Shown here: positions 1 through 58,403 of the stretch, piece by piece | Position numbering within the stretch: the first letter of the stretch is position 1 | How the letters are laid out: every line of letters starts with the position of its first letter | DNA from: an uncultured Bacilli bacterium | GTDB taxonomy: Bacteria > Bacillota_I > Bacilli_A > RF39 > UBA660 | Reading direction: 5' to 3' | Assembly: GCA_947627635.1 (NCBI GenBank) | Contig: CANQWT010000002.1 | Span: 1-58,403 of the forward strand | Length of the DNA: 58,403 nt | Made by a program: the position numbers and the translations under genes | The notes under the pieces: generated by a model | What the model was told of the DNA's origin: nothing | What the model saw: only the letters and a program-made list of their open reading frames with translations | Database searches by the model: none

Positions 1-366
1 TACTACTCCTTCTTCTGTTGGTGGGATATCCTTTGTATCCTTATAATAATTGATATGTACTTTCTCACTGATATTATTTTCATAGTAGAAATTATATTTT
101 GCATTCCTTTCATTATTATTAGTTAGGGTTATTGTTATATCTTTACTACTATCTTTTGGTACTGTTATCTTATTATCTTTGAACTCTTTGTCTTCTGAAG
201 ATAGTGTTGCAGGTAATGTTCCTGTGATTATCCTTATGGCTTCTTTCTGTTCCTTATTCACTGTGAACATAGCATAGCTCACGCAGCCTATTACTACAAA
301 CAAGCTTATTATCCCTACTACTATCAAATAACTTTTTTCTATCCTTCTTTTCTTTAACAATTTCAT
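1..366 (-). CDS. Partial CDS (first 122 codons; 3' end off the left edge): secreted protein with SipW/TasA-type signal peptide
   Basis: Own reverse-strand translation from ATG at 366-364: MKLLKKRRIEKSYLIVVGIISLFVVIGCVSYAMFTVNKEQKEAIRIITGTLPATL..., open to position 1. TM segment then A-x-F-T ... I-T-G-T-L motif as in the paralogs at 37.7-42.7 kb. Missing from the ORF track because the window edge truncates it. Confidence 0.5.
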   Translation of the reverse strand, partial: MKLLKKRRIEKSYLIVVGIISLFVVIGCVSYAMFTVNKEQKEAIRIITGTLPATLSSEDKEFKDNKITVPKDSSKDITITLTNNNERNAKYNFYYENNISEKVHINYYKDTKDIPPTEEGVV

Positions 367-475
367 ATGACACCTCTATTCTAGTGTCATTATATCTTAT
401 TAAAAGTACCCCCCGATTTATGAAATTTTGGAATATAATTTTAACAAATAGCGTAATCAAAAAAGAACAAGTATA

Positions 476-1411
476 CTACTTTTCTACTTGTTCACTCAAT
501 TTTTTAGCTAACTCTTTAATTTTTCTAAAACGATGACTAAGACCTGATTTTGTAATAGGCTTTCTTGTCTCATAAGAAATAATCTCTGCGAGTTCTTTTA
601 AAGAAGCTTCTCTATATTTCTTACGATAAATAAGTGCCTCTTGGGTCTTTTCATCCAATAAATCAACACCCATATATTTTTCAATGACCTCAATGGCTTT
701 CAACTGTTCCATTGCTGTTTCTATTACTTTATCCACATTAGCCTGTTCACAATTATTTAATCGATTTGTATAATTTTTCTGATTTCTATAAATACGAATA
801 TCCTCATAATAAAGTACAGCATTCATTGCACCAATTAACTTTAAAAAATCACTAATACACTCTGCTTCTTTAATATATATCATATAGCCTTTATCACGAT
901 TTAGTAGTTTTGCATTTAAATCAAATAAATTCAAAAGCTTTTGGACAAATATAGCTTCTTGAGGTTGTTCTATCAATATTTCCATATGGTATCTCGATGT
1001 TTTTGGGTCATTGATACTTCCTCTTGCTAAAAAAACACCTTTTAGGTAAGCCCTGATTTCCGCATTTCCATCAATGAAATAAAGTGGAGGATTTTCTAAA
1101 TAAACTTGATTATGTTGATATCCTACCTTTTCTAATAAAAAAGAATTTTCTTTGGAAAGTGTAATCATTTGTAACTCATTTTTACTAAAATTCTTGTTTT
1201 CTTTAACTTCAATTGCTATAGAAATATCTAATATTCTCTCTAACTGATTTTTTAAAAACTCCATCAGTTTTAAATTTTCATTTGCGAAATAAATATGATT
1301 TTCTGTAATTTCAATATTATTTCTTATAAAACCTGATAAACAAGCAAGAAGCTCTGTTTCACTAAAAGATGTGTCTAAAATTTCATTTTTAACTTTAGTC
1401 GTAAAAGACAT
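476..1411 (-). CDS. whiA: DNA-binding protein WhiA
   Basis: 311 aa; MSFTTKVKNEI... N-terminus, LAGLIDADG-like middle and C-terminal HTH typical of WhiA; conserved yvcK-whiA pairing. Confidence 0.9.
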   Translation of the reverse strand: MSFTTKVKNEILDTSFSETELLACLSGFIRNNIEITENHIYFANENLKLMEFLKNQLERILDISIAIEVKENKNFSKNELQMITLSKENSFLLEKVGYQHNQVYLENPPLYFIDGNAEIRAYLKGVFLARGSINDPKTSRYHMEILIEQPQEAIFVQKLLNLFDLNAKLLNRDKGYMIYIKEAECISDFLKLIGAMNAVLYYEDIRIYRNQKNYTNRLNNCEQANVDKVIETAMEQLKAIEVIEKYMGVDLLDEKTQEALIYRKKYREASLKELAEIISYETRKPITKSGLSHRFRKIKELAKKLSEQVEK

Positions 1412-1415
1412 AACA

Positions 1416-2366
1416 TCACCTCATCAAATAAGAAAAAATTAACGAACTTAGTCTCAAACTATGATGCTTTAAAGTATTATCATCAATGGTTAACAAATCT
1501 GCTTCAATTAACTCTACTGGAATAGATTTTAATTTATCATAATCAATTAAAACAGGGTCTTTTTGTTCTTTTGTTGCATATTGAATAGCCATTTCTTTTT
1601 TAATTTCTTTATTGTTTGCAATGACAACATCAATTTTACGTGTTCCTAAATATTGATTTAAAAAAGCAACATGGTCTCCTACTGTGAACCCATCTGTCTC
1701 ACCAGGTTGAGTAACAATATTACATAAATACATTAAAGGAGCATGACTTTGGGAAATAGCATCCCTCACTTCTTTTGATAAAATGTGAGGTAAAATAGAA
1801 GTATATAAACTCCCCATACTAAAAACCAATAAATCAGCACTTTCAATTGCTTGAAGTACTTCTTTTAAAACATGAGGTTCCTTCTCATAATAAATTCTCT
1901 TTTTCTTTAGAGTTGTTTTGGTAATTGCTTCTTCTCCACAAATAATCGTTCCATCACTTGCTTCAGCCATTAAAGTAATATCAGCTTCTTCTGATAATGG
2001 TAAAACTTTATGACGAACATCTAATAATTTTGATAAATAGAGAATGGACTTTCTAAAACTTCCTGTCATATCAAGCATTGCTGTTAAAATGAGGTTTCCT
2101 AAGGCATGTCCATCCAAATCACTGGTTGTATGAAAACGATATTCTAAAATATCTTTGATTTTAGTATCAATAGTAGATAGGCTCGTAATTACTTTTCTAA
2201 CATCTCCAACTGCTGGAGTTTGAAATTCTTCTCGTAGTTTTCCTGTGCTTTGTCCATTATCTGATACAGAAATGACTGCGGTAATCTCAACAGGAAAGTC
2301 TTTTAATCCTTTTAGTAAATAACTAATTCCTGTACCACCACCAAAGACAACAATTTTCTTATACAT
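1416..2366 (-). CDS. yvcK: Gluconeogenesis factor YvcK (CofD-like, UPF0052)
   Basis: 316 aa; N-terminal VVFGGGTG motif; directly upstream of whiA. Confidence 0.9.
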   Translation of the reverse strand: MYKKIVVFGGGTGISYLLKGLKDFPVEITAVISVSDNGQSTGKLREEFQTPAVGDVRKVITSLSTIDTKIKDILEYRFHTTSDLDGHALGNLILTAMLDMTGSFRKSILYLSKLLDVRHKVLPLSEEADITLMAEASDGTIICGEEAITKTTLKKKRIYYEKEPHVLKEVLQAIESADLLVFSMGSLYTSILPHILSKEVRDAISQSHAPLMYLCNIVTQPGETDGFTVGDHVAFLNQYLGTRKIDVVIANNKEIKKEMAIQYATKEQKDPVLIDYDKLKSIPVELIEADLLTIDDNTLKHHSLRLSSLIFSYLMR

Positions 2367-2386
2367 TTGTATCGCTCCTTGTCTTC

Positions 2387-3190
2387 CTATTCAATTTTAC
2401 TTTTATGATAAAGATTTTGAAATTTATTTTTGGTACCTTTTCTAAAGAAACACAAATAACTACCAAGCCCTATTAAAGCTAAAGAAACAAGTTGGGCTAC
2501 CTTAAAGTTTCCTAGCATTAAACTATCTGTTCGTAAGGCTTCAATAAAAAATCTACCACAAGAATACCAAATCAAATAGCTACCAGTTAATTGTCCAATG
2601 TGCAAATACTTGTTTTTTCGAAGAAATAAAAGAACGAAAAATCCTGCCAAATCCCATAATGATTCATATAAAAAGGTTGGTTGATGATAGGCTCCATTGA
2701 TATACATACCCTCAATAATAAACTTAGGAAGACCCTGTGATACTAAAGATGCTCTACTAACAATTTTTCCAAAAGCTTCTCCATTAAAGAAATTGCCCCA
2801 TCTTCCTACCGCTTGTCCAATAAGTAAGCCTACTACAACAATATCTAATATTTTAAGGGTAGACTGTTTGTATTTCTTTGTATGATAGAGGATAGTCAGT
2901 CCTCCAAAAAGGATGCCTCCATGTATGGCAAGACCTCCTTCCCAAATTTGAAAAACTTCTAAAATATGATGACTATAGTAGGAAAAGTTAAAAAGGCAAT
3001 AATATAATCTTGCCCCAATAATTCCAAAAATTACGGTATAAAATGCCATGTTCAAAAAGAAATCTACAGAAATTTTTTGTTGTTTGATTTCTTTATAAAT
3101 CACTATCATTGCAAGAAGTACTCCTAAGAAGATAAAAAGAGAATACCAATAAATTTGAAAAAATCCTAAATCTAAAAATACTCTATTCAT
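2387..3190 (-). CDS. lgt: Prolipoprotein diacylglyceryl transferase
   Basis: Polytopic membrane protein with Lgt-like GGLAIHGG and GRWGNFFNGE blocks. Start moved to ATG 3190 (GAAAGG 9 nt upstream), which removes the overlap with the upstream ORF. Confidence 0.9.
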   Translation of the reverse strand: MNRVFLDLGFFQIYWYSLFIFLGVLLAMIVIYKEIKQQKISVDFFLNMAFYTVIFGIIGARLYYCLFNFSYYSHHILEVFQIWEGGLAIHGGILFGGLTILYHTKKYKQSTLKILDIVVVGLLIGQAVGRWGNFFNGEAFGKIVSRASLVSQGLPKFIIEGMYINGAYHQPTFLYESLWDLAGFFVLLFLRKNKYLHIGQLTGSYLIWYSCGRFFIEALRTDSLMLGNFKVAQLVSLALIGLGSYLCFFRKGTKNKFQNLYHKSKIE

Positions 3191-3611
3191 AAGTATGAAC
3201 CTTTCTAATAATTGGTTTAACAAAGAAGAAATCCATTAAAGCATTCATGACAGAAATTAAAATGGCAATAAAGAAAGCTATCCAAATATCTTCTAAGTTA
3301 AAGTGACTACCTAATATCCAGTCGGTAAGTTTTAAAATAAACAAGTTAATGCATGGATAAAAAAGCCCTAAAGTAAGTCCTGTAATAGGAATAGTCAAAG
3401 TAACTAAAAGTGGTTTAATTGTCTTATTTAAAATAACAATGATAATGACTGCTAGAACGCCATAAATATAAGGATGAGATAAATCAATATAAAAGGAATG
3501 AAATAAAGAGGAAACAAGTAAAAAAATAAGGGTATAACAGACTAGATAAAGCATCCAGTCAAAGAATATAAATAGACCTTTTTTCCCTTTTTTAAACAAG
3601 TTGTGCTTCAT
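3183..3611 (-). CDS. Small 4-TM membrane protein, YvlD / phage-holin-family-IV-like
   Basis: 142 aa; block LNKTIKPLLVTLTIPITGLTLGLF...INLF resembles the PF04020 core. Recognised from memory only. Confidence 0.55.
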   Translation of the reverse strand: MKHNLFKKGKKGLFIFFDWMLYLVCYTLIFLLVSSLFHSFYIDLSHPYIYGVLAVIIIVILNKTIKPLLVTLTIPITGLTLGLFYPCINLFILKLTDWILGSHFNLEDIWIAFFIAILISVMNALMDFFFVKPIIRKVHTYE

Positions 3612-3636
3612 TTTTTTACTCTCCTCAATTTCTTTA

Positions 3637-6450
3637 TTATAAAACCTTTTTTAAAAATTTACCGGTATAAGAATTTTCATTTTGACTAACTTCTTCAGGA
3701 GTTCCTGTGGCAATAACTCTTCCACCAAAGTCTCCTCCTTCAGGTCCTAAGTCAATAATATAGTCTGCGACTTTTATCACATCTAAATTATGTTCAATTA
3801 CAATGACCGTATCTTTATTATCTACTATTTTTTGTAAAATTGCAAGTAAGCGCTTAATGTCATGTGTATGAAGTCCAGTCGTTGGTTCATCCAAAACAAA
3901 GAGTGTCTTTCCTGTTGCTTTCTTTTGTAATTCTTTTGCAAGTTTTACTCGTTCTGCTTCTCCACCTGAAAGTGTTGGAGCACTTTGGCCTAATTTTATA
4001 TAGCCTAACCCTACGTCATCTAAGACTTTTAATTTATTGATAATTTTTGGATGATTTTCAAAGAAAGTCAAAGCTTCACTTACTCTCATTTCTAGGACTT
4101 CAGCAATATTTTTACCTTTATATTTTATTTTTAAAGTTTCACTGTTATACCGAGTACCGTGACAGATTTCACAAGGAACATAAACGTCTGGGAGGAAATG
4201 CATCTCAATTTTTTTAACACCATCTCCACGGCAAGCTTCACAACGTCCGCCTTTCACATTAAAGGAAAAACGATTTTTTTCAAAGCCTTGCATTTTAGCT
4301 TCTTTAGTTGTTGTGAATAGCTCACGGATATCATCAAACACACCTGTATAAGTCGCAGGATTACTTCTTGGCGTTCTACCAATTGGACTTTGCGAAATCT
4401 CTACCAACTTATCAATATTTTGAATACCTAAAACGTTCTTGTGTTTTCCAGGCTTTACTTTAGACTGATAAATTGTAGAAGCTATTTTCTTACAGAGAAT
4501 TTCATTGATTAAAGAACTTTTTCCACTTCCTGATACTCCTGTTATACAAGTAAATGTTCCAAGAGGGATTTTTACATCAATATTTTTTAAATTATTCTCC
4601 GCAGCACCTTTAATCTCCAAATATTTTTTATTGCCTTTTCTTCTTGTTTTTGGAGTTTCTACACATAATTTTCCACTTAAATACTTTCCTGTTAAACTTT
4701 TTTCATTGTTCATAACTTCTTGAGGAGTTCCACAAGCAACGATTTCTCCACCTGCATCTCCTGCTAGAGGACCAACATCTACAAGATAGTCTGCTGCAAG
4801 CATTGTATCAGTATCATGTTCTACTACAATTAAAGTATTTCCTAAATCACGCATCTCAAGAAGTGAGCGGATTAGACGGTCATTATCTCGTTGATGAAGT
4901 CCAATAGAAGGCTCATCTAATACATAAAGAACCCCTGTTAATCGTGAACCAATTTGAGTAGCTAATCTAATTCGTTGTGCTTCCCCACCTGACAATGTTC
5001 CTGCACTTCTAGCTAATGTAAGATATGTAAGACCAACGTTGGATAAAAATTTGAGGCGAGATAAGATTTCTTTTAGTAGTAAATCAGCAATTTGTTTTTG
5101 TTCTTCAGTTAATTTTAAATTTTCAAAGAATGGAACTAAATCTCCAATACTCATACAAGTCACATCATAGATACTCTTTCCACCTACTAAAACAGATAAA
5201 ATATCATCTTTAAGTCTAGCTCCATGACAAGTTTCACATTCTTGTTCTATCATGTATCGCTCAAGCCAGTCTCGTATCCATGTCGAAGTAGTTTCCATAT
5301 AACGACGTTCTAAGTTATTTAAAACTCCTTCATAATACTCTTTCTGATTTGTAATATTCCCACTTTTGGAAGCATAATGAAACTCGATAGGAACATCACT
5401 TCCATATAAAATGTAATTTTTTTCTTTCTTAGAAAGCTTACCATAAGGTTTATCCATATCGATTTTATAGTGTTTGCATAAACATTCTAAGCGTTTGAAA
5501 TAAATATTGTCATGGTCATCTCCCATTGTTGTAATCGCAAATTGGTTGATAGATAAATCTTTATTTGGAATGACTAAATCTTCATCAATGCGAAGCTTAA
5601 TCCCTAAACCTTTACAGTCAGGACAGGCACCAAACGGAGCATTAAAGCTGAAAATTCTAGGTTCTAATTCAGGAAGAGAGAACTCACAATAAGGACATGC
5701 AAAAGCTTCTGAAAAGACAACTTCCTTTGCATCTTCTCCTAAGAATTGTATCACTACTTTTCCATGAGATAATTTGGTAGCAGCTTCAATGGATTCTGAT
5801 AGCCTTCCTTTACTATCTTCTTTCAAAACAATACGATCAATAACAACGTCAATGTTATCTTTTTTATTTTTGTCTAGGTTTATTTCTTCTCCAAGGTCAT
5901 ACATTTCACCATTGATACGAACTCTAATGTAACCTTCTTTCTGGAGAGTTTCAAGTAACTCTTTATGAGTTCCTTTTTCACCATGGACAACAGGACTTAA
6001 AATAACGAGTTTAGTTCCAAGGGGATATTCCATTACTTTATTAGCCATCTCTTCTACACTTTGTCGTTCAATAGGAATATGATGATTTGGACAATATGGA
6101 ACTCCAATACGAGCAAATAAAAGACGAAGGTAATCATAAATTTCCGTAACGGTTCCTACAGTACTTCTTGGATTTTTAGAAGTGGTTTTTTGATCTATAC
6201 TAATCGCAGGTGATAATCCTTCAATACTATCTACATCAGGCTTTTCAGTCCCACCTAAAAATTGTCTAGCATAACTAGATAAACTTTCTACATAGCGGCG
6301 TTGACCTTCAGCATAAATTGTATCAAAAGCAAGGGAACTCTTTCCACTTCCTGACACTCCTGTCATAACTATCAACTTATTTTTAGGAAGCGTAATGTTT
6401 ACATTCTTTAAATTATTTTCACGAGCTCCTTTTACTATAATTTCATCCAT
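3637..6450 (-). CDS. uvrA: Excinuclease ABC subunit A
   Basis: 937 aa; two ABC ATPase modules (GVSGSGKSS twice, LSGGEAQR / LSGGEAER) and zinc-finger CxxC pairs. Confidence 0.97.
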   Translation of the reverse strand: MDEIIVKGARENNLKNVNITLPKNKLIVMTGVSGSGKSSLAFDTIYAEGQRRYVESLSSYARQFLGGTEKPDVDSIEGLSPAISIDQKTTSKNPRSTVGTVTEIYDYLRLLFARIGVPYCPNHHIPIERQSVEEMANKVMEYPLGTKLVILSPVVHGEKGTHKELLETLQKEGYIRVRINGEMYDLGEEINLDKNKKDNIDVVIDRIVLKEDSKGRLSESIEAATKLSHGKVVIQFLGEDAKEVVFSEAFACPYCEFSLPELEPRIFSFNAPFGACPDCKGLGIKLRIDEDLVIPNKDLSINQFAITTMGDDHDNIYFKRLECLCKHYKIDMDKPYGKLSKKEKNYILYGSDVPIEFHYASKSGNITNQKEYYEGVLNNLERRYMETTSTWIRDWLERYMIEQECETCHGARLKDDILSVLVGGKSIYDVTCMSIGDLVPFFENLKLTEEQKQIADLLLKEILSRLKFLSNVGLTYLTLARSAGTLSGGEAQRIRLATQIGSRLTGVLYVLDEPSIGLHQRDNDRLIRSLLEMRDLGNTLIVVEHDTDTMLAADYLVDVGPLAGDAGGEIVACGTPQEVMNNEKSLTGKYLSGKLCVETPKTRRKGNKKYLEIKGAAENNLKNIDVKIPLGTFTCITGVSGSGKSSLINEILCKKIASTIYQSKVKPGKHKNVLGIQNIDKLVEISQSPIGRTPRSNPATYTGVFDDIRELFTTTKEAKMQGFEKNRFSFNVKGGRCEACRGDGVKKIEMHFLPDVYVPCEICHGTRYNSETLKIKYKGKNIAEVLEMRVSEALTFFENHPKIINKLKVLDDVGLGYIKLGQSAPTLSGGEAERVKLAKELQKKATGKTLFVLDEPTTGLHTHDIKRLLAILQKIVDNKDTVIVIEHNLDVIKVADYIIDLGPEGGDFGGRVIATGTPEEVSQNENSYTGKFLKKVL

Positions 6451-6482
6451 AATAACACCTCATAAACAGGCTTATTATAGCA

Positions 6483-6496
6483 CGAATAAATGTACG
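6483..6496. promoter_or_regulatory. Possible degenerate LexA (Cheo-type) box upstream of uvrA
   Basis: CGAATAAATGTACG versus Bacillus consensus CGAAC-N4-GTTCG (two core mismatches); about 35 nt upstream of the uvrA start. Confidence 0.25.
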
Positions 6497-6606
6497 TGTA
6501 AATAGAGAAAAAGAAAAAAGATAAATCTACTATAAGCTGTTCATATATACTTATCATTTATCTTTCTTTTTATTCAACTCTAGTATAAAAGTAAAGTGGG
6601 CTTCTA

Positions 6607-7158
6607 TTATTTCAAGTTTAATCCATCGCTAAATGCTTCTCCAACTCTTTCTACTACTTTATAATATCCATGTGTATAAGGGTCAAAGGCAATTGCGGAA
6701 ACTTTAGAAATATCTAAATGTTCACCATCCATTACACTTTCAAGAACACTAATGTTGACTACATTTCCAATAACGTCATAGTCTCCATACTCTACAAACT
6801 CACACTCCATACAAATTGGAAATTCGTTGATAATTGGAGCATCAACATTTTCTGATTTTGTTACAGATAGACCACTTTTTTCAAATTTATTAGGAGTGTT
6901 ATTACCAGATACCATTCCAAAATAATCAGCTTCTACTACATGACTACTATCAGCAATACTCACAGTAAATGCTTTTCTCTTTTTTATATTTTCTACTGTC
7001 TTATGTGTTTCTGTTAAATTTAAAAGGACTTGATTTCTTTCTGCCATAGTTCCCCATGCAGCATTCATGACATTCACACTTCCATCTTCATTATAAGTTG
7101 CTATCATAAGTACTGGCATTGGAAATATACCTTCTGTTATTTTAATATTTTTTCTCAT
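6607..7158 (-). CDS. Flavin reductase-like (flavoredoxin) domain protein
   Basis: 183 aa from ATG 7158 (AGGAGGAG 7 nt upstream); FMN-binding split-barrel-like sequence (PMPVLMIATYNEDG...NVMNAAW). Confidence 0.7.
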   Translation of the reverse strand: MRKNIKITEGIFPMPVLMIATYNEDGSVNVMNAAWGTMAERNQVLLNLTETHKTVENIKKRKAFTVSIADSSHVVEADYFGMVSGNNTPNKFEKSGLSVTKSENVDAPIINEFPICMECEFVEYGDYDVIGNVVNISVLESVMDGEHLDISKVSAIAFDPYTHGYYKVVERVGEAFSDGLNLK

Positions 7159-7240
7159 TTTCTTTCTCCTCCTACTCTTCATTCTATCACGAGTTAATAT
7201 TTAAAACCACTCCAATAAAACTTATACTTTATTAAATTTT

Positions 7241-7891
7241 TCATGAGCTCTTAGCATTGATAATAAACTTTTCAACTTTACTTTTATCTTTCATACCAAA
7301 TTCGTTTTTACATCCACTATTAACATCTACTCCATATGGATGAGCTAATAAAATCGCTTGTTTTACATTATCAGGATTTAAGCCACCCGCTAAAAAAACT
7401 GGCTTATTTAATTTTTTTATCAATTCTGAACTCTTCTCCCAATTGTGAGTTAACCCAGTTCCACCAACCTGATTTGTTTTTAAGTTAAAACTATCTAATA
7501 AATAGTAATCTACATATTTCATTTTTTTATAATCGGTATATATTTTCCCATCTTTAGAAATATGAATTAGTCTAACAAGTTTTACATCTGGTAATGATTT
7601 ATATATTTTTTCTACTTCATCTTCTTCAATATCAGAATGTAATTGAATAACATTATTTCCAATAAATTTTGTTAATTCAATTATTTTATCTGCATCGGTT
7701 AAATGTGTAACTAGAGAAACATCACATCTTTTATTTACAAAGCTCGTTATTTCTTTAGCTTTATATGGATCAATAAAATCATTACTATTATGTTCCTGTC
7801 CAACTAATATACCTATTATATCAGCTCCTGCATCTAAACACATTTTAGCTTCATCAACACTTTTATTCGCACATATTTTTACTTTAACCAT
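7241..7891 (-). CDS. Phosphoribosylanthranilate isomerase-like (TrpF/PRAI family) protein
   Basis: 216 aa; aligns by eye with B. subtilis TrpF blocks (KICA.., IQLHS, GGTG..H.W, LAGGLNPDNV, GVDVNSG). No other trp genes in the window. Confidence 0.7.
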   Translation of the reverse strand: MVKVKICANKSVDEAKMCLDAGADIIGILVGQEHNSNDFIDPYKAKEITSFVNKRCDVSLVTHLTDADKIIELTKFIGNNVIQLHSDIEEDEVEKIYKSLPDVKLVRLIHISKDGKIYTDYKKMKYVDYYLLDSFNLKTNQVGGTGLTHNWEKSSELIKKLNKPVFLAGGLNPDNVKQAILLAHPYGVDVNSGCKNEFGMKDKSKVEKFIINAKSS

Positions 7892-8786
7892 AAATGGCTT
7901 TCTCCTTTTCTACACTCGTTTGCTTCCACAACATTTTATTGTTTTTAAATTCATAACAGATTTTTTGTTCTTCTTGCAAATATGATAAATATGATTTTAT
8001 TGTACTTCCTACCAAGACAAACTGATTTACATTCATATCTAAATGATACTCATCAAAAAAATATTTAAGTATCTCTTCAAAAGTCATAGGCTTTGCACAA
8101 ATTTCATAAATCTTATGAAGAACTTCTTCGATTTTCTTTTCATTCAAAGCAATTAAAGAAGAAATATCTGTTGTTGCCTCACAATGAGCAGGAATAAACA
8201 ACTTTCCTTTTAAAGTTTTTAAAATATTCAAAGTATTCAAATATTCTCTTACATCATATATAAAAAAGAAGTGATATTTCATTATCGTTTCTTCACTAAA
8301 GATAGCATCTGCAAGAAAATAGACGTCATCACTTGTTTTTATTCCTATCATATCAAAAGAATGTCCCTTTAAGGAAAATACTTCAAGGCCTTCTGGAAGA
8401 TGATTTTCAAGTGGTGTTACAACAGATGCTTTCGCTTGTAATGACTTGTTTCGAAGTTCTTTAAAAGGATAACTTCCATATAAAAAAGAAGGTTCTAATT
8501 CTGGAAATTCAGTAAAAGCTCGTTCTATACTGGAAGCAAGAATAACACAACCTGTCCTATCTTGAATGACTTTATTTCCGCCAATATGGTCAGCATGCGA
8601 ATGCGTATTGATAATTCCTTTTACATTCCAACCTTGCTCAGTTACAAGTTTTAATATTTTCTTACCCGCATCTTTATCATTTCCAGTATCAATGAAATAA
8701 ATATCCTTATCACTAATTTTATATATTCCAATATTTGTCGCATTTTGAATATAATACGTTTTTTCTCCTACTTTAACCAATTCCAT
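7884..8786 (-). CDS. MBL-fold metallo-hydrolase
   Basis: 300 aa; HSHADHIGG (HxHxDH) motif; 8-nt overlap with the downstream TrpF-like gene. Confidence 0.8.
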   Translation of the reverse strand: MELVKVGEKTYYIQNATNIGIYKISDKDIYFIDTGNDKDAGKKILKLVTEQGWNVKGIINTHSHADHIGGNKVIQDRTGCVILASSIERAFTEFPELEPSFLYGSYPFKELRNKSLQAKASVVTPLENHLPEGLEVFSLKGHSFDMIGIKTSDDVYFLADAIFSEETIMKYHFFFIYDVREYLNTLNILKTLKGKLFIPAHCEATTDISSLIALNEKKIEEVLHKIYEICAKPMTFEEILKYFFDEYHLDMNVNQFVLVGSTIKSYLSYLQEEQKICYEFKNNKMLWKQTSVEKEKAIYG

Positions 8787-8880
8787 TGAACTTCTCCTTA
8801 AATCTCTTTTTTCTCTTTCATTATAACATAGATTAAAGTCCTTTGCCTCTTAGAATGCATTTTCTTCTTATATTATTTTC

Positions 8881-8911
8881 CAAAAAGAAAGGGAACAATA
8901 TTTTCCCTTTC
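8881..8911 (-). terminator. Intrinsic terminator after the SDR gene
   Basis: 9-bp stem GAAAGGGAA/TTCCCTTTC (8887-8895 / 8903-8911) followed by a U-run on the minus strand. Confidence 0.6.
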
Positions 8912-8943
8912 CCAAACTACATTATATTGATTTCAGAAAAACA

Positions 8944-9822
8944 TTATCCTTTTACTTCTCCACCGTTAATGTGGAAAACTTGTCCTGTCGTATAACTTGC
9001 ATCATCACTTGCCAGATAAACAAAAATTGGAGCAATTTCATAAGGTTTCCCTCCTCTTTTCATTGGACAGTCTGCCGCTAAAAATGGAATTTTTTCTTTT
9101 TCCCAACAAGCAGGTTGTAAAGGTGTCCAGAAAAATCCAGGAGCTACAGCATTTACTCGAATATTTTTAGAAGCAACATTTGTAGATAAACTTCTAGTAA
9201 ATCCAACAATAGCACCTTTTGTTGTCACATAATCAATTAACTCAGGCTCTCCTTTAAAAGTCGTAATCGAAGTTACGTTGATAATCGAAGCACCACTTTG
9301 TAAATAAGGCATAGCTTCTTTGGTTAAGTAAAACATTCCATAAACATTCACTTTCATCGTATAGTCAAATTGTTCATCACTAATATCTTCTAGTCTCTTT
9401 TGTTGATACTGCACACCTGCGTTATTGACTAAAATATCTAGTTTTCCATAAGTCTTTATAACTTCTTCTATCAAGTGTTTACAAAAACAAGGCTTTGTTA
9501 CATCCCCTGATATTGCAATGACATCTCCACCAAAGGAACGAATATAATTGACTGTATCAGAAGCATCTTGTTCTTCATTCAAGTAGGAAATTACAACATG
9601 TGCACCTTCCTTCGCATAAGAAACGGCAACTGCCCTACCTAATCCTGAGTCACCTCCTGTAATTAAAGCCACTTTTCCTTCTAGTTTTCCTGATGGTTTA
9701 TAATTAGGATTATCAAAGATAGGAAGTGGGGTCATTAAATATTCATATCCTGGTTGTCTATCTTGATGCTGTTCTGGAAATTCCAATAAAAATTCTGTAC
9801 ATTTTTTACCAATTTGTTTCAT
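8944..9822 (-). CDS. SDR-family oxidoreductase (YhxC/YdaD general-stress type)
   Basis: TGGDSGLGRA glycine motif and YVTTK (YxxxK). Start trimmed to ATG 9822 (GGGTGA 5 nt upstream); the track's longer N-terminus lacks an RBS. Confidence 0.8.
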   Translation of the reverse strand: MKQIGKKCTEFLLEFPEQHQDRQPGYEYLMTPLPIFDNPNYKPSGKLEGKVALITGGDSGLGRAVAVSYAKEGAHVVISYLNEEQDASDTVNYIRSFGGDVIAISGDVTKPCFCKHLIEEVIKTYGKLDILVNNAGVQYQQKRLEDISDEQFDYTMKVNVYGMFYLTKEAMPYLQSGASIINVTSITTFKGEPELIDYVTTKGAIVGFTRSLSTNVASKNIRVNAVAPGFFWTPLQPACWEKEKIPFLAADCPMKRGGKPYEIAPIFVYLASDDASYTTGQVFHINGGEVKG

Positions 9823-9895
9823 TTTTTCACCCATTTTATTGTATTCCAATAGGAGAAATTTGGAACAAAAAAAGAACAAACAAATAAACTCTTTC

Positions 9896-10525
9896 TTATC
9901 TGATAATCCGTTGTTTTCTTTTTCGATATTGTGAAGGAACACCATCTTGATATTCGTCAAAAACTAAGTAGTCATAACTTGCGGAATAAGAATTGTCTCT
10001 TTGGTCTTCTAAGTAAGCATCAGAACTTGTATAAACCATTGCTGGTTGAGAAATATTTTCTCTTAAGTAAGGATTTACAGCTTGACATAGCACTTCATCA
10101 TTTAAGCCATTCATAACAAAGTGAAGACGAAATGGAGTTTGTTTTCCTTCTTTTAAAAGAGCAAAAGCTTGTTTTTCTTTCATTAAAATGATTTGCTCTT
10201 GTAAAATAAGAATTGCTTTATCTGTAAGATGCTTTTTCACATGAAAAGAAGTATCTATATCCGTTTTACTTTTATCCGAAAGCTTCCAAATAATTTGTTC
10301 AGCGATATAATTTTTCCATACTAGAATATGTTGTTTTGGATATCTTCTCAAATAATCTTCTAAATTATGGCACATAAAAGAAGAAAACTGAATGCATAAA
10401 TCATTCGGATGGTTTTCTTGAATATAATAAGCTACCTTTTTAAGGTCTCTTGCGCTTTGTCTTGTAAAAACGACATTCGCACCCTTATTGTTGTCAATTT
10501 CTTTCTTTAAATTTGTATTCTTCAT
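9896..10525 (-). CDS. Hypothetical protein, paralog 2 of a tandem pair downstream of uvrB
   Basis: 209 aa; shares blocks with the 222-aa neighbour (DLC[IV].F, VW..Y, RLH[FL]...G[LI]N, PYL, M[VL]Y, YDY[LV].F). No family recognised. Confidence 0.6.
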   Translation of the reverse strand: MKNTNLKKEIDNNKGANVVFTRQSARDLKKVAYYIQENHPNDLCIQFSSFMCHNLEDYLRRYPKQHILVWKNYIAEQIIWKLSDKSKTDIDTSFHVKKHLTDKAILILQEQIILMKEKQAFALLKEGKQTPFRLHFVMNGLNDEVLCQAVNPYLRENISQPAMVYTSSDAYLEDQRDNSYSASYDYLVFDEYQDGVPSQYRKRKQRIIR

Positions 10526-10532
10526 GTTTTTC

Positions 10533-11201
10533 CTACTTTCTAATCTTTTGTTTTTGTTTTACTTCATGTTTGATAGATGGAACAAATTCTCCTTTTTTAT
10601 TGAACATTACATAATCATATGCTTGCCAAATCCATTCATTTTCTTGAGGAAATCCGTGAGGAATTTTTCCTGTATAAAAACCATTTGGAGCAATATAAAG
10701 CATTAGTGGATGAGTAAAAGAAGCGCTAAGGTAAGGGGTTATGGCATCTTGTAAATTTGTGGAGTTGATACCATCAAGAAAAAGATGCAGTCTTCCTATA
10801 TTAGAAGGATTTAAGTGTGCTATCACATCCTTATAAGTTGGAAATTGGTCTTGAACTTTCTCATAACGAAGTGCCTGATGACTTAAAAATATACCTTCAA
10901 TAAAGTCAAGTGGAAATCCACAGTCAACAGCATCCCTTTGAGCCTGTTCTTTTAAAATCTGAAAAGAAGCATAATGCTCCCAAACTTGATGAGCATTCGT
11001 CCGGTCCATTGAAACAAAGGAAATAACATCCTCCAAATTTTTAGGAGTAAATGAAACACACAAGTCTATAGGAAACTCCTCATGAATGACCCTTTGAAAC
11101 TCTTTTAAATTACAACTTTCCTGATAACAAAAAATTTCATTTTGACTTTGGTTCTCTCTAATTTCCTTTAAAATCAAGGCTTTTACTTTACTTGCTTCCA
11201 T
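10533..11201 (-). CDS. Hypothetical protein, paralog 1 of a tandem pair, start overlaps the uvrB stop
   Basis: 222 aa; 14-nt overlap with the end of uvrB; paralogous to 9896-10525. Confidence 0.6.
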
Positions 11202-13158
11202 CCTCTTCCCCTACTTCCATTTCAAATAATAAATCTCTTAATTCCATTGCTCGCTCAAAGTCTAAGTTCTTAGCTGCCTCACGCATTTCTTTCTCAAGTG
11301 TATCTTTCATAAGAGCAATATCTTTTTTAGACCTCTTCACGTTCTTCTTATCATCGTCTTTCGTATCAAGATTTCTAATGACTTCTCTGATTTCCTTCTC
11401 AATGGTCTTTGGAATGATACCATGTTCTTGATTATATTTCTCTTGAATTGCTCTTCTTCTTGCTGTTTCTTCTATCGCTTCATTCATACTATCTGTTATT
11501 TTATCTGCATACATAATGACATGTCCATTAGCATTTCTTGCACAACGTCCAATGGTTTGAATGAGACTTCTAGTACTTCTTAAGAACCCTTCTTTATCCG
11601 CATCTAATATAGCAATAAGTGAAACTTCTGGAATATCAATTCCTTCACGGAGTAAATTGATACCCACTAATACATCATATTTACCTTTTCGTAAATCATG
11701 AATAATTTGAAGACGTTCAAGGGTTTTAACTTCGGTATGCAGATAGGCAACTTTAATATCAATTTCTTTCAAATAATTAGTAAGTTCTTCTGCCATTCGA
11801 ATAGTAAGGGTTGTAATTAACGTTCTTTCACCCTTAGCAATACGTTTTTGAATTTCTTCCACTAAATCATCGATTTGTCCTTCTGTCTTACGAACTTCAA
11901 TAGTTGGGTCTAAAAGACCTGTTGGACGAATGATTTGTTCAACATACTTGTGATTTGTTTTCTCTAACTCATAGTCTCCAGGAGTTGCGGAAACATAAAT
12001 AGCCTGGTTTACTTTTTGCTCAAACTCTTCAAACTTCAAAGGACGATTATCTAAAGCGCTAGGCAAACGAAAACCAAAATCAACTAAGTTCATTTTCCTT
12101 GCTCTATCACCATTATACATTCCTCTAACTTGAGGTAAAGTCACATGACTTTCATCCACTACAAGTAAAAAGTCTTTTGGAAAAAAGTCCATCAAAGTTG
12201 TAGGGGTTTCTCCTTCTTGTCGTCCTGCCATGTGACGCGAATAGTTTTCAATACCATGACAAAAACCAGTTTCTTCAAGCATTTCTATATCATATTTCGT
12301 TCTTTGTTCAATTCGCTCTAAGGCAAGTAATTGATTTGTTTCTTTAAAATATTTCATTCTCTCTTCTAACTCTATTTGAATTCTTTTGATGGCAGCTTTT
12401 AGTTTTTCATCACTAATTACAAAATGAGAAGCAGGAAAAATACTAATGGTCTTTTTCTTGACCAAAATAGCACCTGTTAAAGTATCAATTTCGCTAATCC
12501 TATCAATAGTAGAGTCAAAGAATTCAATACGATAACCTGTCGTATTTTGATAACTTGGAATAATTTCTAGACAGTCTCCTCTTACACGAAAAGTACCTCT
12601 TTTAAAATCTAAGTCATTTCTTTCATACTGCATTTCAACTAGTTTTGCAAGAACCGTATTTCTTTCTATCTCTTGTCCTACCGTTAAGGTAAGCATTTTG
12701 TTTAAATACTCTTCAACTTCTCCTATACCATAAATACAAGAAACAGATGCGACGACAATGACATTTCTTGATGAAAGTAAGGAAGAAGTTGCATAATGTC
12801 TTAGTTCATCGATTTCATCGTTAATAGAAGAATCTTTTTCAATATAAGTATCGGTTGCGGGAACGTATGCTTCTGGTTGATAATAATCGTAGTAGGAAAC
12901 AAAATAGCATACTTGGTCTTCTGGAAATAATTCTTTAAGTTCACTATATAATTGTCCTGCGAGGGTCTTATTATGAGCAAGAACAAGAGTTGGCTTATCG
13001 ACTTCTTTAATCACATTGGCGATAGTAAAAGTCTTTCCGGTTCCTGTTGCACCCAACAAAACTTGATGCTTTTTGCCTTTTCGAATTCCATCTACTAATT
13101 CTTTAATTGCTTCAGGTTGGTCACCACTTGGTTGATACTTCGATACTAACTTAAACAT
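11188..13158 (-). CDS. uvrB: Excinuclease ABC subunit B
   Basis: 656 aa; GATGTGKT Walker A, DESH box, helicase C blocks, C-terminal UVR domain (FERAMELRD). Confidence 0.97.
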
Positions 13159-13394
13159 AACTTCCTCCTTCCTTTTAGTTTAATATAAAATAAGGGATAT
13201 AAATTTACTAGAATATTTTATCATTCTTTGTCCAACAAAACAAGGATAGCTTTTATCAAGTTCCAAATTTTTAAAACATATATGTGTTAATAGGGATGTC
13301 TTAACATATTTATATTTGTTCTTCAAAATCTTACAATGTGTAAACAAAACGATAGTTAAAAATACTGAAGGCTTTCCATCAATACTATATTATA

Positions 13395-13420
13395 CAAAAA
13401 AGAACACTTAGAATGTTCTT
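13395..13420 (-). terminator. Intrinsic terminator after the NUDIX gene
   Basis: 7-bp stem AAGAACA/TGTTCTT (13400-13406 / 13414-13420) with a U-run on the minus strand. Confidence 0.5.
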
Positions 13421-13468
13421 TCTCATTGTTCATACTCAATAAAATACTTTCCTTTTTAAATCTTTGGT

Positions 13469-13903
13469 TTACCGTTTTAGTTTTTTCAACTTTAAGGCAT
13501 CATAAGTTAATGGACTAACATCTTCCTCTTTTAAATCAGCAATTGGATACCAACAAGCTCCTAAAGAATCCAGTCCATCAGCATCCTCTTTAATCGTACC
13601 TTCGTAAGACAAAATTTCATATATAATTCCAATATGATGCATATTATCCATTTGTCCAATATAAGGATTATCCCATGGAACTACAACTGAATTCGCATCT
13701 ATGATGTTTGCCTTTGTAACGTTAATACCCGCTTCTTCCATAAACTCTCTTTTCAATGTTTCAATAGGTTTTTCACCATGTTCAAAACTACCTCCAGGCA
13801 AATCGTATTGACCTGTGTAAGCACCTCTTGCCTTTTTGACTAACAAAATTTTGTCATCTTTAATTACAACTCCATAAACTCCCAAATGCGTTGAATTTAC
13901 CAT
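13469..13903 (-). CDS. NUDIX hydrolase
   Basis: 144 aa; Nudix box GGSFEHGEKPIETLKREFMEEAGI. Confidence 0.85.
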   Translation of the reverse strand: MVNSTHLGVYGVVIKDDKILLVKKARGAYTGQYDLPGGSFEHGEKPIETLKREFMEEAGINVTKANIIDANSVVVPWDNPYIGQMDNMHHIGIIYEILSYEGTIKEDADGLDSLGACWYPIADLKEEDVSPLTYDALKLKKLKR

Positions 13904-14040
13904 TATACCACCCTTTCATTTTATAATTGATATTATTATATATTCTAATAGACGAAAATACAATTTATTTCATACACTTTTCTCAGACTAAAAAAATGAA
14001 CCTATTACGAAAATAAATTCATTTTTTTAATATCAAATAA

Positions 14041-14715
14041 TTAGTCTGTTACTTTTTTATCTTTTATACTATTGTAGAAGTTTGCACATGTAACGTTCAT
14101 GTATGGTGCAACATAGAATAGTAAAAGTCCAAAAGTTAAAGCAGATAACAATGCCCAACCAAGGAAACTAAGGTGTAAAATAAAGTAATCCAATTTATGA
14201 CCATTCATCATTTCTTTACTACGTTTAATTGCTTCAAATACACCAATTTCAGGATTATCTATCATGATAAAATTAACCATTGAGTATTTATAAGTAGCAA
14301 TAATTCCTGGAATAATGAGTAAAAGTGTCCATAAACTTGTGAATACTGCCACCATAATTGTTACTCCGAAAAAGAGAAAGCATAAGTTTGTTTTACTAAA
14401 TAATTCAGAAAAACTAACTTTTTCATTACGTGATACTTTTAAGAAGTAACTAACGGAACCTAAAGTTAATAAACATGCTACAGCAATACTTAGTAATGAA
14501 GAGATAATTTGAGCCCAGCCAAAATTGAATTGATTTGGACTGTCTAAAAATTGTGATAAACTTTCAGAACTACTTAAAGCATTAGGATTATTGATTAGAC
14601 CAATTGCAGATACAGCTAATGAAATAAGTCCAAAGACAACCAATACTAATATTGCTTCTCCCCATTTTCCTTTCAAAGATTTTTTCGCATTTTCTTTTAA
14701 TTCTACCCTATTCAT
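14041..14715 (-). CDS. DUF975-family integral membrane protein
   Basis: 224 aa; N-terminus MNRVELKENAKKSLKGKWGEA and multi-TM layout typical of DUF975/YciC-like proteins. Confidence 0.65.
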   Translation of the reverse strand: MNRVELKENAKKSLKGKWGEAILVLVVFGLISLAVSAIGLINNPNALSSSESLSQFLDSPNQFNFGWAQIISSLLSIAVACLLTLGSVSYFLKVSRNEKVSFSELFSKTNLCFLFFGVTIMVAVFTSLWTLLLIIPGIIATYKYSMVNFIMIDNPEIGVFEAIKRSKEMMNGHKLDYFILHLSFLGWALLSALTFGLLLFYVAPYMNVTCANFYNSIKDKKVTD

Positions 14716-14822
14716 AATACACTCCTTTCTAGTACTAATATATCACTAAATTCTATTTTTGTTAATCCAAAATATGACAAAACCTGCATTCAAACTCATC
14801 TTATCTTAATCATTTTTTCTCT

Positions 14823-15704
14823 TTAAGCGAATTTAGGTTGCTTCGTGATTACCTTTTGTTTTGGAGGAGTTGACTTCTTTACTCGTTCATTGATATCCAA
14901 TTCTACAATAGAATCACAGACTTTATATCGATAAAATCCTTGTAAATCTTTATAATTTTCTTCATTGATAGCACGGTTCATTGCTCTACAATATTCATCT
15001 CGTTCTGTTGGTTTAACATAAATAGGTGGAAGAGATGCATCTTCTAATAATTTGTTTGTAAGGCCACGAATTGTACGACCATTTCCATCAAAAAATGGGT
15101 GAATTTTAATCAGTTTTGCATTGACTTCTACACAAACGTCCAAGTAATTTAGTAAATCTTCAACATTTCTAGATTCTTTTATAAGAGGAGCAATTTCTTT
15201 TAAGAAAACAACCATATCGTCAATTTGATTTAAATGTGTTCTTATCATACTCCATTCGCTTAACTCTGCTCCGGCTCCTGGCAAGTACACATCATAATTT
15301 CGCAAATCTCCAGCACACTCTGGATGCTCTGTACATGAAAATAAAATACGGTGTAAGTCCTTTAACGTATATACATTAAACATATACTCGATTTCAGGAG
15401 AATGAATGTATTCATACATTTTTCCTAAACCTTCTATTTCTTCTTTTCCATGAACTTCTTCTAATTCGCTTTCATTTTTAATATAATGTGTGACAAAACT
15501 CTTTTTAAGTTCATCAAAAGTAACTTCATCAGGATTTAAGGCATAATACATTCTAATAAGCTTCGTTGGAATTTCTGCTTTTGGGTCAAATTGCCTATTT
15601 TTACTTCTTTGATACTTATATCCTAAAAAAGCCTGTTGGATTAAAAATGGTCCATCAAAACCAAAATATTCAAGTTGTTCTAATAATTCTTCCTTGTTTG
15701 CCAT
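14823..15704 (-). CDS. Fic-family protein (AMPylase/adenylyltransferase type)
   Basis: 293 aa; canonical Fic motif HPFFDGNGRTIRG. Confidence 0.85.
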   Translation of the reverse strand: MANKEELLEQLEYFGFDGPFLIQQAFLGYKYQRSKNRQFDPKAEIPTKLIRMYYALNPDEVTFDELKKSFVTHYIKNESELEEVHGKEEIEGLGKMYEYIHSPEIEYMFNVYTLKDLHRILFSCTEHPECAGDLRNYDVYLPGAGAELSEWSMIRTHLNQIDDMVVFLKEIAPLIKESRNVEDLLNYLDVCVEVNAKLIKIHPFFDGNGRTIRGLTNKLLEDASLPPIYVKPTERDEYCRAMNRAINEENYKDLQGFYRYKVCDSIVELDINERVKKSTPPKQKVITKQPKFA

Positions 15705-15773
15705 AATTTCACCCCTTCAATTTGCGCATATTATAACATAAGCTTTCAAAAATTGCAAACAAAACAAGCATTT

Positions 15774-15793
15774 AAAAAAAGAGGCTACCCTCT
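15774..15793 (-). terminator. Intrinsic terminator after the MIP channel gene
   Basis: AGAGG-CTAC-CCTCT hairpin flanked by A-run and T-run. Confidence 0.5.
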
Positions 15794-15804
15794 TTTTAGT
15801 TTTT

Positions 15805-16512
15805 CTATTTACTTTTCTTCTTACTAGATTTCTTTTCTTCACTAGGTGATAGACACATCCAAATAAGAGCTGCGATTAAAGCACCTAGAAGTGGTCCAAT
15901 AATGAAAATCCATACTTGAGATAGAGCTTTTCCACCTTCAAATAATGCAGGCCCTAAACTTCTAGCAGGGTTTACACTCGTTCCAGTTAAAGGAATACCA
16001 ATGATATGAACAAAAGCAAGTGTAAGACCAATGACAACTCCACTGATACTAGAGTATTCTTTTTTAGAGGTAACTCCTAAAATTGTAATAACGAAAATTG
16101 CCGTAAGAATAACTTCTACAAGGAATGCTCCCATCATACTGATATTGACATAAGATAGGCTATCAAATCCGTTCGTTCCAAGAGATGTAATAGCAGGACT
16201 ACACATACTACCAATCATCTTAAGCATGAATGCTGCGACTATTGCACCTAATACTTGACTGATAACATAACCACAAAAGTCTTTAAAATTCATACGTTTT
16301 GTAGCAAGCATACCTAATGATACAGCAGGGTTAATATGACATCCTGAGATAGTTCCAATTGAATATGCCATTGCTACAATTGCAAGTCCAAAAGCAAACG
16401 CAATTCCAAGAACTCCTAAAACTCCTCCAATACCACCTGATAATGCTGCAGCACCACAACCTACAAATGTCAGTACAAAAGTACCAATAAATTCTGCAAT
16501 GTACTTTTTCAT
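15805..16512 (-). CDS. MIP-family channel (aquaporin Z-like)
   Basis: 235 aa; two NPA boxes (HINPAVS, VNPARS); six TM segments. Confidence 0.9.
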   Translation of the reverse strand: MKKYIAEFIGTFVLTFVGCGAAALSGGIGGVLGVLGIAFAFGLAIVAMAYSIGTISGCHINPAVSLGMLATKRMNFKDFCGYVISQVLGAIVAAFMLKMIGSMCSPAITSLGTNGFDSLSYVNISMMGAFLVEVILTAIFVITILGVTSKKEYSSISGVVIGLTLAFVHIIGIPLTGTSVNPARSLGPALFEGGKALSQVWIFIIGPLLGALIAALIWMCLSPSEEKKSSKKKSK

Positions 16513-16605
16513 TTTTCTCCTCCTTATTCTAACTCAAGTATAGCGAAAAAAAGAAACTTTTTCAAGTCCCTTTCTATTTCTAAAAACGTTATAGCTCTAG
16601 TTTTA

Positions 16606-17415
16606 TTATTGCTTTTTCTCAAAGAAATTTCTCTTGGAAAAACCTGCCATCATAAAACGACAGAAAGCTTTGCGGTTTGTAAGCCATGTGAATTTCACAT
16701 TGTTCTTATCATTCTTCAAAATCTTATCAACCATAAAGTTTGCAATTGTATCAGGATAATCTCCTAAAATGTTATAGACTTTCTTTGTCTTTTCATCCAA
16801 CTCGATTTTCTCACCATCTCCAAGAGCTGTAGTAATAAAGTTTGTAATCATAATCCCTGGAGTAATTTTTCCAACCTGTATTGGAAGATGAAGTTCTTGC
16901 ACTTCATAAGCAAGAGCTTCTGTAAAATAAGTCACTGCCCTCTTACTTGTTCCATAAAGAGAAAGACCTAAGATTTTGGCATCATTACTTCCGTGACCTT
17001 CTACATTATAGATTTGTCCACTTTGTTGCTTGATTAAAATTGGCATCACAAGTTTAGAACAAAGAATAGTTCCCTTTAAATCAACATCAATTAAATGGTC
17101 AATTTCTTCTTTCGATAATTCCCAAATAGGTTTATTAGACTGATTTACTCCAGCATTGTTAATCCAAATATCGATTTTCTTGACATTCTGCGTAATTTCT
17201 TGCAGCATTTTGGTAATTTCTTCCTCTTTAGTAATATCAACAACATAAGAGAACACTTCTCTTGTAGAAGAAATTTTCCTAATCTCTTCCAAAGCTTCCT
17301 TTAAAGCATCTTTATTTCTATCTAATAAAACTACATTACAACCTTTCATGCGAAAAAGTTTAGCCATTTCAAAACCAAAACCTCTTGCACTTCCTGTAAT
17401 TACAACTGTTTTCAT
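16606..17415 (-). CDS. SDR-family oxidoreductase
   Basis: 269 aa; TGSARGFG glycine motif, NNAG, YGTSK catalytic motif. Confidence 0.8.
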   Translation of the reverse strand: MKTVVITGSARGFGFEMAKLFRMKGCNVVLLDRNKDALKEALEEIRKISSTREVFSYVVDITKEEEITKMLQEITQNVKKIDIWINNAGVNQSNKPIWELSKEEIDHLIDVDLKGTILCSKLVMPILIKQQSGQIYNVEGHGSNDAKILGLSLYGTSKRAVTYFTEALAYEVQELHLPIQVGKITPGIMITNFITTALGDGEKIELDEKTKKVYNILGDYPDTIANFMVDKILKNDKNNVKFTWLTNRKAFCRFMMAGFSKRNFFEKKQ

Positions 17416-17424
17416 AAGACCTCC

Positions 17425-18657
17425 TTATCGGTTATTCCAACTACTTGGGAATGCGACATAGTTAGCAGGATTTAAAATTTTATTGGTATAACTCCAATAA
17501 GAAGTACACCCACCACCAGGTTTCCAATGACAAGTCGCAAGCTCTAAGTGAAGATGAATACTTGTTCCTCCTTCATCACTACCTGAAGTACAACCTGTAT
17601 TTCCCATCTGTCCTAAAGGTGTATAGGCAGAAACAATTTGACCTTCTGAAACATTCACTCTACTTAAATGCATATAACTTGCATAAATATATCTATTGTT
17701 GATATTATGTCTTATCACAATAATATTGGCATTTCCATTACAAGTGTAATCACAGAAACTATAACAATTATCACGATAAACAGAAATAACATATCCATTC
17801 GCAATTGGATAAATCGTCTCAGCTTTCTTATTAGGACTTGTCATATCTTGACCTAAATGTCCGCTATATGAGCCTACCCCTCCTTGACGTCTTCCATTTG
17901 TAATCGGTCTAAGAGTTGCTCCTGAACTTGGAACAGATGCTCCAGTTGCTTGGTTTACTCGATAGATACAAGACTGAACGTCTTCATTCGCACCACAACC
18001 CATTTTTTCCAAATAAGCAATATTTTCTTTTGCTGCTTTTATTTGCTCTTTAATACTAGGCATTGTATCTCGAACTGCTTGAGTTTCAGCATTGATTTTT
18101 TCACGTTCTGATTTTAATTCTTGTTGTAAAGCATCCAATTCCTTCTTTTTCTGTTCAAGTTCTTGTTGTTTTGCTTTATTTCTTTCAATTAACGCTTCTA
18201 ATTCTTTCATGATTTTATCATTATATTCCATCAACTGTTCTACAACAGACATTCTATAAATCATATCTGTTATATCATTCGCACCAAAAGCATATTCAAG
18301 ATAGGCATTTTCTCCATTTGCCACTTGATAGTATTCCACAATTTTTTTACTTTCTTTTCCTTTTTCAGCAATTTCTTGATTACTTTCGTCAATTTCATTT
18401 TGTAAAGTAATAATATCATCTTGTGCTTGCTTCATTTGACTTTGAATTTCTGAAATTCTTTGCGTAATTTCTGCAACTTCAGCATCATTCTTGGCAATTT
18501 TATTTTGTTTTTCTTCTAATTCTTTTGTATATTTTTCGACTTCACTTTTAAATTCGTTAATAGTTTGAGCTGCAGCTTGATATGGATGTGCCATCAAAGA
18601 AAAGCAAAAAAGGAACAGAAATATACCACAAACTATTTTCTTGTTACGCTTCTTCAT
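17425..18657 (-). CDS. Secreted coiled-coil M23 (LytM) peptidoglycan endopeptidase, FtsEX-associated
   Basis: 410 aa; signal peptide, long heptad-rich coiled coil, C-terminal M23 motifs (HLGQD, HLHLE); immediately downstream of ftsEX. Confidence 0.85.
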   Translation of the reverse strand: MKKRNKKIVCGIFLFLFCFSLMAHPYQAAAQTINEFKSEVEKYTKELEEKQNKIAKNDAEVAEITQRISEIQSQMKQAQDDIITLQNEIDESNQEIAEKGKESKKIVEYYQVANGENAYLEYAFGANDITDMIYRMSVVEQLMEYNDKIMKELEALIERNKAKQQELEQKKKELDALQQELKSEREKINAETQAVRDTMPSIKEQIKAAKENIAYLEKMGCGANEDVQSCIYRVNQATGASVPSSGATLRPITNGRRQGGVGSYSGHLGQDMTSPNKKAETIYPIANGYVISVYRDNCYSFCDYTCNGNANIIVIRHNINNRYIYASYMHLSRVNVSEGQIVSAYTPLGQMGNTGCTSGSDEGGTSIHLHLELATCHWKPGGGCTSYWSYTNKILNPANYVAFPSSWNNR

Positions 18658-18659
18658 AC

Positions 18660-19559
18660 TTACACCTTTAAATACTTTCTAACTGCACTAGCACTACCTA
18701 TCATACCAACTAAAATACCTATACCAACAATAATCAATGATACTTCATAGATAAATGGTTCAGGTTGAATTAGTTCTATCAATTTAGAATATAAGTATCC
18801 ATCAAAATGTTGATAAAATGCAAGATAGCCAAATGTAATAATACAAATAGGAATAATAGAACCAATTACACCTAAAATCATTCCTTCTATGATAAATGGA
18901 ATTTTAATCGTAAAGTTACTAGCTCCTACTAAACGCATAATTGAAATCTCTCTTTTTCTTGAGAAAATTGTAAGTTTAATTGTATTGATAATTAGAAAGA
19001 CTGTTACAACAACAAGAGCAATGACAACACCATAAGCAACTTTTTCAATAGAAGAAAAAGCTTGAACCATTTTATCAACCATTCCTGCACCATAGCGAAC
19101 TACAGATACACCTTTGATTTTTTCAATCGTTTTCGCAGTCTTTGAAATGTCCTCTATCTTTTTAACTTTAATTTGATAAGTATCTTTTAATGGATTATCT
19201 TCATTATTCCAGTCTTCCATAATGGTATTAAAAATAGAAGATTCTTGCTGCATTTCTTTTTTGACTGTAGCTTTATCTTTAAAATCATAAGACTCCACAT
19301 TTGATAAATTCTTAATACGATTTGTTACATAGCGAATAGTATTTTCATCACTATTACTTTCTAAGAACACAACAATCGTCATATCTTTTTCAATTTCTTT
19401 GGTAAAATTTTCCACATTAAATGAGGCGAGAATTGAAAGAGCAACAATAATTAAAGTAATGGTGATACAAGAAATAGATGCAATGGATAAAGAAAAGTTT
19501 CTAAAGACACTTTTAAAAGCATCACGAATACTTCTTCCTAACATTCTAAATATTTTCAT
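18660..19559 (-). CDS. ftsX: Cell-division ABC transporter permease FtsX
   Basis: 299 aa; TM1, large extracellular domain, three C-terminal TMs; overlaps the end of ftsE. Confidence 0.9.
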   Translation of the reverse strand: MKIFRMLGRSIRDAFKSVFRNFSLSIASISCITITLIIVALSILASFNVENFTKEIEKDMTIVVFLESNSDENTIRYVTNRIKNLSNVESYDFKDKATVKKEMQQESSIFNTIMEDWNNEDNPLKDTYQIKVKKIEDISKTAKTIEKIKGVSVVRYGAGMVDKMVQAFSSIEKVAYGVVIALVVVTVFLIINTIKLTIFSRKREISIMRLVGASNFTIKIPFIIEGMILGVIGSIIPICIITFGYLAFYQHFDGYLYSKLIELIQPEPFIYEVSLIIVGIGILVGMIGSASAVRKYLKV

Positions 19560-20241
19560 TATATCCCCCCTTTTCTATATGGGAAATAAGTCTTCCATCT
19601 TTAAGTGAGATAACTTCTTTCTGCATTTTATTGACGATTTCTTTATCATGTGTTGCCATAATGACTGTAGTTCCACATGTTTTATTGATTTCTTCAAGAA
19701 CTTTTACAATTTCCATAGAACGGTCAGGGTCTAAGTTTCCTGTTGGTTCATCACAAATTAAAAGTTTTGGTTCATTCACGATGGCTCTCGCAATTGCAAC
19801 ACGTTGCTGTTCACCACCTGATAATTGGTCAGGATAGTTATGTATTTTATTTTTAAGTCCAACAAGCTCTAAAGCCTTTAACACTTTTCGTCTTGTCTCA
19901 TCTTTCTTAGCACCTATTACTTCCATGGCAAAAGAGACGTTTTCATAAACGTTTAATTTCGGTAATAAACGATAATCTTGGAAAACAATTCCTAACTTTC
20001 TTCTTAATTTATATACTTTTTTATTTCGAAGTTTTGCAACATTAACTCCACCAACAATAATAGAACCTTTTGTAGGTTTTTCTTCGCGGTAAAGCATCTT
20101 GATAAATGTACTTTTACCACTACCACTGCCTCCAATTACAAAGACAAAAGAACCTTTTTTTATGGATAAACTCAAATCATAGATTGCAGTAACACCATTT
20201 TTATATTGCTTTTTAACATTTTTAAGGCGAATTAAATCCAT
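19546..20241 (-). CDS. ftsE: Cell-division ABC transporter ATPase FtsE
   Basis: Walker A GGSGSGKST, signature LSGGEQQRV. Start set to ATG 20241 (MDLIRLKNV; AAAGGA upstream). Confidence 0.92.
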   Translation of the reverse strand: MDLIRLKNVKKQYKNGVTAIYDLSLSIKKGSFVFVIGGSGSGKSTFIKMLYREEKPTKGSIIVGGVNVAKLRNKKVYKLRRKLGIVFQDYRLLPKLNVYENVSFAMEVIGAKKDETRRKVLKALELVGLKNKIHNYPDQLSGGEQQRVAIARAIVNEPKLLICDEPTGNLDPDRSMEIVKVLEEINKTCGTTVIMATHDKEIVNKMQKEVISLKDGRLISHIEKGGYNENI

Positions 20242-20385
20242 AGAACCATCCTTTCTATTCATTCATTATAACATAAATTCTAAAGAAAAACACAGGAAAC
20301 AGTTGGAAATATTAAATATTTCGACAATTTTTTCTTCGGATGTCAAAAAAAAGAAAAGTTCATTTAAGTACTCTTCTTTTTCCTA

Positions 20386-20637
20386 TTATTTCAACATAAC
20401 TCTGCTTCCATTTTTAAGACCCGAAAATTTTACAATATTATTTAAGTTAATTAGTTTGCCATCCAAATCATTGTATAAAAAAGGATTTTCGATTATTTCA
20501 TAATTCCCTTCGGTCATCTCTTTAATGGACTGTTGAACAGTAGTCAAAGCATCACTTAGTTTGACATTGATAGGAAGAAAAATATCAAATTCCTCTTCTA
20601 AAGATAATACGAAAAATGTTACCAAAATTTTATCCAT
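20386..20637 (-). CDS. YukD/EsaB-like ubiquitin-fold T7SS accessory protein
   Basis: 83 aa; size, beta-grasp-like pattern and C-terminal SGLKNGSRVMLK resemble YukD/EsaB (..GI.NGD.L.L); lies in a T7SS context. Confidence 0.6.
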   Translation of the reverse strand: MDKILVTFFVLSLEEEFDIFLPINVKLSDALTTVQQSIKEMTEGNYEIIENPFLYNDLDGKLINLNNIVKFSGLKNGSRVMLK

Positions 20638-20730
20638 ACTATAACCTCTTCTTCTATTTTAATTTATTATAACATACAAGTAAAACTTTATCTACAAACA
20701 AAAAAAAGAAAATCAAATAATTCTCTTTTT

Positions 20731-21054
20731 TTAAAATAATTCTTCTAAATCATCTGTTTCAACATCTTCATTTTCTTCAATAACATAATCTTCCTGAGTA
20801 TCTTCTTCTTCAGGAACTTCAGCGAATTCAGGATCATTCTCAAACTCACTACTATCAATTTCTGGATCTGTCAACTCAGAAGCTTCATAATCCGCAGAAG
20901 CATCATTTTCAGCCAAAAGATTAACATTATTAGCATTTAGAAATCGAATTGCTGACTTCAAATCATCAGGCATATCATCTGCTATCATAATCTTTCCATC
21001 AGAATCCAAAAATCTACTAAGACGTTGTTTCATATTATCGTCAACTGTAATCAT
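20731..21054 (-). CDS. Small highly acidic hypothetical protein
   Basis: 107 aa; C-terminal half almost entirely D/E; follows the WXG100-like gene after 15 nt. Confidence 0.5.
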   Translation of the reverse strand: MITVDDNMKQRLSRFLDSDGKIMIADDMPDDLKSAIRFLNANNVNLLAENDASADYEASELTDPEIDSSEFENDPEFAEVPEEEDTQEDYVIEENEDVETDDLEELF

Positions 21055-21069
21055 ATCATTATCCTTTTA

Positions 21070-21354
21070 CTATAGAGCTGATCCACCTTGTACGGTATTA
21101 GATAAATGTTCGCTACAATTGTCTAAGTGATCTAATAAGACTTTATTGTGATCATAGAATGCTAATGTATTTGTAATCCATGCATAAGCACGTTCTCCAG
21201 ACCAGAAAGCAACTTCTCCATCACCTTTTTGAAGAGCCTCTAAATCTGTATTTAAAGCTTTCATTGCTCTTTGCACATTTGAAACTTCAGTATCAAGGTT
21301 TTTACATAGATTCTTAGCCTTAGCCTTATTATATCCACCTTTTTTCTTTGCCAT
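21070..21354 (-). CDS. WXG100-family (ESAT-6-like) T7SS substrate candidate
   Basis: 94 aa; predicted helix-turn-helix with central W-S-G (residues 51-53, FWSGERA); strong RBS; near essC. Confidence 0.6.
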   Translation of the reverse strand: MAKKKGGYNKAKAKNLCKNLDTEVSNVQRAMKALNTDLEALQKGDGEVAFWSGERAYAWITNTLAFYDHNKVLLDHLDNCSEHLSNTVQGGSAL

Positions 21355-21372
21355 TATTATTCCTCCTTACTT

Positions 21373-21750
21373 TTATTCATTTGTCATACTATTAACAAGA
21401 TTTTCAAGCTGTGTAATACGTTGATCTAACAATTTAATTGTATAATCTTTAGTATCAGCTTCGAACTTAGATGTTAAAGTATTTAATCTATTACCTGCTG
21501 CAGTAGCTTGACTTTTACTTTTCTTAGCCCAACCTTTAAAGGCATCAGCATAGCTACCTTTTACAATTTTTTGTTGTACTGCTTTAGTCATCAATGTATT
21601 GATATTTGTCAAAGATGTTTTAATTGCAGTAAATTGTTTTGCCATATCTTGTTCGTATCTTGTAGCATTATCTGGGTCTAAATAAAGTTCTCCTTTATTT
21701 ACAGTAGGTTTGATTTTAGTCGTTGCTGTTCCTAGACTATATTTTGCCAT
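21373..21750 (-). CDS. Small helical protein, candidate T7SS substrate or partner
   Basis: 125 aa, all-helical-looking, first gene of the WXG operon, RBS GGAGGAG. Family not recognised. Confidence 0.5.
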   Translation of the reverse strand: MAKYSLGTATTKIKPTVNKGELYLDPDNATRYEQDMAKQFTAIKTSLTNINTLMTKAVQQKIVKGSYADAFKGWAKKSKSQATAAGNRLNTLTSKFEADTKDYTIKLLDQRITQLENLVNSMTNE

Positions 21751-21776
21751 TTTTTTCTCCTCCTATCTTTTTATTC

Positions 21777-21805
21777 ATCATAGCAAATTATTTTATCATT
21801 GGCAA
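21777..21805 (-). promoter_or_regulatory. Sigma-A-type promoter for the 125-aa/WXG100 operon
   Basis: Minus strand: TTGCCA - 17 nt - TATGAT with TGC extension (TGCTATGAT); about 25 nt upstream of the start codon. Confidence 0.55.
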
Positions 21806-21876
21806 GTACCCTTTATGAATATTTGACAAAAAAATGTAAATTTATTAAAAAAAAGAAAAAAAGAGAATATTATGGA

Positions 21877-21905
21877 TTGACAATTTCGACAATCTGTTTT
21901 ATATT
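21877..21905 (+). promoter_or_regulatory. Near-consensus sigma-A promoter of candidate sRNA 1
   Basis: TTGACA (21877-21882) - 17 nt - TATATT (21900-21905). Confidence 0.7.
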
Positions 21906-21909
21906 ATAA

Positions 21910-22114
21910 GTGTATTCTAGCTAAGACTATTTTAGTCCGATGCAGTTAAATATGCTATGCATATTGCAAAAGTGTTTACCACACTAGAATACACTGTAAT
22001 TAGTAGGAGAGAGAAACTCCGATAAGAACAGTTACCAATTCTACTGATAATAGTATTGATAACTTGTTAAACTAGTATTTTTATACTATGAGATTACTTC
22101 GTAATCTCTTTTTT
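21910..22114 (+). ncRNA. Candidate structured sRNA 1 (about 205 nt), unclassified family
   Basis: Consensus promoter just upstream. 11-bp closing helix GTGTATTCTAG (21910-21920) / CTAGAATACAC (21984-21994) encloses two small hairpins. Conserved TAATTAGTAGGAGAGAGAAACTCC (21997-22020), a second long imperfect hairpin, then terminator GAGATTAC-TTC-GTAATCTC + T6 (22090-22114). No ORF with an RBS. Confidence 0.55.
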
Positions 22115-22200
22115 GTGCATTAAATCAATATGATATTTTTCTTGTAAAACTTAATATTGTGTTTCATTAAAAATGATTAAAATATTCTGATAAATTTTAG

Positions 22201-22250
22201 AAACAAAAAAGAGGAGTACTCTACCAAATGACCAATGGTTAGTCTCCTCC
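22201..22250 (-). terminator. Intrinsic terminator of the orphan minus-strand unit downstream of essC
   Basis: GAGGAG...CTCCTC outer stem (22211-22216 / 22244-22249) with inner ACCA/TGGT pairing, followed on the minus strand by TTTTTTGTTT. Confidence 0.5.
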
Positions 22251-22622
22251 AAAAAATGTAACACATTTCATTCTACTCTAAAATGTTAAAAAACACTTTA
22301 ATATATTGTAGAAGAATGTTTCTTTTTTTCACTATTAAATATCCTGATAAAATATCTAATAGCTGGTTTGCAGTAGCTAGAAAAACACTTAGCTAATTCA
22401 ATATTGTGTTCGTCTCTGGTCATTTGACGCTAGCCTGTTTACCCATATAGTTTTCCTTCTATATCCTGTAATTCTAGTATACGTTTGATAAGAATAATCG
22501 TTTTGAATCTAACCCTTAGCTAGATTCAAAACACTTCAAGTAATCATCTTTTTAATCATTAAATTTCAATAAATTAAAACTTAATATCAAATAGATTTTT
22601 ACTATCGCTATCATATACTAAC
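22201..22622 (-). ncRNA. Orphan about-420-nt transcription unit without a convincing ORF; contains a degenerate third copy of the sRNA element
   Basis: Bounded by a consensus promoter (22629-22658) and a terminator (22201-22250). Internal perfect 12-bp hairpin (22500-22511 / 22521-22532). Shares AAGTGT..TCTAGCTAAG and ACTAGAAT strings with sRNA 1. Confidence 0.35.
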
Positions 22623-22628
22623 AACTAC

Positions 22629-22658
22629 ATTATACTGGTATCTTCTTGTTTTTGTCAA
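22629..22658 (-). promoter_or_regulatory. Consensus sigma-A promoter immediately downstream of the essC stop
   Basis: Minus strand: TTGACA (22658-22653) - 18 nt - TATAAT (22634-22629). Confidence 0.65.
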
Positions 22659-22673
22659 TAGCTTTTAAAACTT

Positions 22674-25600
22674 TTATATTTTTTTTACAAATTTGACATA
22701 TTCACTTTGTCCATTCTTTACTAAAACAGCAATATCATTTGTCATTTTAACATTATCATTATAAGCATCTGGAGCATCTAGTATATTTTGTGAATCAAAT
22801 CCTCGACCTATCCATATTCCAGAAGATAAATCCACTAAATTAGAAATGTCACCATTCTTTAATTCATCACACATACTTGCTGTATCATATAAAACAAACT
22901 TAAAACTTTCATTTTTCTTAGCCAAATCAACTAATTCTCCTATATTTATAATCGAAGTTTCTTCGTTGTTTAACTCTCCTATATGTTTACTTAATTCTTC
23001 ATAACCTAATACAATAATCATAAAACGATTTGGACTTTGTCCTTGTTCATTATATTTAATAACATTTTTTTCTAAGACTGGCATAATTTTAGCAAAGCCA
23101 CCATCATAAAATTTGACTTTTTCAGGAATATCCAAATCCATATCTTTTAAAGCATTTAATACAATAATATTTACATTCTCTAAAGATGAACACATCGTAA
23201 TAAAAAAGTTAAAGAAAGGAATGACATCTTTTACTCTTGAAGAAGATATTACTGTGATACTTTTTTCTAGGTTGAAATATCCAGGTTGTGCTGTTTGAAT
23301 ATTGATACCAATTGGTATTTGTTTTAATGTTGTTATATAGTTTTTAATATCACTTAAGCTAACTTCTTGTGGTACAAATGGAACAGGAGGAGCTTTTTTT
23401 ACTAAGAATTTATCTAGTTGTTCAATTACATAACTTAATACTTTAGGTTCCTCTTCCTCACTAGTGATTAAAGGTACTTGAAATTCATAAGGTTCATCAA
23501 TTTGTATAAGACCTCTACCTGGTGTTTTATTTGGAATAGGAGGTTTATCAAAGTACATTGCATAATCTGTAATATCAACCATATTTAACATGATTTTTTG
23601 TGGGAAATTATTCTCAGCCATAAATCCAAGAGATGAAGTTGATGTTGAAGTTACAATAAAGTAAATTCCAAATTTAGAACAATTTCTTGTAAATGGAACG
23701 AATTTCTCATCGTATAAATCTTGATAAACTTCTTTAAATACTTCTATATCATATATAATAACAATGATATTAGCAAATGGACTTTTATGCTGTTTAACAT
23801 CTGTTAGAAAGTCAGAACCATTTTCAGCATAGTACTTTTGCCTTTTACTTTTTTCCGCTTCTAACATATAAAATAAGTAAGTAATCTTATTTCCATCTGC
23901 AATGGTTAAAACATCACCAACCTGTGGAGCTTTTTGAAATTTTCTAAGTTTTTCTGTTCCAAAATCTACAATATAAAACTGAACTTCTTCGGCATTATGG
24001 TTAATAATACTTGAATAAATTAGTGTTGATAATAAAGTTGATTTACCACTACCACTAGCTCCAACTAAATATGCATTTCCTTCTGTCGTAATAGGCAAAT
24101 GAACATAATCTTGTTTTTGATTTTTAGGATCATCATATTCGCCAATTACTGGGTCAATATCATAAAGAGTTGGTAAAACATTATATTTTTTAACAATCGT
24201 ATCATAGTATACATTTTGTGGAAGACTATCCAACCAAAGTTGTTGATAAGTAAAATGCTCTTGATTTGCCACATCAATGATATATTTTAGAATGTTAATA
24301 AGCTCTTCTCCTAAATCTTCTTTTTTCTTTGTAGATTGTCCTTGTTTATTATCAATGCTTTTATAGTTTTCACCGATATTACTTATAAAAGAGATACTGT
24401 TATCAATTTTAGATGTAACTGTTTCTGTTGGTGTATAGGCAATACCAGAATAGCCTGACTGGCCTTCCGTAAAAAATTCATCATAACCTATTTGTAAAAA
24501 GAAACGCCCTGAATCTTTTAAATATGCGGCATCAGGTCTTTGTATCATTTCATTACTATCATCTGTTGTTTGAACTTTACAACAAACTTTAAATCTTGAG
24601 TTCGACCATATTTGTTCATCAACTACACCACTAGGCTTTTGAGTTGCTAAAATCAAATGAATTCCAAGGCTTCGTCCAATACGAGCAGTACTGACTAATT
24701 CATCCATAAAGTCTGGCTGTTGACTTTTTAATTCTGCGAACTCGTCGCAAATAATAAACAAATGGGAAAGAGGTTCTTCCAAAGTACCTTCTCTATGGAG
24801 TTTCTGATATTTATAAATGTCCATATTACCAGTATCTAATTTCTCTTTGGCTTCATTAAAAATTCTTTGTCGTCTTTGTAGTTCACTATTGATGGATACT
24901 AAAGTACGGTTCATTTCAGATTTATCAAGGTTCGTAATTGTACCAACTAAATGTGGAAGTTTCATTCTCGTCTTTCTATTTTCGAAAGCACCGGCTAGAC
25001 CTCCACCTTTATAGTCGATCAATACAAATTGTACTTCATCAGGACTATAATTCACCGCAAGAGATAAAATATAAGTAATGATAAACTCTGATTTACCACT
25101 TCCGGTCATACCTGCAATTAAACCATGAGGTCCATGTTTTGTTTCATGCAAGTCTAAAGAAATAATATTTCCTTTTGAATCTACTCCAATTGGTGCTGCT
25201 AAAGTTGTCGTTACATTAGAATTTTTCCAACGATTTAAAATGTTTAACTGTTCTATTTTTCCTACTCCATACATCTCAAGAAAACCTAGTCTTGTTGGTA
25301 AACTTCCTTGTTGATCTTTTGTAACTTGAATCGGAATATTGTTAATTAGTTTCACATAATAATTAAAGTCAATTGCATCACTTAAAAACTCTGGAGTAAA
25401 GTTATGAATATTTTTTTCTTCCATTTCTGCTTTAAAAATACTTGCTTGTTTCTCATTATAATCTATGAAATTATCACATCCATCTGGAATATCGGTTAGC
25501 TTTTGACCAAACATCATAATTCCAAATCCAATATCATCACTGTTGTCAAGAACATTTTCCACAATTTTTAGATTTCGATACATTTCAATATGATCAGATA

Positions 25601-27257
25601 TAATTAAATAAAAGGGAATTTTTCCTTTTTTACTATTATCATTTGATTTATTGTTGGCACTGCGTTGATTAAATATTCGCACCAAATAGGTTGAAATATT
25701 TTCAGCATCTTGTAAATTTGTGGCAAAAAATCGCATTGATTTATCATTATCCCAACAATGATTTAAATTTTTTAACTTCATTAAATTAGAACTGGTATCA
25801 CTTGTTAAGATGACTAATTTTAAGTTTGCATAATCATGAAAAGTAAGTAGTTGTAATAAAATCGCATTCATATAACTGGTGTAATTTTTAGCATTATTGA
25901 TAAATGCTAAACTTTTTTCTTTATTTAAAGAAATACTAAAAGGAACATCATTGACATATTTAAATTCATCTAACAACTGATCAATATCATCTAATAATTT
26001 ATCTTTTGACTGAACAAAATCAGGTTTATCATAATTGATTTCACAGTCCAAAAGAACTCTACCTTTTCCTAAACGAACACTTAAAAAATCATCTTGTTCA
26101 ATTCCTCTTGAAAATAATGCTGAAGTTCTATTTTGTATAATATCTGCACATTGTTCTAAAGACACATTATTAAATTCAAGTGTCATTTTTTGTTCATTAC
26201 GACTAGCTTCTAAAACTTTTCTTTTCTTCTTTAAATACTTTGTATAAACATGTATTCTTCTTCGTTCTACTACAGTTCTTCTTATTTTAGATGCAAAGCG
26301 TTCTACAAAAGGCCAAAGAATAGATACAATTAGCATAACAACACACATTACAAGTGATGTTACAATAGTCTCTTTATTGCTTTCTCCTTTTTGATAACTC
26401 TGAATAGAATAATAAGCTTGTAAAACAGAAGTTAAACTCATTAGTCCAGAAGGAACAATTTGTAATAGAAGTGATCCTTCATCAGTTCTATCTTTTTCAT
26501 TAGGACTTGTAATAGTCAAATGTAAAGTATTGATTTTCTTTCTAAATATAGGTGATTTGTTAAAATATTCATTTGTCTCATAGAAATCTTTATATACTTC
26601 ATTATGAATTTCTCGGTCTCTTTCTGAAAGATAAGCAATTTCATCTGTAAGCTTATTATTAAAGAAATATGCATTATCTAAAGGAGATTTAATAAATATA
26701 GTTTTTCCACAAACTACAATTTTTAAACCCATGATAAAAAGAGTATCTAAATTTGAAAGACGTGCAGATGTTTTATTTGCTTTATTCACATAAACAGGAA
26801 CTTGAACATTTAAATTCTTATAAGACCAATAACCATTTTGATAAGTTAATTCTACTTGTTTTTCAGCAATACTTGGAAAACTATAAACAATATCGCATCC
26901 TTCTTTACCTACTGTTAAAGTACAAGTATCTTGACTAAGAGTTTTTCCTATATAACCTTTTTCTAAAGCTGGAGAAATATAAAGAAGTAAATTCTCAGTT
27001 TTATAGACATTTAAAGAATAGAAATTATATTCTTTTAATTCAATATTTTCTGCATATTGTCCATTATAGAAGATTTGCATATCCTCATTTGACTTCATAA
27101 ACCACTTTTCGTCATTATAGGCATAAATATTAACAAGACTTCTTTTTATTCCATTAGTGTCATAGTCAAAAAGGACATAGTTACCTGATACTGTTTTAGG
27201 CAATCTAAAAGTAAATATTCGATCGCTATGTATAATATATATCAGCATACTCTTCAC
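22674..27257 (-). CDS. essC: Type VII secretion FtsK/SpoIIIE-family ATPase EssC (YukB-like)
   Basis: 1527 aa; N-terminal FHA-like region, two TM segments, ATPase modules with GMTGSGKSE and GASGSGKST Walker A motifs, and a degenerate third module. Likely true start is ATG 27248 (GGGG SD); 27257 is GTG. Confidence 0.9.
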   Translation of the reverse strand: MKSMLIYIIHSDRIFTFRLPKTVSGNYVLFDYDTNGIKRSLVNIYAYNDEKWFMKSNEDMQIFYNGQYAENIELKEYNFYSLNVYKTENLLLYISPALEKGYIGKTLSQDTCTLTVGKEGCDIVYSFPSIAEKQVELTYQNGYWSYKNLNVQVPVYVNKANKTSARLSNLDTLFIMGLKIVVCGKTIFIKSPLDNAYFFNNKLTDEIAYLSERDREIHNEVYKDFYETNEYFNKSPIFRKKINTLHLTITSPNEKDRTDEGSLLLQIVPSGLMSLTSVLQAYYSIQSYQKGESNKETIVTSLVMCVVMLIVSILWPFVERFASKIRRTVVERRRIHVYTKYLKKKRKVLEASRNEQKMTLEFNNVSLEQCADIIQNRTSALFSRGIEQDDFLSVRLGKGRVLLDCEINYDKPDFVQSKDKLLDDIDQLLDEFKYVNDVPFSISLNKEKSLAFINNAKNYTSYMNAILLQLLTFHDYANLKLVILTSDTSSNLMKLKNLNHCWDNDKSMRFFATNLQDAENISTYLVRIFNQRSANNKSNDNSKKGKIPFYLIISDHIEMYRNLKIVENVLDNSDDIGFGIMMFGQKLTDIPDGCDNFIDYNEKQASIFKAEMEEKNIHNFTPEFLSDAIDFNYYVKLINNIPIQVTKDQQGSLPTRLGFLEMYGVGKIEQLNILNRWKNSNVTTTLAAPIGVDSKGNIISLDLHETKHGPHGLIAGMTGSGKSEFIITYILSLAVNYSPDEVQFVLIDYKGGGLAGAFENRKTRMKLPHLVGTITNLDKSEMNRTLVSINSELQRRQRIFNEAKEKLDTGNMDIYKYQKLHREGTLEEPLSHLFIICDEFAELKSQQPDFMDELVSTARIGRSLGIHLILATQKPSGVVDEQIWSNSRFKVCCKVQTTDDSNEMIQRPDAAYLKDSGRFFLQIGYDEFFTEGQSGYSGIAYTPTETVTSKIDNSISFISNIGENYKSIDNKQGQSTKKKEDLGEELINILKYIIDVANQEHFTYQQLWLDSLPQNVYYDTIVKKYNVLPTLYDIDPVIGEYDDPKNQKQDYVHLPITTEGNAYLVGASGSGKSTLLSTLIYSSIINHNAEEVQFYIVDFGTEKLRKFQKAPQVGDVLTIADGNKITYLFYMLEAEKSKRQKYYAENGSDFLTDVKQHKSPFANIIVIIYDIEVFKEVYQDLYDEKFVPFTRNCSKFGIYFIVTSTSTSSLGFMAENNFPQKIMLNMVDITDYAMYFDKPPIPNKTPGRGLIQIDEPYEFQVPLITSEEEEPKVLSYVIEQLDKFLVKKAPPVPFVPQEVSLSDIKNYITTLKQIPIGINIQTAQPGYFNLEKSITVISSSRVKDVIPFFNFFITMCSSLENVNIIVLNALKDMDLDIPEKVKFYDGGFAKIMPVLEKNVIKYNEQGQSPNRFMIIVLGYEELSKHIGELNNEETSIINIGELVDLAKKNESFKFVLYDTASMCDELKNGDISNLVDLSSGIWIGRGFDSQNILDAPDAYNDNVKMTNDIAVLVKNGQSEYVKFVKKI

Positions 27258-27279
27258 CCCAGATTATCTATTCTCTTAT

Positions 27280-27308
27280 ATCATAGCATTTTTACCTTTA
27301 AAAAGAAA
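27280..27308 (-). promoter_or_regulatory. Possible extended -10 promoter for essC
   Basis: TGCTATGAT on the minus strand (27288-27280), the same 9-mer as the WXG operon promoter; poor -35 (TTTCTT). Confidence 0.35.
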
Positions 27309-27374
27309 GAAGAACTTAACAAAATACAGGAGAAATTTCAAAAAAAAGATACTGTCTACTTTAGTAAAGTTTTA

Positions 27375-27403
27375 TTGACATAGTGGAATAAATTCCCTAT
27401 ACT
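27375..27403 (+). promoter_or_regulatory. Near-consensus sigma-A promoter of candidate sRNA 2
   Basis: TTGACA (27375-27380) - 17 nt - TATACT (27398-27403). Confidence 0.7.
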
Positions 27404-27407
27404 TTAA

Positions 27408-27579
27408 GTGTATCCTAGGTAAGGCATTTTAGCTATTTATACCTTTATGGTGTGCCCTAGGATATATAATTAGTAGGAGAGGAATCTCCAAAATAGGGCG
27501 ACTAGTTAATTTTATCTCGATAGAGTTAGCTAGTTGTTGAAAAGACAAAAAAAGAGATACACAAGTCTCTTTTTATTTT
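27408..27579 (+). ncRNA. Candidate structured sRNA 2 (about 170 nt), paralog of sRNA 1
   Basis: Starts GTGTATCCTAGG. Closing helix TATCCTAGG (27411-27419) / CCTAGGATA (27456-27464) shows a compensatory T:A to C:G change relative to sRNA 1. Has the identical 15-mer TAATTAGTAGGAGAG (27467-27481) then GAATCTCC. Second imperfect hairpin, then a weak terminator AGAGA...TCTCT + T-run shared with convergent veg. Confidence 0.5.
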
Positions 27580-27806
27580 CCAATTATTTCCAAACTTTCC
27601 GTTAAAATATCACTGTAAGAAAAAGATTTTAAGGGTGCTAGAGAAGAACTAGGTTGTATGACAAATATTTTAGAATAAGTTTCTATAATTTTTCCTTCAA
27701 ATTCTTCGATTTGATTTCTCGCACCATTATATTTAAAAGACAATTTCTTTCCTGTCTGAAGTTTTATAGTTTCCCTTACTTTATCAATATTCAAAAATTG
27801 CATCAC
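27573..27806 (-). CDS. veg: Veg protein (biofilm/sporulation-associated small protein)
   Basis: 77 aa; aligns with B. subtilis Veg (..G.KL..K.NGGR...E..G.I.ETY.SVFVIQ...SYSY.DILTE.VE). Confidence 0.85.
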   Translation of the reverse strand: MMQFLNIDKVRETIKLQTGKKLSFKYNGARNQIEEFEGKIIETYSKIFVIQPSSSLAPLKSFSYSDILTESLEIIGK

Positions 27807-27928
27807 TCCTTTTTAGTTAATCAATTCAGTTTATGCCAATGAGCATTGATTTAGAAGAAAAGATTTTGTTAAAAAATACCAATAAATTTTTATTTGTTTT
27901 CTAATAAAATATATTTAGAGGTGAAAAT

Positions 27929-29929
27929 ATGGAAAAACAAGAAGTCATTGAGGCTATCCATACCTTGAGGAGATACAGTACAGAAACAAATAGAATTGAA
28001 GCAAAATCTGCATTATTAGGATTTCCTAAAAAATGTTACGATACGTTTTCAAGTTTTTCTAATAAATATGGTGGAATGATTATCTTTGGTATTCGTGAAG
28101 AAAACAATTTTTCCACAGAAGGTGTTTATAACATTAAAGACTTACAAAAACAAATTACTGCACTATGTACTGATGCTATGGAGCCTTCCTTGCGTTGTGA
28201 TATATTGCCATTGGAATTTGAAAACAAAAAAATTTTAGCAGTAAAAATAGATGAGTTAAATTCAGCAATGAAACCTTGTTACTATAAACCTAAAGGTCTT
28301 AAAAAAGGGTCTTATACAAGAGAAGGCGATAGAGATGAGCCAATGACGGACTACGAAATTTATGCAATTCAAAGTTATAATGACCATATTGTAGAAGATA
28401 AAAGACCAAATAGAAGTGCAACTTTAGAAGATTTAAATACGGAACAGTTAAATTCCTATATCCAAAGAATAAAAAATGAAAAGCCTAATTTTTCAAAAAA
28501 CTCTTTTGAAAAGTGCTTAAAATTATCTGGTATTACAGATACAACTGATAGTACAATTCTTCCGACACTCGCAGGTACACTCATTTTTGGTGAATATCCT
28601 CAAGCGTTTTATCCACAGTTGTTTGTGGCATGTACTGTTATTCCAGGAATTGATATCGGTGAAGTAAGTGAATTAGGAGAAAGATTTTTGGACAACAAAC
28701 GTGTAGAAGGAACCATTGAAGAAATGTTAGAAGAAACCATGAATTTTTTACGAAGAAATATGAAAACAAGAGTGATTATAAATTCAAATGGAAAAAGAAT
28801 CAATAAAACAGAATATCCACTAAAAGCTTTAAGAGAAGCTGTTGCTAATGCACTCATTCATAGAGATTATAGTAAGCAAACAGAAAATGCTTATATTTCT
28901 GTATACATGTATGCTGATAGAATTGAAATTTTAAATCCAGGTGCACTTTTTGGAACAAATAAATTGGAAAAACTTGGAACTGCAACAGTCATGGAAGCTA
29001 GAAATCCTAATATTGTTAGAATACTAGAGGAGAAAGGTGCTGTCATTGAAAATAGACATTCTGGAATTCCTACTATGAAAAGAGAAATGAGAAAATATGG
29101 TTTACCTGACCCAGAGTTCTATGAAGAACGAGGAAGTTTTAAAGTAGTTTTTAGAAATACCTCTTTGGAAGAGGAAGGTGGACAAGTGGAACAGCAAATG
29201 AAGCACAATTTCCAGCAAAGTGGACAAGTGGAACAGCAAATGGAGCAGAATTTCCAACAAACTGGACAAGTGGAACAGCAAATGGAGCAGAATTTCCAAC
29301 AAACTGGACAAGTGGAACAGCAAATGGAGCAAAATTCCCAACAAACTGGACAAGTGGAACAGCAAATGGAGCACAATTTTCAACAAACTGGACAAGTGGA
29401 ACAGCAAATTGAACAAAATTTCCAACAAAGTGGACAAGTAGAGCAACAAATGGAACAGAATTTTCAACAAAGTGAGCAAGTAGAGCAACAAAATTCAACT
29501 AAAAAACTTCAAAATACTGTGCTAAAATACTGTGCTACTCCAAAAAACATTAAAGAAATTAGTCAATATTTAAATATTACTTCTAGGCAATATTTATCCA
29601 CATATATTATAAATCCTCTTATTAAAGAGAAAAAATTAGTTTATGCTATAGAAGAAAGTATACACTCAAGAAATCAAAAATATATCTCTAACAAAGGAAT
29701 AAATTTGCAAAATCGAAAAAATATTAGTGAATATAAGAACATGATTTTAAAGTTTTGTTCATCACCGAAGAGTTTTAAAGAAATTTGCCAACATTTAAAA
29801 ATATATTCTAGAAAATATATATCTTCAAATATCATAAAACCACTTATTAAAGAAGGAAAACTAACATATACAAACCCTGAAAAAATTCAGGTAAAAAACC
29901 AAAAATATATAACAGTACAAAAAGATTAG
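27929..29929 (+). CDS. AlbA_2 (Schlafen-like) + HATPase_c_4-type putative DNA-binding/regulatory protein with internal 14-aa tandem repeats and two C-terminal wHTH-like modules
   Basis: 666 aa; N-terminus ...ETNRIEAKSA... and ...ALREAVANALIHRDY... typical of 'divergent AAA / putative DNA-binding' proteins; duplicated C-terminal LK[YF]C..PK..KEI.Q.L... modules. Confidence 0.7.
   Translation: MEKQEVIEAIHTLRRYSTETNRIEAKSALLGFPKKCYDTFSSFSNKYGGMIIFGIREENNFSTEGVYNIKDLQKQITALCTDAMEPSLRCDILPLEFENKKILAVKIDELNSAMKPCYYKPKGLKKGSYTREGDRDEPMTDYEIYAIQSYNDHIVEDKRPNRSATLEDLNTEQLNSYIQRIKNEKPNFSKNSFEKCLKLSGITDTTDSTILPTLAGTLIFGEYPQAFYPQLFVACTVIPGIDIGEVSELGERFLDNKRVEGTIEEMLEETMNFLRRNMKTRVIINSNGKRINKTEYPLKALREAVANALIHRDYSKQTENAYISVYMYADRIEILNPGALFGTNKLEKLGTATVMEARNPNIVRILEEKGAVIENRHSGIPTMKREMRKYGLPDPEFYEERGSFKVVFRNTSLEEEGGQVEQQMKHNFQQSGQVEQQMEQNFQQTGQVEQQMEQNFQQTGQVEQQMEQNSQQTGQVEQQMEHNFQQTGQVEQQIEQNFQQSGQVEQQMEQNFQQSEQVEQQNSTKKLQNTVLKYCATPKNIKEISQYLNITSRQYLSTYIINPLIKEKKLVYAIEESIHSRNQKYISNKGINLQNRKNISEYKNMILKFCSSPKSFKEICQHLKIYSRKYISSNIIKPLIKEGKLTYTNPEKIQVKNQKYITVQKD
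29180..29494 (+). repeat. In-frame 42-bp tandem repeat, about 7.5 copies (GQVEQQMEQNFQQT units)
   Basis: Units start at 29180, 29222, 29264, 29306, 29348, 29390 and 29432, with a partial eighth copy; copies differ by single substitutions. Confidence 0.9.
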
Positions 29930-29968
29930 GCACACCACTTATCGTACCTAATCTTTTTCCATCTAAAT

Positions 29969-30757
29969 CTAAAGCACATTTGCCATTTCTACAAAGACTT
30001 CATAAGGAATTGCTTCTGCTCTTGTTTGAAAAGTAAAACCATGTTTCATCAAGATAGGTTCAAGCTTCTCTTTTGGATAGTCCCTCAAATTGTTATATAA
30101 AGTCTTGCGTTTAAAACGAAAGCTATCATGCACAAGCTTAGAAAATACATCCCAACTCTTTAACTCCAACAAATCCTTTTTCCTTTTAAAGTCAACAACA
30201 ATGCTGTCTACATGAGGTTGAGGTATAAATTCACTACGAGATACTACAAAACATTTCTTCACTTCAAAGTAATAATTCAACAACACTGTAAGTGCACCAT
30301 ATTCTCTACTCTTAGGTTTCGCAGTAAATCTTTCCCCCACTTCCTTTTGAACCAACATGACAATTTCCAAAAAAGGAAGATTAGATGCCAATAACTTAAA
30401 GAGAATAGGGGTCGTAATGTAATAAGGAACATTACTTACAAAGTACAAGTGTGAATGAGCTATAGCACTAATGTCACGTACCAAATCTCGCTCTAAGAAG
30501 TCGTCAAATATCAGCTTAACATTATCCTTATTACCCAATTCCTTCGTTAAAATATCTTCAAGTTCCAAATCAACTTCATAACAAAGCACTTTCGTTGCGA
30601 CATTTGCTAACTCCTTTGTTAACGCTCCAGCTCCTGGACCTACTTCTATCACCAAACTATCTTTTTGATAAGAAGGAAGATTTGCGATTTTCACAAGTAC
30701 CTGTGGATTTCTTAAAAAATTCTGTCCATATTTCTTTTTAAAACGAAAATTTTCCAC
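29969..30757 (-). CDS. rsmA: 16S rRNA (adenine1518/1519-N6)-dimethyltransferase RsmA/KsgA
   Basis: 262 aa; KKYGQNFL N-terminal motif, EVGPGAGALT SAM motif, NVPYYITTPI. Confidence 0.92.
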   Translation of the reverse strand: MENFRFKKKYGQNFLRNPQVLVKIANLPSYQKDSLVIEVGPGAGALTKELANVATKVLCYEVDLELEDILTKELGNKDNVKLIFDDFLERDLVRDISAIAHSHLYFVSNVPYYITTPILFKLLASNLPFLEIVMLVQKEVGERFTAKPKSREYGALTVLLNYYFEVKKCFVVSRSEFIPQPHVDSIVVDFKRKKDLLELKSWDVFSKLVHDSFRFKRKTLYNNLRDYPKEKLEPILMKHGFTFQTRAEAIPYEVFVEMANVL

Positions 30758-30934
30758 AATATCACCACATTCATTATATATAACTTAACACTTTTACACA
30801 AGAGCTGTTGAAAAAACATAAGAAAAAGCATAAGTATAGTACCTGTCACACATTATTTATCAACACCTCGTACTGCTTGGTATTATCTAGGAATTCTTTC
30901 ATAAGACAAAAAAAGACACTATGCCCAGTGCTTT

Positions 30935-31540
30935 TTATATTTTGTTAAATTCATCAATAGCATCCAAGATTTTGTATACACTAGTATGTGGATTTGCATT
31001 GATTAAATCATCACCATCACTAATAGCTCTCTGTTCTAAAGATTTAGCAACTACTCTAGCTTCGTCAGTATGGTTCTTTATAATCCTATATATATCCATC
31101 GTCTCATAGTATGTTCCATTTACCTTTTCTATTTCCTTTTTAACATCTTGGCTACTATTCAATTTTAATTTATTATTTCTATAGTGTAATAAATACCATA
31201 TTTCAAATGTTGGAGCGGATGTAATTATTTCAATATTGTTTTCTACACATTTTCCTGTTATCTCTTTTATCTCACATATTCTTCTATCATCTAAATCTGT
31301 ATCTAACACCAAAAATATTTTTACATTATCTTCTGATTTAATATCTTCATTTTGAATATATTTTAATAAATCATCTAACATACCTTTGGGGTCTGTACTA
31401 TTTCCTGTTGAAAATTGTATTCTTAAATCTCTAGTACGATAATTTCTAAAATAATAGTACTCTGAAGACTTTGTTCCTCCTTCGGAACATATTACAATTA
31501 ACGGTCTTTTTTCCTTTTGTTTTATTTGTCTTCTAGCCAT
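30935..31540 (-). CDS. RloB-family protein (TOPRIM-like), AbiLii-like
   Basis: 201 aa; N-terminal ...PLIVICSEGGTKSSEYYYF... resembles the RloB CEG..TE..YF signature; 19-nt overlap with the upstream ATPase gene. Confidence 0.7.
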   Translation of the reverse strand: MARRQIKQKEKRPLIVICSEGGTKSSEYYYFRNYRTRDLRIQFSTGNSTDPKGMLDDLLKYIQNEDIKSEDNVKIFLVLDTDLDDRRICEIKEITGKCVENNIEIITSAPTFEIWYLLHYRNNKLKLNSSQDVKKEIEKVNGTYYETMDIYRIIKNHTDEARVVAKSLEQRAISDGDDLINANPHTSVYKILDAIDEFNKI

Positions 31541-32790
31541 AAATCAACATCTCTTATAAATGGAATTGCTCCATATCTACCATTTATATAACCCTTCTGA
31601 ATGTTTTCATCTTTTCGTACAGGAAATGAATCAAGTGGATATAAATCAGAAATACCAGTTTTGGAATTTTTTTCAGTAAACCAAATCTGGTCTCTTCTTA
31701 ATAAATCAAGATTTAATAGATTTGTAGCATGTGTCATAAATATTAACTGACTATTAGCTTTATTGATTTCCTTATTATTAAAAAGTTTGATGATAAACTC
31801 CACTAATGCTGGATGCATACTTTTTTCTAATTCATCAATAATTATTATTTTGGTACTTTCAAATGATTTTTTTAAGAACGGCGCCAATGCAAATAAGACA
31901 CGAGTACCTGAAGATTCATCGCTAAAATTCAATTTATAATTATGCGAATTATTATTTTCATCAACTATTTCATGCTCAAGTTCAATATTCACATTAGACA
32001 TTTTAAATGTTCCGTTTGTTCTAACAAGTGGTGGAATAAGCATATTTATCATTGTACTATCCATATCTTTTTCTTCATAATCAACATGTATATCTTTAAT
32101 TAGTATATCAGCTTCTTTTAATAATTTTAATGCAAATCCTTTTAGGTTTTTGTCGTTACTACTATACTCTTTTAAGTCTTGGTCTGAAATGTTATTAAAA
32201 GCATCATATGTATCTATGGCACTACTAAACCATAAATATGCATCTTTTGTTTTTTCATAATTCCAATTTGTTGCAGTTGATAAAAACAATTTATTTTCTG
32301 TATTTTTAGATTTCAATGGCACTAATTTATTTTTATCACTATTAAACTCATATATATCTGTTTTAGTTCTTGTAAAGATATTGGTTGGTTTCTGTGTGTA
32401 ATATGCATCTAAAACCTCATCATAAATTCTATCAGCATCAGCACTAAAGAAGTATCTATATTTTACATCATTTGCAATAAAGATGAATTCAAATTCACTA
32501 GGATTATTTTTAGATGTTTCATCGAATAAAAATGGTTTTAAAAAATTCCATTTACCTCCTACTGAAATCAAATTAGAATTTCTTACCATAAGTATTGCAC
32601 AAGTAAAAGCTTTGAATAAGTTAGATTTACCAGAAGCATTAGCTCCATATATAGCAGCTGTTTTTAATAAATCTAATCCATCTTTAGAAATGACATTATC
32701 TAAATTTTCATCTCCGGTTCCTTTTTCCATTGATAATGTTACTTTCTCTTTAAATGATAAAAAATTTTTAACACTAAATTCAATAAGCAT
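31522..32790 (-). CDS. AAA/ABC-like ATPase (AAA_15/AAA_21 type), AbiLi-like partner of RloB
   Basis: Walker A GANASGKSN; Walker B IIIIDELEKSMHP; start set to ATG 32790 (GGAGGAG 6 nt upstream). Confidence 0.8.
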   Translation of the reverse strand: MLIEFSVKNFLSFKEKVTLSMEKGTGDENLDNVISKDGLDLLKTAAIYGANASGKSNLFKAFTCAILMVRNSNLISVGGKWNFLKPFLFDETSKNNPSEFEFIFIANDVKYRYFFSADADRIYDEVLDAYYTQKPTNIFTRTKTDIYEFNSDKNKLVPLKSKNTENKLFLSTATNWNYEKTKDAYLWFSSAIDTYDAFNNISDQDLKEYSSNDKNLKGFALKLLKEADILIKDIHVDYEEKDMDSTMINMLIPPLVRTNGTFKMSNVNIELEHEIVDENNNSHNYKLNFSDESSGTRVLFALAPFLKKSFESTKIIIIDELEKSMHPALVEFIIKLFNNKEINKANSQLIFMTHATNLLNLDLLRRDQIWFTEKNSKTGISDLYPLDSFPVRKDENIQKGYINGRYGAIPFIRDVDLWLEDK

Positions 32791-32890
32791 AATTATCTCC
32801 TCCAATAATATTATACTCTTTTTTAAGTAAATTTGTGATTATTTTTATGTTTTTTGCATATTTTTCACAAATTTATAAATAATATCGCAT

Positions 32891-32919
32891 ATTTTAACTA
32901 TTATTAGTATATTTGTCAA
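32891..32919 (-). promoter_or_regulatory. Sigma-A-type promoter for the ATPase-RloB operon
   Basis: Minus strand: TTGACA (32919-32914) - 17 nt - TAAAAT (32896-32891). The 5' UTR contains a 10-bp inverted repeat AAATTTGTGA / TCACAAATTT (32829-32838 / 32865-32874). Confidence 0.55.
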
Positions 32920-33033
32920 GATAAATATTATACTTTAACTTTTGGTTCATTGGCCCAAAGGGAAGCAGTATTCATTTAATAATCGTTCGTGTTAAATAAC
33001 TAATCCGATTTTTAGACGGATTTTTATATCATA

Positions 33034-34380
33034 TCACCATGACTCATGTAATTCTGCCATTACTTTCATCATTGATTTTATAATAATTGTTTGTAACAAT
33101 TCTGTATTTCCATCTTGGTCAATTTTTTGTAATGCTTCTAAATACTCATCTCTATTATCAGAATCAATATATATTGGACATAATTTTTTTAACCTTAATA
33201 ACCAATTTGTTAAACCTCTTGTAATTCTACCATTTCCATCATTAAATGGGTGCAAAATAGTCATATTATAATGAATTCCAGCAACTATACTTACATATTC
33301 CGATATTGAATATTTATCAATGTTTTCTTTAACACTTTGAATTACTTTATTTAATTCATTCATTTTATCAATGATTTCAGTATATGGAACAGGTTGTATT
33401 TTTCCACCCAAAATCATATTATCGCTATTTCTGTACATGCCAGCATATTCTGGGTAAGGTGCATACTTATATAACATCTTATTCAAATCTTTAATTTTAA
33501 ATATATCTAATTCTTCTTTTGTTTCTATACAATATTGATTCATTTCAATGTTACCAAGTGCTTCAATTATATTTTGATTTTCGCTTTTACAATATTCACT
33601 TTCACTACCGTGAATCCTTAAATCAGCAAATATGCCATTTACTTCTTCCTTCGTAACATTAACTTTTTCAATTCTACTATCATGATATACTAAATTTTGA
33701 ATAAACCTAATTCCTATAATTTCATTTAAATTTACTATAGAAAAGTAACTATAATCAACTGCATTCATCAATAGATTTAAATCGGTAGTACTTTCAAAAA
33801 GTTCTTTTCTTTTAGTAGTAGGTCTATATTTCTTTATTTCTTTCGTCAACTCAACATTATCTAAATCTTTCTCAAAACGTTTTAACCTAAAACAAATTGT
33901 CTTAACACACGCTTCAAAACTAACTCCAAAATACTCAGCAATTAGTAAGCATTCATCCATACCAACTTTACCATCTTTATCTTGATACATATCAACTTGT
34001 TTATTTAATTCCTCAGTTGGCATCAATAAATTCGATGCAAAAGAATCAGCCTCTTTTTCAATGTCATTTTTAATACCAGAAATAGGACATAGAAAATTAT
34101 TAGAATGAACTTGAGTATGCATTAAAATATGTCCTAATTCATGTGCAGCAGTAAATCTCTGCCTAGTAATTTGCCTATTCATGTTAATAGCAACTACTGA
34201 TTTCTTCTTATCATATAATAACAAACCCTCTAATTTATCAAAATTAGAATATGTAATAATTGCACCAATGTCTTTTAGCAATTCAAATGGATTTATTGGA
34301 AATGATATATTCCCCTTTGTCTCTTTGATTCTTTTTAATACTTTTTCTGCTGCTAGAATTGTTTTGGCAATATTGTACAC
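33034..34380 (-). CDS. Fusion protein: N-terminal ImmA/IrrE-family zinc metallopeptidase + C-terminal Fic domain
   Basis: 448 aa; HEXXH as AAHELGHILMH in the first 100 residues (COG2856-like context); C-terminal Fic motif HPFNDGNGRITRG; 3-nt gap from the upstream XRE gene. Confidence 0.8.
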   Translation of the reverse strand: MYNIAKTILAAEKVLKRIKETKGNISFPINPFELLKDIGAIITYSNFDKLEGLLLYDKKKSVVAINMNRQITRQRFTAAHELGHILMHTQVHSNNFLCPISGIKNDIEKEADSFASNLLMPTEELNKQVDMYQDKDGKVGMDECLLIAEYFGVSFEACVKTICFRLKRFEKDLDNVELTKEIKKYRPTTKRKELFESTTDLNLLMNAVDYSYFSIVNLNEIIGIRFIQNLVYHDSRIEKVNVTKEEVNGIFADLRIHGSESEYCKSENQNIIEALGNIEMNQYCIETKEELDIFKIKDLNKMLYKYAPYPEYAGMYRNSDNMILGGKIQPVPYTEIIDKMNELNKVIQSVKENIDKYSISEYVSIVAGIHYNMTILHPFNDGNGRITRGLTNWLLRLKKLCPIYIDSDNRDEYLEALQKIDQDGNTELLQTIIIKSMMKVMAELHESW

Positions 34381-34383
34381 AAA

Positions 34384-34695
34384 TTATTCCTTATAATTAT
34401 TTTTAAATTTAATTAGATTTATTATTTCTTGTTTATCTTTTTCAGATAGACTATCAAATCCCCTGGCAAAAACTTGATTATTCATATCAATTTCTTTTTC
34501 ATCAGATACTATTTCTTCCATTGTAATACCATACAATTTTGAAAACTTATATAATTCATCAGACTTAACAGAACGATTATCATTTTCAATATTAACAATA
34601 ATATTTCTAGTTAAATTTAGTGTAGTGGCAACTTGTTCTTGTGTTAATCCTAAAAATTCTCTAGCAGCTTTTAGTTTTTCTCCACAGCTTTTCAT
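34384..34695 (-). CDS. XRE-family helix-turn-helix transcriptional regulator
   Basis: 103 aa; LKAAREFLGLTQEQVATTLNLTRNIIVNIENDNR is a classical Cro/C1 HTH. Confidence 0.85.
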   Translation of the reverse strand: MKSCGEKLKAAREFLGLTQEQVATTLNLTRNIIVNIENDNRSVKSDELYKFSKLYGITMEEIVSDEKEIDMNNQVFARGFDSLSEKDKQEIINLIKFKNNYKE

Positions 34696-34718
34696 ATTTA
34701 CTCACTCCCATGCATTAA

Positions 34719-34748
34719 ATTATACCACATCATGTTGAATTATTCAAC
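34719..34748 (-). promoter_or_regulatory. Promoter with overlapping palindromic operator for the XRE / ImmA-Fic operon
   Basis: Minus strand: TTGAAT (34747-34742) - 17 nt - TATAAT (34724-34719). Perfect 7-1-7 palindrome GTTGAATTATTCAAC (34734-34748) covers the -35. An extra half-site TGTTGAAT lies at 34764-34771. Confidence 0.6.
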
Positions 34749-34930
34749 TTTTATAATATAATATGTTGAATTTTTTAAAATGTATTAAAGATTTGTATAT
34801 CCCAATATCTACCGCAAACTAGCAAACTAATCAATTAGCCAAACTCACAAAGCATGACAAACCAACCAGACTAGCTAGCTAAAGCACCCAGCCTCCCATA
34901 CCATCCAAACACTTCTCCAAAAAAGACAGC

Positions 34931-34960
34931 ATCAAAAAAAAGCACTACGCATGCTTTTTT
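34931..34960 (-). terminator. Weak intrinsic terminator at the end of the sipW operon
   Basis: AAAAAAGCA-TGCGTAG-TGCTTTTTTTT on the minus strand, overlapping the stop codon. Confidence 0.35.
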
Positions 34961-35529
34961 GTTTTACGGTATTCATGTTCTTCCGCATCTTCTCTATCTT
35001 TATCTTCATAGCCCTCGCTGTCATCTCTATAACCATCTCTGCTATCTCTGCCACCTCTATAGCCATCTTCTTTTCTATTCCGCCTATCCACATTCCTGCT
35101 ATCCTTCTTTGCTTCCTTCAAGTGGAACATAAACAAAACATTGGCGATACATAAACCATAAAGCATTATCTTCATGAATGGCAAGAAATTCGCAAAGAAG
35201 TTAAAGTCCATATTGAAGCTATTGAGTGTTCCAATAATCAAACGATGGTCACACACAGTTCTTGCACCAACAACTAATATCGTCGCATAAATAATACATG
35301 ACGTCAAATTATAAAACAAATTCCCTCTCACAGTCTTCTGATTAAATATCATGTTAATCATATACAAAAGCAGCAAAATTCCAAAAGGAACAAAAACATT
35401 GATAGTCGTCATAAAACTCTTCTCAAGCCTTCTATTCATTTGCACAAGAATTAAAAGAGTAATCGCAAAAGAGGCAATAAACATAAACAAACTCAGGATA
35501 TAAAATAACCATGTCAATATCTTTTTCAT
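34945..35529 (-). CDS. Polytopic membrane protein with R/D/G/Y-rich charged C-terminal tail
   Basis: 194 aa from ATG 35529 (GAGGAGG 5 nt upstream); about 5 TM segments; tail DGYRGGRDSRDGYRDDSEGYEDKDRE...; last gene of the sipW operon. Confidence 0.6.
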   Translation of the reverse strand: MKKILTWLFYILSLFMFIASFAITLLILVQMNRRLEKSFMTTINVFVPFGILLLLYMINMIFNQKTVRGNLFYNLTSCIIYATILVVGARTVCDHRLIIGTLNSFNMDFNFFANFLPFMKIMLYGLCIANVLFMFHLKEAKKDSRNVDRRNRKEDGYRGGRDSRDGYRDDSEGYEDKDREDAEEHEYRKTKKHA

Positions 35530-35539
35530 TTTAACCTCC

Positions 35540-36232
35540 TCATCCACCTTGAGCTACATTCCGATACCATTCTGATAAGTTCGAAAGAAAAGCAAGAGAA
35601 CGCTTATAATAATTCACCATCTCAAGATAACTATTCTTCGTAAGCTCAAAGACACTTGACTTAGAATCATCATTACTAAAATAGTAAATATCATTATTCT
35701 TCATATTGTTCTTTAAATATCCAAGCCCACCTGATAACAATTGGTCCATTTCAACCTTCAAAAAAGGAGCAATTTGTTGTAGTCTCGCACTCTTAATTGA
35801 AGTGTTTTCATTACCAAGATTATAGAGTTGAATAACAACACAGTCATTTAAAACCTCATTTTGATAATAGCTTGCAAGGTGATAAACGTCATTGATAGTA
35901 TATTCTTCCTTACTAAATAGCTCTTTTAATTCGTCCGTTTCAAATACATTGGCACAGAAATTCAGTTTTGTCTGCATGTTTAGCATATCAAAGACTTCCT
36001 CAGGTCCTTGGTAAGTTGCTTGACTATAGCTCGCAGCATTCGCTTTGATTTTCTCAACTTCCTTCATTATCGCATCATAGTCCGTACCATTTTCTTGATT
36101 AGGACGATAGGTTGTGTTGACTTCCTTATAATGATAGAAGTTCAAAAACAAAAGGAAAAAAGAAAGTCCGAATAATAGTCCAATAATTGTCGTTCCCACA
36201 ATATGGGCATACTCCACAAAAAATGCTTTCAC
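35540..36232 (-). CDS. N-terminally membrane-anchored hypothetical protein
   Basis: 230 aa, GTG start, one TM segment; tightly packed between its neighbours in the sipW operon. Confidence 0.5.
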   Translation of the reverse strand: MKAFFVEYAHIVGTTIIGLLFGLSFFLLFLNFYHYKEVNTTYRPNQENGTDYDAIMKEVEKIKANAASYSQATYQGPEEVFDMLNMQTKLNFCANVFETDELKELFSKEEYTINDVYHLASYYQNEVLNDCVVIQLYNLGNENTSIKSARLQQIAPFLKVEMDQLLSGGLGYLKNNMKNNDIYYFSNDDSKSSVFELTKNSYLEMVNYYKRSLAFLSNLSEWYRNVAQGG

Positions 36233-36238
36233 CAGTAA

Positions 36239-36775
36239 TCACGCTCCTATTACCTTTGTTTTAACTTGATAGTGATAGAATTTATTTTCCCATTCCCCTG
36301 GGTTCACGTCGCTATGGACCCAAATCGTTAGTTCATAGCTGTTCTTTTGTTTTCCTTGAATAATTCTCTCGTCCAAGACATTCTTCTTAATGCTTGAAAG
36401 CTCTCCCTTATGAATAACTTTCCCATTCATTTTCAGTTCATACTCCAATTGACTTCTTTTCAATAAGTCTTCTTGACGATATCCTACTTTATTAGAGACA
36501 GGGTCTTCTTCAATGAGTAGTTGATAATGACTATCCTTGTTACTCGTGTTACTAACAGTAAACGTATATGGCACCATATCTCCACTTGGATTATCCATAG
36601 GAGCATCTTGAGTAGTGTCAATAGAGCCATTACTAGAATACTCAATATTTAAAACAGACACCTCTTCACCCTTCTTGCTTTCACCATAGAAGATTTTGCT
36701 CCATGCAATAGAAGTGATAAATATAAATACAAATAGGACTATCCCTCCAAAAAATAATGCAATATTTTTTTTCAT
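36239..36775 (-). CDS. Secreted or anchored protein with signal-anchor, distant relative of the TasA-like family (accessory candidate)
   Basis: 178 aa; N-terminal TM ending ..SIAWSKI; C-terminal YELTIWVH.. and ..YQVKTKVIGA echo the YRLRMW.. and ..V[KR]VNV.. blocks of the paralogs; starts 1 nt after sipW. Confidence 0.55.
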   Translation of the reverse strand: MKKNIALFFGGIVLFVFIFITSIAWSKIFYGESKKGEEVSVLNIEYSSNGSIDTTQDAPMDNPSGDMVPYTFTVSNTSNKDSHYQLLIEEDPVSNKVGYRQEDLLKRSQLEYELKMNGKVIHKGELSSIKKNVLDERIIQGKQKNSYELTIWVHSDVNPGEWENKFYHYQVKTKVIGA

Positions 36776-36776
36776 C

Positions 36777-37580
36777 TTATCGGAACCTCTTTCTTTTATC
36801 TTTTTCTTGACTTCGCTCTTGATATCTCTCTTGATATCGTTCTTGATACTTTTCTCTATCTTTCTCTCTGTCTTTATCTCTTACTCTTTCTTTTTCTTTA
36901 ATTTCCAAGACTTCTATCTCTTGCCTTGGTTTGGCCTTCTTTTTCTTTTTTGGTACAACGCTTTGCTTAATGGTCTTGAGTAGTTTAATGATATCATAGA
37001 TAATAATTGCAAGACATGGAACAACAACAGCAATGATCCAACCATAAGCTTGTGTTAAGAAGTACTGGATATATCCTATTTTTGGTATTCGCAAGACGAC
37101 TTTTCCAAAGATATTGTCATAGGATACACGGCTACTATCAGGGGTATTGTTATTATCTCCTTTTGTTGTATATAACACTTGTCCGCTTTTGGTTTTTTCG
37201 ATACCTACAATTCTATGTGTGACTGTAACACCTGAATAGCGATAGTCTGTGGAATTAAAGGTTATGATATCTCCCTTTTTTAATTCGTCTTTGTCTACTC
37301 TTTTTATAATCACAGCATCTTCTACTTTTATTGTTGGAACCATACTTGGACTTACGATGACATAGGCATTGAATAATGGAGGTAGGTTTTTCCCACTGTC
37401 AATGTTTCTTTTCTCATCGATAAAATGGAGTGCCACTACTATTCCAACAAGTATTAAGATTAGTAAAATTGTATACATGATAACGGTTGTTACAAAGTGT
37501 AGTACTTTTTTGATGTAATATAAAGCTGTCTTTGGGGTTTTCTTTTTGCGTTCCCTTTCTTTATTCATTCTACCACCCAT
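36777..37580 (-). CDS. sipW: Signal peptidase I, SipW (ER/archaeal) type, with C-terminal TM and charged repeat tail
   Basis: 267 aa; SPSMVPTI catalytic Ser block, ..ITFNS.., TKGDNNNTPD block, C-terminal TM, then KDREKDREKYQERYQERYQER tail (12-bp x3 repeat at 36828-36863). Confidence 0.8.
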   Translation of the reverse strand: MGGRMNKERERKKKTPKTALYYIKKVLHFVTTVIMYTILLILILVGIVVALHFIDEKRNIDSGKNLPPLFNAYVIVSPSMVPTIKVEDAVIIKRVDKDELKKGDIITFNSTDYRYSGVTVTHRIVGIEKTKSGQVLYTTKGDNNNTPDSSRVSYDNIFGKVVLRIPKIGYIQYFLTQAYGWIIAVVVPCLAIIIYDIIKLLKTIKQSVVPKKKKKAKPRQEIEVLEIKEKERVRDKDREKDREKYQERYQERYQERSQEKDKRKRFR

Positions 37581-37653
37581 CTTATCCTTATACTATTTAT
37601 ATAATAGCACAAAAACTTTCCAAATAAAAGTATTAACATACCTTTTTGACAAA

Positions 37654-37684
37654 GAAAAAAAGCTACTTGCTTCTATTTAGTAGC
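37654..37684 (-). terminator. Intrinsic terminator after TasA-like paralog D
   Basis: GCTACT...AGTAGC stem (37662-37667 / 37679-37684) followed by a U-run on the minus strand. Confidence 0.5.
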
Positions 37685-38301
37685 TAATCTGTAACAACTC
37701 CACCTTTAACGTTTACTCGTACTGTAAAGGAAAGTCCAACACCATCCAGTATAGCATCTTGTTTAATCCACATACGTAGGCGATATCCTATGTTTTCTGT
37801 ATGAGTAGAAGTTCCTTTAGTTAAAAGCATTGTTCCTTTTTCTGTTCCCCAAGTTGTTTCTTTTGTAAGTGGTGTGAATACTTTTGGTGCCATGACTTCT
37901 TCATAAGTTGCTCCTTGTTTTTTTTCAAGATAGAGTTTGACTTGGTCATCTTTTAATGTAGAATTGACGTCTTTTTCTGCGGATACTTCATAGGCAATAG
38001 TAGCAGTTCCACTAATTGTAGTACCAACTGTAAAGTCAAAATACTCTCCTACTCCACTTAATTTTTTACCAACGTCGTCTGAAGTAGGTAGGGCATCTTC
38101 AATATGAATACCATTTGTACTTTCTTGATAAGTCATACGAAGTGTACCTGTACGAATTGTATTGGATTCTTCTCCACGTCCTGTGAACTTAATGGTAGCA
38201 AATGAAATACCAAATATTGCAATAAGTAAAATTAAAACAGCAATAATACTAACATATAAAGAACCACTTTGGTCTTTTTCTTCTTCTTGTTTCTTTTTCA
38301 T
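37684..38301 (-). CDS. TasA-like / SipW-dependent-type signal peptide protein, paralog D
   Basis: 205 aa from ATG 38301 (AGGAGG upstream); ..GISFATIKF...IRTGTLRMTY, YFDFTV, YRLRMWI and VRVNVKG blocks shared with paralogs A-C. Confidence 0.7.
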   Translation of the reverse strand: MKKKQEEEKDQSGSLYVSIIAVLILLIAIFGISFATIKFTGRGEESNTIRTGTLRMTYQESTNGIHIEDALPTSDDVGKKLSGVGEYFDFTVGTTISGTATIAYEVSAEKDVNSTLKDDQVKLYLEKKQGATYEEVMAPKVFTPLTKETTWGTEKGTMLLTKGTSTHTENIGYRLRMWIKQDAILDGVGLSFTVRVNVKGGVVTD

Positions 38302-38484
38302 AAATAGCCTCCTATTATTAACTAAATTATAGCATAACAAGAAAAGTTTGAAAAGAAAAAATTGTAGAAGAATAGAATTAGAATAAATTAGTTTGTAAAA
38401 GACCACTAATTAAAGTCAAAGAAAAAGAATAGAACATACCACTTTTATGTCAAATATATCGATATAGTTCTAAGAGAAAAAACA

Positions 38485-38517
38485 TATAAAAGAAAAAAGT
38501 AGCAATAAACTACTTTT
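38485..38517 (-). terminator. Intrinsic terminator after paralog A
   Basis: AAAAGTAG-N7-CTACTTTT hairpin (38495-38517) and T-rich tract on the minus strand. Confidence 0.5.
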
Positions 38518-38604
38518 TATATATATAAACCTCTGGTCGGTAAGGTTTATACCAATTTAATCTTGTAATACTTGTAATAGCTTTCGGCAAGGTTAAGTTA
38601 AAAG

Positions 38605-39273
38605 CTATGCTTGTGGTACAGCGCTCTTTGCGTAAACATTTACTTTTGCTTTATATTGACGAACTTTTGCAAAAGATTCACCGTTTTCGTCTTCAGAACC
38701 GTACTTAGAATTTAACCACATTCTTAATGAGTAATATCTAGTTGTAGAAGTATTAACACTATCTTCTTTCATTTCCATAACATTAGATGGACAACCTGTC
38801 TTTGCATTTGCAGAAGTTACAGCATATCCTTCTTTTAATACACCCTCTGTTTTATCTGCAACACCTTCACTTTCAGTTTCAGATAAATAGAAGTTAACGT
38901 ATTGGTCTTCAAGTTGTAAAGGACTTCCTTTGGAACTTCCGTCTCCTCCTTCTACTGGAATTTTTTCAACTGCAATAGAGTAAACAATAGTTGCACTTCC
39001 GTTAATAGTTGATGTTACGTCAAAATCAAATTTTTGGTCTGCATCATTTAAGGCTTTACCTGTGTTATTATCCGTAGGCATCGCATCTACAAGGTTAATA
39101 ATATTCGTACTTTCATTATATTGAAATGCAATTGTACCTGTTGTAATTTCATTCACTTGTGTTCCTGGTTTAGTGTATGTAAATGCTGCGAATGACACAC
39201 CTACTACTGCGACTACTAGAATAGCTACTCCTAGCACTGACAATAAAATTTGTTTTGATGAATTATTGTTCAT
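38605..39273 (-). CDS. TasA-like / SipW-dependent-type signal peptide protein, paralog A
   Basis: 222 aa; VSFAAFTYTKPG...ITTGTI resembles TasA ..TWAAFND...ASGTLDL; KFDFDV, YSLRMWL and KVNVYA blocks; strong RBS AAGGAGGA. Confidence 0.75.
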   Translation of the reverse strand: MNNNSSKQILLSVLGVAILVVAVVGVSFAAFTYTKPGTQVNEITTGTIAFQYNESTNIINLVDAMPTDNNTGKALNDADQKFDFDVTSTINGSATIVYSIAVEKIPVEGGDGSSKGSPLQLEDQYVNFYLSETESEGVADKTEGVLKEGYAVTSANAKTGCPSNVMEMKEDSVNTSTTRYYSLRMWLNSKYGSEDENGESFAKVRQYKAKVNVYAKSAVPQA

Positions 39274-39355
39274 GTTTTTCTATCCTCCTTATGTTTCAAA
39301 TATAGCATATTTTATTTTTACGTTCAAGTGCTTTTTTTAAATTTGACAGTCACTT
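39134..39355. repeat. 222-bp duplicated segment, copy 1 (5' end, RBS and promoter of paralog A)
   Basis: Matches 41575-41796 with 5 mismatches by my count. Covers the first 48 codons (identical protein sequence) plus 82 nt upstream. Confidence 0.9.
39299..39327 (-). promoter_or_regulatory. Sigma-A-type promoter of paralog A
   Basis: Minus strand: TTGAAC - 17 nt - TATATT. Confidence 0.6.
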
Positions 39356-39509
39356 CACAAAAAAATTTTTTATTTTTTTTATATTGCTTATTTTATAAAA
39401 TTTCAAACATAAATTTTTAACAAGAAAAGAATTAAAATGAAATACAAAAAATATATTTCATTTTAATTCGCGCCTTTCGACCATTAACATAATCTGGTAT
39501 ACTTATTAT

Positions 39510-40664
39510 GTGATGTATATGTATGAAATAATAGAATGGTATAATGCTTATTTTTATAAAGATAGAACTATCAAGTTTCGTCTTAAAGATATTTTTTCTG
39601 ATCATTGGGATAATTTTGTCAGGGAAAACCCTAATCTAAATATTAGACCTGTTGTTCATAAAGAAGTGAATCGCATGATTTCTTGTCATACTTCTGAATT
39701 AGGTTACTCTGTCTACGAATGTCCTGACTGTGGCGAAATCAAATTCTCCTATCACACCTGTAAATCTAGGTTTTGTCCTTCTTGTGGTAACAAATATGTT
39801 AGAAAAAGAACTGAAGCCATTCTTCAAAAATGTTATAACTGTAAACATCGTCATATTGTTTTTACTATTTCTGATTATCTATGGAATTTCTTCCGTAAAG
39901 ATAGAAAACTTATTGACTTACTTTTTCAAGCTGTTTCTAAAACTATTCTTTCTTGGTTTGCTGATAAATCTAAAAAAGAACATTATATTCCTGGTATTAT
40001 TGCTGTCTTACACACTTATGGTAGAGATATGAAATGGAATCCTCATATTCATACTATTGTTACCGAAGGTGCTATGGGTAATCTTAATATCTTTAAAAAA
40101 TTTGATTTTATTTCTTATGATGCTTTAAGAAAACGTTTTCAAAAAATACTTCTAGATTTATTAGAAAAAAAGATTAACTCTAAAAGCTTTAAACAACTTA
40201 AAAACTTTATCTATAAAAAGTCTAATAAAGGCTTTTATGTTTATGCTGAAAAGAAATGTAATCAATCTACTCAACATATGATTGAATATGCTGTTAGATA
40301 TACTGGTAAACCTGCTATGGCTGAATCTAGAATTCTGGATTATGATGGTGAATATATAACTTTCTGGTATCAAAGACACGAAGACAATAAAATTATTAAG
40401 GAAAAAATTCATGTCTATGAGTTCTTTAAACGTTTGATTATTCATATTCCCGATGAAAATTTTAAAACTGTTAGATATTATGGAATATATTCCAAAAAGC
40501 ACAAATTTCATGATAAAATGTTTATGTTAATCAAACATCAAACTCACAAATTAAGAAACTCTCTTAATTCTTGGAGAATGATGATATTGAAAGACTTTGA
40601 TATTGATCCTATTCAATGTCCCAAGTGTGGTAACCAAATGAAATGGCAATATCGAGTCTGTTAG
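39510..40664 (+). CDS. IS91-family transposase (N-terminal zinc-binding domain + Y2 transposase core)
   Basis: 384 aa; CPDCG...HTCKSRFCPSCG zinc-binding region, HIVFT, LHTYGRDMKWNPHIHTIV (HUH-like) blocks. Start ambiguous (GTG 39510, ATG 39513 or 39519). Confidence 0.8.
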   Translation: MMYMYEIIEWYNAYFYKDRTIKFRLKDIFSDHWDNFVRENPNLNIRPVVHKEVNRMISCHTSELGYSVYECPDCGEIKFSYHTCKSRFCPSCGNKYVRKRTEAILQKCYNCKHRHIVFTISDYLWNFFRKDRKLIDLLFQAVSKTILSWFADKSKKEHYIPGIIAVLHTYGRDMKWNPHIHTIVTEGAMGNLNIFKKFDFISYDALRKRFQKILLDLLEKKINSKSFKQLKNFIYKKSNKGFYVYAEKKCNQSTQHMIEYAVRYTGKPAMAESRILDYDGEYITFWYQRHEDNKIIKEKIHVYEFFKRLIIHIPDENFKTVRYYGIYSKKHKFHDKMFMLIKHQTHKLRNSLNSWRMMILKDFDIDPIQCPKCGNQMKWQYRVC

Positions 40665-40931
40665 AAAGGTCGTGTTATTATCATTAAATTTGATTTTTCT
40701 ACTATACCTATACCACTTAGTGGAAAAATAGTAGAATATATTTGTCCTAAATGTAAGGTAGAATTTGAAGCACCCCTTGAAATGGTTGAAGAATTTGAAC
40801 AAGAAGACATGTTTAATAATCTTCCTGTTTCAACTCCACCCTACATTACTTGTCCTAAATGCAAACATAACAAATGTGTTCCATTAGACTATAAATCAAA
40901 AAGAGGTTACCACCATAAATATAATAAATAA
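40665..40931 (+). other. 88-codon open frame continuing in-frame after the transposase TAG stop (two further CPKC zinc-ribbon motifs)
   Basis: ...QCPKCGNQMKWQYRVC-TAG-KGRVIIIKFDFSTIPIPLSGKIVEYICPKCKVEF...ITCPKCKHNKCVPLDYKSKRGYHHKYNK-TAA. No ATG, GTG or TTG before codon 40 of the extension. Confidence 0.4.
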
Positions 40932-41033
40932 AAAATTTTTAATTCATAATATTATGAATTGTTTTGGAGTGACTTAATTGTCACTCCTTTATTTTTTTAT
41001 ATTTTTATTTATAAGGAGAAAATTCCTTATAAA

Positions 41034-41056
41034 TAAAAAAGAAGTCTTACGACTTC
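41034..41056 (-). terminator. Intrinsic terminator after paralog B
   Basis: GAAGTC-TTAC-GACTTC hairpin (41041-41056) with a U-run on the minus strand. Confidence 0.55.
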
Positions 41057-41075
41057 ACTTTTTTATAGACTATTT

Positions 41076-41714
41076 TTAGTCTGCAGCAGGTTGTTCTGCT
41101 TTAGCATAAACATTAACTTTTACTTGGAATGTTTTTTGTTCAGTAAATTGGTCTGCTGCATCTGCTGCAACCCACATTCTTAAACGATAGTATTTAGTTT
41201 GTGACGCAGTGATAGTCTTTTCCTCTAATACCATCTCATTTGCTGGGCGACCTGTGTTAGTATTTGCTGCTTTTTCAGGTGTGAATACTTTTGGTGCCAT
41301 AGCCTCTGCTTCGTCTGCTGCTCCTACTTCTGCTCCCATTGCGTTAATTGTTTCAAGATACAACATTACGTCGCTATCTGCAAGAGTTGAAGTTGGAGTT
41401 ACTTTTGCAGCTGTAATCGAATAGTCAATTGTTGTTTTTCCTGCAACTTTAGCATCTACAGTGAAATCAAAATATTCATTTTCACCTGCTAATTTTTTTC
41501 CTGCATCTTTTGTAATTGGAAGTGCATTCTCTAATTTTATTCCATCGGCTCCTTCTGTATAACTTAATGTAATAGTACCTGTTGTAATTTCATTCACTTG
41601 TGTTCCTGGTTTAGTGTATGTAAATGCTGCGAATGACACACCTACTACTGCAACTACTAGAATGGCTACTCCTAGTACTGACAATAAGATTTGTTTTGAT
41701 GAATTATTGTTCAT
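41076..41714 (-). CDS. TasA-like / SipW-dependent-type signal peptide protein, paralog B
   Basis: 212 aa; first 48 residues identical to paralog A; YFDFTV, YRLRMWV and VKVNVYA blocks. Confidence 0.75.
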   Translation of the reverse strand: MNNNSSKQILLSVLGVAILVVAVVGVSFAAFTYTKPGTQVNEITTGTITLSYTEGADGIKLENALPITKDAGKKLAGENEYFDFTVDAKVAGKTTIDYSITAAKVTPTSTLADSDVMLYLETINAMGAEVGAADEAEAMAPKVFTPEKAANTNTGRPANEMVLEEKTITASQTKYYRLRMWVAADAADQFTEQKTFQVKVNVYAKAEQPAAD

Positions 41715-41796
41715 GTTTTTCTATCCTCCTTATGTTTAAAATATAGCATATTTTATTTTTACGTTCAAGTGCTTTTTTTAAATTTGACAGTCACTT
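41575..41796. repeat. 222-bp duplicated segment, copy 2 (5' end, RBS and promoter of paralog B)
   Basis: See 39134-39355. Confidence 0.9.
41740..41768 (-). promoter_or_regulatory. Sigma-A-type promoter of paralog B
   Basis: Minus strand: TTGAAC - 17 nt - TATATT, identical to the paralog A promoter. Confidence 0.6.
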
Positions 41797-41885
41797 TCCG
41801 ATTTTTGTTTGTCTTTTCTTCTGTTATACTTGTTTTATATATTGATTTCATAAAATTAAAAGATTAGAGTTTGTTCTCTAATCTA

Positions 41886-42008
41886 CTTTTTTCGTTACCA
41901 TTTATACGGCTGGCATCACCGACTTTTTTCGTTAACCACTTATACAGCTGGCATCACTGACTTTTTTCGTTAACCATTTATACAGCTGGCATCACTGACT
42001 TTTTTATT
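41886..42008. repeat. Intergenic tandem repeat, 37/38-bp unit x3 plus a partial fourth
   Basis: Units CTTTTTTCGTTAACCATTTATACAGCTGGCATCACTGA at 41886-41922, 41923-41960 and 41961-41998, partial from 41999. Each contains a CAGCTG palindrome and, in units 2-3, GTTAAC. Confidence 0.85.
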
Positions 42009-42097
42009 ACTTTACTACATAGTTGTAATGTATGAATGTATTTATACTATAGCACAGCTTTATTGATTTTACACTGGTAAATATTGGAATATTTTTT

Positions 42098-42736
42098 CTA
42101 TAACTCTTGTTGTGCTTCTACTCCTACTTTTGCTTTAAAGGTTTTTGAAGTTTTTGCATCTTCTTCTACTTCTCCATAAGTTGAGGCTACCCAAAGTCTT
42201 AATCTAAAGTTTTGAGTTACGTCTCCTTTAGTAAAAGTTCCATGATAAATTATTCTTTTTGAAGTATCTTCTTGGACTGTTGATAGGGATGCATAAGTTG
42301 GTACTGTTGCTTGATAATCTGGATATGCGACTTCTGTATCTCCATTGGTTAAATATACTTTGACATATTTATCGGGTAATACTGTTCCTTCTGATACATT
42401 TTGTAGATATACGTCATAGCCTATGTTTGCATCTCCTGTGACATTTGCAGAGACTGTAAAGTCAAAGTATCCACTGGTTACGGTTTGTTCTTTGGTTGTA
42501 TCTTGTTTGAGTAGTTTTTTTCCTTCTTCGTCTGTGATGGGGTGTGCATTGGTGATATTTATTCCTCCTTTTGGTGTTTCATTAAAACTCATTGAAACTG
42601 TTCCTGTTGTAATTTTATTTTCTTCTATTCCTTTTTTTGTATAGGCAAAAATTGCAAATGACGTGAAAAGAATTGCTACAAAAAGTATAACAATGGCTAC
42701 TAATGAAATCAAAATTTTTCCGTTACTCTTTTCCAT
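42098..42736 (-). CDS. TasA-like / SipW-dependent-type signal peptide protein, paralog C
   Basis: 212 aa; ..TSFAIFAYTKKG...ITTGTVSMSF, YFDFTV, FRLRLWV and KAKVGVEA blocks; starts 9 nt after the 3D-domain gene. Confidence 0.75.
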   Translation of the reverse strand: MEKSNGKILISLVAIVILFVAILFTSFAIFAYTKKGIEENKITTGTVSMSFNETPKGGINITNAHPITDEEGKKLLKQDTTKEQTVTSGYFDFTVSANVTGDANIGYDVYLQNVSEGTVLPDKYVKVYLTNGDTEVAYPDYQATVPTYASLSTVQEDTSKRIIYHGTFTKGDVTQNFRLRLWVASTYGEVEEDAKTSKTFKAKVGVEAQQEL

Positions 42737-42745
42737 AAATCCTCC

Positions 42746-43342
42746 TTAAAATCCATATCTTAAAATTTCAAAGTGTATATTTTTTTGAGTTGAAAATCCT
42801 TCTAAGTTTCGTTCTGTTGTGAAGAGTAAATCTAAGTGATTTCCTTTTATTGCTCCTCCTCTATCCATAACTATTGCAAGAATTGGTTCACTATAAATAT
42901 TGATATTTGAAACTTTAATAATACTTCCACATGGAAGTGATTTATCTGCGGCAAGTATTCTTACTGGTCCATAGGTTGTATCATTATAATAAATATTTCC
43001 ATTTTGTAAATTTTGGTGAGGTGGACAAGCACTATGTCCTCCACAACCTGCACAGTCTGGTCCATAAGCTGTTAGTTTTCCAATGAAGGCAACTCTTCCT
43101 TCTTGAACATGAGAAAGGGCTTCTTCAAAGCTATTATAAATAGGGGCTGGTTTTTCTTTTGTAAGTTCTTGAAGTGCAAGATAATTGTTTTGAAACTGAC
43201 TAGTTCCAATAGATTTAGTAAGGTTCATATTAGAAGTTACAATAGATGCTTTTTGATTTGTACTTAATACCATAATACAAAGAAGAAAAACACACACTAG
43301 TCCACTAAAATATTGTCCATATCTAAGTAATTTCTTTTTCAT
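42746..43342 (-). CDS. 3D-domain (RlpA/MltA-like double-psi beta-barrel) cell-wall protein, YabE/YuiC-like
   Basis: 198 aa; signal anchor; GKLTAYGPDCAGCGG, LPCGSIIKV and VMDRGGAIKGNHLDLLF blocks typical of 3D domains; occupies the yabE position after tatD. Confidence 0.7.
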   Translation of the reverse strand: MKKKLLRYGQYFSGLVCVFLLCIMVLSTNQKASIVTSNMNLTKSIGTSQFQNNYLALQELTKEKPAPIYNSFEEALSHVQEGRVAFIGKLTAYGPDCAGCGGHSACPPHQNLQNGNIYYNDTTYGPVRILAADKSLPCGSIIKVSNINIYSEPILAIVMDRGGAIKGNHLDLLFTTERNLEGFSTQKNIHFEILRYGF

Positions 43343-43381
43343 AGACCACCTTCTATGCTACATACATAATACCACTTAGAA

Positions 43382-44134
43382 TTACAATAAGTCAAATGTT
43401 TCTATGGCATTTTTATCTGTTATTTCTTGGACTTCTAAAATATCAATATTCTTGACATTTTTGATGGTTTCAGCGATTTCTTTTAAGTACTTAGGGCTAT
43501 TCTTTTTGCCTCTATAAGGATGGGGTGCGAGATAGGGACTATCTGTTTCTAGAACTATACTTGATAATGGTATTTCTTTGACGACTTCTTTTAAATGACT
43601 ATTTTTAAAAGTAATTACACCACCTATTCCTAAAAGAAATCCCATTTGAATATAGATTTTTGCAGTTTCTAAACTTCCTGTAAAGCAATGGATTACTCCT
43701 TTTACTGGATATTTCTTTAAAATATTTATTGTATCTTCTGTTGCATCTCTTGAATGAATGACAACGGAAAGATTTAGTTCTTTAGCAAGAGATAGTTGTT
43801 GTTCAAATAACTTTTGTTGTTCTTGTTTATTCTCTTTTGTATAGTGATAATCAAGTCCTATTTCTCCTATTGCAACGCAAGTTGGGGTTTCTTTTATTTT
43901 TTCTTTTAATTCTTGGATATCTTTATCTGTTATTTGATTTGCTTCTTCTGGGTGATATCCTAAAGCTAAATAGACGTTTTCTTGTTTTTTTAAAAGTGGA
44001 ATATTTTCTTGTTGTTCTTTCTTTGTACAACAACTTACAATGATTTTAGAAACTCCACTTTCTTTAATTTCTTGTAATTCTTTTTGAAAAGCATTTTTAT
44101 CTTCGATTTCAAAGTGACAATGTGTATCTATCAT
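43382..44134 (-). CDS. tatD: TatD-family metal-dependent DNase/hydrolase
   Basis: MIDTHCH.. N-terminus, ..EIGLDYHY.., ..VIHSRDA.., ..ETDSPYL.. blocks; start set to ATG 44134. Confidence 0.9.
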   Translation of the reverse strand: MIDTHCHFEIEDKNAFQKELQEIKESGVSKIIVSCCTKKEQQENIPLLKKQENVYLALGYHPEEANQITDKDIQELKEKIKETPTCVAIGEIGLDYHYTKENKQEQQKLFEQQLSLAKELNLSVVIHSRDATEDTINILKKYPVKGVIHCFTGSLETAKIYIQMGFLLGIGGVITFKNSHLKEVVKEIPLSSIVLETDSPYLAPHPYRGKKNSPKYLKEIAETIKNVKNIDILEVQEITDKNAIETFDLL

Positions 44135-44176
44135 TTTCTTCACCAACCTAAAAATACCACAACTTGGGTGATATTT

Positions 44177-44326
44177 CTAGATTTCATACGATTTTATTAC
44201 AGATAATTTTAAACAATAGAAGAGAAAGAACAATAAAAAACAAATATCAATAACATTTCTATCTCTTGCAATACTCCAAAATAAAAGACTACTTACTTCT
44301 AATACTTCTACAATAAGTTTTAACAT
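44177..44326 (-). CDS. Possible 49-aa small hydrophobic protein
   Basis: Own translation: MLKLIVEVLEVSSLLFWSIARDRNVIDICFLLFFLFYCLKLSVIKSYEI; AAAGGA about 9 nt upstream of the ATG; lies between the metG terminator and tatD. Confidence 0.3.
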   Translation of the reverse strand: MLKLIVEVLEVSSLLFWSIARDRNVIDICFLLFFLFYCLKLSVIKSYEI

Positions 44327-44368
44327 TTTAAGTATCCTTTCTTTTTAGACTACCATTCGATAATAACA

Positions 44369-44404
44369 TAAAAAAAGAAAAATACGAGTACTCTTTATTT
44401 TTCT
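44369..44404 (-). terminator. Intrinsic terminator after metG
   Basis: 9-bp stem AGAAAAATA/TATTTTTCT (44376-44384 / 44396-44404) plus a U-run on the minus strand. Confidence 0.55.
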
Positions 44405-44414
44405 TTTTATATCT

Positions 44415-45950
44415 TTACAGGTGATTTGACAACTCTTGTGGATTTATTCTTTGGAATAAGACTTGTGGGTCATTTAATTCATAATGATTTGTTTCTTGAT
44501 AAGTTGGTGTTTTATCACTTGTATTTAATTGTCTTACTATTTCTTTAGAAGTATCAGGAAGGAATGGTTCTATTAGAACAGCACAAACTCTAATGGCTTC
44601 TAGTAAATGATAAAGAACGGTTTCAAGTCTTGCTTCTTTTGTGGTATCTTTCGCTAAAACCCATGGTGTAGTCTCGTCTATATACTTATTACTTGCTCTT
44701 AATACGTCAAAGATTTCTGTAATGGCATCACTTACAGCGAGCATCTGCATTTTGGTATCGACTTTATCTTTGAGTTCTGTAATTTTTTGTAAGAAGTCTT
44801 TATCGCTTTCTTGTGGTTGTTCTTTACATGAGACTTTTTTATCGAAATATTTACTAGCCATAGAAATGGTTCTTTGAACTAAGTTACCTAATACATTTGC
44901 AAGGTCACTATTGATACGTTCTACCATTAAATCAATAGTGATATTCCCATCACTTGCGAAAGGAATTTCATGAAGGAGATAATAACGGACAGCATCTACT
45001 CCAAATAAATCGACTAATTCGTCAGCATAAAGAACATTTCCTTTGGATTTGCTCATTTTATCACTACTCATGAGTAACCAAGGGTGTCCAAAAACTTGTT
45101 TTGGAAGTGGTAAATCTAAGGCCATTAAAAGAATAGGCCAATAAAGGGTATGAAACCTTAAGATATCTTTACCAATTAAGTGTAAATCACAAGGCCAAAA
45201 CTTGTTGAAGGTCTCACTACTTCCATCAGGGTCATAACCTAAGAATGTAATATAGTTGGTTAAGGCATCTATCCAAACATAGACAACATGCTTTGTATCA
45301 AATGATACTGGAATACCCCAAGTAAAAGTGGTTCTTGAAACACATAAGTCTTGTAGTCCTGGTTTTAAAAAGTTATTAACCATTTCATTTTTTCTAGCTT
45401 CTGGTTCAATAAAATGAGGATGGCAATTGATATATTCTTCTAATTGTTTTTGATATTTAGAAAGTTTAAAGAAATAAGCTTCTTCTTTGGCTTTTTTAAC
45501 TTCTCTTCCACAGTCTGGACACTTACCATCAACTAACTGACTTTCCGTAAAAAAGGATTCACATGGAGTACAATAAAGTCCTTCATACTCACTTTTATAA
45601 ATATCTCCTTGATCATAAAGCTTTTTGAAAATCTTTTGAACAATTTCTTCATGATGCTTATCTGTTGTTCTTACAAATTTATCATAGCTTGTATTCATTA
45701 AATCCCAAATCTGTTTGATTTCACTTGAGACTTCATCCACAAAGACTTGAGGTGTTTTTCCTTCTTGTTCTGCTTTTTCTTGTATTTTGATACCATGTTC
45801 GTCTGTTCCTGTTTGAAAATAAACTTCTTCTCCTAAAAAACGATGGTATCTTGCGATAGCATCTGCCAAGACTATCTCATAAGTATTTCCAATATGAGGT
45901 TTTCCACTGGTATAAGCTATTGCAGTTGTCATATAAAATTTCTTTTTCAT
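44415..45950 (-). CDS. metG: Methionine--tRNA ligase (short form without C-terminal tRNA-binding domain)
   Basis: 511 aa; HIGN (HIGH-type) motif, KMSKS motif, zinc knuckle CPDCG. Confidence 0.95.
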   Translation of the reverse strand: MKKKFYMTTAIAYTSGKPHIGNTYEIVLADAIARYHRFLGEEVYFQTGTDEHGIKIQEKAEQEGKTPQVFVDEVSSEIKQIWDLMNTSYDKFVRTTDKHHEEIVQKIFKKLYDQGDIYKSEYEGLYCTPCESFFTESQLVDGKCPDCGREVKKAKEEAYFFKLSKYQKQLEEYINCHPHFIEPEARKNEMVNNFLKPGLQDLCVSRTTFTWGIPVSFDTKHVVYVWIDALTNYITFLGYDPDGSSETFNKFWPCDLHLIGKDILRFHTLYWPILLMALDLPLPKQVFGHPWLLMSSDKMSKSKGNVLYADELVDLFGVDAVRYYLLHEIPFASDGNITIDLMVERINSDLANVLGNLVQRTISMASKYFDKKVSCKEQPQESDKDFLQKITELKDKVDTKMQMLAVSDAITEIFDVLRASNKYIDETTPWVLAKDTTKEARLETVLYHLLEAIRVCAVLIEPFLPDTSKEIVRQLNTSDKTPTYQETNHYELNDPQVLFQRINPQELSNHL

Positions 45951-45974
45951 TTCTTATCCTCCTAAAATAAAAAG

Positions 45975-46190
45975 TTTATCATAACATAAGGGTCCTATAG
46001 GACTGTACCACCTTATTTTATAATAAACTTATTATACACTTATTTTCGTTAACGCCTGTCTACGATTATGCCTACCTATCGACACAATAGTTCAGAAGCC
46101 ATATTCATTTACAGAATTTACTTGCTTTCACCAGTTACAAGTTCTCTTCTTGAAATTCTTTGTAAATAAACTCTTCCTCATCACTTCTTG
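45975..46190 (-). promoter_or_regulatory. T-box leader (Met specifier) upstream of metG
   Basis: Minus strand: GTGATGAGGAAGAG (GA/K-turn-like), AGAGAAC...CTGGTGAAAGC (AG bay / distal loop-like), AAATGAA (AUG specifier followed by a purine), and T-box core AAGGTGGTACAGTCC (46014-46000). Confidence 0.6.
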
Positions 46191-46214
46191 AAACAGATTA
46201 TAACAAAAACTTCA

Positions 46215-46745
46215 CTATTCTTCAACATATTTTGTAAGAAATTGTGCGACAACATTCGTAAGCACAAGGTCTTCTTCTGTTACTTGTTTTTCTTTTGACA
46301 AGATAACAACAAGTCCAATAGATGCTCCTTGTGATAATACTGGAGTAATTGCATAAGAGTATTCGCCTTCAACACCTGCGATAAGTTCAATACGTTTCAT
46401 TCCATCTGATAAGGCTGGTTCACAGTCTCTTAGAATACTTTCTAAGTATGTAGAAAGTGGTTGGGAAAGAAACTTCTTCTTTAACGTTCCACTTCCTGCG
46501 ATAAAGCTATCTCTATCTGTTACATAGATATTCTTCTGTGTATTAGAAGAAATTACTTCTGTAAGCTTTTGAGATACTTCCTCTAAATCTTCCATACTAG
46601 AGTATTTTCTTAGAGTAATTGTTTCATCCTCTACAAAAATCTCTAAAGATTCTCCTTCTCTTATTTTTAGTGTTCTACGAATTTCCTTTGGTATTACTAT
46701 CCTACCTAAATCGTCAATTTTTCGAACAACACCTGTTGTTTTCAT
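46215..46745 (-). CDS. spoVT: AbrB-family regulator SpoVT-like (AbrB N-domain + GAF-like C-domain)
   Basis: 176 aa; TGVVRKIDDLGRIVIPKEIRRTLKIREGESLEIF; conserved position downstream of mfd. Confidence 0.8.
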   Translation of the reverse strand: MKTTGVVRKIDDLGRIVIPKEIRRTLKIREGESLEIFVEDETITLRKYSSMEDLEEVSQKLTEVISSNTQKNIYVTDRDSFIAGSGTLKKKFLSQPLSTYLESILRDCEPALSDGMKRIELIAGVEGEYSYAITPVLSQGASIGLVVILSKEKQVTEEDLVLTNVVAQFLTKYVEE

Positions 46746-46995
46746 ATAATCATCCTTTCTTCTCTACCATTATTGTTTTCAAATTTCTTTCGCTTATACA
46801 ATTTTTTCTCTTATATATATTATATACGTTTCTTCCAAGATTTCCCTTGGAAATAATTTCCAACTATTTTTGAGAAATTTATGGCATTTTTGCATATTTT
46901 TTCACTATTTTTTGAAAATTCAGAGAAGAAAAAAAGCCGTTTAAGGCCTTATATTTCAAGGGAAAATGAAGAATTACTACGAACTTTTTTACTGT

Positions 46996-47637
46996 CTAAT
47001 CAAAAAGATGGGAATTTTCTAAAGTAAACAAATAACGATTTGTTTGTTCTTTCAAAACATTTAAAAGTGTCGTATCTTTTACTAAAATTTTGATATCTAA
47101 ACTCTCTAAAATTTGTTTACAATATTTCTTTTTTATAAAATCTTTCATTTGTTTTGAAGTCGCCGTTAAATTTTCTTTTTCTTTACAAAACAATTTTGAT
47201 AAATTTTGAAGAATTAAAGTGTCAACATTTTTCTCTAAAGTTTGTTTGACTTCTTTTTGAATTTGTTTATCAATTTGAATTAAATCTTTTTTTAAAATCT
47301 TGATACTATCTTGTTGGTTCTTTGTAAAAGACTTTAGTAGTGCAAGAAGAGCATCTTCTCTTATTTTACCAATATGAGCAAGACTTTTCTGCATGGCTTG
47401 TTGATACTTTAAAATCATATCATTTAATGTTGTAACTTCTAAGACCATTTTTTGCTCTTTGGCAAGAACTAAAAGCTTACTTCTAATAATATCCATGGAA
47501 TCCAAGGGTGGTTTATCAAAAAGAGGTTTTAAATCGTCCTCAATAAGGGCTTGGGTATTATTATGAATGAGTTCTTTTACTGCTTGAATATAATTTTCTT
47601 TATGAACTTGTTCAAATTCTTGTTTATGTTCTTTCAT
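46996..47637 (-). CDS. Hypothetical helical or coiled-coil protein
   Basis: 213 aa from ATG 47637 (AGGTG upstream); K/E/Q/L-rich. No family recognised. Confidence 0.5.
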   Translation of the reverse strand: MKEHKQEFEQVHKENYIQAVKELIHNNTQALIEDDLKPLFDKPPLDSMDIIRSKLLVLAKEQKMVLEVTTLNDMILKYQQAMQKSLAHIGKIREDALLALLKSFTKNQQDSIKILKKDLIQIDKQIQKEVKQTLEKNVDTLILQNLSKLFCKEKENLTATSKQMKDFIKKKYCKQILESLDIKILVKDTTLLNVLKEQTNRYLFTLENSHLFD

Positions 47638-47687
47638 CTTGACACCTACCATAATAAGAATAACAGGAGATGGTTTTTTTGACAAGA

Positions 47688-50600
47688 TTACTTTTTCGTT
47701 TTTTGCTTTTTAATACTCTCTAGGATTTGTACCAAGTAAATAATTGGATGCTTTTCAAGACGAATGGTATCTAAAAGAATTGTCAAATCGTCATTTTGGC
47801 TTTTAAAACGAAACATTGTTGTAATATGAAAGGCATCCATAAAGAGTTGTTCCGTATCGATATTCTTGACAAATTCCTTAGAAAAATGAAGTTCTATCGT
47901 ATTTCTTAACTGTCTAACATTAGAAACTGGAAGGGTTTTAGATAAGTATTCAAACCATTCCTCATACATATAAATAATCAACTCTTCTGGAAGATGGCCA
48001 AAACGGTCTTCAAGTTCCACTTTTACTTGTTTGAATGTTTTTTCGTCTTGGATTTCGTTAATTTTCCGATGGATTTCTAACTTCAACTCTTCTTCTTGGA
48101 CATAACTATCTGAAATATGAGTAGAAACTCTTATAGAAGGCGTATTAGAAGTTTGAGTTTTATCTTCTTCTTGGACTATCTCTCCTTTTTGTCTTGAAAC
48201 TTCTTCATTCAACATTTTCAAGTATAAATCAATTCCAACCGTATCAATAAAACCTGCTTGTTCACTTCCTAAAATATCTCCTGCCCCACGAATAGATAAA
48301 TCACGAGTAGCAATAGAAAAACCACTTCCTAATTCTGTGAACTCTTTAATGACATTCAAACGTTTAATCGCAGTCTCAGTTAAGACTTTCTGAGGTTGAT
48401 ACATTAAATAAGCATAGGCGATTTTATTACTTCTTCCAACACGTCCCCTTATCTGATAAAGCTGACTTAAACCAAATCTATCTGCCCCTAAAATAATCAA
48501 AGTATTGACGTTTGGAATATCGATACCTGTCTCAATAATCGTCGTACAAACTAAAATATCGTATTCATGGTTCATAAAAGCAAACATTTTATCTTCGATT
48601 TCATCCCGTGACATTTGCCCATGAGCATAAGTTACTTTGGCATCTGGGACTAAATTTTCTATTTTCGCAACTTGGAGCGTTATATTTTCTACTCGGTTAT
48701 ACAAAATGAAAACTTGACCTTGTCTTGATAACTCTTTATAAATTGCATCTTTAATCACTTGTTGATTTTCTTCTAAAACATAAGTCTGTATTGGATAACG
48801 GTCAATAGGAGCTGTTTCAATTAAAGAAAGACTACGAATACCAACAATAGACATTTGTAAGGTTCTTGGAATAGGAGTTGCCGTAAGTGTTAAGACGTCT
48901 ACATTTGTTTTATATTGCTTGATTTTTTCTTTATGTTTGACCCCAAAACGTTGTTCCTCATCAATGATTAAAAGCCCTAAATCTTTGAGTTTGATATCGT
49001 CTGAGAGAAGACGGTGCGTTCCAAAGACTAAATCAATGGTTCCATCTTCTAATCCCGCAAGAATTCTCTTCACTTCCTTTGGTGGAGTAAACCGGTTCAG
49101 TAAAGCCATAGATATTGGAAAATCATGAAAACGAGCCTTCGCATTTTGATAATGTTGATTAGAAAGAATAGTTGTAGGACATAAAAACAAAACTTGTTTA
49201 CTATCATTGATGGCTTTGAATGCAGCACAAAAAGCTACTTCTGTTTTCCCATAGCCAACGTCCCCACATAAAAGTCTATCCATTGGTGCAGGTTTTTCCA
49301 TATCCTCTTTAATCTGCAGCAAAGCACTACTTTGGTCTTTGGTCATTTCAAATGGAAAAGCTTTTTCAAACTCACGTTGTAACTCTGTATCTTTAGAAAA
49401 AGCAAAGCCTTTTTGGCGTTCTCTTGCAGCATAAAGTTCTAAGAGTTGTTTTGCCATATCTTGAACTCGACTACGAATTCTAGATTTTGTCTTCGTCCAA
49501 AGACTACCGCCTAGTTTATGAATGGTTGGACGAATGCCTTCTTTTCCTGTGTATTTAGACAACAATTCTATCTTTTCAACTGGAATATAAAGTTTATCAT
49601 TTCCAGCATATTCTACTTCTAAATAATCATTTTCTAAATTTCCAAGTGTAAGAGTTTTAATCCCTCGATAAATACCAATACCATTGACTTCATGGACAAC
49701 ATAATCTCCAACAGACAACTTATTTAAATCATGAAGTTTGGTTGCATACTTAAATTTATTCTTATAAACTTTCTTTTGCTTTGGAACATTGAATAATTCA
49801 TTGGCCGTAATAAAAACATAATCCTGATAACAAAACCCTTCTTGCATTTCAAAGTCTACTAAGTTCACAACATTAGGAGATAAATTATCAAAAGTAGTCA
49901 GTTTTGTCTTCATGTGAATTTGCTTCGCAAAATGGTCTAATTGATAAGACTTAAGGGCAACAACAACTGTTTGCTTTTTAGAAAAACACTTCTCTATCCA
50001 CTTTTCAATAGCTTCTTGGTTCTCATTAAACTTAGGAACAGATAAAACATGAAAGTCTTTTAATGCAACTTTCTTTTCATAATTATTCACCGTTGAATAT
50101 TTTAAGGCTGGACGAGGAAGAAAACTTTCTAACTCATGCATATATTTCCCTTTAAAATCAATATCTTTACTAGACTGATACGTAAAGATTTCTTCCTGCA
50201 TTGTCTCATAACTTGTAGAAATTGTATTATAATCTTGATAAATTAAAATCGGATTTTTTAAATAATCATAGATGGAAGAAGGTGTGGAATAGTTTGCCAA
50301 AAACTTTTGAGGCATATCTTCTTCTAGTTCTATCTCCTCTTGGGTTAAAAACTCTGTATACGGATAAACCGTAATTTGTTCAATTTCTTGAATAGACGTT
50401 TGAGTTTTCTCGTCAAAAGTACGAATGGATTCAATAGTATCTCCAAAAAATTCAAAGCGAATAGGATGCTCCAAAAGAAGAGGAAAAATATCCACAATAA
50501 AACCTCGCTCTGCCATTTCCCCAGTATTTGTAACAATGGTTTCTCTTTTATACCCTAATCTAGAAAGCATAGAAACTAATTTTTTAGGGTCTATTTCTTC

Positions 50601-50993
50601 ATTCTTAGAAAGTGTTAAAACTGCATTTTGATAAGTCGTTCTTGAAGGCAAATATCGCAAGTATCCCATCAAGTTTGCTACCACTATTTTTGGTCGCTCC
50701 TCTAGTAAAGCCATCAAAGTTTCAATTCTTTTCATTTTAAGGTCAGGAGAAATTGCTACAGCTTCACTCGTTAAGAAGTCATCCATTGGAAACAAATATA
50801 CGTCATTGGTATAAGTTGTAAGATTATCCACTAACGTGTTTGCTTCATATAAACTTGCAGTAACCACTAAAAGACTTCTCTTTTCTTTTTGTAAAAGAGA
50901 AGCAAGTAAGATACTATAACTTTCCTTTGTCATTCCACCAAATACAAGGTCTTTTGTATCTGATAAAGAAAATAATTGCTTTAAAAAGTTCAT
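47688..50993 (-). CDS. mfd: Transcription-repair coupling factor
   Basis: About 1101 aa; UvrB-homology N-terminus, CarD/RID domain (..GDYVVHEVNGIGIY..), superfamily-2 helicase motifs (GDVGYGKTEVA, DEEQRFG), TRG and C-terminal D7. Start set to ATG 50993 (AGGTGA upstream). Confidence 0.95.
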   Translation of the reverse strand: MNFLKQLFSLSDTKDLVFGGMTKESYSILLASLLQKEKRSLLVVTASLYEANTLVDNLTTYTNDVYLFPMDDFLTSEAVAISPDLKMKRIETLMALLEERPKIVVANLMGYLRYLPSRTTYQNAVLTLSKNEEIDPKKLVSMLSRLGYKRETIVTNTGEMAERGFIVDIFPLLLEHPIRFEFFGDTIESIRTFDEKTQTSIQEIEQITVYPYTEFLTQEEIELEEDMPQKFLANYSTPSSIYDYLKNPILIYQDYNTISTSYETMQEEIFTYQSSKDIDFKGKYMHELESFLPRPALKYSTVNNYEKKVALKDFHVLSVPKFNENQEAIEKWIEKCFSKKQTVVVALKSYQLDHFAKQIHMKTKLTTFDNLSPNVVNLVDFEMQEGFCYQDYVFITANELFNVPKQKKVYKNKFKYATKLHDLNKLSVGDYVVHEVNGIGIYRGIKTLTLGNLENDYLEVEYAGNDKLYIPVEKIELLSKYTGKEGIRPTIHKLGGSLWTKTKSRIRSRVQDMAKQLLELYAARERQKGFAFSKDTELQREFEKAFPFEMTKDQSSALLQIKEDMEKPAPMDRLLCGDVGYGKTEVAFCAAFKAINDSKQVLFLCPTTILSNQHYQNAKARFHDFPISMALLNRFTPPKEVKRILAGLEDGTIDLVFGTHRLLSDDIKLKDLGLLIIDEEQRFGVKHKEKIKQYKTNVDVLTLTATPIPRTLQMSIVGIRSLSLIETAPIDRYPIQTYVLEENQQVIKDAIYKELSRQGQVFILYNRVENITLQVAKIENLVPDAKVTYAHGQMSRDEIEDKMFAFMNHEYDILVCTTIIETGIDIPNVNTLIILGADRFGLSQLYQIRGRVGRSNKIAYAYLMYQPQKVLTETAIKRLNVIKEFTELGSGFSIATRDLSIRGAGDILGSEQAGFIDTVGIDLYLKMLNEEVSRQKGEIVQEEDKTQTSNTPSIRVSTHISDSYVQEEELKLEIHRKINEIQDEKTFKQVKVELEDRFGHLPEELIIYMYEEWFEYLSKTLPVSNVRQLRNTIELHFSKEFVKNIDTEQLFMDAFHITTMFRFKSQNDDLTILLDTIRLEKHPIIYLVQILESIKKQKTKK

Positions 50994-50997
50994 ACTA

Positions 50998-51558
50998 TCA
51001 CCTATTTTTTTCACTATATTGGCTCATTAAAATTGAAAAGTCCATTGTAAAAAATCCATCAATAATCTTTGTAATTTTAGGTTGTAATTCTTCTAATACT
51101 TGTTGTTCTTTTTTAGAAAATTTTCCTAATACATAGTCAATTGTACTTTGGTCTTTATCATTAGAAATACCAATTTTTAAACGTTTATAGTTTTGGGTTT
51201 TTAAATGAAGTTCAATGTTTCTTAAGCCATTATGACCTCCACAACTTCCCCTCGCTTTGAGTTTAATATTTCCAAGACTTAAGTCTAAATCGTCACAGAT
51301 TACTAAAATATTTTCAATTGGAATATCATAGTATTTTTGAAAAGAGGATACAACTTCACCTGATAAATTCATAAAAGAAAGTGGTTCTACAAAAACAACT
51401 TTTTCCCCATTTACAAATTGTTCAATAAAGCGAGCCCTATTTTTTTCTTTCCAATTATCAAGACCTTTTTCTTTTAAGTAAGCTTCTAAAAAATAAAAAC
51501 CTGTATTATGTCTTGTATTTTTGTATTCTTCACCTGGGTTTCCTAACCCTACTATCAT
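50998..51558 (-). CDS. pth: Peptidyl-tRNA hydrolase
   Basis: MIVGLGNPG... N-terminus, TRHN, GGHNGLR motifs. Confidence 0.93.
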   Translation of the reverse strand: MIVGLGNPGEEYKNTRHNTGFYFLEAYLKEKGLDNWKEKNRARFIEQFVNGEKVVFVEPLSFMNLSGEVVSSFQKYYDIPIENILVICDDLDLSLGNIKLKARGSCGGHNGLRNIELHLKTQNYKRLKIGISNDKDQSTIDYVLGKFSKKEQQVLEELQPKITKIIDGFFTMDFSILMSQYSEKNR

Positions 51559-51610
51559 TTTCAAAAATATCACCTCCAATAATTTGATAACTCATTTTCT
51601 ACAACTCATT

Positions 51611-52444
51611 TTAGTCCTTATGATACGCTTTGTAAATCTCTGATTTTGATACGCCCCGCTCTTTGGCAACCTTTTTCATAGCCTCATTCAAGGAAAGATT
51701 ATCTTCTAAGTATAAGTCTACATGTTCTTTGATACTTAAATCTTCGTAATCTACTTGGTCATGATTACCCTCAACTACTACAACAATTTCTCCTTTCATA
51801 GTAGAGGCCTCTTCTAATACTTCTTCTATTGTTCCATAGTAATAAGTCTCATGAATTTTAGAAATTTCTCTAGCTACTGCAATTGTTCTATTTCCAAAGA
51901 CTTCTAAAAGTGTGGATAACATTGTCGAAATACGATGACAGGATTCATAGAAGATTATCGAAAAAGGATATTGTTTCAAACGTTCTAGTTCCTTTTTCAT
52001 TTTACTTTCTTTCGCATTTAAAAAACCATAGAATAAAAATGGAGATGGAGGAAGTCCACTAGAAGTCAAAGCAGGAACAAAAGCTGTTGCTCCTGGAAGA
52101 GAAATCACAGTCTTTCCTTTTTGTAAAAGATAAGAGACCACTTTATATCCAGGGTCACTAATAATCGGTGTTCCTTGGTCCGTGACTAATCCTACATTTT
52201 TTCCTTCTTCTAAATAGGCTTCAATGGTTGTTTTCATTTGGTCTTCATTATATTCATGACAACTAACAAGCTTCTTTTTGATTTCATAGTTTGCAAGTAA
52301 AATTCCCGTAGTTCTTGTATCTTCACAAAGTAAGATATCCACCATTTTAAGTGTATTAAGACTTCTTATCGTAATATCTTCTAAATTTCCAATAGGTGTT
52401 GGAATAAGATATAGAGCATTTGCTACTTCATAACTTTTTTGCAT
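51611..52444 (-). CDS. rsmI: 16S rRNA (cytidine1402-2'-O)-methyltransferase
   Basis: LYLIPTPIGNLEDIT, CEDTR and SDPG blocks; AAGGAG 8 nt upstream of ATG 52444. Confidence 0.9.
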   Translation of the reverse strand: MQKSYEVANALYLIPTPIGNLEDITIRSLNTLKMVDILLCEDTRTTGILLANYEIKKKLVSCHEYNEDQMKTTIEAYLEEGKNVGLVTDQGTPIISDPGYKVVSYLLQKGKTVISLPGATAFVPALTSSGLPPSPFLFYGFLNAKESKMKKELERLKQYPFSIIFYESCHRISTMLSTLLEVFGNRTIAVAREISKIHETYYYGTIEEVLEEASTMKGEIVVVVEGNHDQVDYEDLSIKEHVDLYLEDNLSLNEAMKKVAKERGVSKSEIYKAYHKD

Positions 52445-53148
52445 GTGGAACACTCCTTTCTCTCATTGATATAAAGAGGTGGTAATATTTTTAATTCTCT
52501 TTTACCATATTTTGTCGCTTCAAGCAAGAAAAGTTTCGAAACACTTTCCCTAGAATGAAACACAAATTGAATTTTTTTTGCTTCAAATTGATAAAGCTTT
52601 AAAGCCTCTAAAACGTCTAATAATCTATCAGTTCGATAAATAAAAATAAATCTTCCATTATCTTTTAACATTTTTTTCGCTGTTTCAAAAAGTTCTTGAA
52701 GCGTAATTGCAATTTCACAGCGAGCATATTTCTTGTGAATATCATGACTAAGAACTTTCTCTTCCTGATAAGGAAAATATGGTGGATTTGAAACAACAAT
52801 ATCAAATGTTTCTTTCTCTATCACTTTATCAAGACATTTCATATCACAATTTATCAGGTGAATTTTATCTTCCAAATGATTATAGGAAACAGACTTTTTA
52901 GAGAGGTTGTAGACGTCTTCTTGAATTTCAACACCTGTAATTTCTATATTTGTTTTCAACGATAAAAGGAGTGGAATTGTTCCAATGCCACTTCCTAAAT
53001 CTAAGATTTTTTTATCTTTTAAATGAATTTTGATAAAATCGCATAAAATTACACTATCAGTTGTCGTTGTAAACCAGTCCGTATTTTTATAGATTTGTAT
53101 AGTCTTTCCTTGAAAATCAATTGGCTCTAGTTTTTCCATCTTATACAT
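52423..53148 (-). CDS. tRNA (adenine-N6)-methyltransferase, YabB/TrmN6-like
   Basis: LDLGSGIG SAM motif and NPPYF catalytic motif; yabB position upstream of rsmI. Confidence 0.8.
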   Translation of the reverse strand: MYKMEKLEPIDFQGKTIQIYKNTDWFTTTTDSVILCDFIKIHLKDKKILDLGSGIGTIPLLLSLKTNIEITGVEIQEDVYNLSKKSVSYNHLEDKIHLINCDMKCLDKVIEKETFDIVVSNPPYFPYQEEKVLSHDIHKKYARCEIAITLQELFETAKKMLKDNGRFIFIYRTDRLLDVLEALKLYQFEAKKIQFVFHSRESVSKLFLLEATKYGKRELKILPPLYINERKECSTCKKVMK

Positions 53149-53920
53149 TCATGACCACAATATCATTATTATTTAATTGTACTTCATAAGTTCCTTTTAA
53201 TAAATGTATTGCGATAACCTTTCCTTTGCCTTCTTTTGTTTCAACAGTACTATTGATTTCTGGAAATTTCTTTTTCAAATCTCGATAAAGTTCATCTTCA
53301 TAGTTCAGACAACATAACAGTCTTCCACATAAACCATTGATTTTAGTCGGATTAAGAGCTAAATCTTGATTTTTTGCCATATTGATAGAAACTGGAGCAA
53401 AATCTTTTAAAAACTGATTACAACATAGTACTAATCCACAAGGACCTAAGCCTCCTACTTTCATTGCTTTATCGCGAACTCCAATTTGTCTTAATTCAAT
53501 TCTTGTTTTATATTTAGAAGCAAGACGCTTAGCAAGTTGTCTAAAATCAACTCTTTGTTCAGCAAGATAAGTAAAAAACAATTGATTTCTATCAAATGTA
53601 TAGTTTGCATCAATAAATTGCATGGACAATTTAAGTTCTGTAGCCATTTGTTTAGCATCTTTTAAGGCAGCTAGACTTTCTTTGTCGTTTTTCTTTTTTT
53701 GGTCTTGGTCCTTTTGAGTAGCAAGTCTTATGATTTCTTTAACAGTAGAACTAACTTCATTATCTTCATACTCTATAGGAGCGACCTTCACAAAACCATA
53801 CTCAATTGTTCCATCGATTTCAACAATAACAGCATCTCCTTTTTTCAAAGAAAAATCTAGAGCTTTATAAAATTGTATTTTAGGATGATTTGGAAGTTTT
53901 ATTCCAACTATTTTCTGCAT
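53141..53920 (-). CDS. ricT: PSP1-domain protein YaaT/RicT
   Basis: 259 aa; Cys-rich GPCGLVLCC / CGRLLCCL blocks typical of YaaT; position after holB. Confidence 0.88.
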   Translation of the reverse strand: MQKIVGIKLPNHPKIQFYKALDFSLKKGDAVIVEIDGTIEYGFVKVAPIEYEDNEVSSTVKEIIRLATQKDQDQKKKNDKESLAALKDAKQMATELKLSMQFIDANYTFDRNQLFFTYLAEQRVDFRQLAKRLASKYKTRIELRQIGVRDKAMKVGGLGPCGLVLCCNQFLKDFAPVSINMAKNQDLALNPTKINGLCGRLLCCLNYEDELYRDLKKKFPEINSTVETKEGKGKVIAIHLLKGTYEVQLNNNDIVVMNV

Positions 53921-53921
53921 C

Positions 53922-54788
53922 TTATACCTCCATCAATTGTAATAAAAATGTATCTAACCATGATTTAAAGTGTACATTAAATTGTAATTCTTGATATTTT
54001 TTTTCAATAATTTCTAGGATTTGTATTAACTCTTCTTGAGAAAAATAATCTTGATAGGCATGGATTTCTTCTTGATTTTGCCCCGAACTTATTTGATAGT
54101 TATTTTTTAATAAGTTCGATAAAAATTGATTTAGTTCATTTAATATTGTAATACTTTTTTGTCTATCAATAAAGATTTGTTCTTGAATTTGTTGATAATT
54201 TAACATTAAGTCTTGTTGTTTTCTTCTACTTAATAATTCTAAAAAATTCTTAGTATCAATGGATAATTCCTCATTTTGCGTCTTGTATGGTTCAAACGTT
54301 AAAATTTGGCATCTTGATAAAATTGTATCTAACATTTGATAACGGTTATCTGTTGTTAAGACTGCGATAATTCCTTCTTCAGGTTCTTCCAAAAATTTTA
54401 AAATTGTATTCGCAGAGCTTGTATTTAATTTATCAGCATCATAAATAATGTAAATTTGATAACCATCATAGACAGGCTTTTCCAAAAGAGCTTCCTTAAC
54501 ATTAAAAAGTTCTTCTTTTTTTATCATGGAAGCAGAAGTCTTTAAAATCTTTAAATCAGGAAAACTTCCATTTTCAAGTAAAGTATGAAGTTTTTCTTTG
54601 GGTAGAATATCTTCATTTAATTTCAATTTGAATAATTCTTCTACAAAAGCTAGGACAAGTTCTTCTTTATTCAAAACATTTTTTGTTTCAATTAAATAAG
54701 CATGTTGTACTTTTTTACTTTCTTGAAGAGGTTTTACAACATTTTGATAAAATTTAGGTTGTTGTTCTAATAAAATATTACTGCCCAT
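53922..54788 (-). CDS. holB: DNA polymerase III delta' subunit
   Basis: 288 aa from ATG 54788 (AAGGAGG upstream); HAYLIE-type block, ..LKFLEEP.., ..TILSRCQ.. motifs. Confidence 0.8.
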   Translation of the reverse strand: MGSNILLEQQPKFYQNVVKPLQESKKVQHAYLIETKNVLNKEELVLAFVEELFKLKLNEDILPKEKLHTLLENGSFPDLKILKTSASMIKKEELFNVKEALLEKPVYDGYQIYIIYDADKLNTSSANTILKFLEEPEEGIIAVLTTDNRYQMLDTILSRCQILTFEPYKTQNEELSIDTKNFLELLSRRKQQDLMLNYQQIQEQIFIDRQKSITILNELNQFLSNLLKNNYQISSGQNQEEIHAYQDYFSQEELIQILEIIEKKYQELQFNVHFKSWLDTFLLQLMEV

Positions 54789-54798
54789 AAAGTCCTCC

Positions 54799-54993
54799 TT
54801 AAAATAAAAGAACACGTAGTAAAATAAGTGCGAATAATGCAGGAATTCCTAAGATACTTACTGCTCCTACTGTGAAACAATTAAGAGGAATAATTTGATT
54901 AAAGGAAACTGCGATTAAATTATAACCATAAATTACAAAAATACCTAATATTATCCTCTTGATTATTTGGATTATAAGCTTCATAAGTATCAC
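54799..54993 (-). CDS. BofA-family small membrane protein (pro-sigmaK processing inhibitor-like)
   Basis: 64 aa, two TM segments, ..GAVSILGIPALFALILL.. resembles BofA; position after recR as in B. subtilis. Confidence 0.5.
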   Translation of the reverse strand: MILMKLIIQIIKRIILGIFVIYGYNLIAVSFNQIIPLNCFTVGAVSILGIPALFALILLRVLLF

Positions 54994-55022
54994 CTATTAA
55001 ATCGTATGTTGGAAAGAAAAGT

Positions 55023-58403: not shown

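Follow-up and report, generated by a model that had tools for sequence, protein, structure and literature searches.

The window, by which we mean the whole analyzed stretch of 58,403 nucleotides, contains a T7SS locus in which an operon of small proteins and essC are accompanied by the non-coding elements listed in Table 1. A plus-strand RNA gene (copy 1) and a minus-strand element (X) lie between the operon promoter and the 3' end of essC, and a divergent paralog of the RNA gene (copy 2) is located beside essC. The original prediction regarded the neighboring operon proteins as WXG100 proteins. Pfam did not support this identity, since no WXG100 match was obtained with the small operon proteins even at E-values up to 10; one of them contains a W-S-G motif, and an EssC-type ATPase is encoded at the locus.

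Table 1. Coordinates of the RNA elements and associated promoters in the window
Feature	Position	Strand	Description
Small-protein operon promoter	21777-21805	-	TTGCCA, 17-nt spacer, TG-extended TATGAT; divergent from copy 1; consensus scan
Copy 1 promoter	21877-21905	+	TTGACA (21877-21882), 17-nt spacer, TATATT (21900-21905); sequence read directly
Copy 1 RNA (B-type)	21910-22114	+	~205 nt, from predicted transcription start to end of terminator T-run
Copy 1 5' domain	21910-21994	+	Closing helix P1 and two enclosed hairpins (~21925-21937, ~21941-21968); MFE
Copy 1 P2 hairpin	22006-22020	+	GGAG-AGAGAAA-CUCC, equivalent to the family GAG-AAAGAAAA-CUC hairpin, one base shorter
Copy 1 P3 hairpin	22028-22067	+	Long, imperfect; apical loop CUGAUAA (22044-22050) corresponds to the family's invariant UACUGAUAAUA block
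Copy 1 AAACUAG	22069-22075	+	Counterpart of the family AAACUCG box ahead of the last hairpin
Copy 1 intrinsic terminator	22090-22114	+	8-bp stem, 3-nt loop, T6; unidirectional
X transcript end (predicted)	22205-22250	-	Terminator-like hairpin and U-run, facing the copy 1 terminator; present in MFE
Element X, overall	22323-22658	-	Second conserved non-coding element
X conserved core	22323-22528	-	Conservation with L009, iterated nhmmer, fold
X promoter	22629-22658	-	TTGACA, 18-nt spacer, TATAAT; 12/12; just past the essC stop codon
Copy 2, divergent paralog	27375-27579	+	Sequence, folds, consensus scan, covariance model
Copy 2 promoter	27375-27403	+	TTGACA-17-TATACT; 11/12
Copy 2 closing helix	27408-27419 with ~27456-27467	+	GTGTATCCTAGG/CCTAGGATATA(C)
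Copy 2 P2	27476-27489	+	GGAGA-GGAA-UCUCC
Copy 2 19-bp hairpin	~27498-27539	+	Without CUGAUAA loop
Copy 2 terminator	27553-27570	bidirectional	Weak

The promoter of copy 1 scored 11/12 in a consensus scan. Helix P1, which closes the 5' domain, is formed by the strands GTGTATTCTAG (21910-21920) and CTAGAATACAC (21984-21994), which are perfectly complementary over 11 bp, and is followed by UGUAAU. In the segment TAATTAGTAGGAGAGAGAAACTCC (21997-22020) GGAG (22006-22009) can pair with CTCC (22017-22020) to give P2. The P3 stem contains C-A and U-U mismatches, and its top (22041-22053) reads CUACUGAUAAUAG, an exact match to the UACUGAUAAUA block. The terminator consists of GAGATTAC-TTC-GTAATCTC (22090-22108) and T6 (22109-22114); it was one of two terminator-like sites found by scanning a 1-kb region for which shuffled sequences gave an expectation of 0.2. 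The plus-strand RNA folded with an energy of −49.3 kcal/mol (z = −3.6 relative to shuffles), and the MFE structure retained the 11-bp helix around two hairpins. No gene occurs downstream of copy 1 on the plus strand, where the terminator faces that of X and is followed by the 3' end of essC.

The architecture proposed in the original prediction was confirmed in these points: the TTGACA-17-TATATT promoter, the 11-bp closing helix around two small hairpins, on which sequence and MFE agreed, the GGAG..CUCC pairing, the long second hairpin, the 8-bp terminator with T6 and the divergent operon promoter TTGCCA-17-(TG)TATGAT on the minus strand were all found in place. The absence of an ORF with a ribosome binding site also held, as the only ORFs of at least 20 aa inside the element encode 20 and 22 aa and lack a Shine-Dalgarno sequence. 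Since these ORFs have no counterpart in homologs and are not common to copy 1, copy 2 and the element of the closest relative L009, a gene for a small protein or leader peptide was rejected. Retron ncRNA, IS110 bridge RNA, omega/tracr-like guide RNAs, type I/III toxin-antitoxin RNAs, 6S RNA and T-box were dropped as candidates as well, because there was no supporting neighbor or Rfam signal. The signals support the proposal that copy 1 is a structured, non-coding plus-strand RNA gene, predicted to be transcribed independently from its own promoter to its own terminator, and its relatives are built alike.

Searching Rfam at the gathering thresholds gave no match at either copy. In E-value mode only, the 3' half of copy 1 matched the PGK motif (RF03040) with 33.3 bits, which is below the gathering score of 50.8, and the L009 homolog matched over the same segment with 30.5 bits; bona fide members score 70-92 bits. 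The suggestion that copy 1 belongs to no known family, which the search at gathering thresholds would have left standing, had to be abandoned in view of this sub-threshold match and of the relatives, at least 120 in metagenomes, that share a pattern derived from the common core. To our knowledge the 92-nt PGK motif has been an Rfam orphan since 2017 and has no known function; searches of a limited collection of papers found none discussing it. Rfam and Wikipedia list it as known from gut metagenomes only and as a presumed cis-regulator of pgk. The motif originates from a survey of 224 candidate structured RNAs (Weinberg et al. 2017, PMC5737381). The sequences that matched the core pattern came from low-GC bacteria in gut and rumen metagenomes. 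There were 0 matches in viral contigs, suggesting that the element is not phage-borne.

The core of the family consists of the GAG-AAAGAAAA-CUC hairpin, GAUAAG, a hairpin with the invariant UACUGAUAAUA loop, AAACUCG and a final hairpin, in this order. Its members fall into two groups. The ~60 A-type members are true PGK leaders located upstream of pgk, murG, fic and other genes, in the order promoter, structured RNA, terminator and, 40-300 nt downstream, the gene. The ~50 B-type members, which include copy 1, have a near-consensus sigma-70 promoter, a covarying P1 beginning 4-8 nt downstream of the −10 box and closing just before UGUAA, an inner domain that varies, and a terminator of their own directly after AAACUCG. 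The promoters of B-type relatives scored 11-12.5/12.5 and lie immediately ahead of P1, at the same distance from this first helix as in copy 1 in nearly all cases. Further promoters occur after the B-type terminator, before the next gene. An nhmmer profile built from 39 metagenomic B-type members, with the window left out, found copy 1 (21984-22073, plus strand; E = 4e-8) as the only significant match in the window.

Copy 1 shares with the PGK motif the GAG-AAAGAAAA-CUC hairpin, GAUAAG and the UACUGAUAAUA-loop hairpin with the same order and spacing, and the origin in low-GC gut and rumen metagenomes. The inner hairpin of the Rfam model (uuGAG-AAAGaAAA-CUCaa) is present in a form that is one base shorter, and so is the 3' hairpin with the AAUACUGAUAAUAUU loop. 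The score of 33 bits stays below the gathering score of 50.8. The outer helix CUUAUC/GAUAAG is only weakly present: GAUAAG occurs at 22021-22026, the 5' partner GUGUUUA can pair to UAAGAAC except for one mismatch, non-canonical pairs are flagged there by cmscan, and across B-type RNAs this helix is only 63% paired. Unlike the PGK motif, copy 1 has a large promoter-proximal closing helix and an inner domain that Rfam does not model, and a terminator of its own straight after AAACUAG in place of a cis terminator with a UUAUCAG loop. It also lacks the 5'-leader position of RF03040, as neither pgk nor any other same-strand gene is found downstream, and it belongs to a sub-type tied to T7SS and X. 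Judged from sequence and predicted structure, copy 1 is a member of a large structured-RNA family in uncultured low-GC gut and rumen Bacilli, and the B-type is a distinct, previously undescribed sub-type; the PGK motif of Rfam models only the core of this much larger and more varied family.

Conservation of the helices was examined in the family alignment. P1 was 85.6% paired, with 5 of 8 pairs changing on both sides, and appeared in the unconstrained MFE structures of 22 of 31 relatives. P2 was 96% paired. The P3 stem was 90.9% paired and covaried at 7 of its 9 pairs. Overall, 84% of the cells in the alignment were paired, as compared to 36-46% in slid controls. A test based on the longest complementary run did not discriminate for P1 in these AT-rich sequences (mean 10.2 for self and 9.1 for cross comparisons), and for this reason per-sequence MFE folds and column-wise pair counts were used. 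RNAalifold, run on a trimmed alignment, did not recover P1 because of register shifts. The rows of the window and L009 are 1-2 columns off, which makes the P1 pair counts conservative. It is the helices rather than a small ORF that homologs conserve, as was anticipated: P1 and P3 covary and the ORFs are unshared.

The predicted folds also bear on the strand. Both copies lie upstream of minus-strand genes, and copy 1 as a whole is more stable on the minus strand (−57.5 vs −49.3 kcal/mol), as is its P3 hairpin (−12.4 vs −5.8 kcal/mol), which would be expected if the functional transcript were a long minus-strand 5' leader, belonging to essC or to the small-protein operon, and the promoter and terminator on the plus strand had arisen by chance. 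We regard this as extremely improbable. The promoter and the unidirectional terminator are conserved on the equivalent of the plus strand in ~50 relatives, P1 and P3 contain G-U pairs when the promoter strand is read and many of these would turn into A-C mismatches on the other, and copy 2 is far more stable on the plus strand (−59.7 vs −33.1 kcal/mol). In most relatives, moreover, the RNA and the genes point in one direction, and the internal polarity of the RNA is unchanged.

A-type members have the classic layout of leaders, and for the PGK motif a cis-acting leader that senses a ligand or factor has been proposed. This raises the question whether B-type RNAs are orphan or relic riboswitch-like aptamers, derived from leader copies that were duplicated or inverted off their genes and now persist as remnants or as gene-less ligand-binding RNAs. 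The complex fold with a possible pseudoknot and the many invariant nucleotides are typical of aptamers, and copy 2 looks degenerate. This origin nevertheless seems unlikely. Neither window copy has a plus-strand gene downstream, B-type RNAs have a strong terminator right after the core with more promoters before the next gene, and promoter, P1 and terminator have all been kept in ~50 diverged members. As many B-type members have no same-strand gene nearby, this upkeep points to a selected stand-alone RNA and not to decay.

The paralog beside essC that had been predicted at 27375-27579 is present. BLAST alignments of the two copies gave E-values of 6e-4 and 0.007, and they have the TAATTAGTAGGAGAG block in common. 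Copy 2 shows the promoter/P1 arrangement of the B-type sub-family and a UUAUCUCG-like segment as a candidate equivalent of the AAACUCG box. Its fold has a z-score of −6.8. The covariance model gave 25.4 bits (E ~0.03), the second-best match in the window, with the reservation that calibration was rough and that the training set included copy 1; in this alignment P1 and P2 of copy 2 are matched and P3 is absent. Neither the B-type nhmmer profile nor RF03040 (cmscan) matched copy 2, and its terminator fails the scan because it is too AT-rich. In comparison to L009, in which the veg-essC interval does not have it, copy 2 is an insertion of ~258 nt. Copy 2 appears to be a decayed or diverged paralog, a degenerate and lineage-specific insertion that kept promoter, closing helix and P2 and is missing the putative kissing loop in its third hairpin. 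The clearest effect of copy 2 is that a predicted bidirectional terminator is placed between veg and the essC promoter.

This effect would suit an insulator or mobile intergenic cassette, in which promoter and terminators block read-through (from veg into essC, or from X into the operon) or cause convergent interference and the RNA itself has no target. The clean insertion of copy 2, the absence of the copy 1 + X block from L010, the orientation relative to neighboring genes, which varies between genomes, and the position of both copies against the otherwise near-uniform gene direction of the window are compatible with such a cassette. On balance we consider it quite unlikely. Neither terminal inverted repeats nor target-site duplications were recognized where copy 2 is inserted, and the copy number is low, with two diverged copies and no further matches in 58 kb. 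Compensatory helix changes and loops that stay invariant over deep divergence indicate selection on RNA structure, beyond what a promoter plus terminator would require. A MITE-like repeat was also rejected: there are no TSD or TIR, the two copies are diverged, and the 11-bp inverted repeat lies inside the element, where it covaries in the manner of an RNA helix.

The stand-alone B-type RNAs follow secretion genes. Homologs of the EssC or small-protein genes of the window were found within 2.5 kb of 30 of the 50 distinct B-type relatives and of none of the 60 A-type relatives, in agreement with the proposed tie to a secretion locus. One sub-type of the family appears in this way to have become a free-standing small RNA that tracks T7SS loci. 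Other aspects of the original proposal did not survive comparison with relatives. A conserved pair of small RNAs on two promoters is contradicted by copy 2, which is absent from L009 and has no conserved loop, and by L010, the next relative, which has the secretion genes and neither RNA copy. The divergent layout is not a conserved design either, since in most related loci the RNA is on the strand of the secretion genes. These relatives came from an EssC-based scan of GTDB genomes, which gave three useful ones (L009, L010 and L025), and from orthologous loci identified through the adjacent 125-aa protein, the homologs of which are 54-64% identical. The latter loci gave no Rfam matches. Upstream of the same secretion genes no related RNA was found in L001-L005; X was present in L006 and L007, the latter of which also has a B-type RNA. 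Loci L026 and L027 represent this species in a second sample and, at 100% identity to the window, add no information.

A recurrent partner of the B-type RNAs that the original prediction did not mention is element X. Its core is 81% identical to L009, its fold has a z-score of −5.2, and a profile built by iterated nhmmer searches with X elements of T7SS loci matched the minus strand of the window at 22493-22323 (E = 4.9e-5). The element comprises a 16-bp hairpin (22533-22499), then CUUAUC, then AUAUAG-AAGGAAAA-CUAUAU (22464-22445), and a 3' module with AAACCAG (22369-22363) and a hairpin (22362-22332) with the loop UUAUCAG (22350-22344). An X element was found within 1 kb of 28 of 50 B-type RNAs and 0 of 60 A-type RNAs; ~40% of the B-type RNAs (groups B2 and B4) have no X within this distance. 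The two elements occur in tandem (in both orders), divergently and convergently, which fits two separate, mutually needed RNAs better than one transcript. X is typically located upstream of secretion genes and on their strand. Its matches to A-type leaders are weak, individually non-significant and confined to the 3' module (AAACYNG and the UUAUCAG hairpin), and the covariance model gave 15 bits (E = 2.2). For these reasons we treat X as a partner and not as a proven member of the family.

The B-type loop CUGAUAA is the exact complement of the X hairpin loop UUAUCAG. In the window, all 7 nt complementary to the copy 1 loop are present in the X loop UUUAUCAGG, and the predicted duplex has 7 bp and an energy of −7.7 kcal/mol. 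TTATCAG was found downstream on the same strand within 600 nt in 86 of 106 unique family members and within 150 nt in 47, whereas the reverse-complement control gave 23 and 0. In A-type RNAs both loops are in one transcript, with UUAUCAG ~19 nt after AAACYNG in the loop of the terminator just before the gene. The two most conserved loops of the family are exact complements, which lie in cis in leaders and on two RNAs at secretion loci, and the B + X pair consequently looks like a split, two-transcript version of the device present in PGK leaders. Both loops are invariant across the family, with TACTGATAATA required by the search pattern, and show no covariation with each other. Such invariance would also fit a shared protein or another partner.

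The loop CUGAUAA starts with CUGA, a YUNR-type sequence. YUNR is a U-turn loop motif typical of antisense RNAs, and CopA/CopT, RNAI/RNAII and Sok/hok are antisense regulators that start pairing through kissing of YUNR U-turn loops. Copy 1 resembles these regulators in being small and highly structured with a strong promoter and terminator of its own, and in having a 7-nt YUNR apical loop whose sequence is an exact complement of the hairpin loop of a nearby leader. In contrast to CopA/CopT-type RNAs, B and X do not come from opposite strands of the same DNA and their kiss is a prediction; their complementarity is limited to the 7-nt loops, so that no extended duplex can follow.

We infer, with about even chances, that copy 1 encodes a small RNA whose target, contacted through a kissing interaction, is the leader X of the nearby T7SS operon. 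X would be transcribed from its 12/12 promoter, located just beyond essC, toward the small-protein operon and end at a terminator facing that of copy 1. The CUGAUAA loop of copy 1 and the UUAUCAG loop of X would form a 7-bp loop-loop contact, by which copy 1 may modulate the X leader in its folding, termination or stability, and a change in the leader could in turn affect expression of the downstream secretion-substrate genes. In the X element of the window the UUAUCAG hairpin is separate from the terminator, and its fold offered no alternative pairing by which a kiss could alter termination. More tentatively, the arrangement may be a split riboregulator: in an ancestral leader CUGAUAA would have docked on the UUAUCAG loop of its own terminator, and the two halves, now a free small RNA and a separate leader, would form a two-RNA T7SS switch in uncultured gut Bacilli. 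In this scenario the family might also read tRNA-Ile or a factor recognizing it, with the small RNA as a competitor. We know of no RNA regulator of this kind for T7SSb. The loop complementarity provides a concrete and testable mechanism for an orphan RNA class and suggests that RNAs may control T7SS in gut bacteria of a poorly known group.

The same loop sequences suggest a different partner. CUGAUAA is the anticodon loop of tRNA-Ile(GAU), as in the E. coli tRNA-Ile gene, which has CACCC-CTGATAA-GGGTG, and the Ile codon AUC is part of UUAUCAG. Loops with the latter sequence could accordingly capture tRNA-Ile or a loop-recognizing protein, with the B RNA serving as decoy or mimic, and strict invariance of both 7-mers is what a third, universal partner would impose. 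We consider a tRNA-related or protein-binding RNA of this type very unlikely, as the resemblance is a sequence coincidence alone, pgk, murG, fic and the T7SS genes have no obvious link to isoleucine, and T-box features are missing; a search of related contigs for a tRNA-Ile gene found none. T-box leaders (RF00230) are similar to the family in being Firmicutes leader RNAs that end in a terminator and in that the codon-like triplet AUC of the UUAUCAG loop could pair with the tRNA-Ile anticodon loop. They differ from the window RNA, which has no T-box sequence, Stem I architecture or Rfam match to this class and whose associated genes have no relation to amino acids. A single T-box occurs in the window, and it is located elsewhere, at 45985-46190.

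The features that the original prediction had listed for the plus-strand RNA gene at 21877-22114 (copy 1), namely promoter, closing helix, purine-rich block, second hairpin and terminator, were all recovered, as was the divergent minus-strand promoter back-to-back with it. A consensus scan reported two terminator-like sites in the copy 1 region, its own terminator among them, versus 0.2 in shuffled sequences. The plus-strand fold had a z of −3.6, and the 11-bp helix enclosing two small hairpins was present in the minimum free energy structure (MFE). As had been claimed, no ORF with a ribosome binding site overlaps copy 1; the only overlapping ORFs span 20-22 aa.

Features of copy 1, of the second non-coding element X and of the adjoining genes
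Feature	Position	Strand	Description	Basis
Copy 1 promoter	TTGACA 21877-21882, TATATT 21900-21905	+	17-nt spacer	read; consensus scan 11/12
Copy 1 closing helix	21910-21920 with 21984-21994	+	GTGTATTCTAG perfectly complementary to CTAGAATACAC	11 bp
Copy 1 purine-rich block	21997-22020	+	TAATTAGTAGGAGAGAGAAACTCC	read
Copy 1 long imperfect hairpin	22028-22067	+		read
Copy 1 terminator	22090-22108	+	GAGATTAC-TTC-GTAATCTC, then T6	read; consensus scan
Back-to-back promoter	21805-21777	-	TTGCCA-17-(TG)TATGAT	consensus scan
X promoter	22658-22629	-	just past essC stop codon	12/12
X, order after promoter		-	16-bp hairpin, CUUAUC, hairpin AUAUAG-AAGGAAAA-CUAUAU, AAACCAG, hairpin with UUAUCAG in loop	read and fold
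X terminator	22250-22205	-	ca. 100 nt past UUAUCAG hairpin, faces copy 1 terminator	read and fold
EssC-type ATPase, 1527 aa	22674-27257	-	FtsK/SpoIIIE domains, weak FHA match	
Four small proteins adjoining EssC	20386-21750	-	125, 94, 107 and 83 aa	ORFs

Copy 1 had been considered unmatchable to any known RNA family, which did not hold. At gathering thresholds Rfam gave no match for copy 1 or for its paralog near essC (copy 2). At relaxed thresholds copy 1 (21967-22057) matched RF03040, the PGK motif, with 33.3 bits versus a gathering score of 50.8, agreeing at the most conserved positions of the model, GAGAAAGaAAACUC and UACUGAUAAUA. The copy 1 homolog in the close relative L009, a rabbit-gut MAG (8115-8345, BLAST E = 4e-11), matched over the same segment with 30.5 bits. 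The PGK motif, an established Rfam family, stems from a survey published in 2017 with 224 RNA candidates (PMC5737381), in the main text of which it is not mentioned, and literature searches found no paper discussing it. Copy 1 differs from it in the sub-threshold score and in having neither a downstream gene nor a cis UUAUCAG terminator, and is for these reasons not an RF03040 member by Rfam's criterion; its core is clearly homologous to the motif.

From the shared core we derived the pattern GAGARAG-N(0,1)-AAACTC-N(10,40)-TACTGATAATA, for which a handful of chance matches had been estimated beforehand. It gave at least 120 matches in a metagenome collection and none in viral contigs; the assemblies behind those listed are from the human gut, the rumen and the guts of other animals. 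Clustering of the matches and an Rfam scan of a sample separated two sub-types. The A-type (ca. 60 distinct sequences among the matches listed; 70-92 bits on RF03040 in the sample scanned) comprises the true PGK-motif RNAs. A gene on the same strand follows 40-300 nt downstream of these, among the matches listed pgk (21), murG (10), a gene for a 117-149-aa protein (9) or Fic (7), further LtaS, PflB, HU and one WXG-like protein. PGK-type leaders also occur in tandem, ca. 1.1-1.2 kb apart in L051, L065, L084 and L118, where separate copies precede the 117-149-aa gene and then a Fic-domain gene in one cluster, and 0.3-0.5 kb apart in L041 and L098. The B-type (ca. 50 distinct sequences among the matches listed) has the same core, yet is unreported by Rfam at E<0.01 in the sample scanned. 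Copy 1 belongs to this sub-type: when 39 B-type sequences, none of them from the window, were made into an nhmmer profile, this matched copy 1 at 21984-22073 (+) with E = 4e-8, the sole significant match in 58 kb, and detected L009 (E = 3e-11) and L007 (E = 5e-22) as well.

B-type RNAs share a common anatomy. Nearly all have a near-consensus sigma-70 promoter (11-12.5 of 12.5). The 5' arm of the closing helix P1 starts 4-8 nt past the −10 box and the 3' arm directly precedes a UGUAA(U/C) linker, followed by hairpin P2 (GAG-AAAGAAAA-CUC), GAUAAG, hairpin P3 with loop UACUGAUAAUA, AAACUCG and an intrinsic terminator. The sequence of P1 differs by group (CATAG/CTATG, TTTTGA/TCAAAA, TCTCGG/CCGAGA, TCCTAG/CTAGGA, AGCTAG/CTAGCT; GTGTATTCTAG/CTAGAATACAC in the window), yet 22 of 31 members have P1 in their unconstrained MFE. 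In a trimmed alignment (A4), 24 nt past the −10 box were joined to positions −46 to +30 around the core; because trimming was by fixed offsets, the segments were chosen blind to complementarity. In A4 84% of cells were paired, versus 36-46% with partners slid by 1-3 columns, and the covariation score was reached by none of 500 shuffles. P1 and P3 covary across the relatives: P1 was 85.6% paired, a conservative figure since the window and L009 rows are off register by 1-2 columns there, with both sides changed in 5 of 8 pairs, and P3 was 90.9% paired with covariation in 7 of 9. P2 (96% paired) and P3 were also recovered by RNAalifold. The P1 of the Rfam model (CUUAUC/GAUAAG) would form a pseudoknot across the B-type P1; in B-type RNAs, where it is only 63% paired, it is at most a candidate helix.

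That the minus strand is the functional one is an improbable rival reading. In its favour, P3 of copy 1 contains C-A and U-U mismatches and is more stable on that strand (−12.4 versus −5.8 kcal/mol), the lone discordant item. Promoter, terminator and G-U evidence in ca. 50 relatives all indicate the plus strand, the numerous G-U pairs lying on the promoter strand, and copy 2 folds more stably as plus strand (−59.7 versus −33.1 kcal/mol). As far as comparative sequence evidence goes, we conclude that copy 1 is a PGK-motif family RNA that is structured, under selection and transcribed as a unit of its own.

The window's genes lie almost all on the minus strand. The label WXG100 operon in the original prediction fits the size of the four small proteins, the W-S-G motif of the 94-aa protein and the adjacency of EssC, but none of the four matched a Pfam family even at E up to 10, so the operon is only putatively of this type. 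Database relatives of the 125-aa protein number only 12 (54-64% identity). Judged by EssC identity, uncultured gut Bacilli have the closest genomes (75% for L009, 64% for L010), with 49% for a Coprobacillaceae isolate.

Element X (minus strand, 22323-22658), a conserved stretch situated between copy 1 and essC that has no Rfam entry, is 81% identical to its L009 counterpart, above the flanking coding sequence (76%). It also occurs in L006 and L007, loci fetched through the 125-aa protein, and in most B-type loci; an iterated nhmmer profile found 31 sites, including the window (22493-22323, −, E = 4.9e-5) and L009 (−, E = 3.8e-5). The metagenomic loci L032, L034, L039 and L059 carry on a single strand rplL, terminator, promoter, B-type RNA, terminator, promoter, X, terminator, promoter and the 125-aa gene, and in L085 B plus X stand ahead of essC. 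Small-protein homologs follow B and X pairs in ca. 20 metagenomic lineages among the matches listed.

Among the matches listed, 28 of 50 distinct B-type RNAs have X within 1 kb and 30 lie within 2.5 kb of a gene homologous to that for the EssC, 125-aa, 94-aa or 107-aa protein of the window, versus none of 60 A-type RNAs on either count; this test does not capture a WXG-like gene after an A-type copy in L041. The proposed link to a type VII secretion (T7SS) locus thus stands for the sub-type. The pair of copies is not retained in the nearest relatives: L009 lacks copy 2 and L010 both copies. B and X are on the same strand in 25 cases (B then X in 22, X then B in 3) and on opposite strands in 3: the window and its duplicate L026 have them convergent, L009 divergent. 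In L009 (7379-8345, 8991-10214) the B RNA is co-directional with essC, opposite to the window; the contig lacks the small-protein operon and an IS30-like transposase gene adjoins the RNAs, a layout that suggests rearrangement. That B and X co-occur whatever their arrangement is in keeping with two RNAs transcribed separately and functioning together; a rival reading takes copy 1 for an orphan cis-aptamer. Comparison across loci establishes the tie of the copy 1 sub-type to T7SS loci and X. The B-type architecture, this association, X and the complementary loops are matched by none of the Rfam models, and literature searches found no description of them.

The loop CUGAUAA of both sub-types is the exact complement of UUAUCAG. 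Of the 106 unique family members among the matches listed, 86 have TTATCAG no more than 600 nt downstream on the same strand and 47 no more than 150 nt, versus 23 and 0 for the reverse-complement control. In A-type RNAs it occupies the terminator loop right before the gene, ca. 19 nt past AAACYNG, and both loops are therefore in one transcript. At B-type loci linked to T7SS, X contains it, 220-400 nt downstream, so that the B RNA carries CUGAUAA and X UUAUCAG. CUGAUAA starts with C-U-G-A, a YUNR sequence; such sequences form the U-turn by which antisense RNAs achieve rapid recognition between loops. Between the copy 1 and X loops a duplex of 7 bp and −7.7 kcal/mol is predicted; loop-loop covariation is not available because both 7-mers are invariant and one was required by the search pattern. 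A tRNA- or protein-related decoy is a rival explanation: tRNA-Ile(GAU) has an anticodon loop of exactly the sequence CUGAUAA (22044-22050; invariant family-wide), as in CACCC-CTGATAA-GGGTG of the E. coli gene, and UUAUCAG contains the Ile codon AUC. If copy 1 and X do make the loop contact, which we infer, copy 1 would act locally on the X leader ahead of the small-protein operon through a loop-loop kiss, the trans counterpart of the putative intramolecular contact in PGK-type leaders. No obvious alternative pairing was found in X by which the kiss could alter termination or stability. An orphan PGK motif would thereby become a testable two-RNA mechanism, with a possible role for RNA in controlling the T7SS of uncultured gut Bacilli.

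The predicted paralog next to essC exists (copy 2, 27375-27579). It has a promoter of the copy 1 type (11/12), shares the 15-mer TAATTAGTAGGAGAG and has the closing helix with one compensatory change (ATTCTAG/CTAGAAT to ATCCTAG/CTAGGAT). Its third hairpin lacks the CUGAUAA loop and has a stem of 19 bp, four of them G-U, and its terminator is weak and bidirectional. Copy 2 did not match RF03040 at relaxed thresholds and was second-best in the window with an A4 covariance model (25.4 bits, E ca. 0.03, the model being roughly calibrated and trained with copy 1 included); P1 and P2 align correctly and P3 is absent. We read it as a diverged paralog that lost the recognition loop of the family. The whole unit lies within ca. 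258 nt (27314-27571) that are extra relative to L009 (2637-2640), where veg and essC are adjacent and co-directional and veg leads straight into the essC promoter; in L010 the small-protein genes begin 70 nt after essC. A further rival reading of copy 1 is an insulator or mobile cassette. The bidirectional terminator of copy 2 is read as now standing between veg and essC, and comparison of the window with L009 revealed no target duplication or terminal repeats at the insertion junctions.

Elsewhere the window contains a T-box leader (RF00230, 95.2 bits, 45985-46190, −) upstream of a 511-aa ORF (44415-45950) and a bacterial small SRP RNA (RF00169, 61.5 bits, 58186-58282, −). Among the few plus-strand genes is 27929-29929, whose 666-aa product combines AlbA_2/Schlafen and HATPase_c_4 domains with near-identical GQVEQQMEQNFQQ(S/T) repeats (ca. 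29100-29500) and, after these, two Fic-like_C/HTH-like C-terminal segments. Between rsmA and the operon that follows (30935-32805, −), two ORFs of 427 and 201 aa overlap and may be an accessory or defence-type pair.

Follow-up and report, generated by a model that had tools for sequence, protein, structure and literature searches.

A proposed split PGK-like RNA beside type VII secretion genes of uncultured gut Bacilli and its probable orphan paralog upstream of essC

Two RNA genes, here called copy 1 and copy 2, were analysed in a 58,403-nt stretch of DNA from an uncultured Bacilli bacterium (the window). The closest described system is the PGK RNA motif (Rfam RF03040), which is presented as an RNA of unknown function in the motif description by Weinberg et al. 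(2017; PMC5737381). In Rfam, RF03040 is typed Cis-reg. PGK RNA and the RNA1 branch, in which the window copies are placed below, have in common the P2 hairpin GAGAAAG..AAACUC, GAUAAG after P2, the P3 loop CUGAUAA and AAACUCG before the terminator, and their hosts are also alike (low-GC, animal-gut metagenomes). PGK RNA is a one-piece molecule, whereas for copy 1 the CUUAUC strand and the UUAUCAG loop are moved to a second RNA, RNA2. The window RNAs further differ from PGK RNA by a variable 5′ domain closed by a helix, P1, and by not being located upstream of pgk; copy 2, moreover, lacks both GAUAAG and CUGAUAA.

A fold that is formed by one molecule elsewhere is assembled from two base-paired pieces in the two-piece tmRNA of alpha-proteobacteria. 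The likeness is an analogy only: two-piece tmRNA is made from a processed, permuted precursor, whereas RNA1, the type to which copy 1 belongs, and RNA2 are two genes with their own promoters and terminators. Recognition between RNAs by kissing loops is known from ColE1 RNAI/RNAII and R1 CopA/CopT. Loop-mediated assembly has been described for large ornate bacterial RNAs (bioRxiv 10.1101/2024.12.08.627333). Like the kissing-loop systems, RNA1 and RNA2 present 7-nt complementary loops on covarying stems. Unlike them, they are not antisense RNAs of one locus and possess an extra linear 8-bp helix, and copy 2 has neither element. Qrr, LhrC and csRNA are multicopy sRNA families whose members have their own strong promoters and intrinsic terminators and act through a single-stranded mRNA seed. 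The occurrence of several paralogs per genome, each with promoter and terminator, is shared with these families; in contrast, no mRNA target site is evident in RNA1 and its conserved parts are structural. Regulation of the T7SSb type of type VII secretion system (T7SS) is poorly understood, and a search of the literature on the PGK motif, RF03040 and T7SS sRNAs found no RNA partner of a T7SS.

Copy 2 and the neighbouring genes

The relevant elements of the window are listed below; R1 and R2 are the covariance models introduced in the following sections.

27375..27403, plus strand: copy 2 promoter, 11/12 match to consensus
27408..27579, plus strand: copy 2 RNA, about 165 nt (predicted from the fold and the R1 model)
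27281..27289, minus strand: extended -10 TGCTATGAT of the divergent essC promoter (ATCATAGCA on the plus strand), read from the sequence
27573..27803, minus strand: veg, convergent with copy 2 (PF06257, E 1.2e-15)
22674..27257, minus strand: essC, FtsK/SpoIIIE ATPase with an N-terminal FHA-like region (Pfam; homologs named type VII secretion protein EssC)
22205..22658, minus strand: RNA2, partner RNA gene convergent with copy 1 (RNA 22622-22205; R2 model)
21877..22114, plus strand: copy 1 ("RNA1"; R1 model 50.5 bits, Rfam PGK 33.3 bits)
21373..21750, minus strand: p125, small helical protein (homologs follow RNA1-RNA2 in at least about 21 metagenomic loci)
21070..21354, minus strand: p94, WXG100-like protein with W51-S-G53 in the turn (fold match EsxA/EsxB)
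20386..20637, minus strand: p83, small protein directly after EssC in relatives (YukD/EsaB-like by position only)

The initial annotation had read a promoter, transcript start, closing helix, 15-mer, hairpins, terminator and essC -10 element from the copy 2 region, and all of these are present in the sequence. The promoter, composed of a -35 element TTGACA (27375-27380), a 17-nt spacer and a -10 element TATACT (27398-27403), was the only strong sigma-A-type match returned by a promoter scan of 27200-27950. Transcription is predicted to start near G27408-G27410, with GTGTATCCTAGG from position 27408. The closing helix P1 comprises 11-12 bp (27409-27419 / 27456-27466) and encloses two small hairpins. 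The 15-mer TAATTAGTAGGAGAG at 27467-27481 covers the junction J1/2 and the 5′ strand of P2 (GGAGA 27476-27480 / UCUCC 27485-27489). P3 is a 19-bp hairpin (27497-27515 / 27520-27538) with a GAUA loop, and the terminator consists of a hairpin (27550-27558 / 27565-27573) and a U-tract extending to 27579. This U-tract overlaps the veg stop codon (27573-27575), which bears out the earlier view that the terminator is common to copy 2 and the convergent veg gene. A simple terminator scan did not flag the hairpin because it contains fewer than three G-C pairs. The whole RNA folds with a minimum free energy of -55.7 kcal/mol compared with -32.1 ± 3.7 kcal/mol for shuffled sequences (z = -6.4); P3 reaches -19.9 kcal/mol in copy 2 (z -5.5) and -7.7 kcal/mol in copy 1. 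No tRNA or tmRNA was detected in the window. A shared small ORF or type I toxin was also considered and rejected, as none is common to the two copies on either strand.

Copy 2 and essC are divergent, with copy 2 placed 118 bp upstream. The extended -10 element of essC is separated by ~90 bp from the -35 element of copy 2, and its counterpart at copy 1 is found at 21778-21786, with the copy 1 -35 element at 21877. The same 9-mer precedes p125 (TTGCCA-17-TATGAT with TG in the promoter scan) and also essC in the metagenomic locus L095. A mirrored geometry of the two copies had been proposed; the spacing of ~90 bp indeed recurs at both, but this is the inverted form of the usual arrangement. In L095, L115 and L160, RNA1 is located upstream of essC and co-oriented with it, whereas in the window each copy points the opposite way to the T7SS gene that it flanks.

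Pfam, NCBIfam and PDB sequence searches with p125, p94, p107 and p83 gave nothing significant. The structural model of p94 is a helix-turn-helix with EsxA/EsxB as best PDB fold matches (Foldseek, probability 0.99, TM 0.66; the E-values are weak, as expected with a short hairpin). The single-sequence AF2 model of p125 is of low confidence (pLDDT 57.6).

Homology of the two copies and their relation to PGK RNA

In copy 1, the promoter (TTGACA 21877, 17 nt, TATATT 21905) is followed by an 11-bp P1 (21910-21920 / 21984-21994), by the 15-mer TAATTAGTAGGAGAG at 21997-22011 and by P2 (22006-22009 / 22017-22020). Further downstream are GAUAAGAA (22021-22028), P3 with the 7-nt loop CUGAUAA (22044-22050), AAACUAG and a terminator at 22090-22108. 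The 15-mer matches the window at these two places only (27467 and 21997), even with two mismatches allowed. Elsewhere it had 24 matches in viral contigs and one in an archaeal MAG, in all cases with unrelated flanks; because of such matches, sharing the 15-mer is in itself weak evidence of kinship. A colinear alignment of 21751-22135 with 27258-27600 scored 63.5. The best control among 748 other window segments was 46.5 (mean 28.6, sd 5.9), and 300 shuffles reached at most 44. As the score exceeds those of all segments and shuffles, the two copies are homologous. The alignable span starts at the divergent ATCATAGCA element and extends over the sRNA promoter, the 5′ strand of P1 (17/19) and the 15-mer as far as the terminator, and the duplicated unit takes in the divergent TGCTATGAT promoter. 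Judged from this alignment, copy 2 is a diverged paralog of copy 1. The initial annotation, which had seen here a second structured RNA gene that has diverged and not a recently duplicated piece of DNA, is supported in this respect, and a cassette scattered over the genome is likewise not indicated.

Identity between the copies is concentrated in the 5′ strand of P1 and the 15-mer, elements that are conserved family-wide. From copy 1 to copy 2, P1 shows one compensatory U-A to C-G change, which had been noted before and was confirmed here, one gained G-C pair and two changes from G-C to G.U. P3 differs by three both-sided changes, and in the model-fitted alignment 91.7% of its cells are paired compared with at most 54% when the register is slid. 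A comparison limited to two paralogs lends these compensatory changes no statistical significance, as 156/500 shuffles do equally well or better. The reality of the closing helix is upheld by the metagenomic subfamily, which has a covarying helix in the same place; P1 of the RNA1 in locus L160, UUAUCCUAG/CUAGGAUAA, is almost the same as that of copy 2.

At gathering thresholds, Rfam identified only a T-box and an SRP RNA in the whole window. Under permissive settings, the 3′ half of copy 1 matched all 92 positions of the RF03040 model with 33.3 bits (E 0.054), below the gathering score of 50.8 bits, whereas copy 2 gave no match to this model at E<=10. Metagenomes were scanned with a pattern based on the consensus core of copy 1 and PGK RNA (GAGARAG-AAACTC, 15-35 nt, then TACTGATAATA). 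At least 120 loci from gut and rumen samples were recovered; the pattern requires TACTGATAATA, and the P2 and P3 loop sequences of this set are fixed by ascertainment. A stricter pattern of 5′ motif and 15-mer gave 0 matches in JGI metagenomes, and the family pattern had no match in viral contigs. Rfam analysis of 20 loci found bona fide PGK RNAs in 11 of them (15 copies, 52-98 bits) and the same core below threshold in the other 9.

One large group below the threshold, termed type a, is built like the window copies. Members show the order TTGAC-17-TATAAT, P1 around a variable 5′ domain, junction UAAUUGUAAUU, P2, GAUAAG, P3 with the loop CUGAUAA, AAACUCG and terminator. Covariation was seen in P1 (pair 2, for instance, is AU in 8 and GC in 7), in an inner hairpin, in P3 and in the terminator. 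Against the Rfam PGK model, the canonical T7SS-linked type a member in locus L042 scored 32.4 bits, comparable to the 33.3 bits of copy 1. The RNA1 branch is a sub-threshold, unannotated relative of PGK RNA, of which RF03040 is the one-piece form, and the PGK-like superfamily as a whole is widespread among uncultured Bacilli of low GC content from gut and rumen. Elsewhere in the superfamily, members adjoin pgk, murG and ftsW, and pgk lies downstream on the same strand in 21 of the 126 metagenomic members listed. Neither window copy is near pgk. The 15-mer belongs to a junction/P2 element that is conserved across the superfamily, including members upstream of pgk and murG.

A core covariance model, R1, was built from about 24 metagenomic members with the window sequences excluded; its E-values are rough, as the calibration was shortened. 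R1 detected copy 1 with 50.5 bits (E 8e-8), which makes copy 1 a clear member of the unannotated RNA1 branch. Copy 2 (27449-27580) scored 19.8 bits, second-best on both strands of the 58 kb and followed by a third-best match of 18.3 bits, with an E-value of 0.12 window-wide and of 0.012 in the 5.9-kb region 21800-27700. By score, copy 2 is thus a marginal member of the branch; independently of the model, it is tied to copy 1 by the pairwise homology. The inner hairpin GAGAAAG-N-AAACUC reads GGAGAGAGAAACUCC in copy 1 and GGAGAGGAAUCUCC in copy 2, where the stem is kept while loop and 3′ strand are altered. The P3 loop (A)CUGAUAA(U) is exactly CUGAUAA in copy 1 and GAUA in copy 2. The outer helix CUUAUC...GAUAAG is not found within one molecule: copy 1 has only GAUAAG, and the complement is located on RNA2.

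RNA2 and its complementarity to RNA1

In canonical metagenomic loci, RNA1 and p125 are separated by RNA2, a gene with a promoter of its own, a three-way junction and a covarying hairpin displaying UUUAUCAGA. R2, an RNA2 covariance model from which the window sequences were likewise excluded, detected the window RNA2 with 46.8 bits (E 5e-8, 22494 to 22332, minus strand). Since R2 also recognises one-piece PGK RNAs, RNA2 represents another branch of the PGK superfamily; bona fide PGK RNAs score 27-47 bits on R2 and 30-50 bits on R1. The promoter of the window RNA2 (TTGACA 22658, 18 nt, TATAAT 22629; 12/12) is located just past the essC stop codon. It is followed by UUCUUAUC (22494 to 22487), the three-way junction, a hairpin with the loop UUAUCAG (22350 to 22344) and a terminator GGAGGAG..CUCCUC with six U residues (about 22251 to 22205). 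The minus-strand RNA2 had been overlooked in the initial annotation, as had the loss of both RNA2-pairing elements from copy 2.

RNA1 and RNA2 are complementary at two sites, an 8-bp helix (GAUAAG/CUUAUC) and a pair of loops (CUGAUAA/UUAUCAG). The helix site consists of ..NNGAUAAG in RNA1 and CUUAUCNN.. in RNA2. Among 19 distinct locus pairs, 6 of its 10 positions showed changes on both sides, with 25 compensatory cells, and variants such as GACAAG/CUUGUC, AGUAAG/CUUACU, AAUAAG/CUUAUU and GCGAUAAG/CUUAUCGC were observed. The covariation score of the helix was 0.344 compared with 0.179 ± 0.025 for shuffles (0/500 reached the observed value), the locus pairs being in part from related genomes and hence not independent. 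Cells were paired in 83% of cases in register and in 31-53% when the register was slid. Tolerance of G.U pairs in the helix points to pairing at the RNA level.

For the putative loop pair, both sequences are invariant. UUAUCAG occurs within 450 nt downstream of 63 of the 76 members listed and upstream of 10 of the 76; in most members without a downstream UUAUCAG, the motif is found on the opposite strand or, on the same strand, upstream. In the one-piece PGK RNA both contacts are intramolecular: the outer helix belongs to the Rfam consensus, and UUAUCAG is placed in its own terminator loop. The RNA1 and RNA2 genes are arranged in tandem in either order or are convergent (the window and at least six other loci), and this variability of order and orientation implies that the contacts must form between separate transcripts. 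In the window, GAUAAGAA of copy 1 (22021-22028) matches UUCUUAUC of RNA2 (22494 to 22487), and the copy 1 loop at 22044-22050 matches the RNA2 loop at 22350 to 22344. From the covariation we infer that RNA1 and RNA2 associate in trans in the cell.

Copy 2, in contrast, carries AAAUAGGG in place of GAUAAG and a GAUA tetraloop in place of CUGAUAA, and contains neither AAACUCG nor CUUAUC. R2 had no match near copy 2, and the window holds no sequence complementary to the altered motifs of this copy. Because both pairing sites are lost and no partner is nearby, copy 2 is regarded as an orphan paralog.

Type VII secretion genes and the role of copy 2

Homologs of p125 (32-61% identity) were encoded downstream of about 21 of the 126 RNAs listed, on the same strand, and homologs of p94 in about 16 of the loci listed, usually after the p125 homologs. 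EssC was found in 8 and p83 homologs in 8 of the p125-type loci listed; the two sets differ. In relatives identified by means of EssC (50-55% identity), the T7SS cluster is located between rplL and a methyltransferase/rpoB. The cluster of the window occupies a different site (veg/ksgA), and the RNAs are still alongside it. Of four protein-anchored EssC loci (50-55% identity), one contained the RNAs, namely L160, with RNA2 and RNA1 between rplL and essC, and no RNAs were found in L008-L011, which hold the nearest EssC variants. T7SS clusters, then, do not generally include these RNAs. Two strains of the same species (L006 and L007) have a different EssC C-terminus and substrate module; they kept copy 2 with identical RNA sequence but are without the whole 924-bp region holding copy 1, and RNA2 is also absent. 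Another relative, L004, encodes an identical Veg protein and is missing precisely the ~250-bp cassette of copy 2; the junction shows no inverted repeats and no target duplication. Judging by synteny, the link of the RNAs to T7SS is real at the level of the family, as had been suspected, but the idea that the 15-mer is a T7SS-specific seed did not hold. Since the RNA1-RNA2 pair travels with EssC, p125 and p94, it presumably acts on or with that module.

We propose that RNA1 (..GAUAAG, loop CUGAUAA) and RNA2 (CUUAUC.., loop UUAUCAG) constitute one fold split over two separately transcribed genes. The 8-bp helix and the 7-nt loop-loop contact, formed in trans, would rebuild the contacts held within the one-piece PGK RNA, and copy 1 and RNA2 would be such a pair between essC and p125. 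Copy 2 is most likely still transcribed and folded but unable to pair with RNA2. Two fates are conceivable for it: sharing of, or competition for, the factor that recognises the P1-junction-P2 module, or a loss of function that is under way. That a split RNA1/RNA2 branch of PGK-like RNAs exists and that copy 2 is a real RNA gene, an orphan paralog of RNA1, is in our view the probable reading.

Other explanations were weighed. If copy 2 were a decaying relic, that is, a duplicated RNA1 drifting after the loss of its partner-binding elements and only supplying the veg terminator, the absence of three family-invariant motifs (GAUAAG, the CUGAUAA loop and AAACUCG), the marginal R1 score of 19.8 bits, the lack of an RNA2 partner or complementary motif nearby and the missing cassette in L004 would all be accounted for. 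A relic, however, would not readily have retained a near-consensus promoter (11/12), four intact helices and a P3 more stable than that of copy 1; furthermore, the changes in P1 and P3 are compensatory rather than disruptive, and identity is concentrated in the elements conserved family-wide. Decay is thus possible, though we judge it somewhat improbable. An antisense sRNA whose 15-mer or another single-stranded stretch pairs with leaders of the essC/WXG type, and so controls translation or stability, is an unlikely alternative in spite of the tight linkage to T7SS genes, the identity of the 15-mer in both copies, its partial location in a single-stranded junction and the SD-like GGAG within it. 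The 15-mer is a superfamily-wide junction/P2 element that also occurs away from T7SS, and covariation between molecules was seen solely for the pairing with RNA2 and for no mRNA. The proposed pairing with T7SS mRNA leaders likewise failed to appear in an RNAduplex screen of 56 window leaders, in which T7SS leaders had z-scores of -0.66 to +1.39 and none stood out (the screen is crude and yields unrealistically long duplexes).

A cis-regulatory leader or riboswitch, sensing a signal and terminating ahead of a downstream gene, would fit the Rfam class of RF03040, the 21 of 126 members listed that are located just upstream of pgk on the same strand, and the highly conserved junction nucleotides followed by a terminator. 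Yet nothing comes after copy 2 except the 3′ end of veg, and nothing after copy 1 except RNA2, both of which are convergent. T7SS-linked members, too, are succeeded by another promoter and RNA gene rather than by an ORF, and the pairing partner belongs to another transcript, whose gene may be placed in any order and in any orientation, so we consider this role very unlikely. Hardly credible at all is a mobile promoter cassette or MITE unrelated to T7SS. It could explain why both cassettes are polymorphic for presence among close relatives and why the duplicated unit includes the divergent promoter, but the L004 junction bears no terminal inverted repeats or target duplications, the 58 kb hold no further copies, and blastn against phage records gave chance-level matches only (E about 0.7-0.9), with none beyond chance in viral contigs. 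RNA-level covariation including G.U pairs and the recurrent synteny with T7SS also speak against such an element.

The preferred reading, a split PGK-like RNA with copy 2 as orphan paralog, may be extended to a function. Uncultured gut Bacilli could use the two-piece RNA as a dedicated part or regulator of a minimal T7SSb substrate module, with copy 2 modulating it, for example by competing for a factor that binds P1-junction-P2; we put this forward tentatively and hold it to be rather improbable in this specific form. What is new is an unannotated, split, T7SS-linked branch of PGK RNA with copy 2 as an orphan paralog. The PGK motif would accordingly be one branch of a much larger family (at least 120 loci), in which many members, split into two independent transcripts with covarying pairing, argue against a simple cis-regulatory role. 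One PGK-like branch recurrently adjoins type VII secretion genes; if the proposal is true, type VII systems of Firmicutes would, with the two-piece RNA, have a described RNA partner for the first time. Copy 2 represents a natural "loss of pairing" variant and a possible built-in control for experiments on the pair.

A putative partner RNA gene downstream of essC

A third and longer RNA gene, RNA2, is predicted to encode the partner of RNA1, the PGK-like RNA branch linked to type VII secretion (T7SS). Its 12/12 consensus promoter directly follows the essC stop codon, and the gene is convergent with copy 1 of RNA1. RNA2 has no entry in Rfam.

22205-22658, minus strand: RNA2 (about 420 nt), with promoter, three-way junction, hairpin with a UUAUCAG loop, and terminator
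22021-22028 with 22487-22494: 8-bp RNA1/RNA2 helix, GAUAAG region with CUUAUC region

This intermolecular helix, which would connect two separately promoted RNAs, covaries across the compared loci (L042, L078, L049 and about 17 others). In the one-piece PGK RNA the same helix is intramolecular. A second TTATCAG is located on the minus strand at 22187-22193, just past the RNA2 terminator, in the interval that separates RNA2 from the copy 1 3' end.

One-piece PGK RNAs and other structured RNAs

One-piece PGK RNAs often occur as two copies on a single contig, within 0.3-1.3 kb (L051, L054, L061, L075, L094, L108, L128, L131). Where the sequence of the P2 stem varies, as in L054 with GGG..CCC, its base pairing is preserved. 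The L061 contig, with its two PGK RNAs, also contains an OLE RNA (220 bits; 2740-3220, plus strand), indicating that these hosts carry OLE too. The minus strand of the window carries, at 45985-46190 and 58186-58282, a T-box leader (95.2 bits) upstream of a 511-aa gene and a small SRP RNA (61.5 bits).

Content and genomic site of the T7SS cluster

The T7SS of the window looks minimal. Besides EssC it comprises four small proteins, namely p125, p94 (WXG100-like), p107 (acidic) and p83, and for these Pfam, NCBIfam and PDB sequences gave no match. Directly after their genes come ftsE/ftsX/pcsB-like genes.

20386-21750, minus strand: T7SS small-protein genes (p125, p94, p107, p83)
27929-29929, plus strand: 666-aa protein (Schlafen/AlbA_2, HATPase_c_4, Fic-like_C), between ksgA and veg

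L006 has the gene for this 666-aa protein and L001, a strain whose Veg protein is identical, lacks it, so the gene is a variable insertion. In the relatives L158-L161, the entire T7SS cluster (essC and small genes; at positions of about 8.2-17 kb in each locus) is localized between rplL and a ybxB-like methyltransferase/rpoB, whereas in the window it adjoins veg/ksgA. The T7SS cluster has thus been relocated.

Follow-up and report, generated by a model that had tools for sequence, protein, structure and literature searches.

An XRE repressor gene coupled to an M78 peptidase-Fic fusion gene: a compact two-gene cassette related to CapH/CapP switches

The CapH/CapP, DdrO/IrrE and ImmR/ImmA pairs each place a small XRE protein with a carboxy-terminal oligomerisation segment beside an M78 HExxH peptidase, and the cassette described here shares this arrangement. 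CapP cleaves CapH, between F82 and R83, upon an ssDNA signal. In CapP and IrrE, half of the ssDNA groove is formed by the GAF domain, and about a third of the CapPs contain a cysteine-switch loop with a zinc-coordinating Cys. In the predicted CapP-CapH complex, the HTH of CapH lies on the GAF domain and its carboxy-terminal helix on the peptidase. RosmerTA modules, as presented in the searched passages on that system, combine HTH and M78 'antitoxins' with varied toxins. SoFic, a defensive class II Fic protein, AMPylates EF-Tu, constitutively deAMPylates it and binds its own promoter. In addition, Makarova et al. (2009) proposed Xre-COG2856 as part of a TA-like, three-component idea, predicted that a COG2856 protease that cleaves Xre controls a toxin, and listed Fic/Doc-Xre pairs.

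The cassette spans approximately 1.75 kb (about 33030-34785) of the window, that is, the whole 58,403-nt stretch of DNA that was analyzed, and contains two genes:

34384..34695, minus strand: XRE/Cro-C1 repressor gene, 103 aa (ORF call)
33034..34380, minus strand: M78-Fic fusion gene, 448 aa (ORF call)

The preliminary description of this DNA had reported a 103-aa HTH gene, a 3-nt gap and a 448-aa ORF, and this layout is seen in the ORF calls; the sequence features given there are all present, every one of them on the minus strand. The start codon of the fusion gene, a GTG, lies 3 nt past the XRE stop and is served by an AAGGA ribosome-binding site. Homologue sets of 60-169 proteins and about 70 loci (76 for gene order, 69 for the palindrome discussed below) were available for comparison. 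In 72 of 76 loci the XRE gene is the immediate upstream neighbour of the fusion gene, in the same orientation, and the typical spacing of -8 to +8 nt suggests translational coupling. In close relatives, shared homology begins approximately 85 nt 5' of XRE and stops at the fusion stop codon. The cassette is an autonomous unit, independent of its neighbours. No third gene is conserved family-wide (a GPGGG-repeat ORF is found in one sub-clade only), and since the XRE-fusion pair has no other conserved neighbour, the output must lie inside the cassette. A scan for an intrinsic terminator after the fusion gene found none; by eye there is a weak ATCCG/CGGAT hairpin.

The amino-terminal part of the fusion protein contains the peptidase and a linker:

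33871..34380, minus strand: M78 (ImmA/IrrE/CapP-type) zinc peptidase domain, aa 1-170 (Pfam, PADLOC capP, Foldseek)
34129..34143, minus strand: H80-E81-xx-H84 of the M78 zinc site
34087..34089, minus strand: predicted cysteine-switch Cys98 (alignment to CapP 7t5t)
34057..34059, minus strand: Glu108, third Zn ligand of the M78 domain
33706..33870, minus strand: helical linker, aa 171-225 (AF2 helices 175-209, pLDDT about 90)

A Pfam search of the 448-aa protein had been called for in the preliminary description, and it supports both domains: residues 49-160 match Peptidase_M78 (PF06114, 3.7e-17, 62.7 bits against a cutoff of 22) and residues 292-395 match Fic (PF02661, 2.6e-9, 38.2 bits against a cutoff of 24). 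The ImmA/IrrE HEXXH motif that had been read as AAHELGHILMH is located at aa 78-88 of the fusion. H80, E81, H84 and E108 are conserved in 169/169 members, and Cys98 in 167. This cysteine aligns onto Cys113, the Zn-binding 'cysteine switch' of CapP (7t5t), and lies on a predicted beta-strand (aa 95-99) of the AF2 model of the fusion (pLDDT 92, pTM 0.88). Judged by this alignment, the peptidase is of the cysteine-switch CapP type, a point that was absent from the first reading, with a switch loop that is six residues shorter than in Thauera CapP. The CapH/CapP system also provides the best PADLOC matches for the two proteins. The capP match (1.1e-32) covers only positions 5-147 of the 242 in the profile, the carboxy-terminal half of the fusion being Fic. 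Foldseek likewise matches the fusion to CapP 7t5t, over 179 columns; as this exceeds the approximately 123 positions of the Pfam M78 domain, the alignment plausibly extends into the linker, which in the predicted structure may correspond to the central HTH-like linker domain of CapP and IrrE. Residue R73 of the fusion is probably the positional counterpart of R90, an ssDNA-contact residue of CapP, and the GAF-side ssDNA-contact residues of CapP are absent from the fusion. Since the GAF domain itself is absent, the CapP trigger is not simply transferable to this protein.

The rest of the protein is occupied by the Fic domain:

33037..33705, minus strand: putative class II (FICD-like) Fic domain, aa 226-448 (Pfam, PADLOC, profile search, Foldseek)
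33661..33687, minus strand: predicted inhibitory-helix motif YHDSRIEKV with Glu238, aa 232-240
33217..33252, minus strand: Fic active-site motif HPFNDGNGRITR, aa 377-388 (HxFx(D/E)GNGRxxR)

The canonical Fic motif noted earlier, HPFNDGNGRITRG, is located at aa 377-389. E238, H377, G382, N383 and G384 are found in 169/169 members and the full motif H-x-F-x-D/E-G-N-G-R-x-x-R in 168-169 of them; with both active sites of the fusion invariant or nearly so in 169 members, both enzyme activities are under selection. In a profile search of solved structures, which hit FICD at 3e-20, the family sequence YHDNRLEN was aligned to YHTVAIEG of FICD, which makes Glu238 the counterpart of FICD Glu234, the inhibitory residue. 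The intramolecular inhibitory-helix Glu that had been suggested from the window alone thus gains support, being both invariant in the family and aligned to its FICD counterpart. The flanking positions differ: that of S/T is D or E in 169/169 members, and the last position, K in the window, is G or N in 136 of the 169, giving [D/E]xxxE[G/N/K] in the fusion family as opposed to [S/T]xxxE[G/N] in class II Fic proteins.

Several independent comparisons place this domain near known Fic proteins. Foldseek retrieves FICD, BtFic and CdFic (TM-score, target-normalised, up to 0.77), and the PADLOC matches are PDC-S04 (3e-21) and SoFic (1.7e-18, covering the Fic core only). The NCBIfam SoFic model NF046030 scores 20.8 bits against a cutoff of 550, and NmFic is likewise far under its cutoff. 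There is also a weak match to mob_myst_B (4.9e-7, a score of 29.8 against a cutoff of 124), and the Xre-Fic 'mobile mystery proteins A/B' (TIGR02613) resemble the cassette in having an XRE gene beside a Fic protein on mobile DNA. The fusion has the HxFx(D/E)GNGRxxR motif in common with FICD/HYPE, SoFic, CdFic, BtFic and PDC-S04, together with the Glu that aligns to the amino-terminal inhibitory helix of FICD, and its Fic domain can be provisionally classified from these alignments as FICD-like (class II), which the preliminary description had not pointed out. It differs from these proteins in having a protease partner in place of TPR or wHTH domains and, in particular, does not match the full-length SoFic architecture of Fic followed by a carboxy-terminal wHTH. 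In the aligned domain order, the Fic enzyme domain occupies the place of the GAF sensor domain of CapP and IrrE, a replacement likewise absent from the first reading. The invariance of Glu238 suggests that the Fic domain may be mostly off, or that it may be a deAMPylase as in FICD and SoFic.

The control region of the cassette contains the following elements:

34719..34747, minus strand: sigma-70-type promoter; -35 TTGAAT at 34747..34742, 17-nt spacer, TG-extended -10 TATAAT at 34724..34719
34734..34748, no strand assigned: predicted main operator, a perfect 15-bp palindrome GTTGAATAATTCAAC (GTTGA-N5-TCAAC) over the -35 hexamer
34763..34770, minus strand: predicted auxiliary operator half-site TTCAACAT (direct repeat D1)
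34701..34709, minus strand: XRE ribosome-binding site GGGAGTGAG (read from the sequence)

The -10 hexamer and the promoter spacing are kept in relatives, and the XRE ribosome-binding site is kept as GGTGA/GAGTGA in the aligned close relatives. The palindrome occurs once in the 58-kb window, where no second operator copy is found at up to 2 mismatches, and a lone AT-rich palindrome of this kind does not reach significance by itself: with up to 2 mismatches allowed, at least 2 matches turned up in 11 of 100 shuffles. In the family, 43 of 69 loci have a 15-bp palindrome of the form GTnnn-N5-nnnAC upstream of the XRE gene, compared with 40 of 3530 background windows (1.1%), and its arms co-vary across loci. 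Thus, unlike the single copy, the conservation of the predicted operator palindrome across relatives is significant. The idea of an autoregulatory operator over the promoter, put forward from the window alone, is strengthened by this conservation across about 70 loci together with the -35 overlap in the window. The half-site lies 31 nt 5' of its counterpart within the main palindrome (31-nt repeat spacing) and is invariant among five aligned close relatives. An operator over the promoter is a further likeness to CapH/CapP.

The XRE protein matches Pfam HTH_19/HTH_3 (4.5e-14) and consists of an ImmR/CapH-like HTH (aa 5-62) and a carboxy-terminal segment, FARxFxxLSExDxxEIxNLIxFK (aa 76-98), that is conserved in 72 partner proteins. 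Its PADLOC capH match (9.8e-13) extends over aa 3-99 and profile positions 6-99 of 103, and its best match among solved structures is the HTH of ICEBs1 ImmR (8e-8). XRE is presumed to be the substrate of the fused peptidase; the FAR motif in its carboxy-terminal segment resembles the cleavage site of CapH.

The fusion, which is conserved in many gut Firmicutes, is present at full or near-full length in at least about 70 species-level genomes, and the full-length form falls into 40 to 60 clusters at 50% identity. The distribution is patchy and the contexts are variable, the cassette moving as a unit between unrelated contexts. A collection of 50,697 phage records contains no full-length copy. 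The copies are almost all chromosomal; the one full-length copy in 72,556 plasmid records is in a phage-like Bacillus pumilus 'plasmid', where it occupies accessory DNA with the lysis genes on one side and the integrase on the other. Around the cassette in the window, GC content dips to 25-29% at 31-35 kb, no convincing att-like direct repeats are found around 30.6-35.1 kb, the structured RNA search of 30-36 kb gives only a sub-threshold chance snoRNA match, and there are no tRNA genes in the window. The sequencing runs that contain the cassette are rabbit-gut DNA metagenomes only, with no RNA runs among them. In one relative (46% identity in the peptidase region), XRE and a short M78 protein are followed by a separate ResIII/HNH/TPR protein, an arrangement that shows the effector slot to be exchangeable.

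The flanking genes are only weakly enriched for defence, and no family accounts for more than 3 of 132 flanking proteins. In the preliminary description the cassette was placed next to an AbiL-like pair inside a synteny break. The pair does adjoin the cassette (PADLOC matches AbiLi, 4e-95, and AbiLii, 3e-15), but we reject it as a part of the system, as a promoter of its own (TTGACA-17-TAAAAT) serves it, the window lacks a further copy of the operator, and AbiLi accompanies the cassette at just 1 of the 75 other loci. Other contigs with the same KsgA are too short for synteny (1.9-3.4 kb) and have the same AbiL neighbour, and are therefore uninformative on the 'synteny break', which is unconfirmed; the dip in GC content is all that was seen of it.

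The cassette had not been recognised as a named defence system, and it is indeed unnamed in PADLOC, where its parts separately match capH, capP, PDC-S04 and SoFic. A literature search for ImmA, M78 or COG2856 joined to Fic found no account of the fusion. We conclude that the cassette is a variant of the known CapH/CapP, RosmerTA and SoFic kinds, the fusion itself being undescribed in the searchable literature. In CapH/CapP systems a separate downstream defence operon is controlled, whereas here the effector is fused to the protease and no downstream gene is conserved. RosmerTA, as far as the searched passages describe it, is similar in uniting an XRE HTH, an M78 peptidase and an exchangeable toxin in a two-gene defence or TA module, and RmrA profiles match both proteins of the window in part. 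However, RmrA is an HTH-peptidase with a separate RmrT toxin, while the cassette has a free-standing HTH protein and a peptidase joined to the putative toxin. The same passages do not mention an RmrT of the Fic type, the terms Fic, ImmA and RosmerTA not having been queried jointly. Similarly, the toxins predicted by Makarova et al. (2009) are PIN and RelE proteins encoded by separate genes, as opposed to the covalent protease-Fic fusion seen here.

By analogy with these systems, the cassette may be an autorepressed switch of the CapH/CapP or ImmR/ImmA type, in which the fused Fic AMPylase is the output and serves as a toxin or as an abortive-infection module; we put the chances of this model at about even. 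Counting against it are the missing GAF domain, the invariance of Glu238 and the altered positions of its motif, the weak enrichment of defence genes in the flanks, the near absence of full-length copies from phage and plasmid records, and the restriction of the sequence to DNA runs. An XRE dimer on the 15-bp palindrome over the -35 hexamer, together with the upstream half-site, would hold the operon at a low basal level. The basal fusion protein would be doubly latent, with Cys98 on its beta-strand capping the catalytic zinc, as in CapP, and Glu238 on the inhibitory helix keeping ATP from binding productively in the Fic site, as in FICD and other class II Fic proteins. The cysteine switch would then be opened by a stress or infection signal, candidates being DNA damage or a phage-derived signal (for example, ssDNA) or, alternatively, a ligand sensed at the peptidase-linker-Fic interface. 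We infer that the peptidase would cut XRE within the conserved carboxy-terminal dimerisation segment, that the resulting derepression would allow the fusion protein to accumulate, and that the Fic domain would AMPylate an essential host protein and so cause growth arrest. Activation of Fic could occur through concentration or oligomerisation, through loss of bound XRE, or through the same conformational change.

A more tightly integrated form of the model, which we regard as a doubtful but possible extension, would make the fusion a single-polypeptide sensor-protease-effector switch with coupled locks, and XRE at once the repressor, the Fic antitoxin and the substrate. The XRE HTH would dock on the Fic domain and its carboxy-terminal helix on the peptidase, as in the predicted CapP-CapH complex, so that one signal, by opening the cysteine switch, would at the same time eliminate XRE, lift repression of the operon and uncover the AMPylase; the Fic domain, in the place of GAF, might be the sensor of that signal. 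We know of no description of Fic regulation by a fused protease that removes a bound repressor.

Other readings share parts of this evidence. The layout, a closely linked gene pair headed by a self-regulating HTH gene, is typical of type II TA systems, and a classical addiction or stabilisation module, in which a labile XRE would bind and neutralise the fusion and repress the operon, the built-in peptidase would set antitoxin turnover, the main effect would be to stabilise the DNA carrying the module and there would be no anti-phage role, is rather unlikely but in keeping with the Xre-COG2856 and Fic/Doc-Xre proposals of Makarova et al. (2009), the patchy distribution, the variable contexts and the presence of pseudogenised copies in 5 of 76 loci. 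The near absence of the cassette from plasmids argues against such a module, as does the cysteine switch, which implies regulated, signal-dependent proteolysis and not constitutive turnover, although TA function and defence can coexist and are not mutually exclusive. The origin of the cassette as a remnant of the switch (ImmR/ImmA) by which a now degraded mobile element controlled lysogeny or ICE induction, with an incidental Fic part, is largely refuted and we consider it very improbable: M78/XRE pairs are typical of prophages and the XRE HTH is nearest to ICEBs1 ImmR among solved structures, but no integrase, phage or conjugation genes flank the cassette in the window or in most relatives, the phage-like B. 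pumilus element carries its own separate ImmA/repressor pair, and full-length fusions in which neither active site is lost are still found at about 35% identity.

The remaining alternatives concern the role of the Fic domain. It could serve as a sensor or regulatory domain that gates the peptidase through ATP or nucleotide binding or through auto-AMPylation, the output being XRE-controlled genes in trans. Its exact positioning where CapP and IrrE have the ligand-sensing GAF domain and the invariant inhibitory Glu would fit this role, and SoFic, in binding its own promoter, illustrates that Fic proteins can be regulators; yet the complete catalytic motif in 168-169 of 169 members is more than nucleotide binding alone requires, the 58-kb window has a single operator even when 2 mismatches are allowed, there are no conserved neighbours to be regulated, and the cassette is transferred whole from one unrelated context to another, so that we find this role quite unlikely. 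That the domain is mainly a deAMPylase, or a reversible homeostatic modifier that tunes a host protein in stress as FICD does with BiP, seems to us improbable. Tight repression and a protease lock would be costly for a housekeeping modifier, and the patchy distribution, the pseudogenes and the matches of the Fic half to the defence-island profiles PDC-S04 and SoFic speak against it, even though FICD/HYPE are the nearest solved relatives, every member of the family has the Glu by which FICD carries out deAMPylation, and SoFic constitutively deAMPylates EF-Tu.

Defence-finding tools label the two halves of the fusion as 'regulator' and 'candidate Fic' matches, and the unit is thus missed. The cassette provides a natural system for asking how bacterial class II Fic enzymes are switched on, and its small size, self-contained nature and wide occurrence in gut Firmicutes make it directly movable into model hosts. 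If the switch model with the Fic AMPylase as its output holds, the cassette would be the most compact cleavable-repressor immune switch yet, with sensor, anti-repressor and effector in one protein beside a 103-aa repressor, and it would join the ImmA/IrrE/CapP proteolytic switches with the auto-inhibited Fic AMPylases, two fields that have hitherto been separate.

The two genes of the cassette lie on the minus strand, with 3 nt between the stop codon of the XRE gene and the fusion gene. Pfam assigns the 103-aa XRE protein to HTH_19/HTH_3 and finds in the 448-aa protein both domains claimed in the preliminary description, each above its cutoff: Peptidase_M78 (aa 49-160, 62.7 bits versus 22) and Fic (aa 292-395, 38.2 bits versus 24). 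The three protein motifs quoted there were all recovered, and the promoter is indeed overlapped by a perfect palindrome that covers the -35 hexamer. The window comes from a rabbit-gut organism; of the synteny break proposed in the preliminary description, the analysis saw only a GC dip, to 25-29% at 31-35 kb. The features of the cassette are:

34384..34695, minus strand: XRE gene, 103-aa ORF
33034..34380, minus strand: M78-Fic fusion gene, 448-aa ORF, GTG start preceded by AAGGA
aa 78-88 of the 448-aa protein: HExxH motif AAHELGHILMH
aa 377-389 of the 448-aa protein: Fic active-site motif HPFNDGNGRITRG
aa 232-240 of the 448-aa protein: inhibitory-helix motif YHDSRIEKV
34747..34719, minus strand: TG-extended promoter TTGAAT-17-TATAAT, upstream of the XRE gene
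Upstream of the XRE gene, minus strand: ribosome-binding site GGGAGTGAG
34734-34748: perfect 15-bp palindrome GTTGAATAATTCAAC, covering the -35 hexamer
31 nt further upstream: extra half-site TTCAACAT

As judged from its homologues, the M78-Fic fusion is a genuine conserved family. Full-length fusions with both Pfam domains form more than 110 clusters at 90% identity (identity range 39-92%) and, in a set of 1.84 billion proteins, 40-60 representatives at 50% identity; remoter variants, 520-570 aa long, also retain both domains. Matching stretches in species-representative genomes, counted irrespective of full-length fusion status, number at least 482. Of these, 80 were retained; their sources are MAGs of gut Bacilli and Clostridia, together with Clostridium, Acetobacterium, Lachnoanaerobaculum, Ammoniphilus and, in a few cases, Chloroflexi. 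Public annotations describe the fusion just as 'ImmA/IrrE family metallo-endopeptidase' or 'ImmA/fido'.

In PADLOC, the best match of the N-terminal half is capP (1.1e-32, profile positions 5-147 of 242) and that of the XRE protein is capH (9.8e-13, almost full length), while the C-terminal half matches the defence-island Fic profiles PDC-S04 (3e-21) and SoFic (1.7e-18). A profile of 60 family sequences, searched against solved structures, retrieves FICD/HYPE at the top (3e-20), followed, for the N-terminal half, by CapP (7t5t, 2.4e-12) and then IrrE. The closest solved structure to the XRE HTH is ICEBs1 ImmR (8e-8); ImmR is the classical ImmA substrate. The AlphaFold2 model built from the family alignment is confident throughout (pLDDT 92.2, pTM 0.88), and Foldseek relates its C-terminal half to FICD, BtFic and CdFic (target-normalised TM up to 0.77) and its N-terminal half to CapP (179 aligned columns, 27% identity) and IrrE. 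CapP and IrrE join a peptidase to a GAF sensor domain through an HTH-like linker, and ssDNA binds between peptidase and GAF; in the fusion protein, the Fic domain occupies the GAF position.

Each half carries a putative lock. In a pairwise alignment, Cys98 falls on the 'FQC' cysteine of Thauera CapP, Cys113, which is the zinc-coordinating 'cysteine switch' of a peptidase held inactive until ssDNA binding. Cys98 is accordingly named here as the predicted cysteine switch, a feature absent from the preliminary description. R73 is the probable positional counterpart, from the CapP alignment and the literature, of the ssDNA-contacting CapP R90, and is also conserved in IrrE-like proteins. In the Fic half, the structure search aligns the family sequence Y-H-D-N-R-L-E-N with Y-H-T-V-A-I-E-G of FICD, so that Glu238 corresponds to FICD Glu234, the residue of inhibition and deAMPylation. 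This supports the glutamate of YHDSRIEKV as the counterpart of an inhibitory-helix residue, and the positions flanking it are indeed altered. Conservation over 169 distinct full-length members is:

H80, E81, H84 and E108, zinc site: 169/169
C98, cysteine switch: 167/169
E238, inhibitory Glu: 169/169
H377, G382, N383 and G384, Fic motif: 169/169
R385 and R388, Fic motif: 168/169
Position 234, S/T position of the inhibitory motif: D or E in all 169 members
Position 239, G/N position of the inhibitory motif: G/N in 136 of 169, K in 24, the window protein among these

Asp caps helix N-termini well, as Ser and Thr do, and on that property the change from S/T to D/E at position 234 may be read as conservative. 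The near-invariance of the catalytic and lock residues points to purifying selection on the two enzyme activities and on the two auto-inhibitory devices alike. Nonsense (TAA/TAG) or frameshift lesions are found in 5/76 copies (related loci L005, L055, L063, L070 and L071), all within the peptidase half and with the XRE gene intact. They are compatible with occasional disarming of a costly gene, and may also be MAG assembly errors.

The palindrome GTTGAATAATTCAAC occurs once in the window, with no second operator copy within 58 kb. In 69 loci, the region between -140 and +60 relative to the start of the XRE ORF was scanned for perfect GTnnn-N5-nnnAC palindromes; 43 loci have one, versus 40 of 3530 background windows of 200 nt drawn from those same loci (binomial P ~1e-65, a value that overstates independence because the loci share phylogeny). 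The arms vary by clade (GTTGA, GTTAG, GTCAG, GTAAT, GTTGG, GTTCG, GTCAT) and the geometry is constant; such variation between clades argues against simple inheritance of the palindrome, and the pattern is that expected if operator and repressor co-evolve. A C-terminal segment, F-A-R-x-F-x-x-L-S-E-x-D-x-x-E-I-x-N-L-I-x-F-K, is common to 72 XRE partners; the corresponding region of CapH is its dimerisation domain, which CapP cuts between F82 and R83. A G/T-rich stretch of ~110 nt (34800-34905, minus-strand reading) between the upstream gene's terminator and the cassette promoter has no Rfam match and is not kept in relatives.

ORFs called in 76 loci place an XRE homologue immediately 5' of the fusion gene, on the same strand, in 72. 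The junction is usually an overlap of 8, 4 or 1 nt or a gap of 0-4 nt, which suggests translational coupling. Clustering of all neighbouring ORFs in these loci yields no other conserved partner, the next commonest cluster being present in 12, and any Pfam or PADLOC family is represented at most three times among the 132 immediately flanking proteins, which range from restriction-modification, BREX and integrase/recombinase functions to ordinary housekeeping. Compared with its nearest relatives, whose proteins are 74-89% identical, the cassette shows DNA homology from ~85 nt upstream of the XRE start, through half-site, palindrome, -10 hexamer and ribosome-binding site, to the fusion stop codon. 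These limits define a cassette of ~1.75 kb, which is found at differing chromosomal places. The two-gene cassette is, on these comparisons, the apparent unit of selection, autonomous from its neighbours. In one sub-clade, a third gene overlaps the end of the fusion gene (L008:7352-7789, L021:7328-7771 and 8 further loci); its product of ~145 aa, with GPGGG(L/M)Y repeats and no Pfam match, may be an added component there.

The preliminary description had also set an AbiL-like pair beside the cassette. The pair is present and complete directly downstream, but partnership does not hold: it has its own strong promoter (TTGACA-17-TAAAAT, 32919..32891), and AbiLi is near the cassette in just one other locus, 4.6 kb off. 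AbiL was therefore rejected as a cassette component and is regarded as a separate abortive-infection system. The window neighbours are:

30935-32805, minus strand: AbiLi (427 aa, AAA_21, PADLOC 4e-95) and AbiLii (201 aa, RloB, 3e-15)
27929-29929, plus strand: 666-aa protein combining AlbA_2/Schlafen with HATPase_c_4, plus a Fic-like_C match below threshold
22674-27257, minus strand: 1527-aa ATPase of the FtsK/SpoIIIE family, with several P-loop regions and a likeness to EssC of type VII secretion
34945-38406, minus strand: series of small membrane or secreted proteins whose N-termini carry anchor sequences, adjoining the cassette on its upstream side
36777..37580: gene with a weak signal-peptidase S26 match, terminating in a KDREKDREKYQERYQERYQER repeat
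39510-40664, plus strand: IS91-family transposase (Y2_Tnp and Zn_Tnp_IS91), ~5 kb upstream of the cassette

The 666-aa gene, on the opposite strand, is flanked by a ksgA-type methyltransferase gene (29969..30757) and by a small ORF which, from sequence alone, we take to be veg-like; the 666-aa gene may belong to the same islet as a further accessory or defence gene.

A 40.5-kb circular phage-like record (L081; NZ_CP154914.1, Bacillus pumilus 'plasmid unnamed1') carries XkdW/XkdX, holin, endolysin and integrase genes, with the cassette in a typical accessory position between lysis genes and integrase. This element keeps its own separate ImmA and HTH repressor pair, which speaks against a lysogeny-switch role for the cassette. 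In a phage collection, the peptidase half is 33-35% identical to unannotated 'hypothetical proteins' (matches H1-H3) of Peduovirus P2 (31025-31504) and a Salmonella phage, which look like CapP/ImmA-like peptidases of P2-type phages. In another related locus, L077 (102-3708), the XRE gene is followed by one for a short M78 peptidase of 158 aa, which shares 46% identity with the fusion's peptidase half, and then by one for a separate 919-aa ResIII-helicase/HNH/TPR protein. Its predicted domains make L077 a form of the switch whose effector is encoded separately, and the effector slot therefore appears exchangeable.

The Fic domain, in the position of a sensor, could be thought to sense. That it is the effector is suggested by the lack of any other conserved partner, by the single operator in 58 kb, by retention of the full catalytic motif and by L077, where a separate protein appears to fill the effector slot. 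By analogy with homologous systems, the XRE protein would repress the operon until a signal moves the Cys98 loop aside; the peptidase would then cut XRE within its C-terminal segment, derepression would yield more fusion protein and, once the Glu238 lock is relieved, Fic would AMPylate an essential protein and arrest growth. A precedent in the literature is SoFic, a defensive class II Fic, which AMPylates and also deAMPylates EF-Tu. The CapP trigger cannot simply be carried over to the cassette, since the GAF side of the ssDNA groove is absent. What the present analysis establishes, at the level of prediction, is the gene and domain layout, the two active sites and their locks, an operator that covers the -35 hexamer, the translational coupling of the two genes and the autonomy of the cassette.

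In its predicted working, the cassette is likened to the CapH/CapP and ImmR/ImmA switches, and to a RosmerTA module with its fusion partner swapped; the effector slot of RosmerTA and of CapH/CapP-regulated operons is exchangeable too. However, the fusion protein lacks the GAF domain of CapP, the cassette has no separate operon to regulate, unlike CapH/CapP, and its HTH is separate from the peptidase, unlike the fused HTH of RosmerTA. By its predicted architecture, the cassette is outside CapH/CapP, ImmR/ImmA and RosmerTA as these are defined, and the fusion protein scores far below the cutoffs of both SoFic and mob_myst_B. No published description of an M78-Fic fusion was found in the full-text literature searched, from which subscription journals are mostly missing. 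The parts are familiar: a cysteine-switch anti-repressor protease and an auto-inhibited FICD-like AMPylase. What appears new is their covalent coupling, with Fic replacing the sensor domain, and their conservation as a portable two-gene unit, both of which are directly testable.
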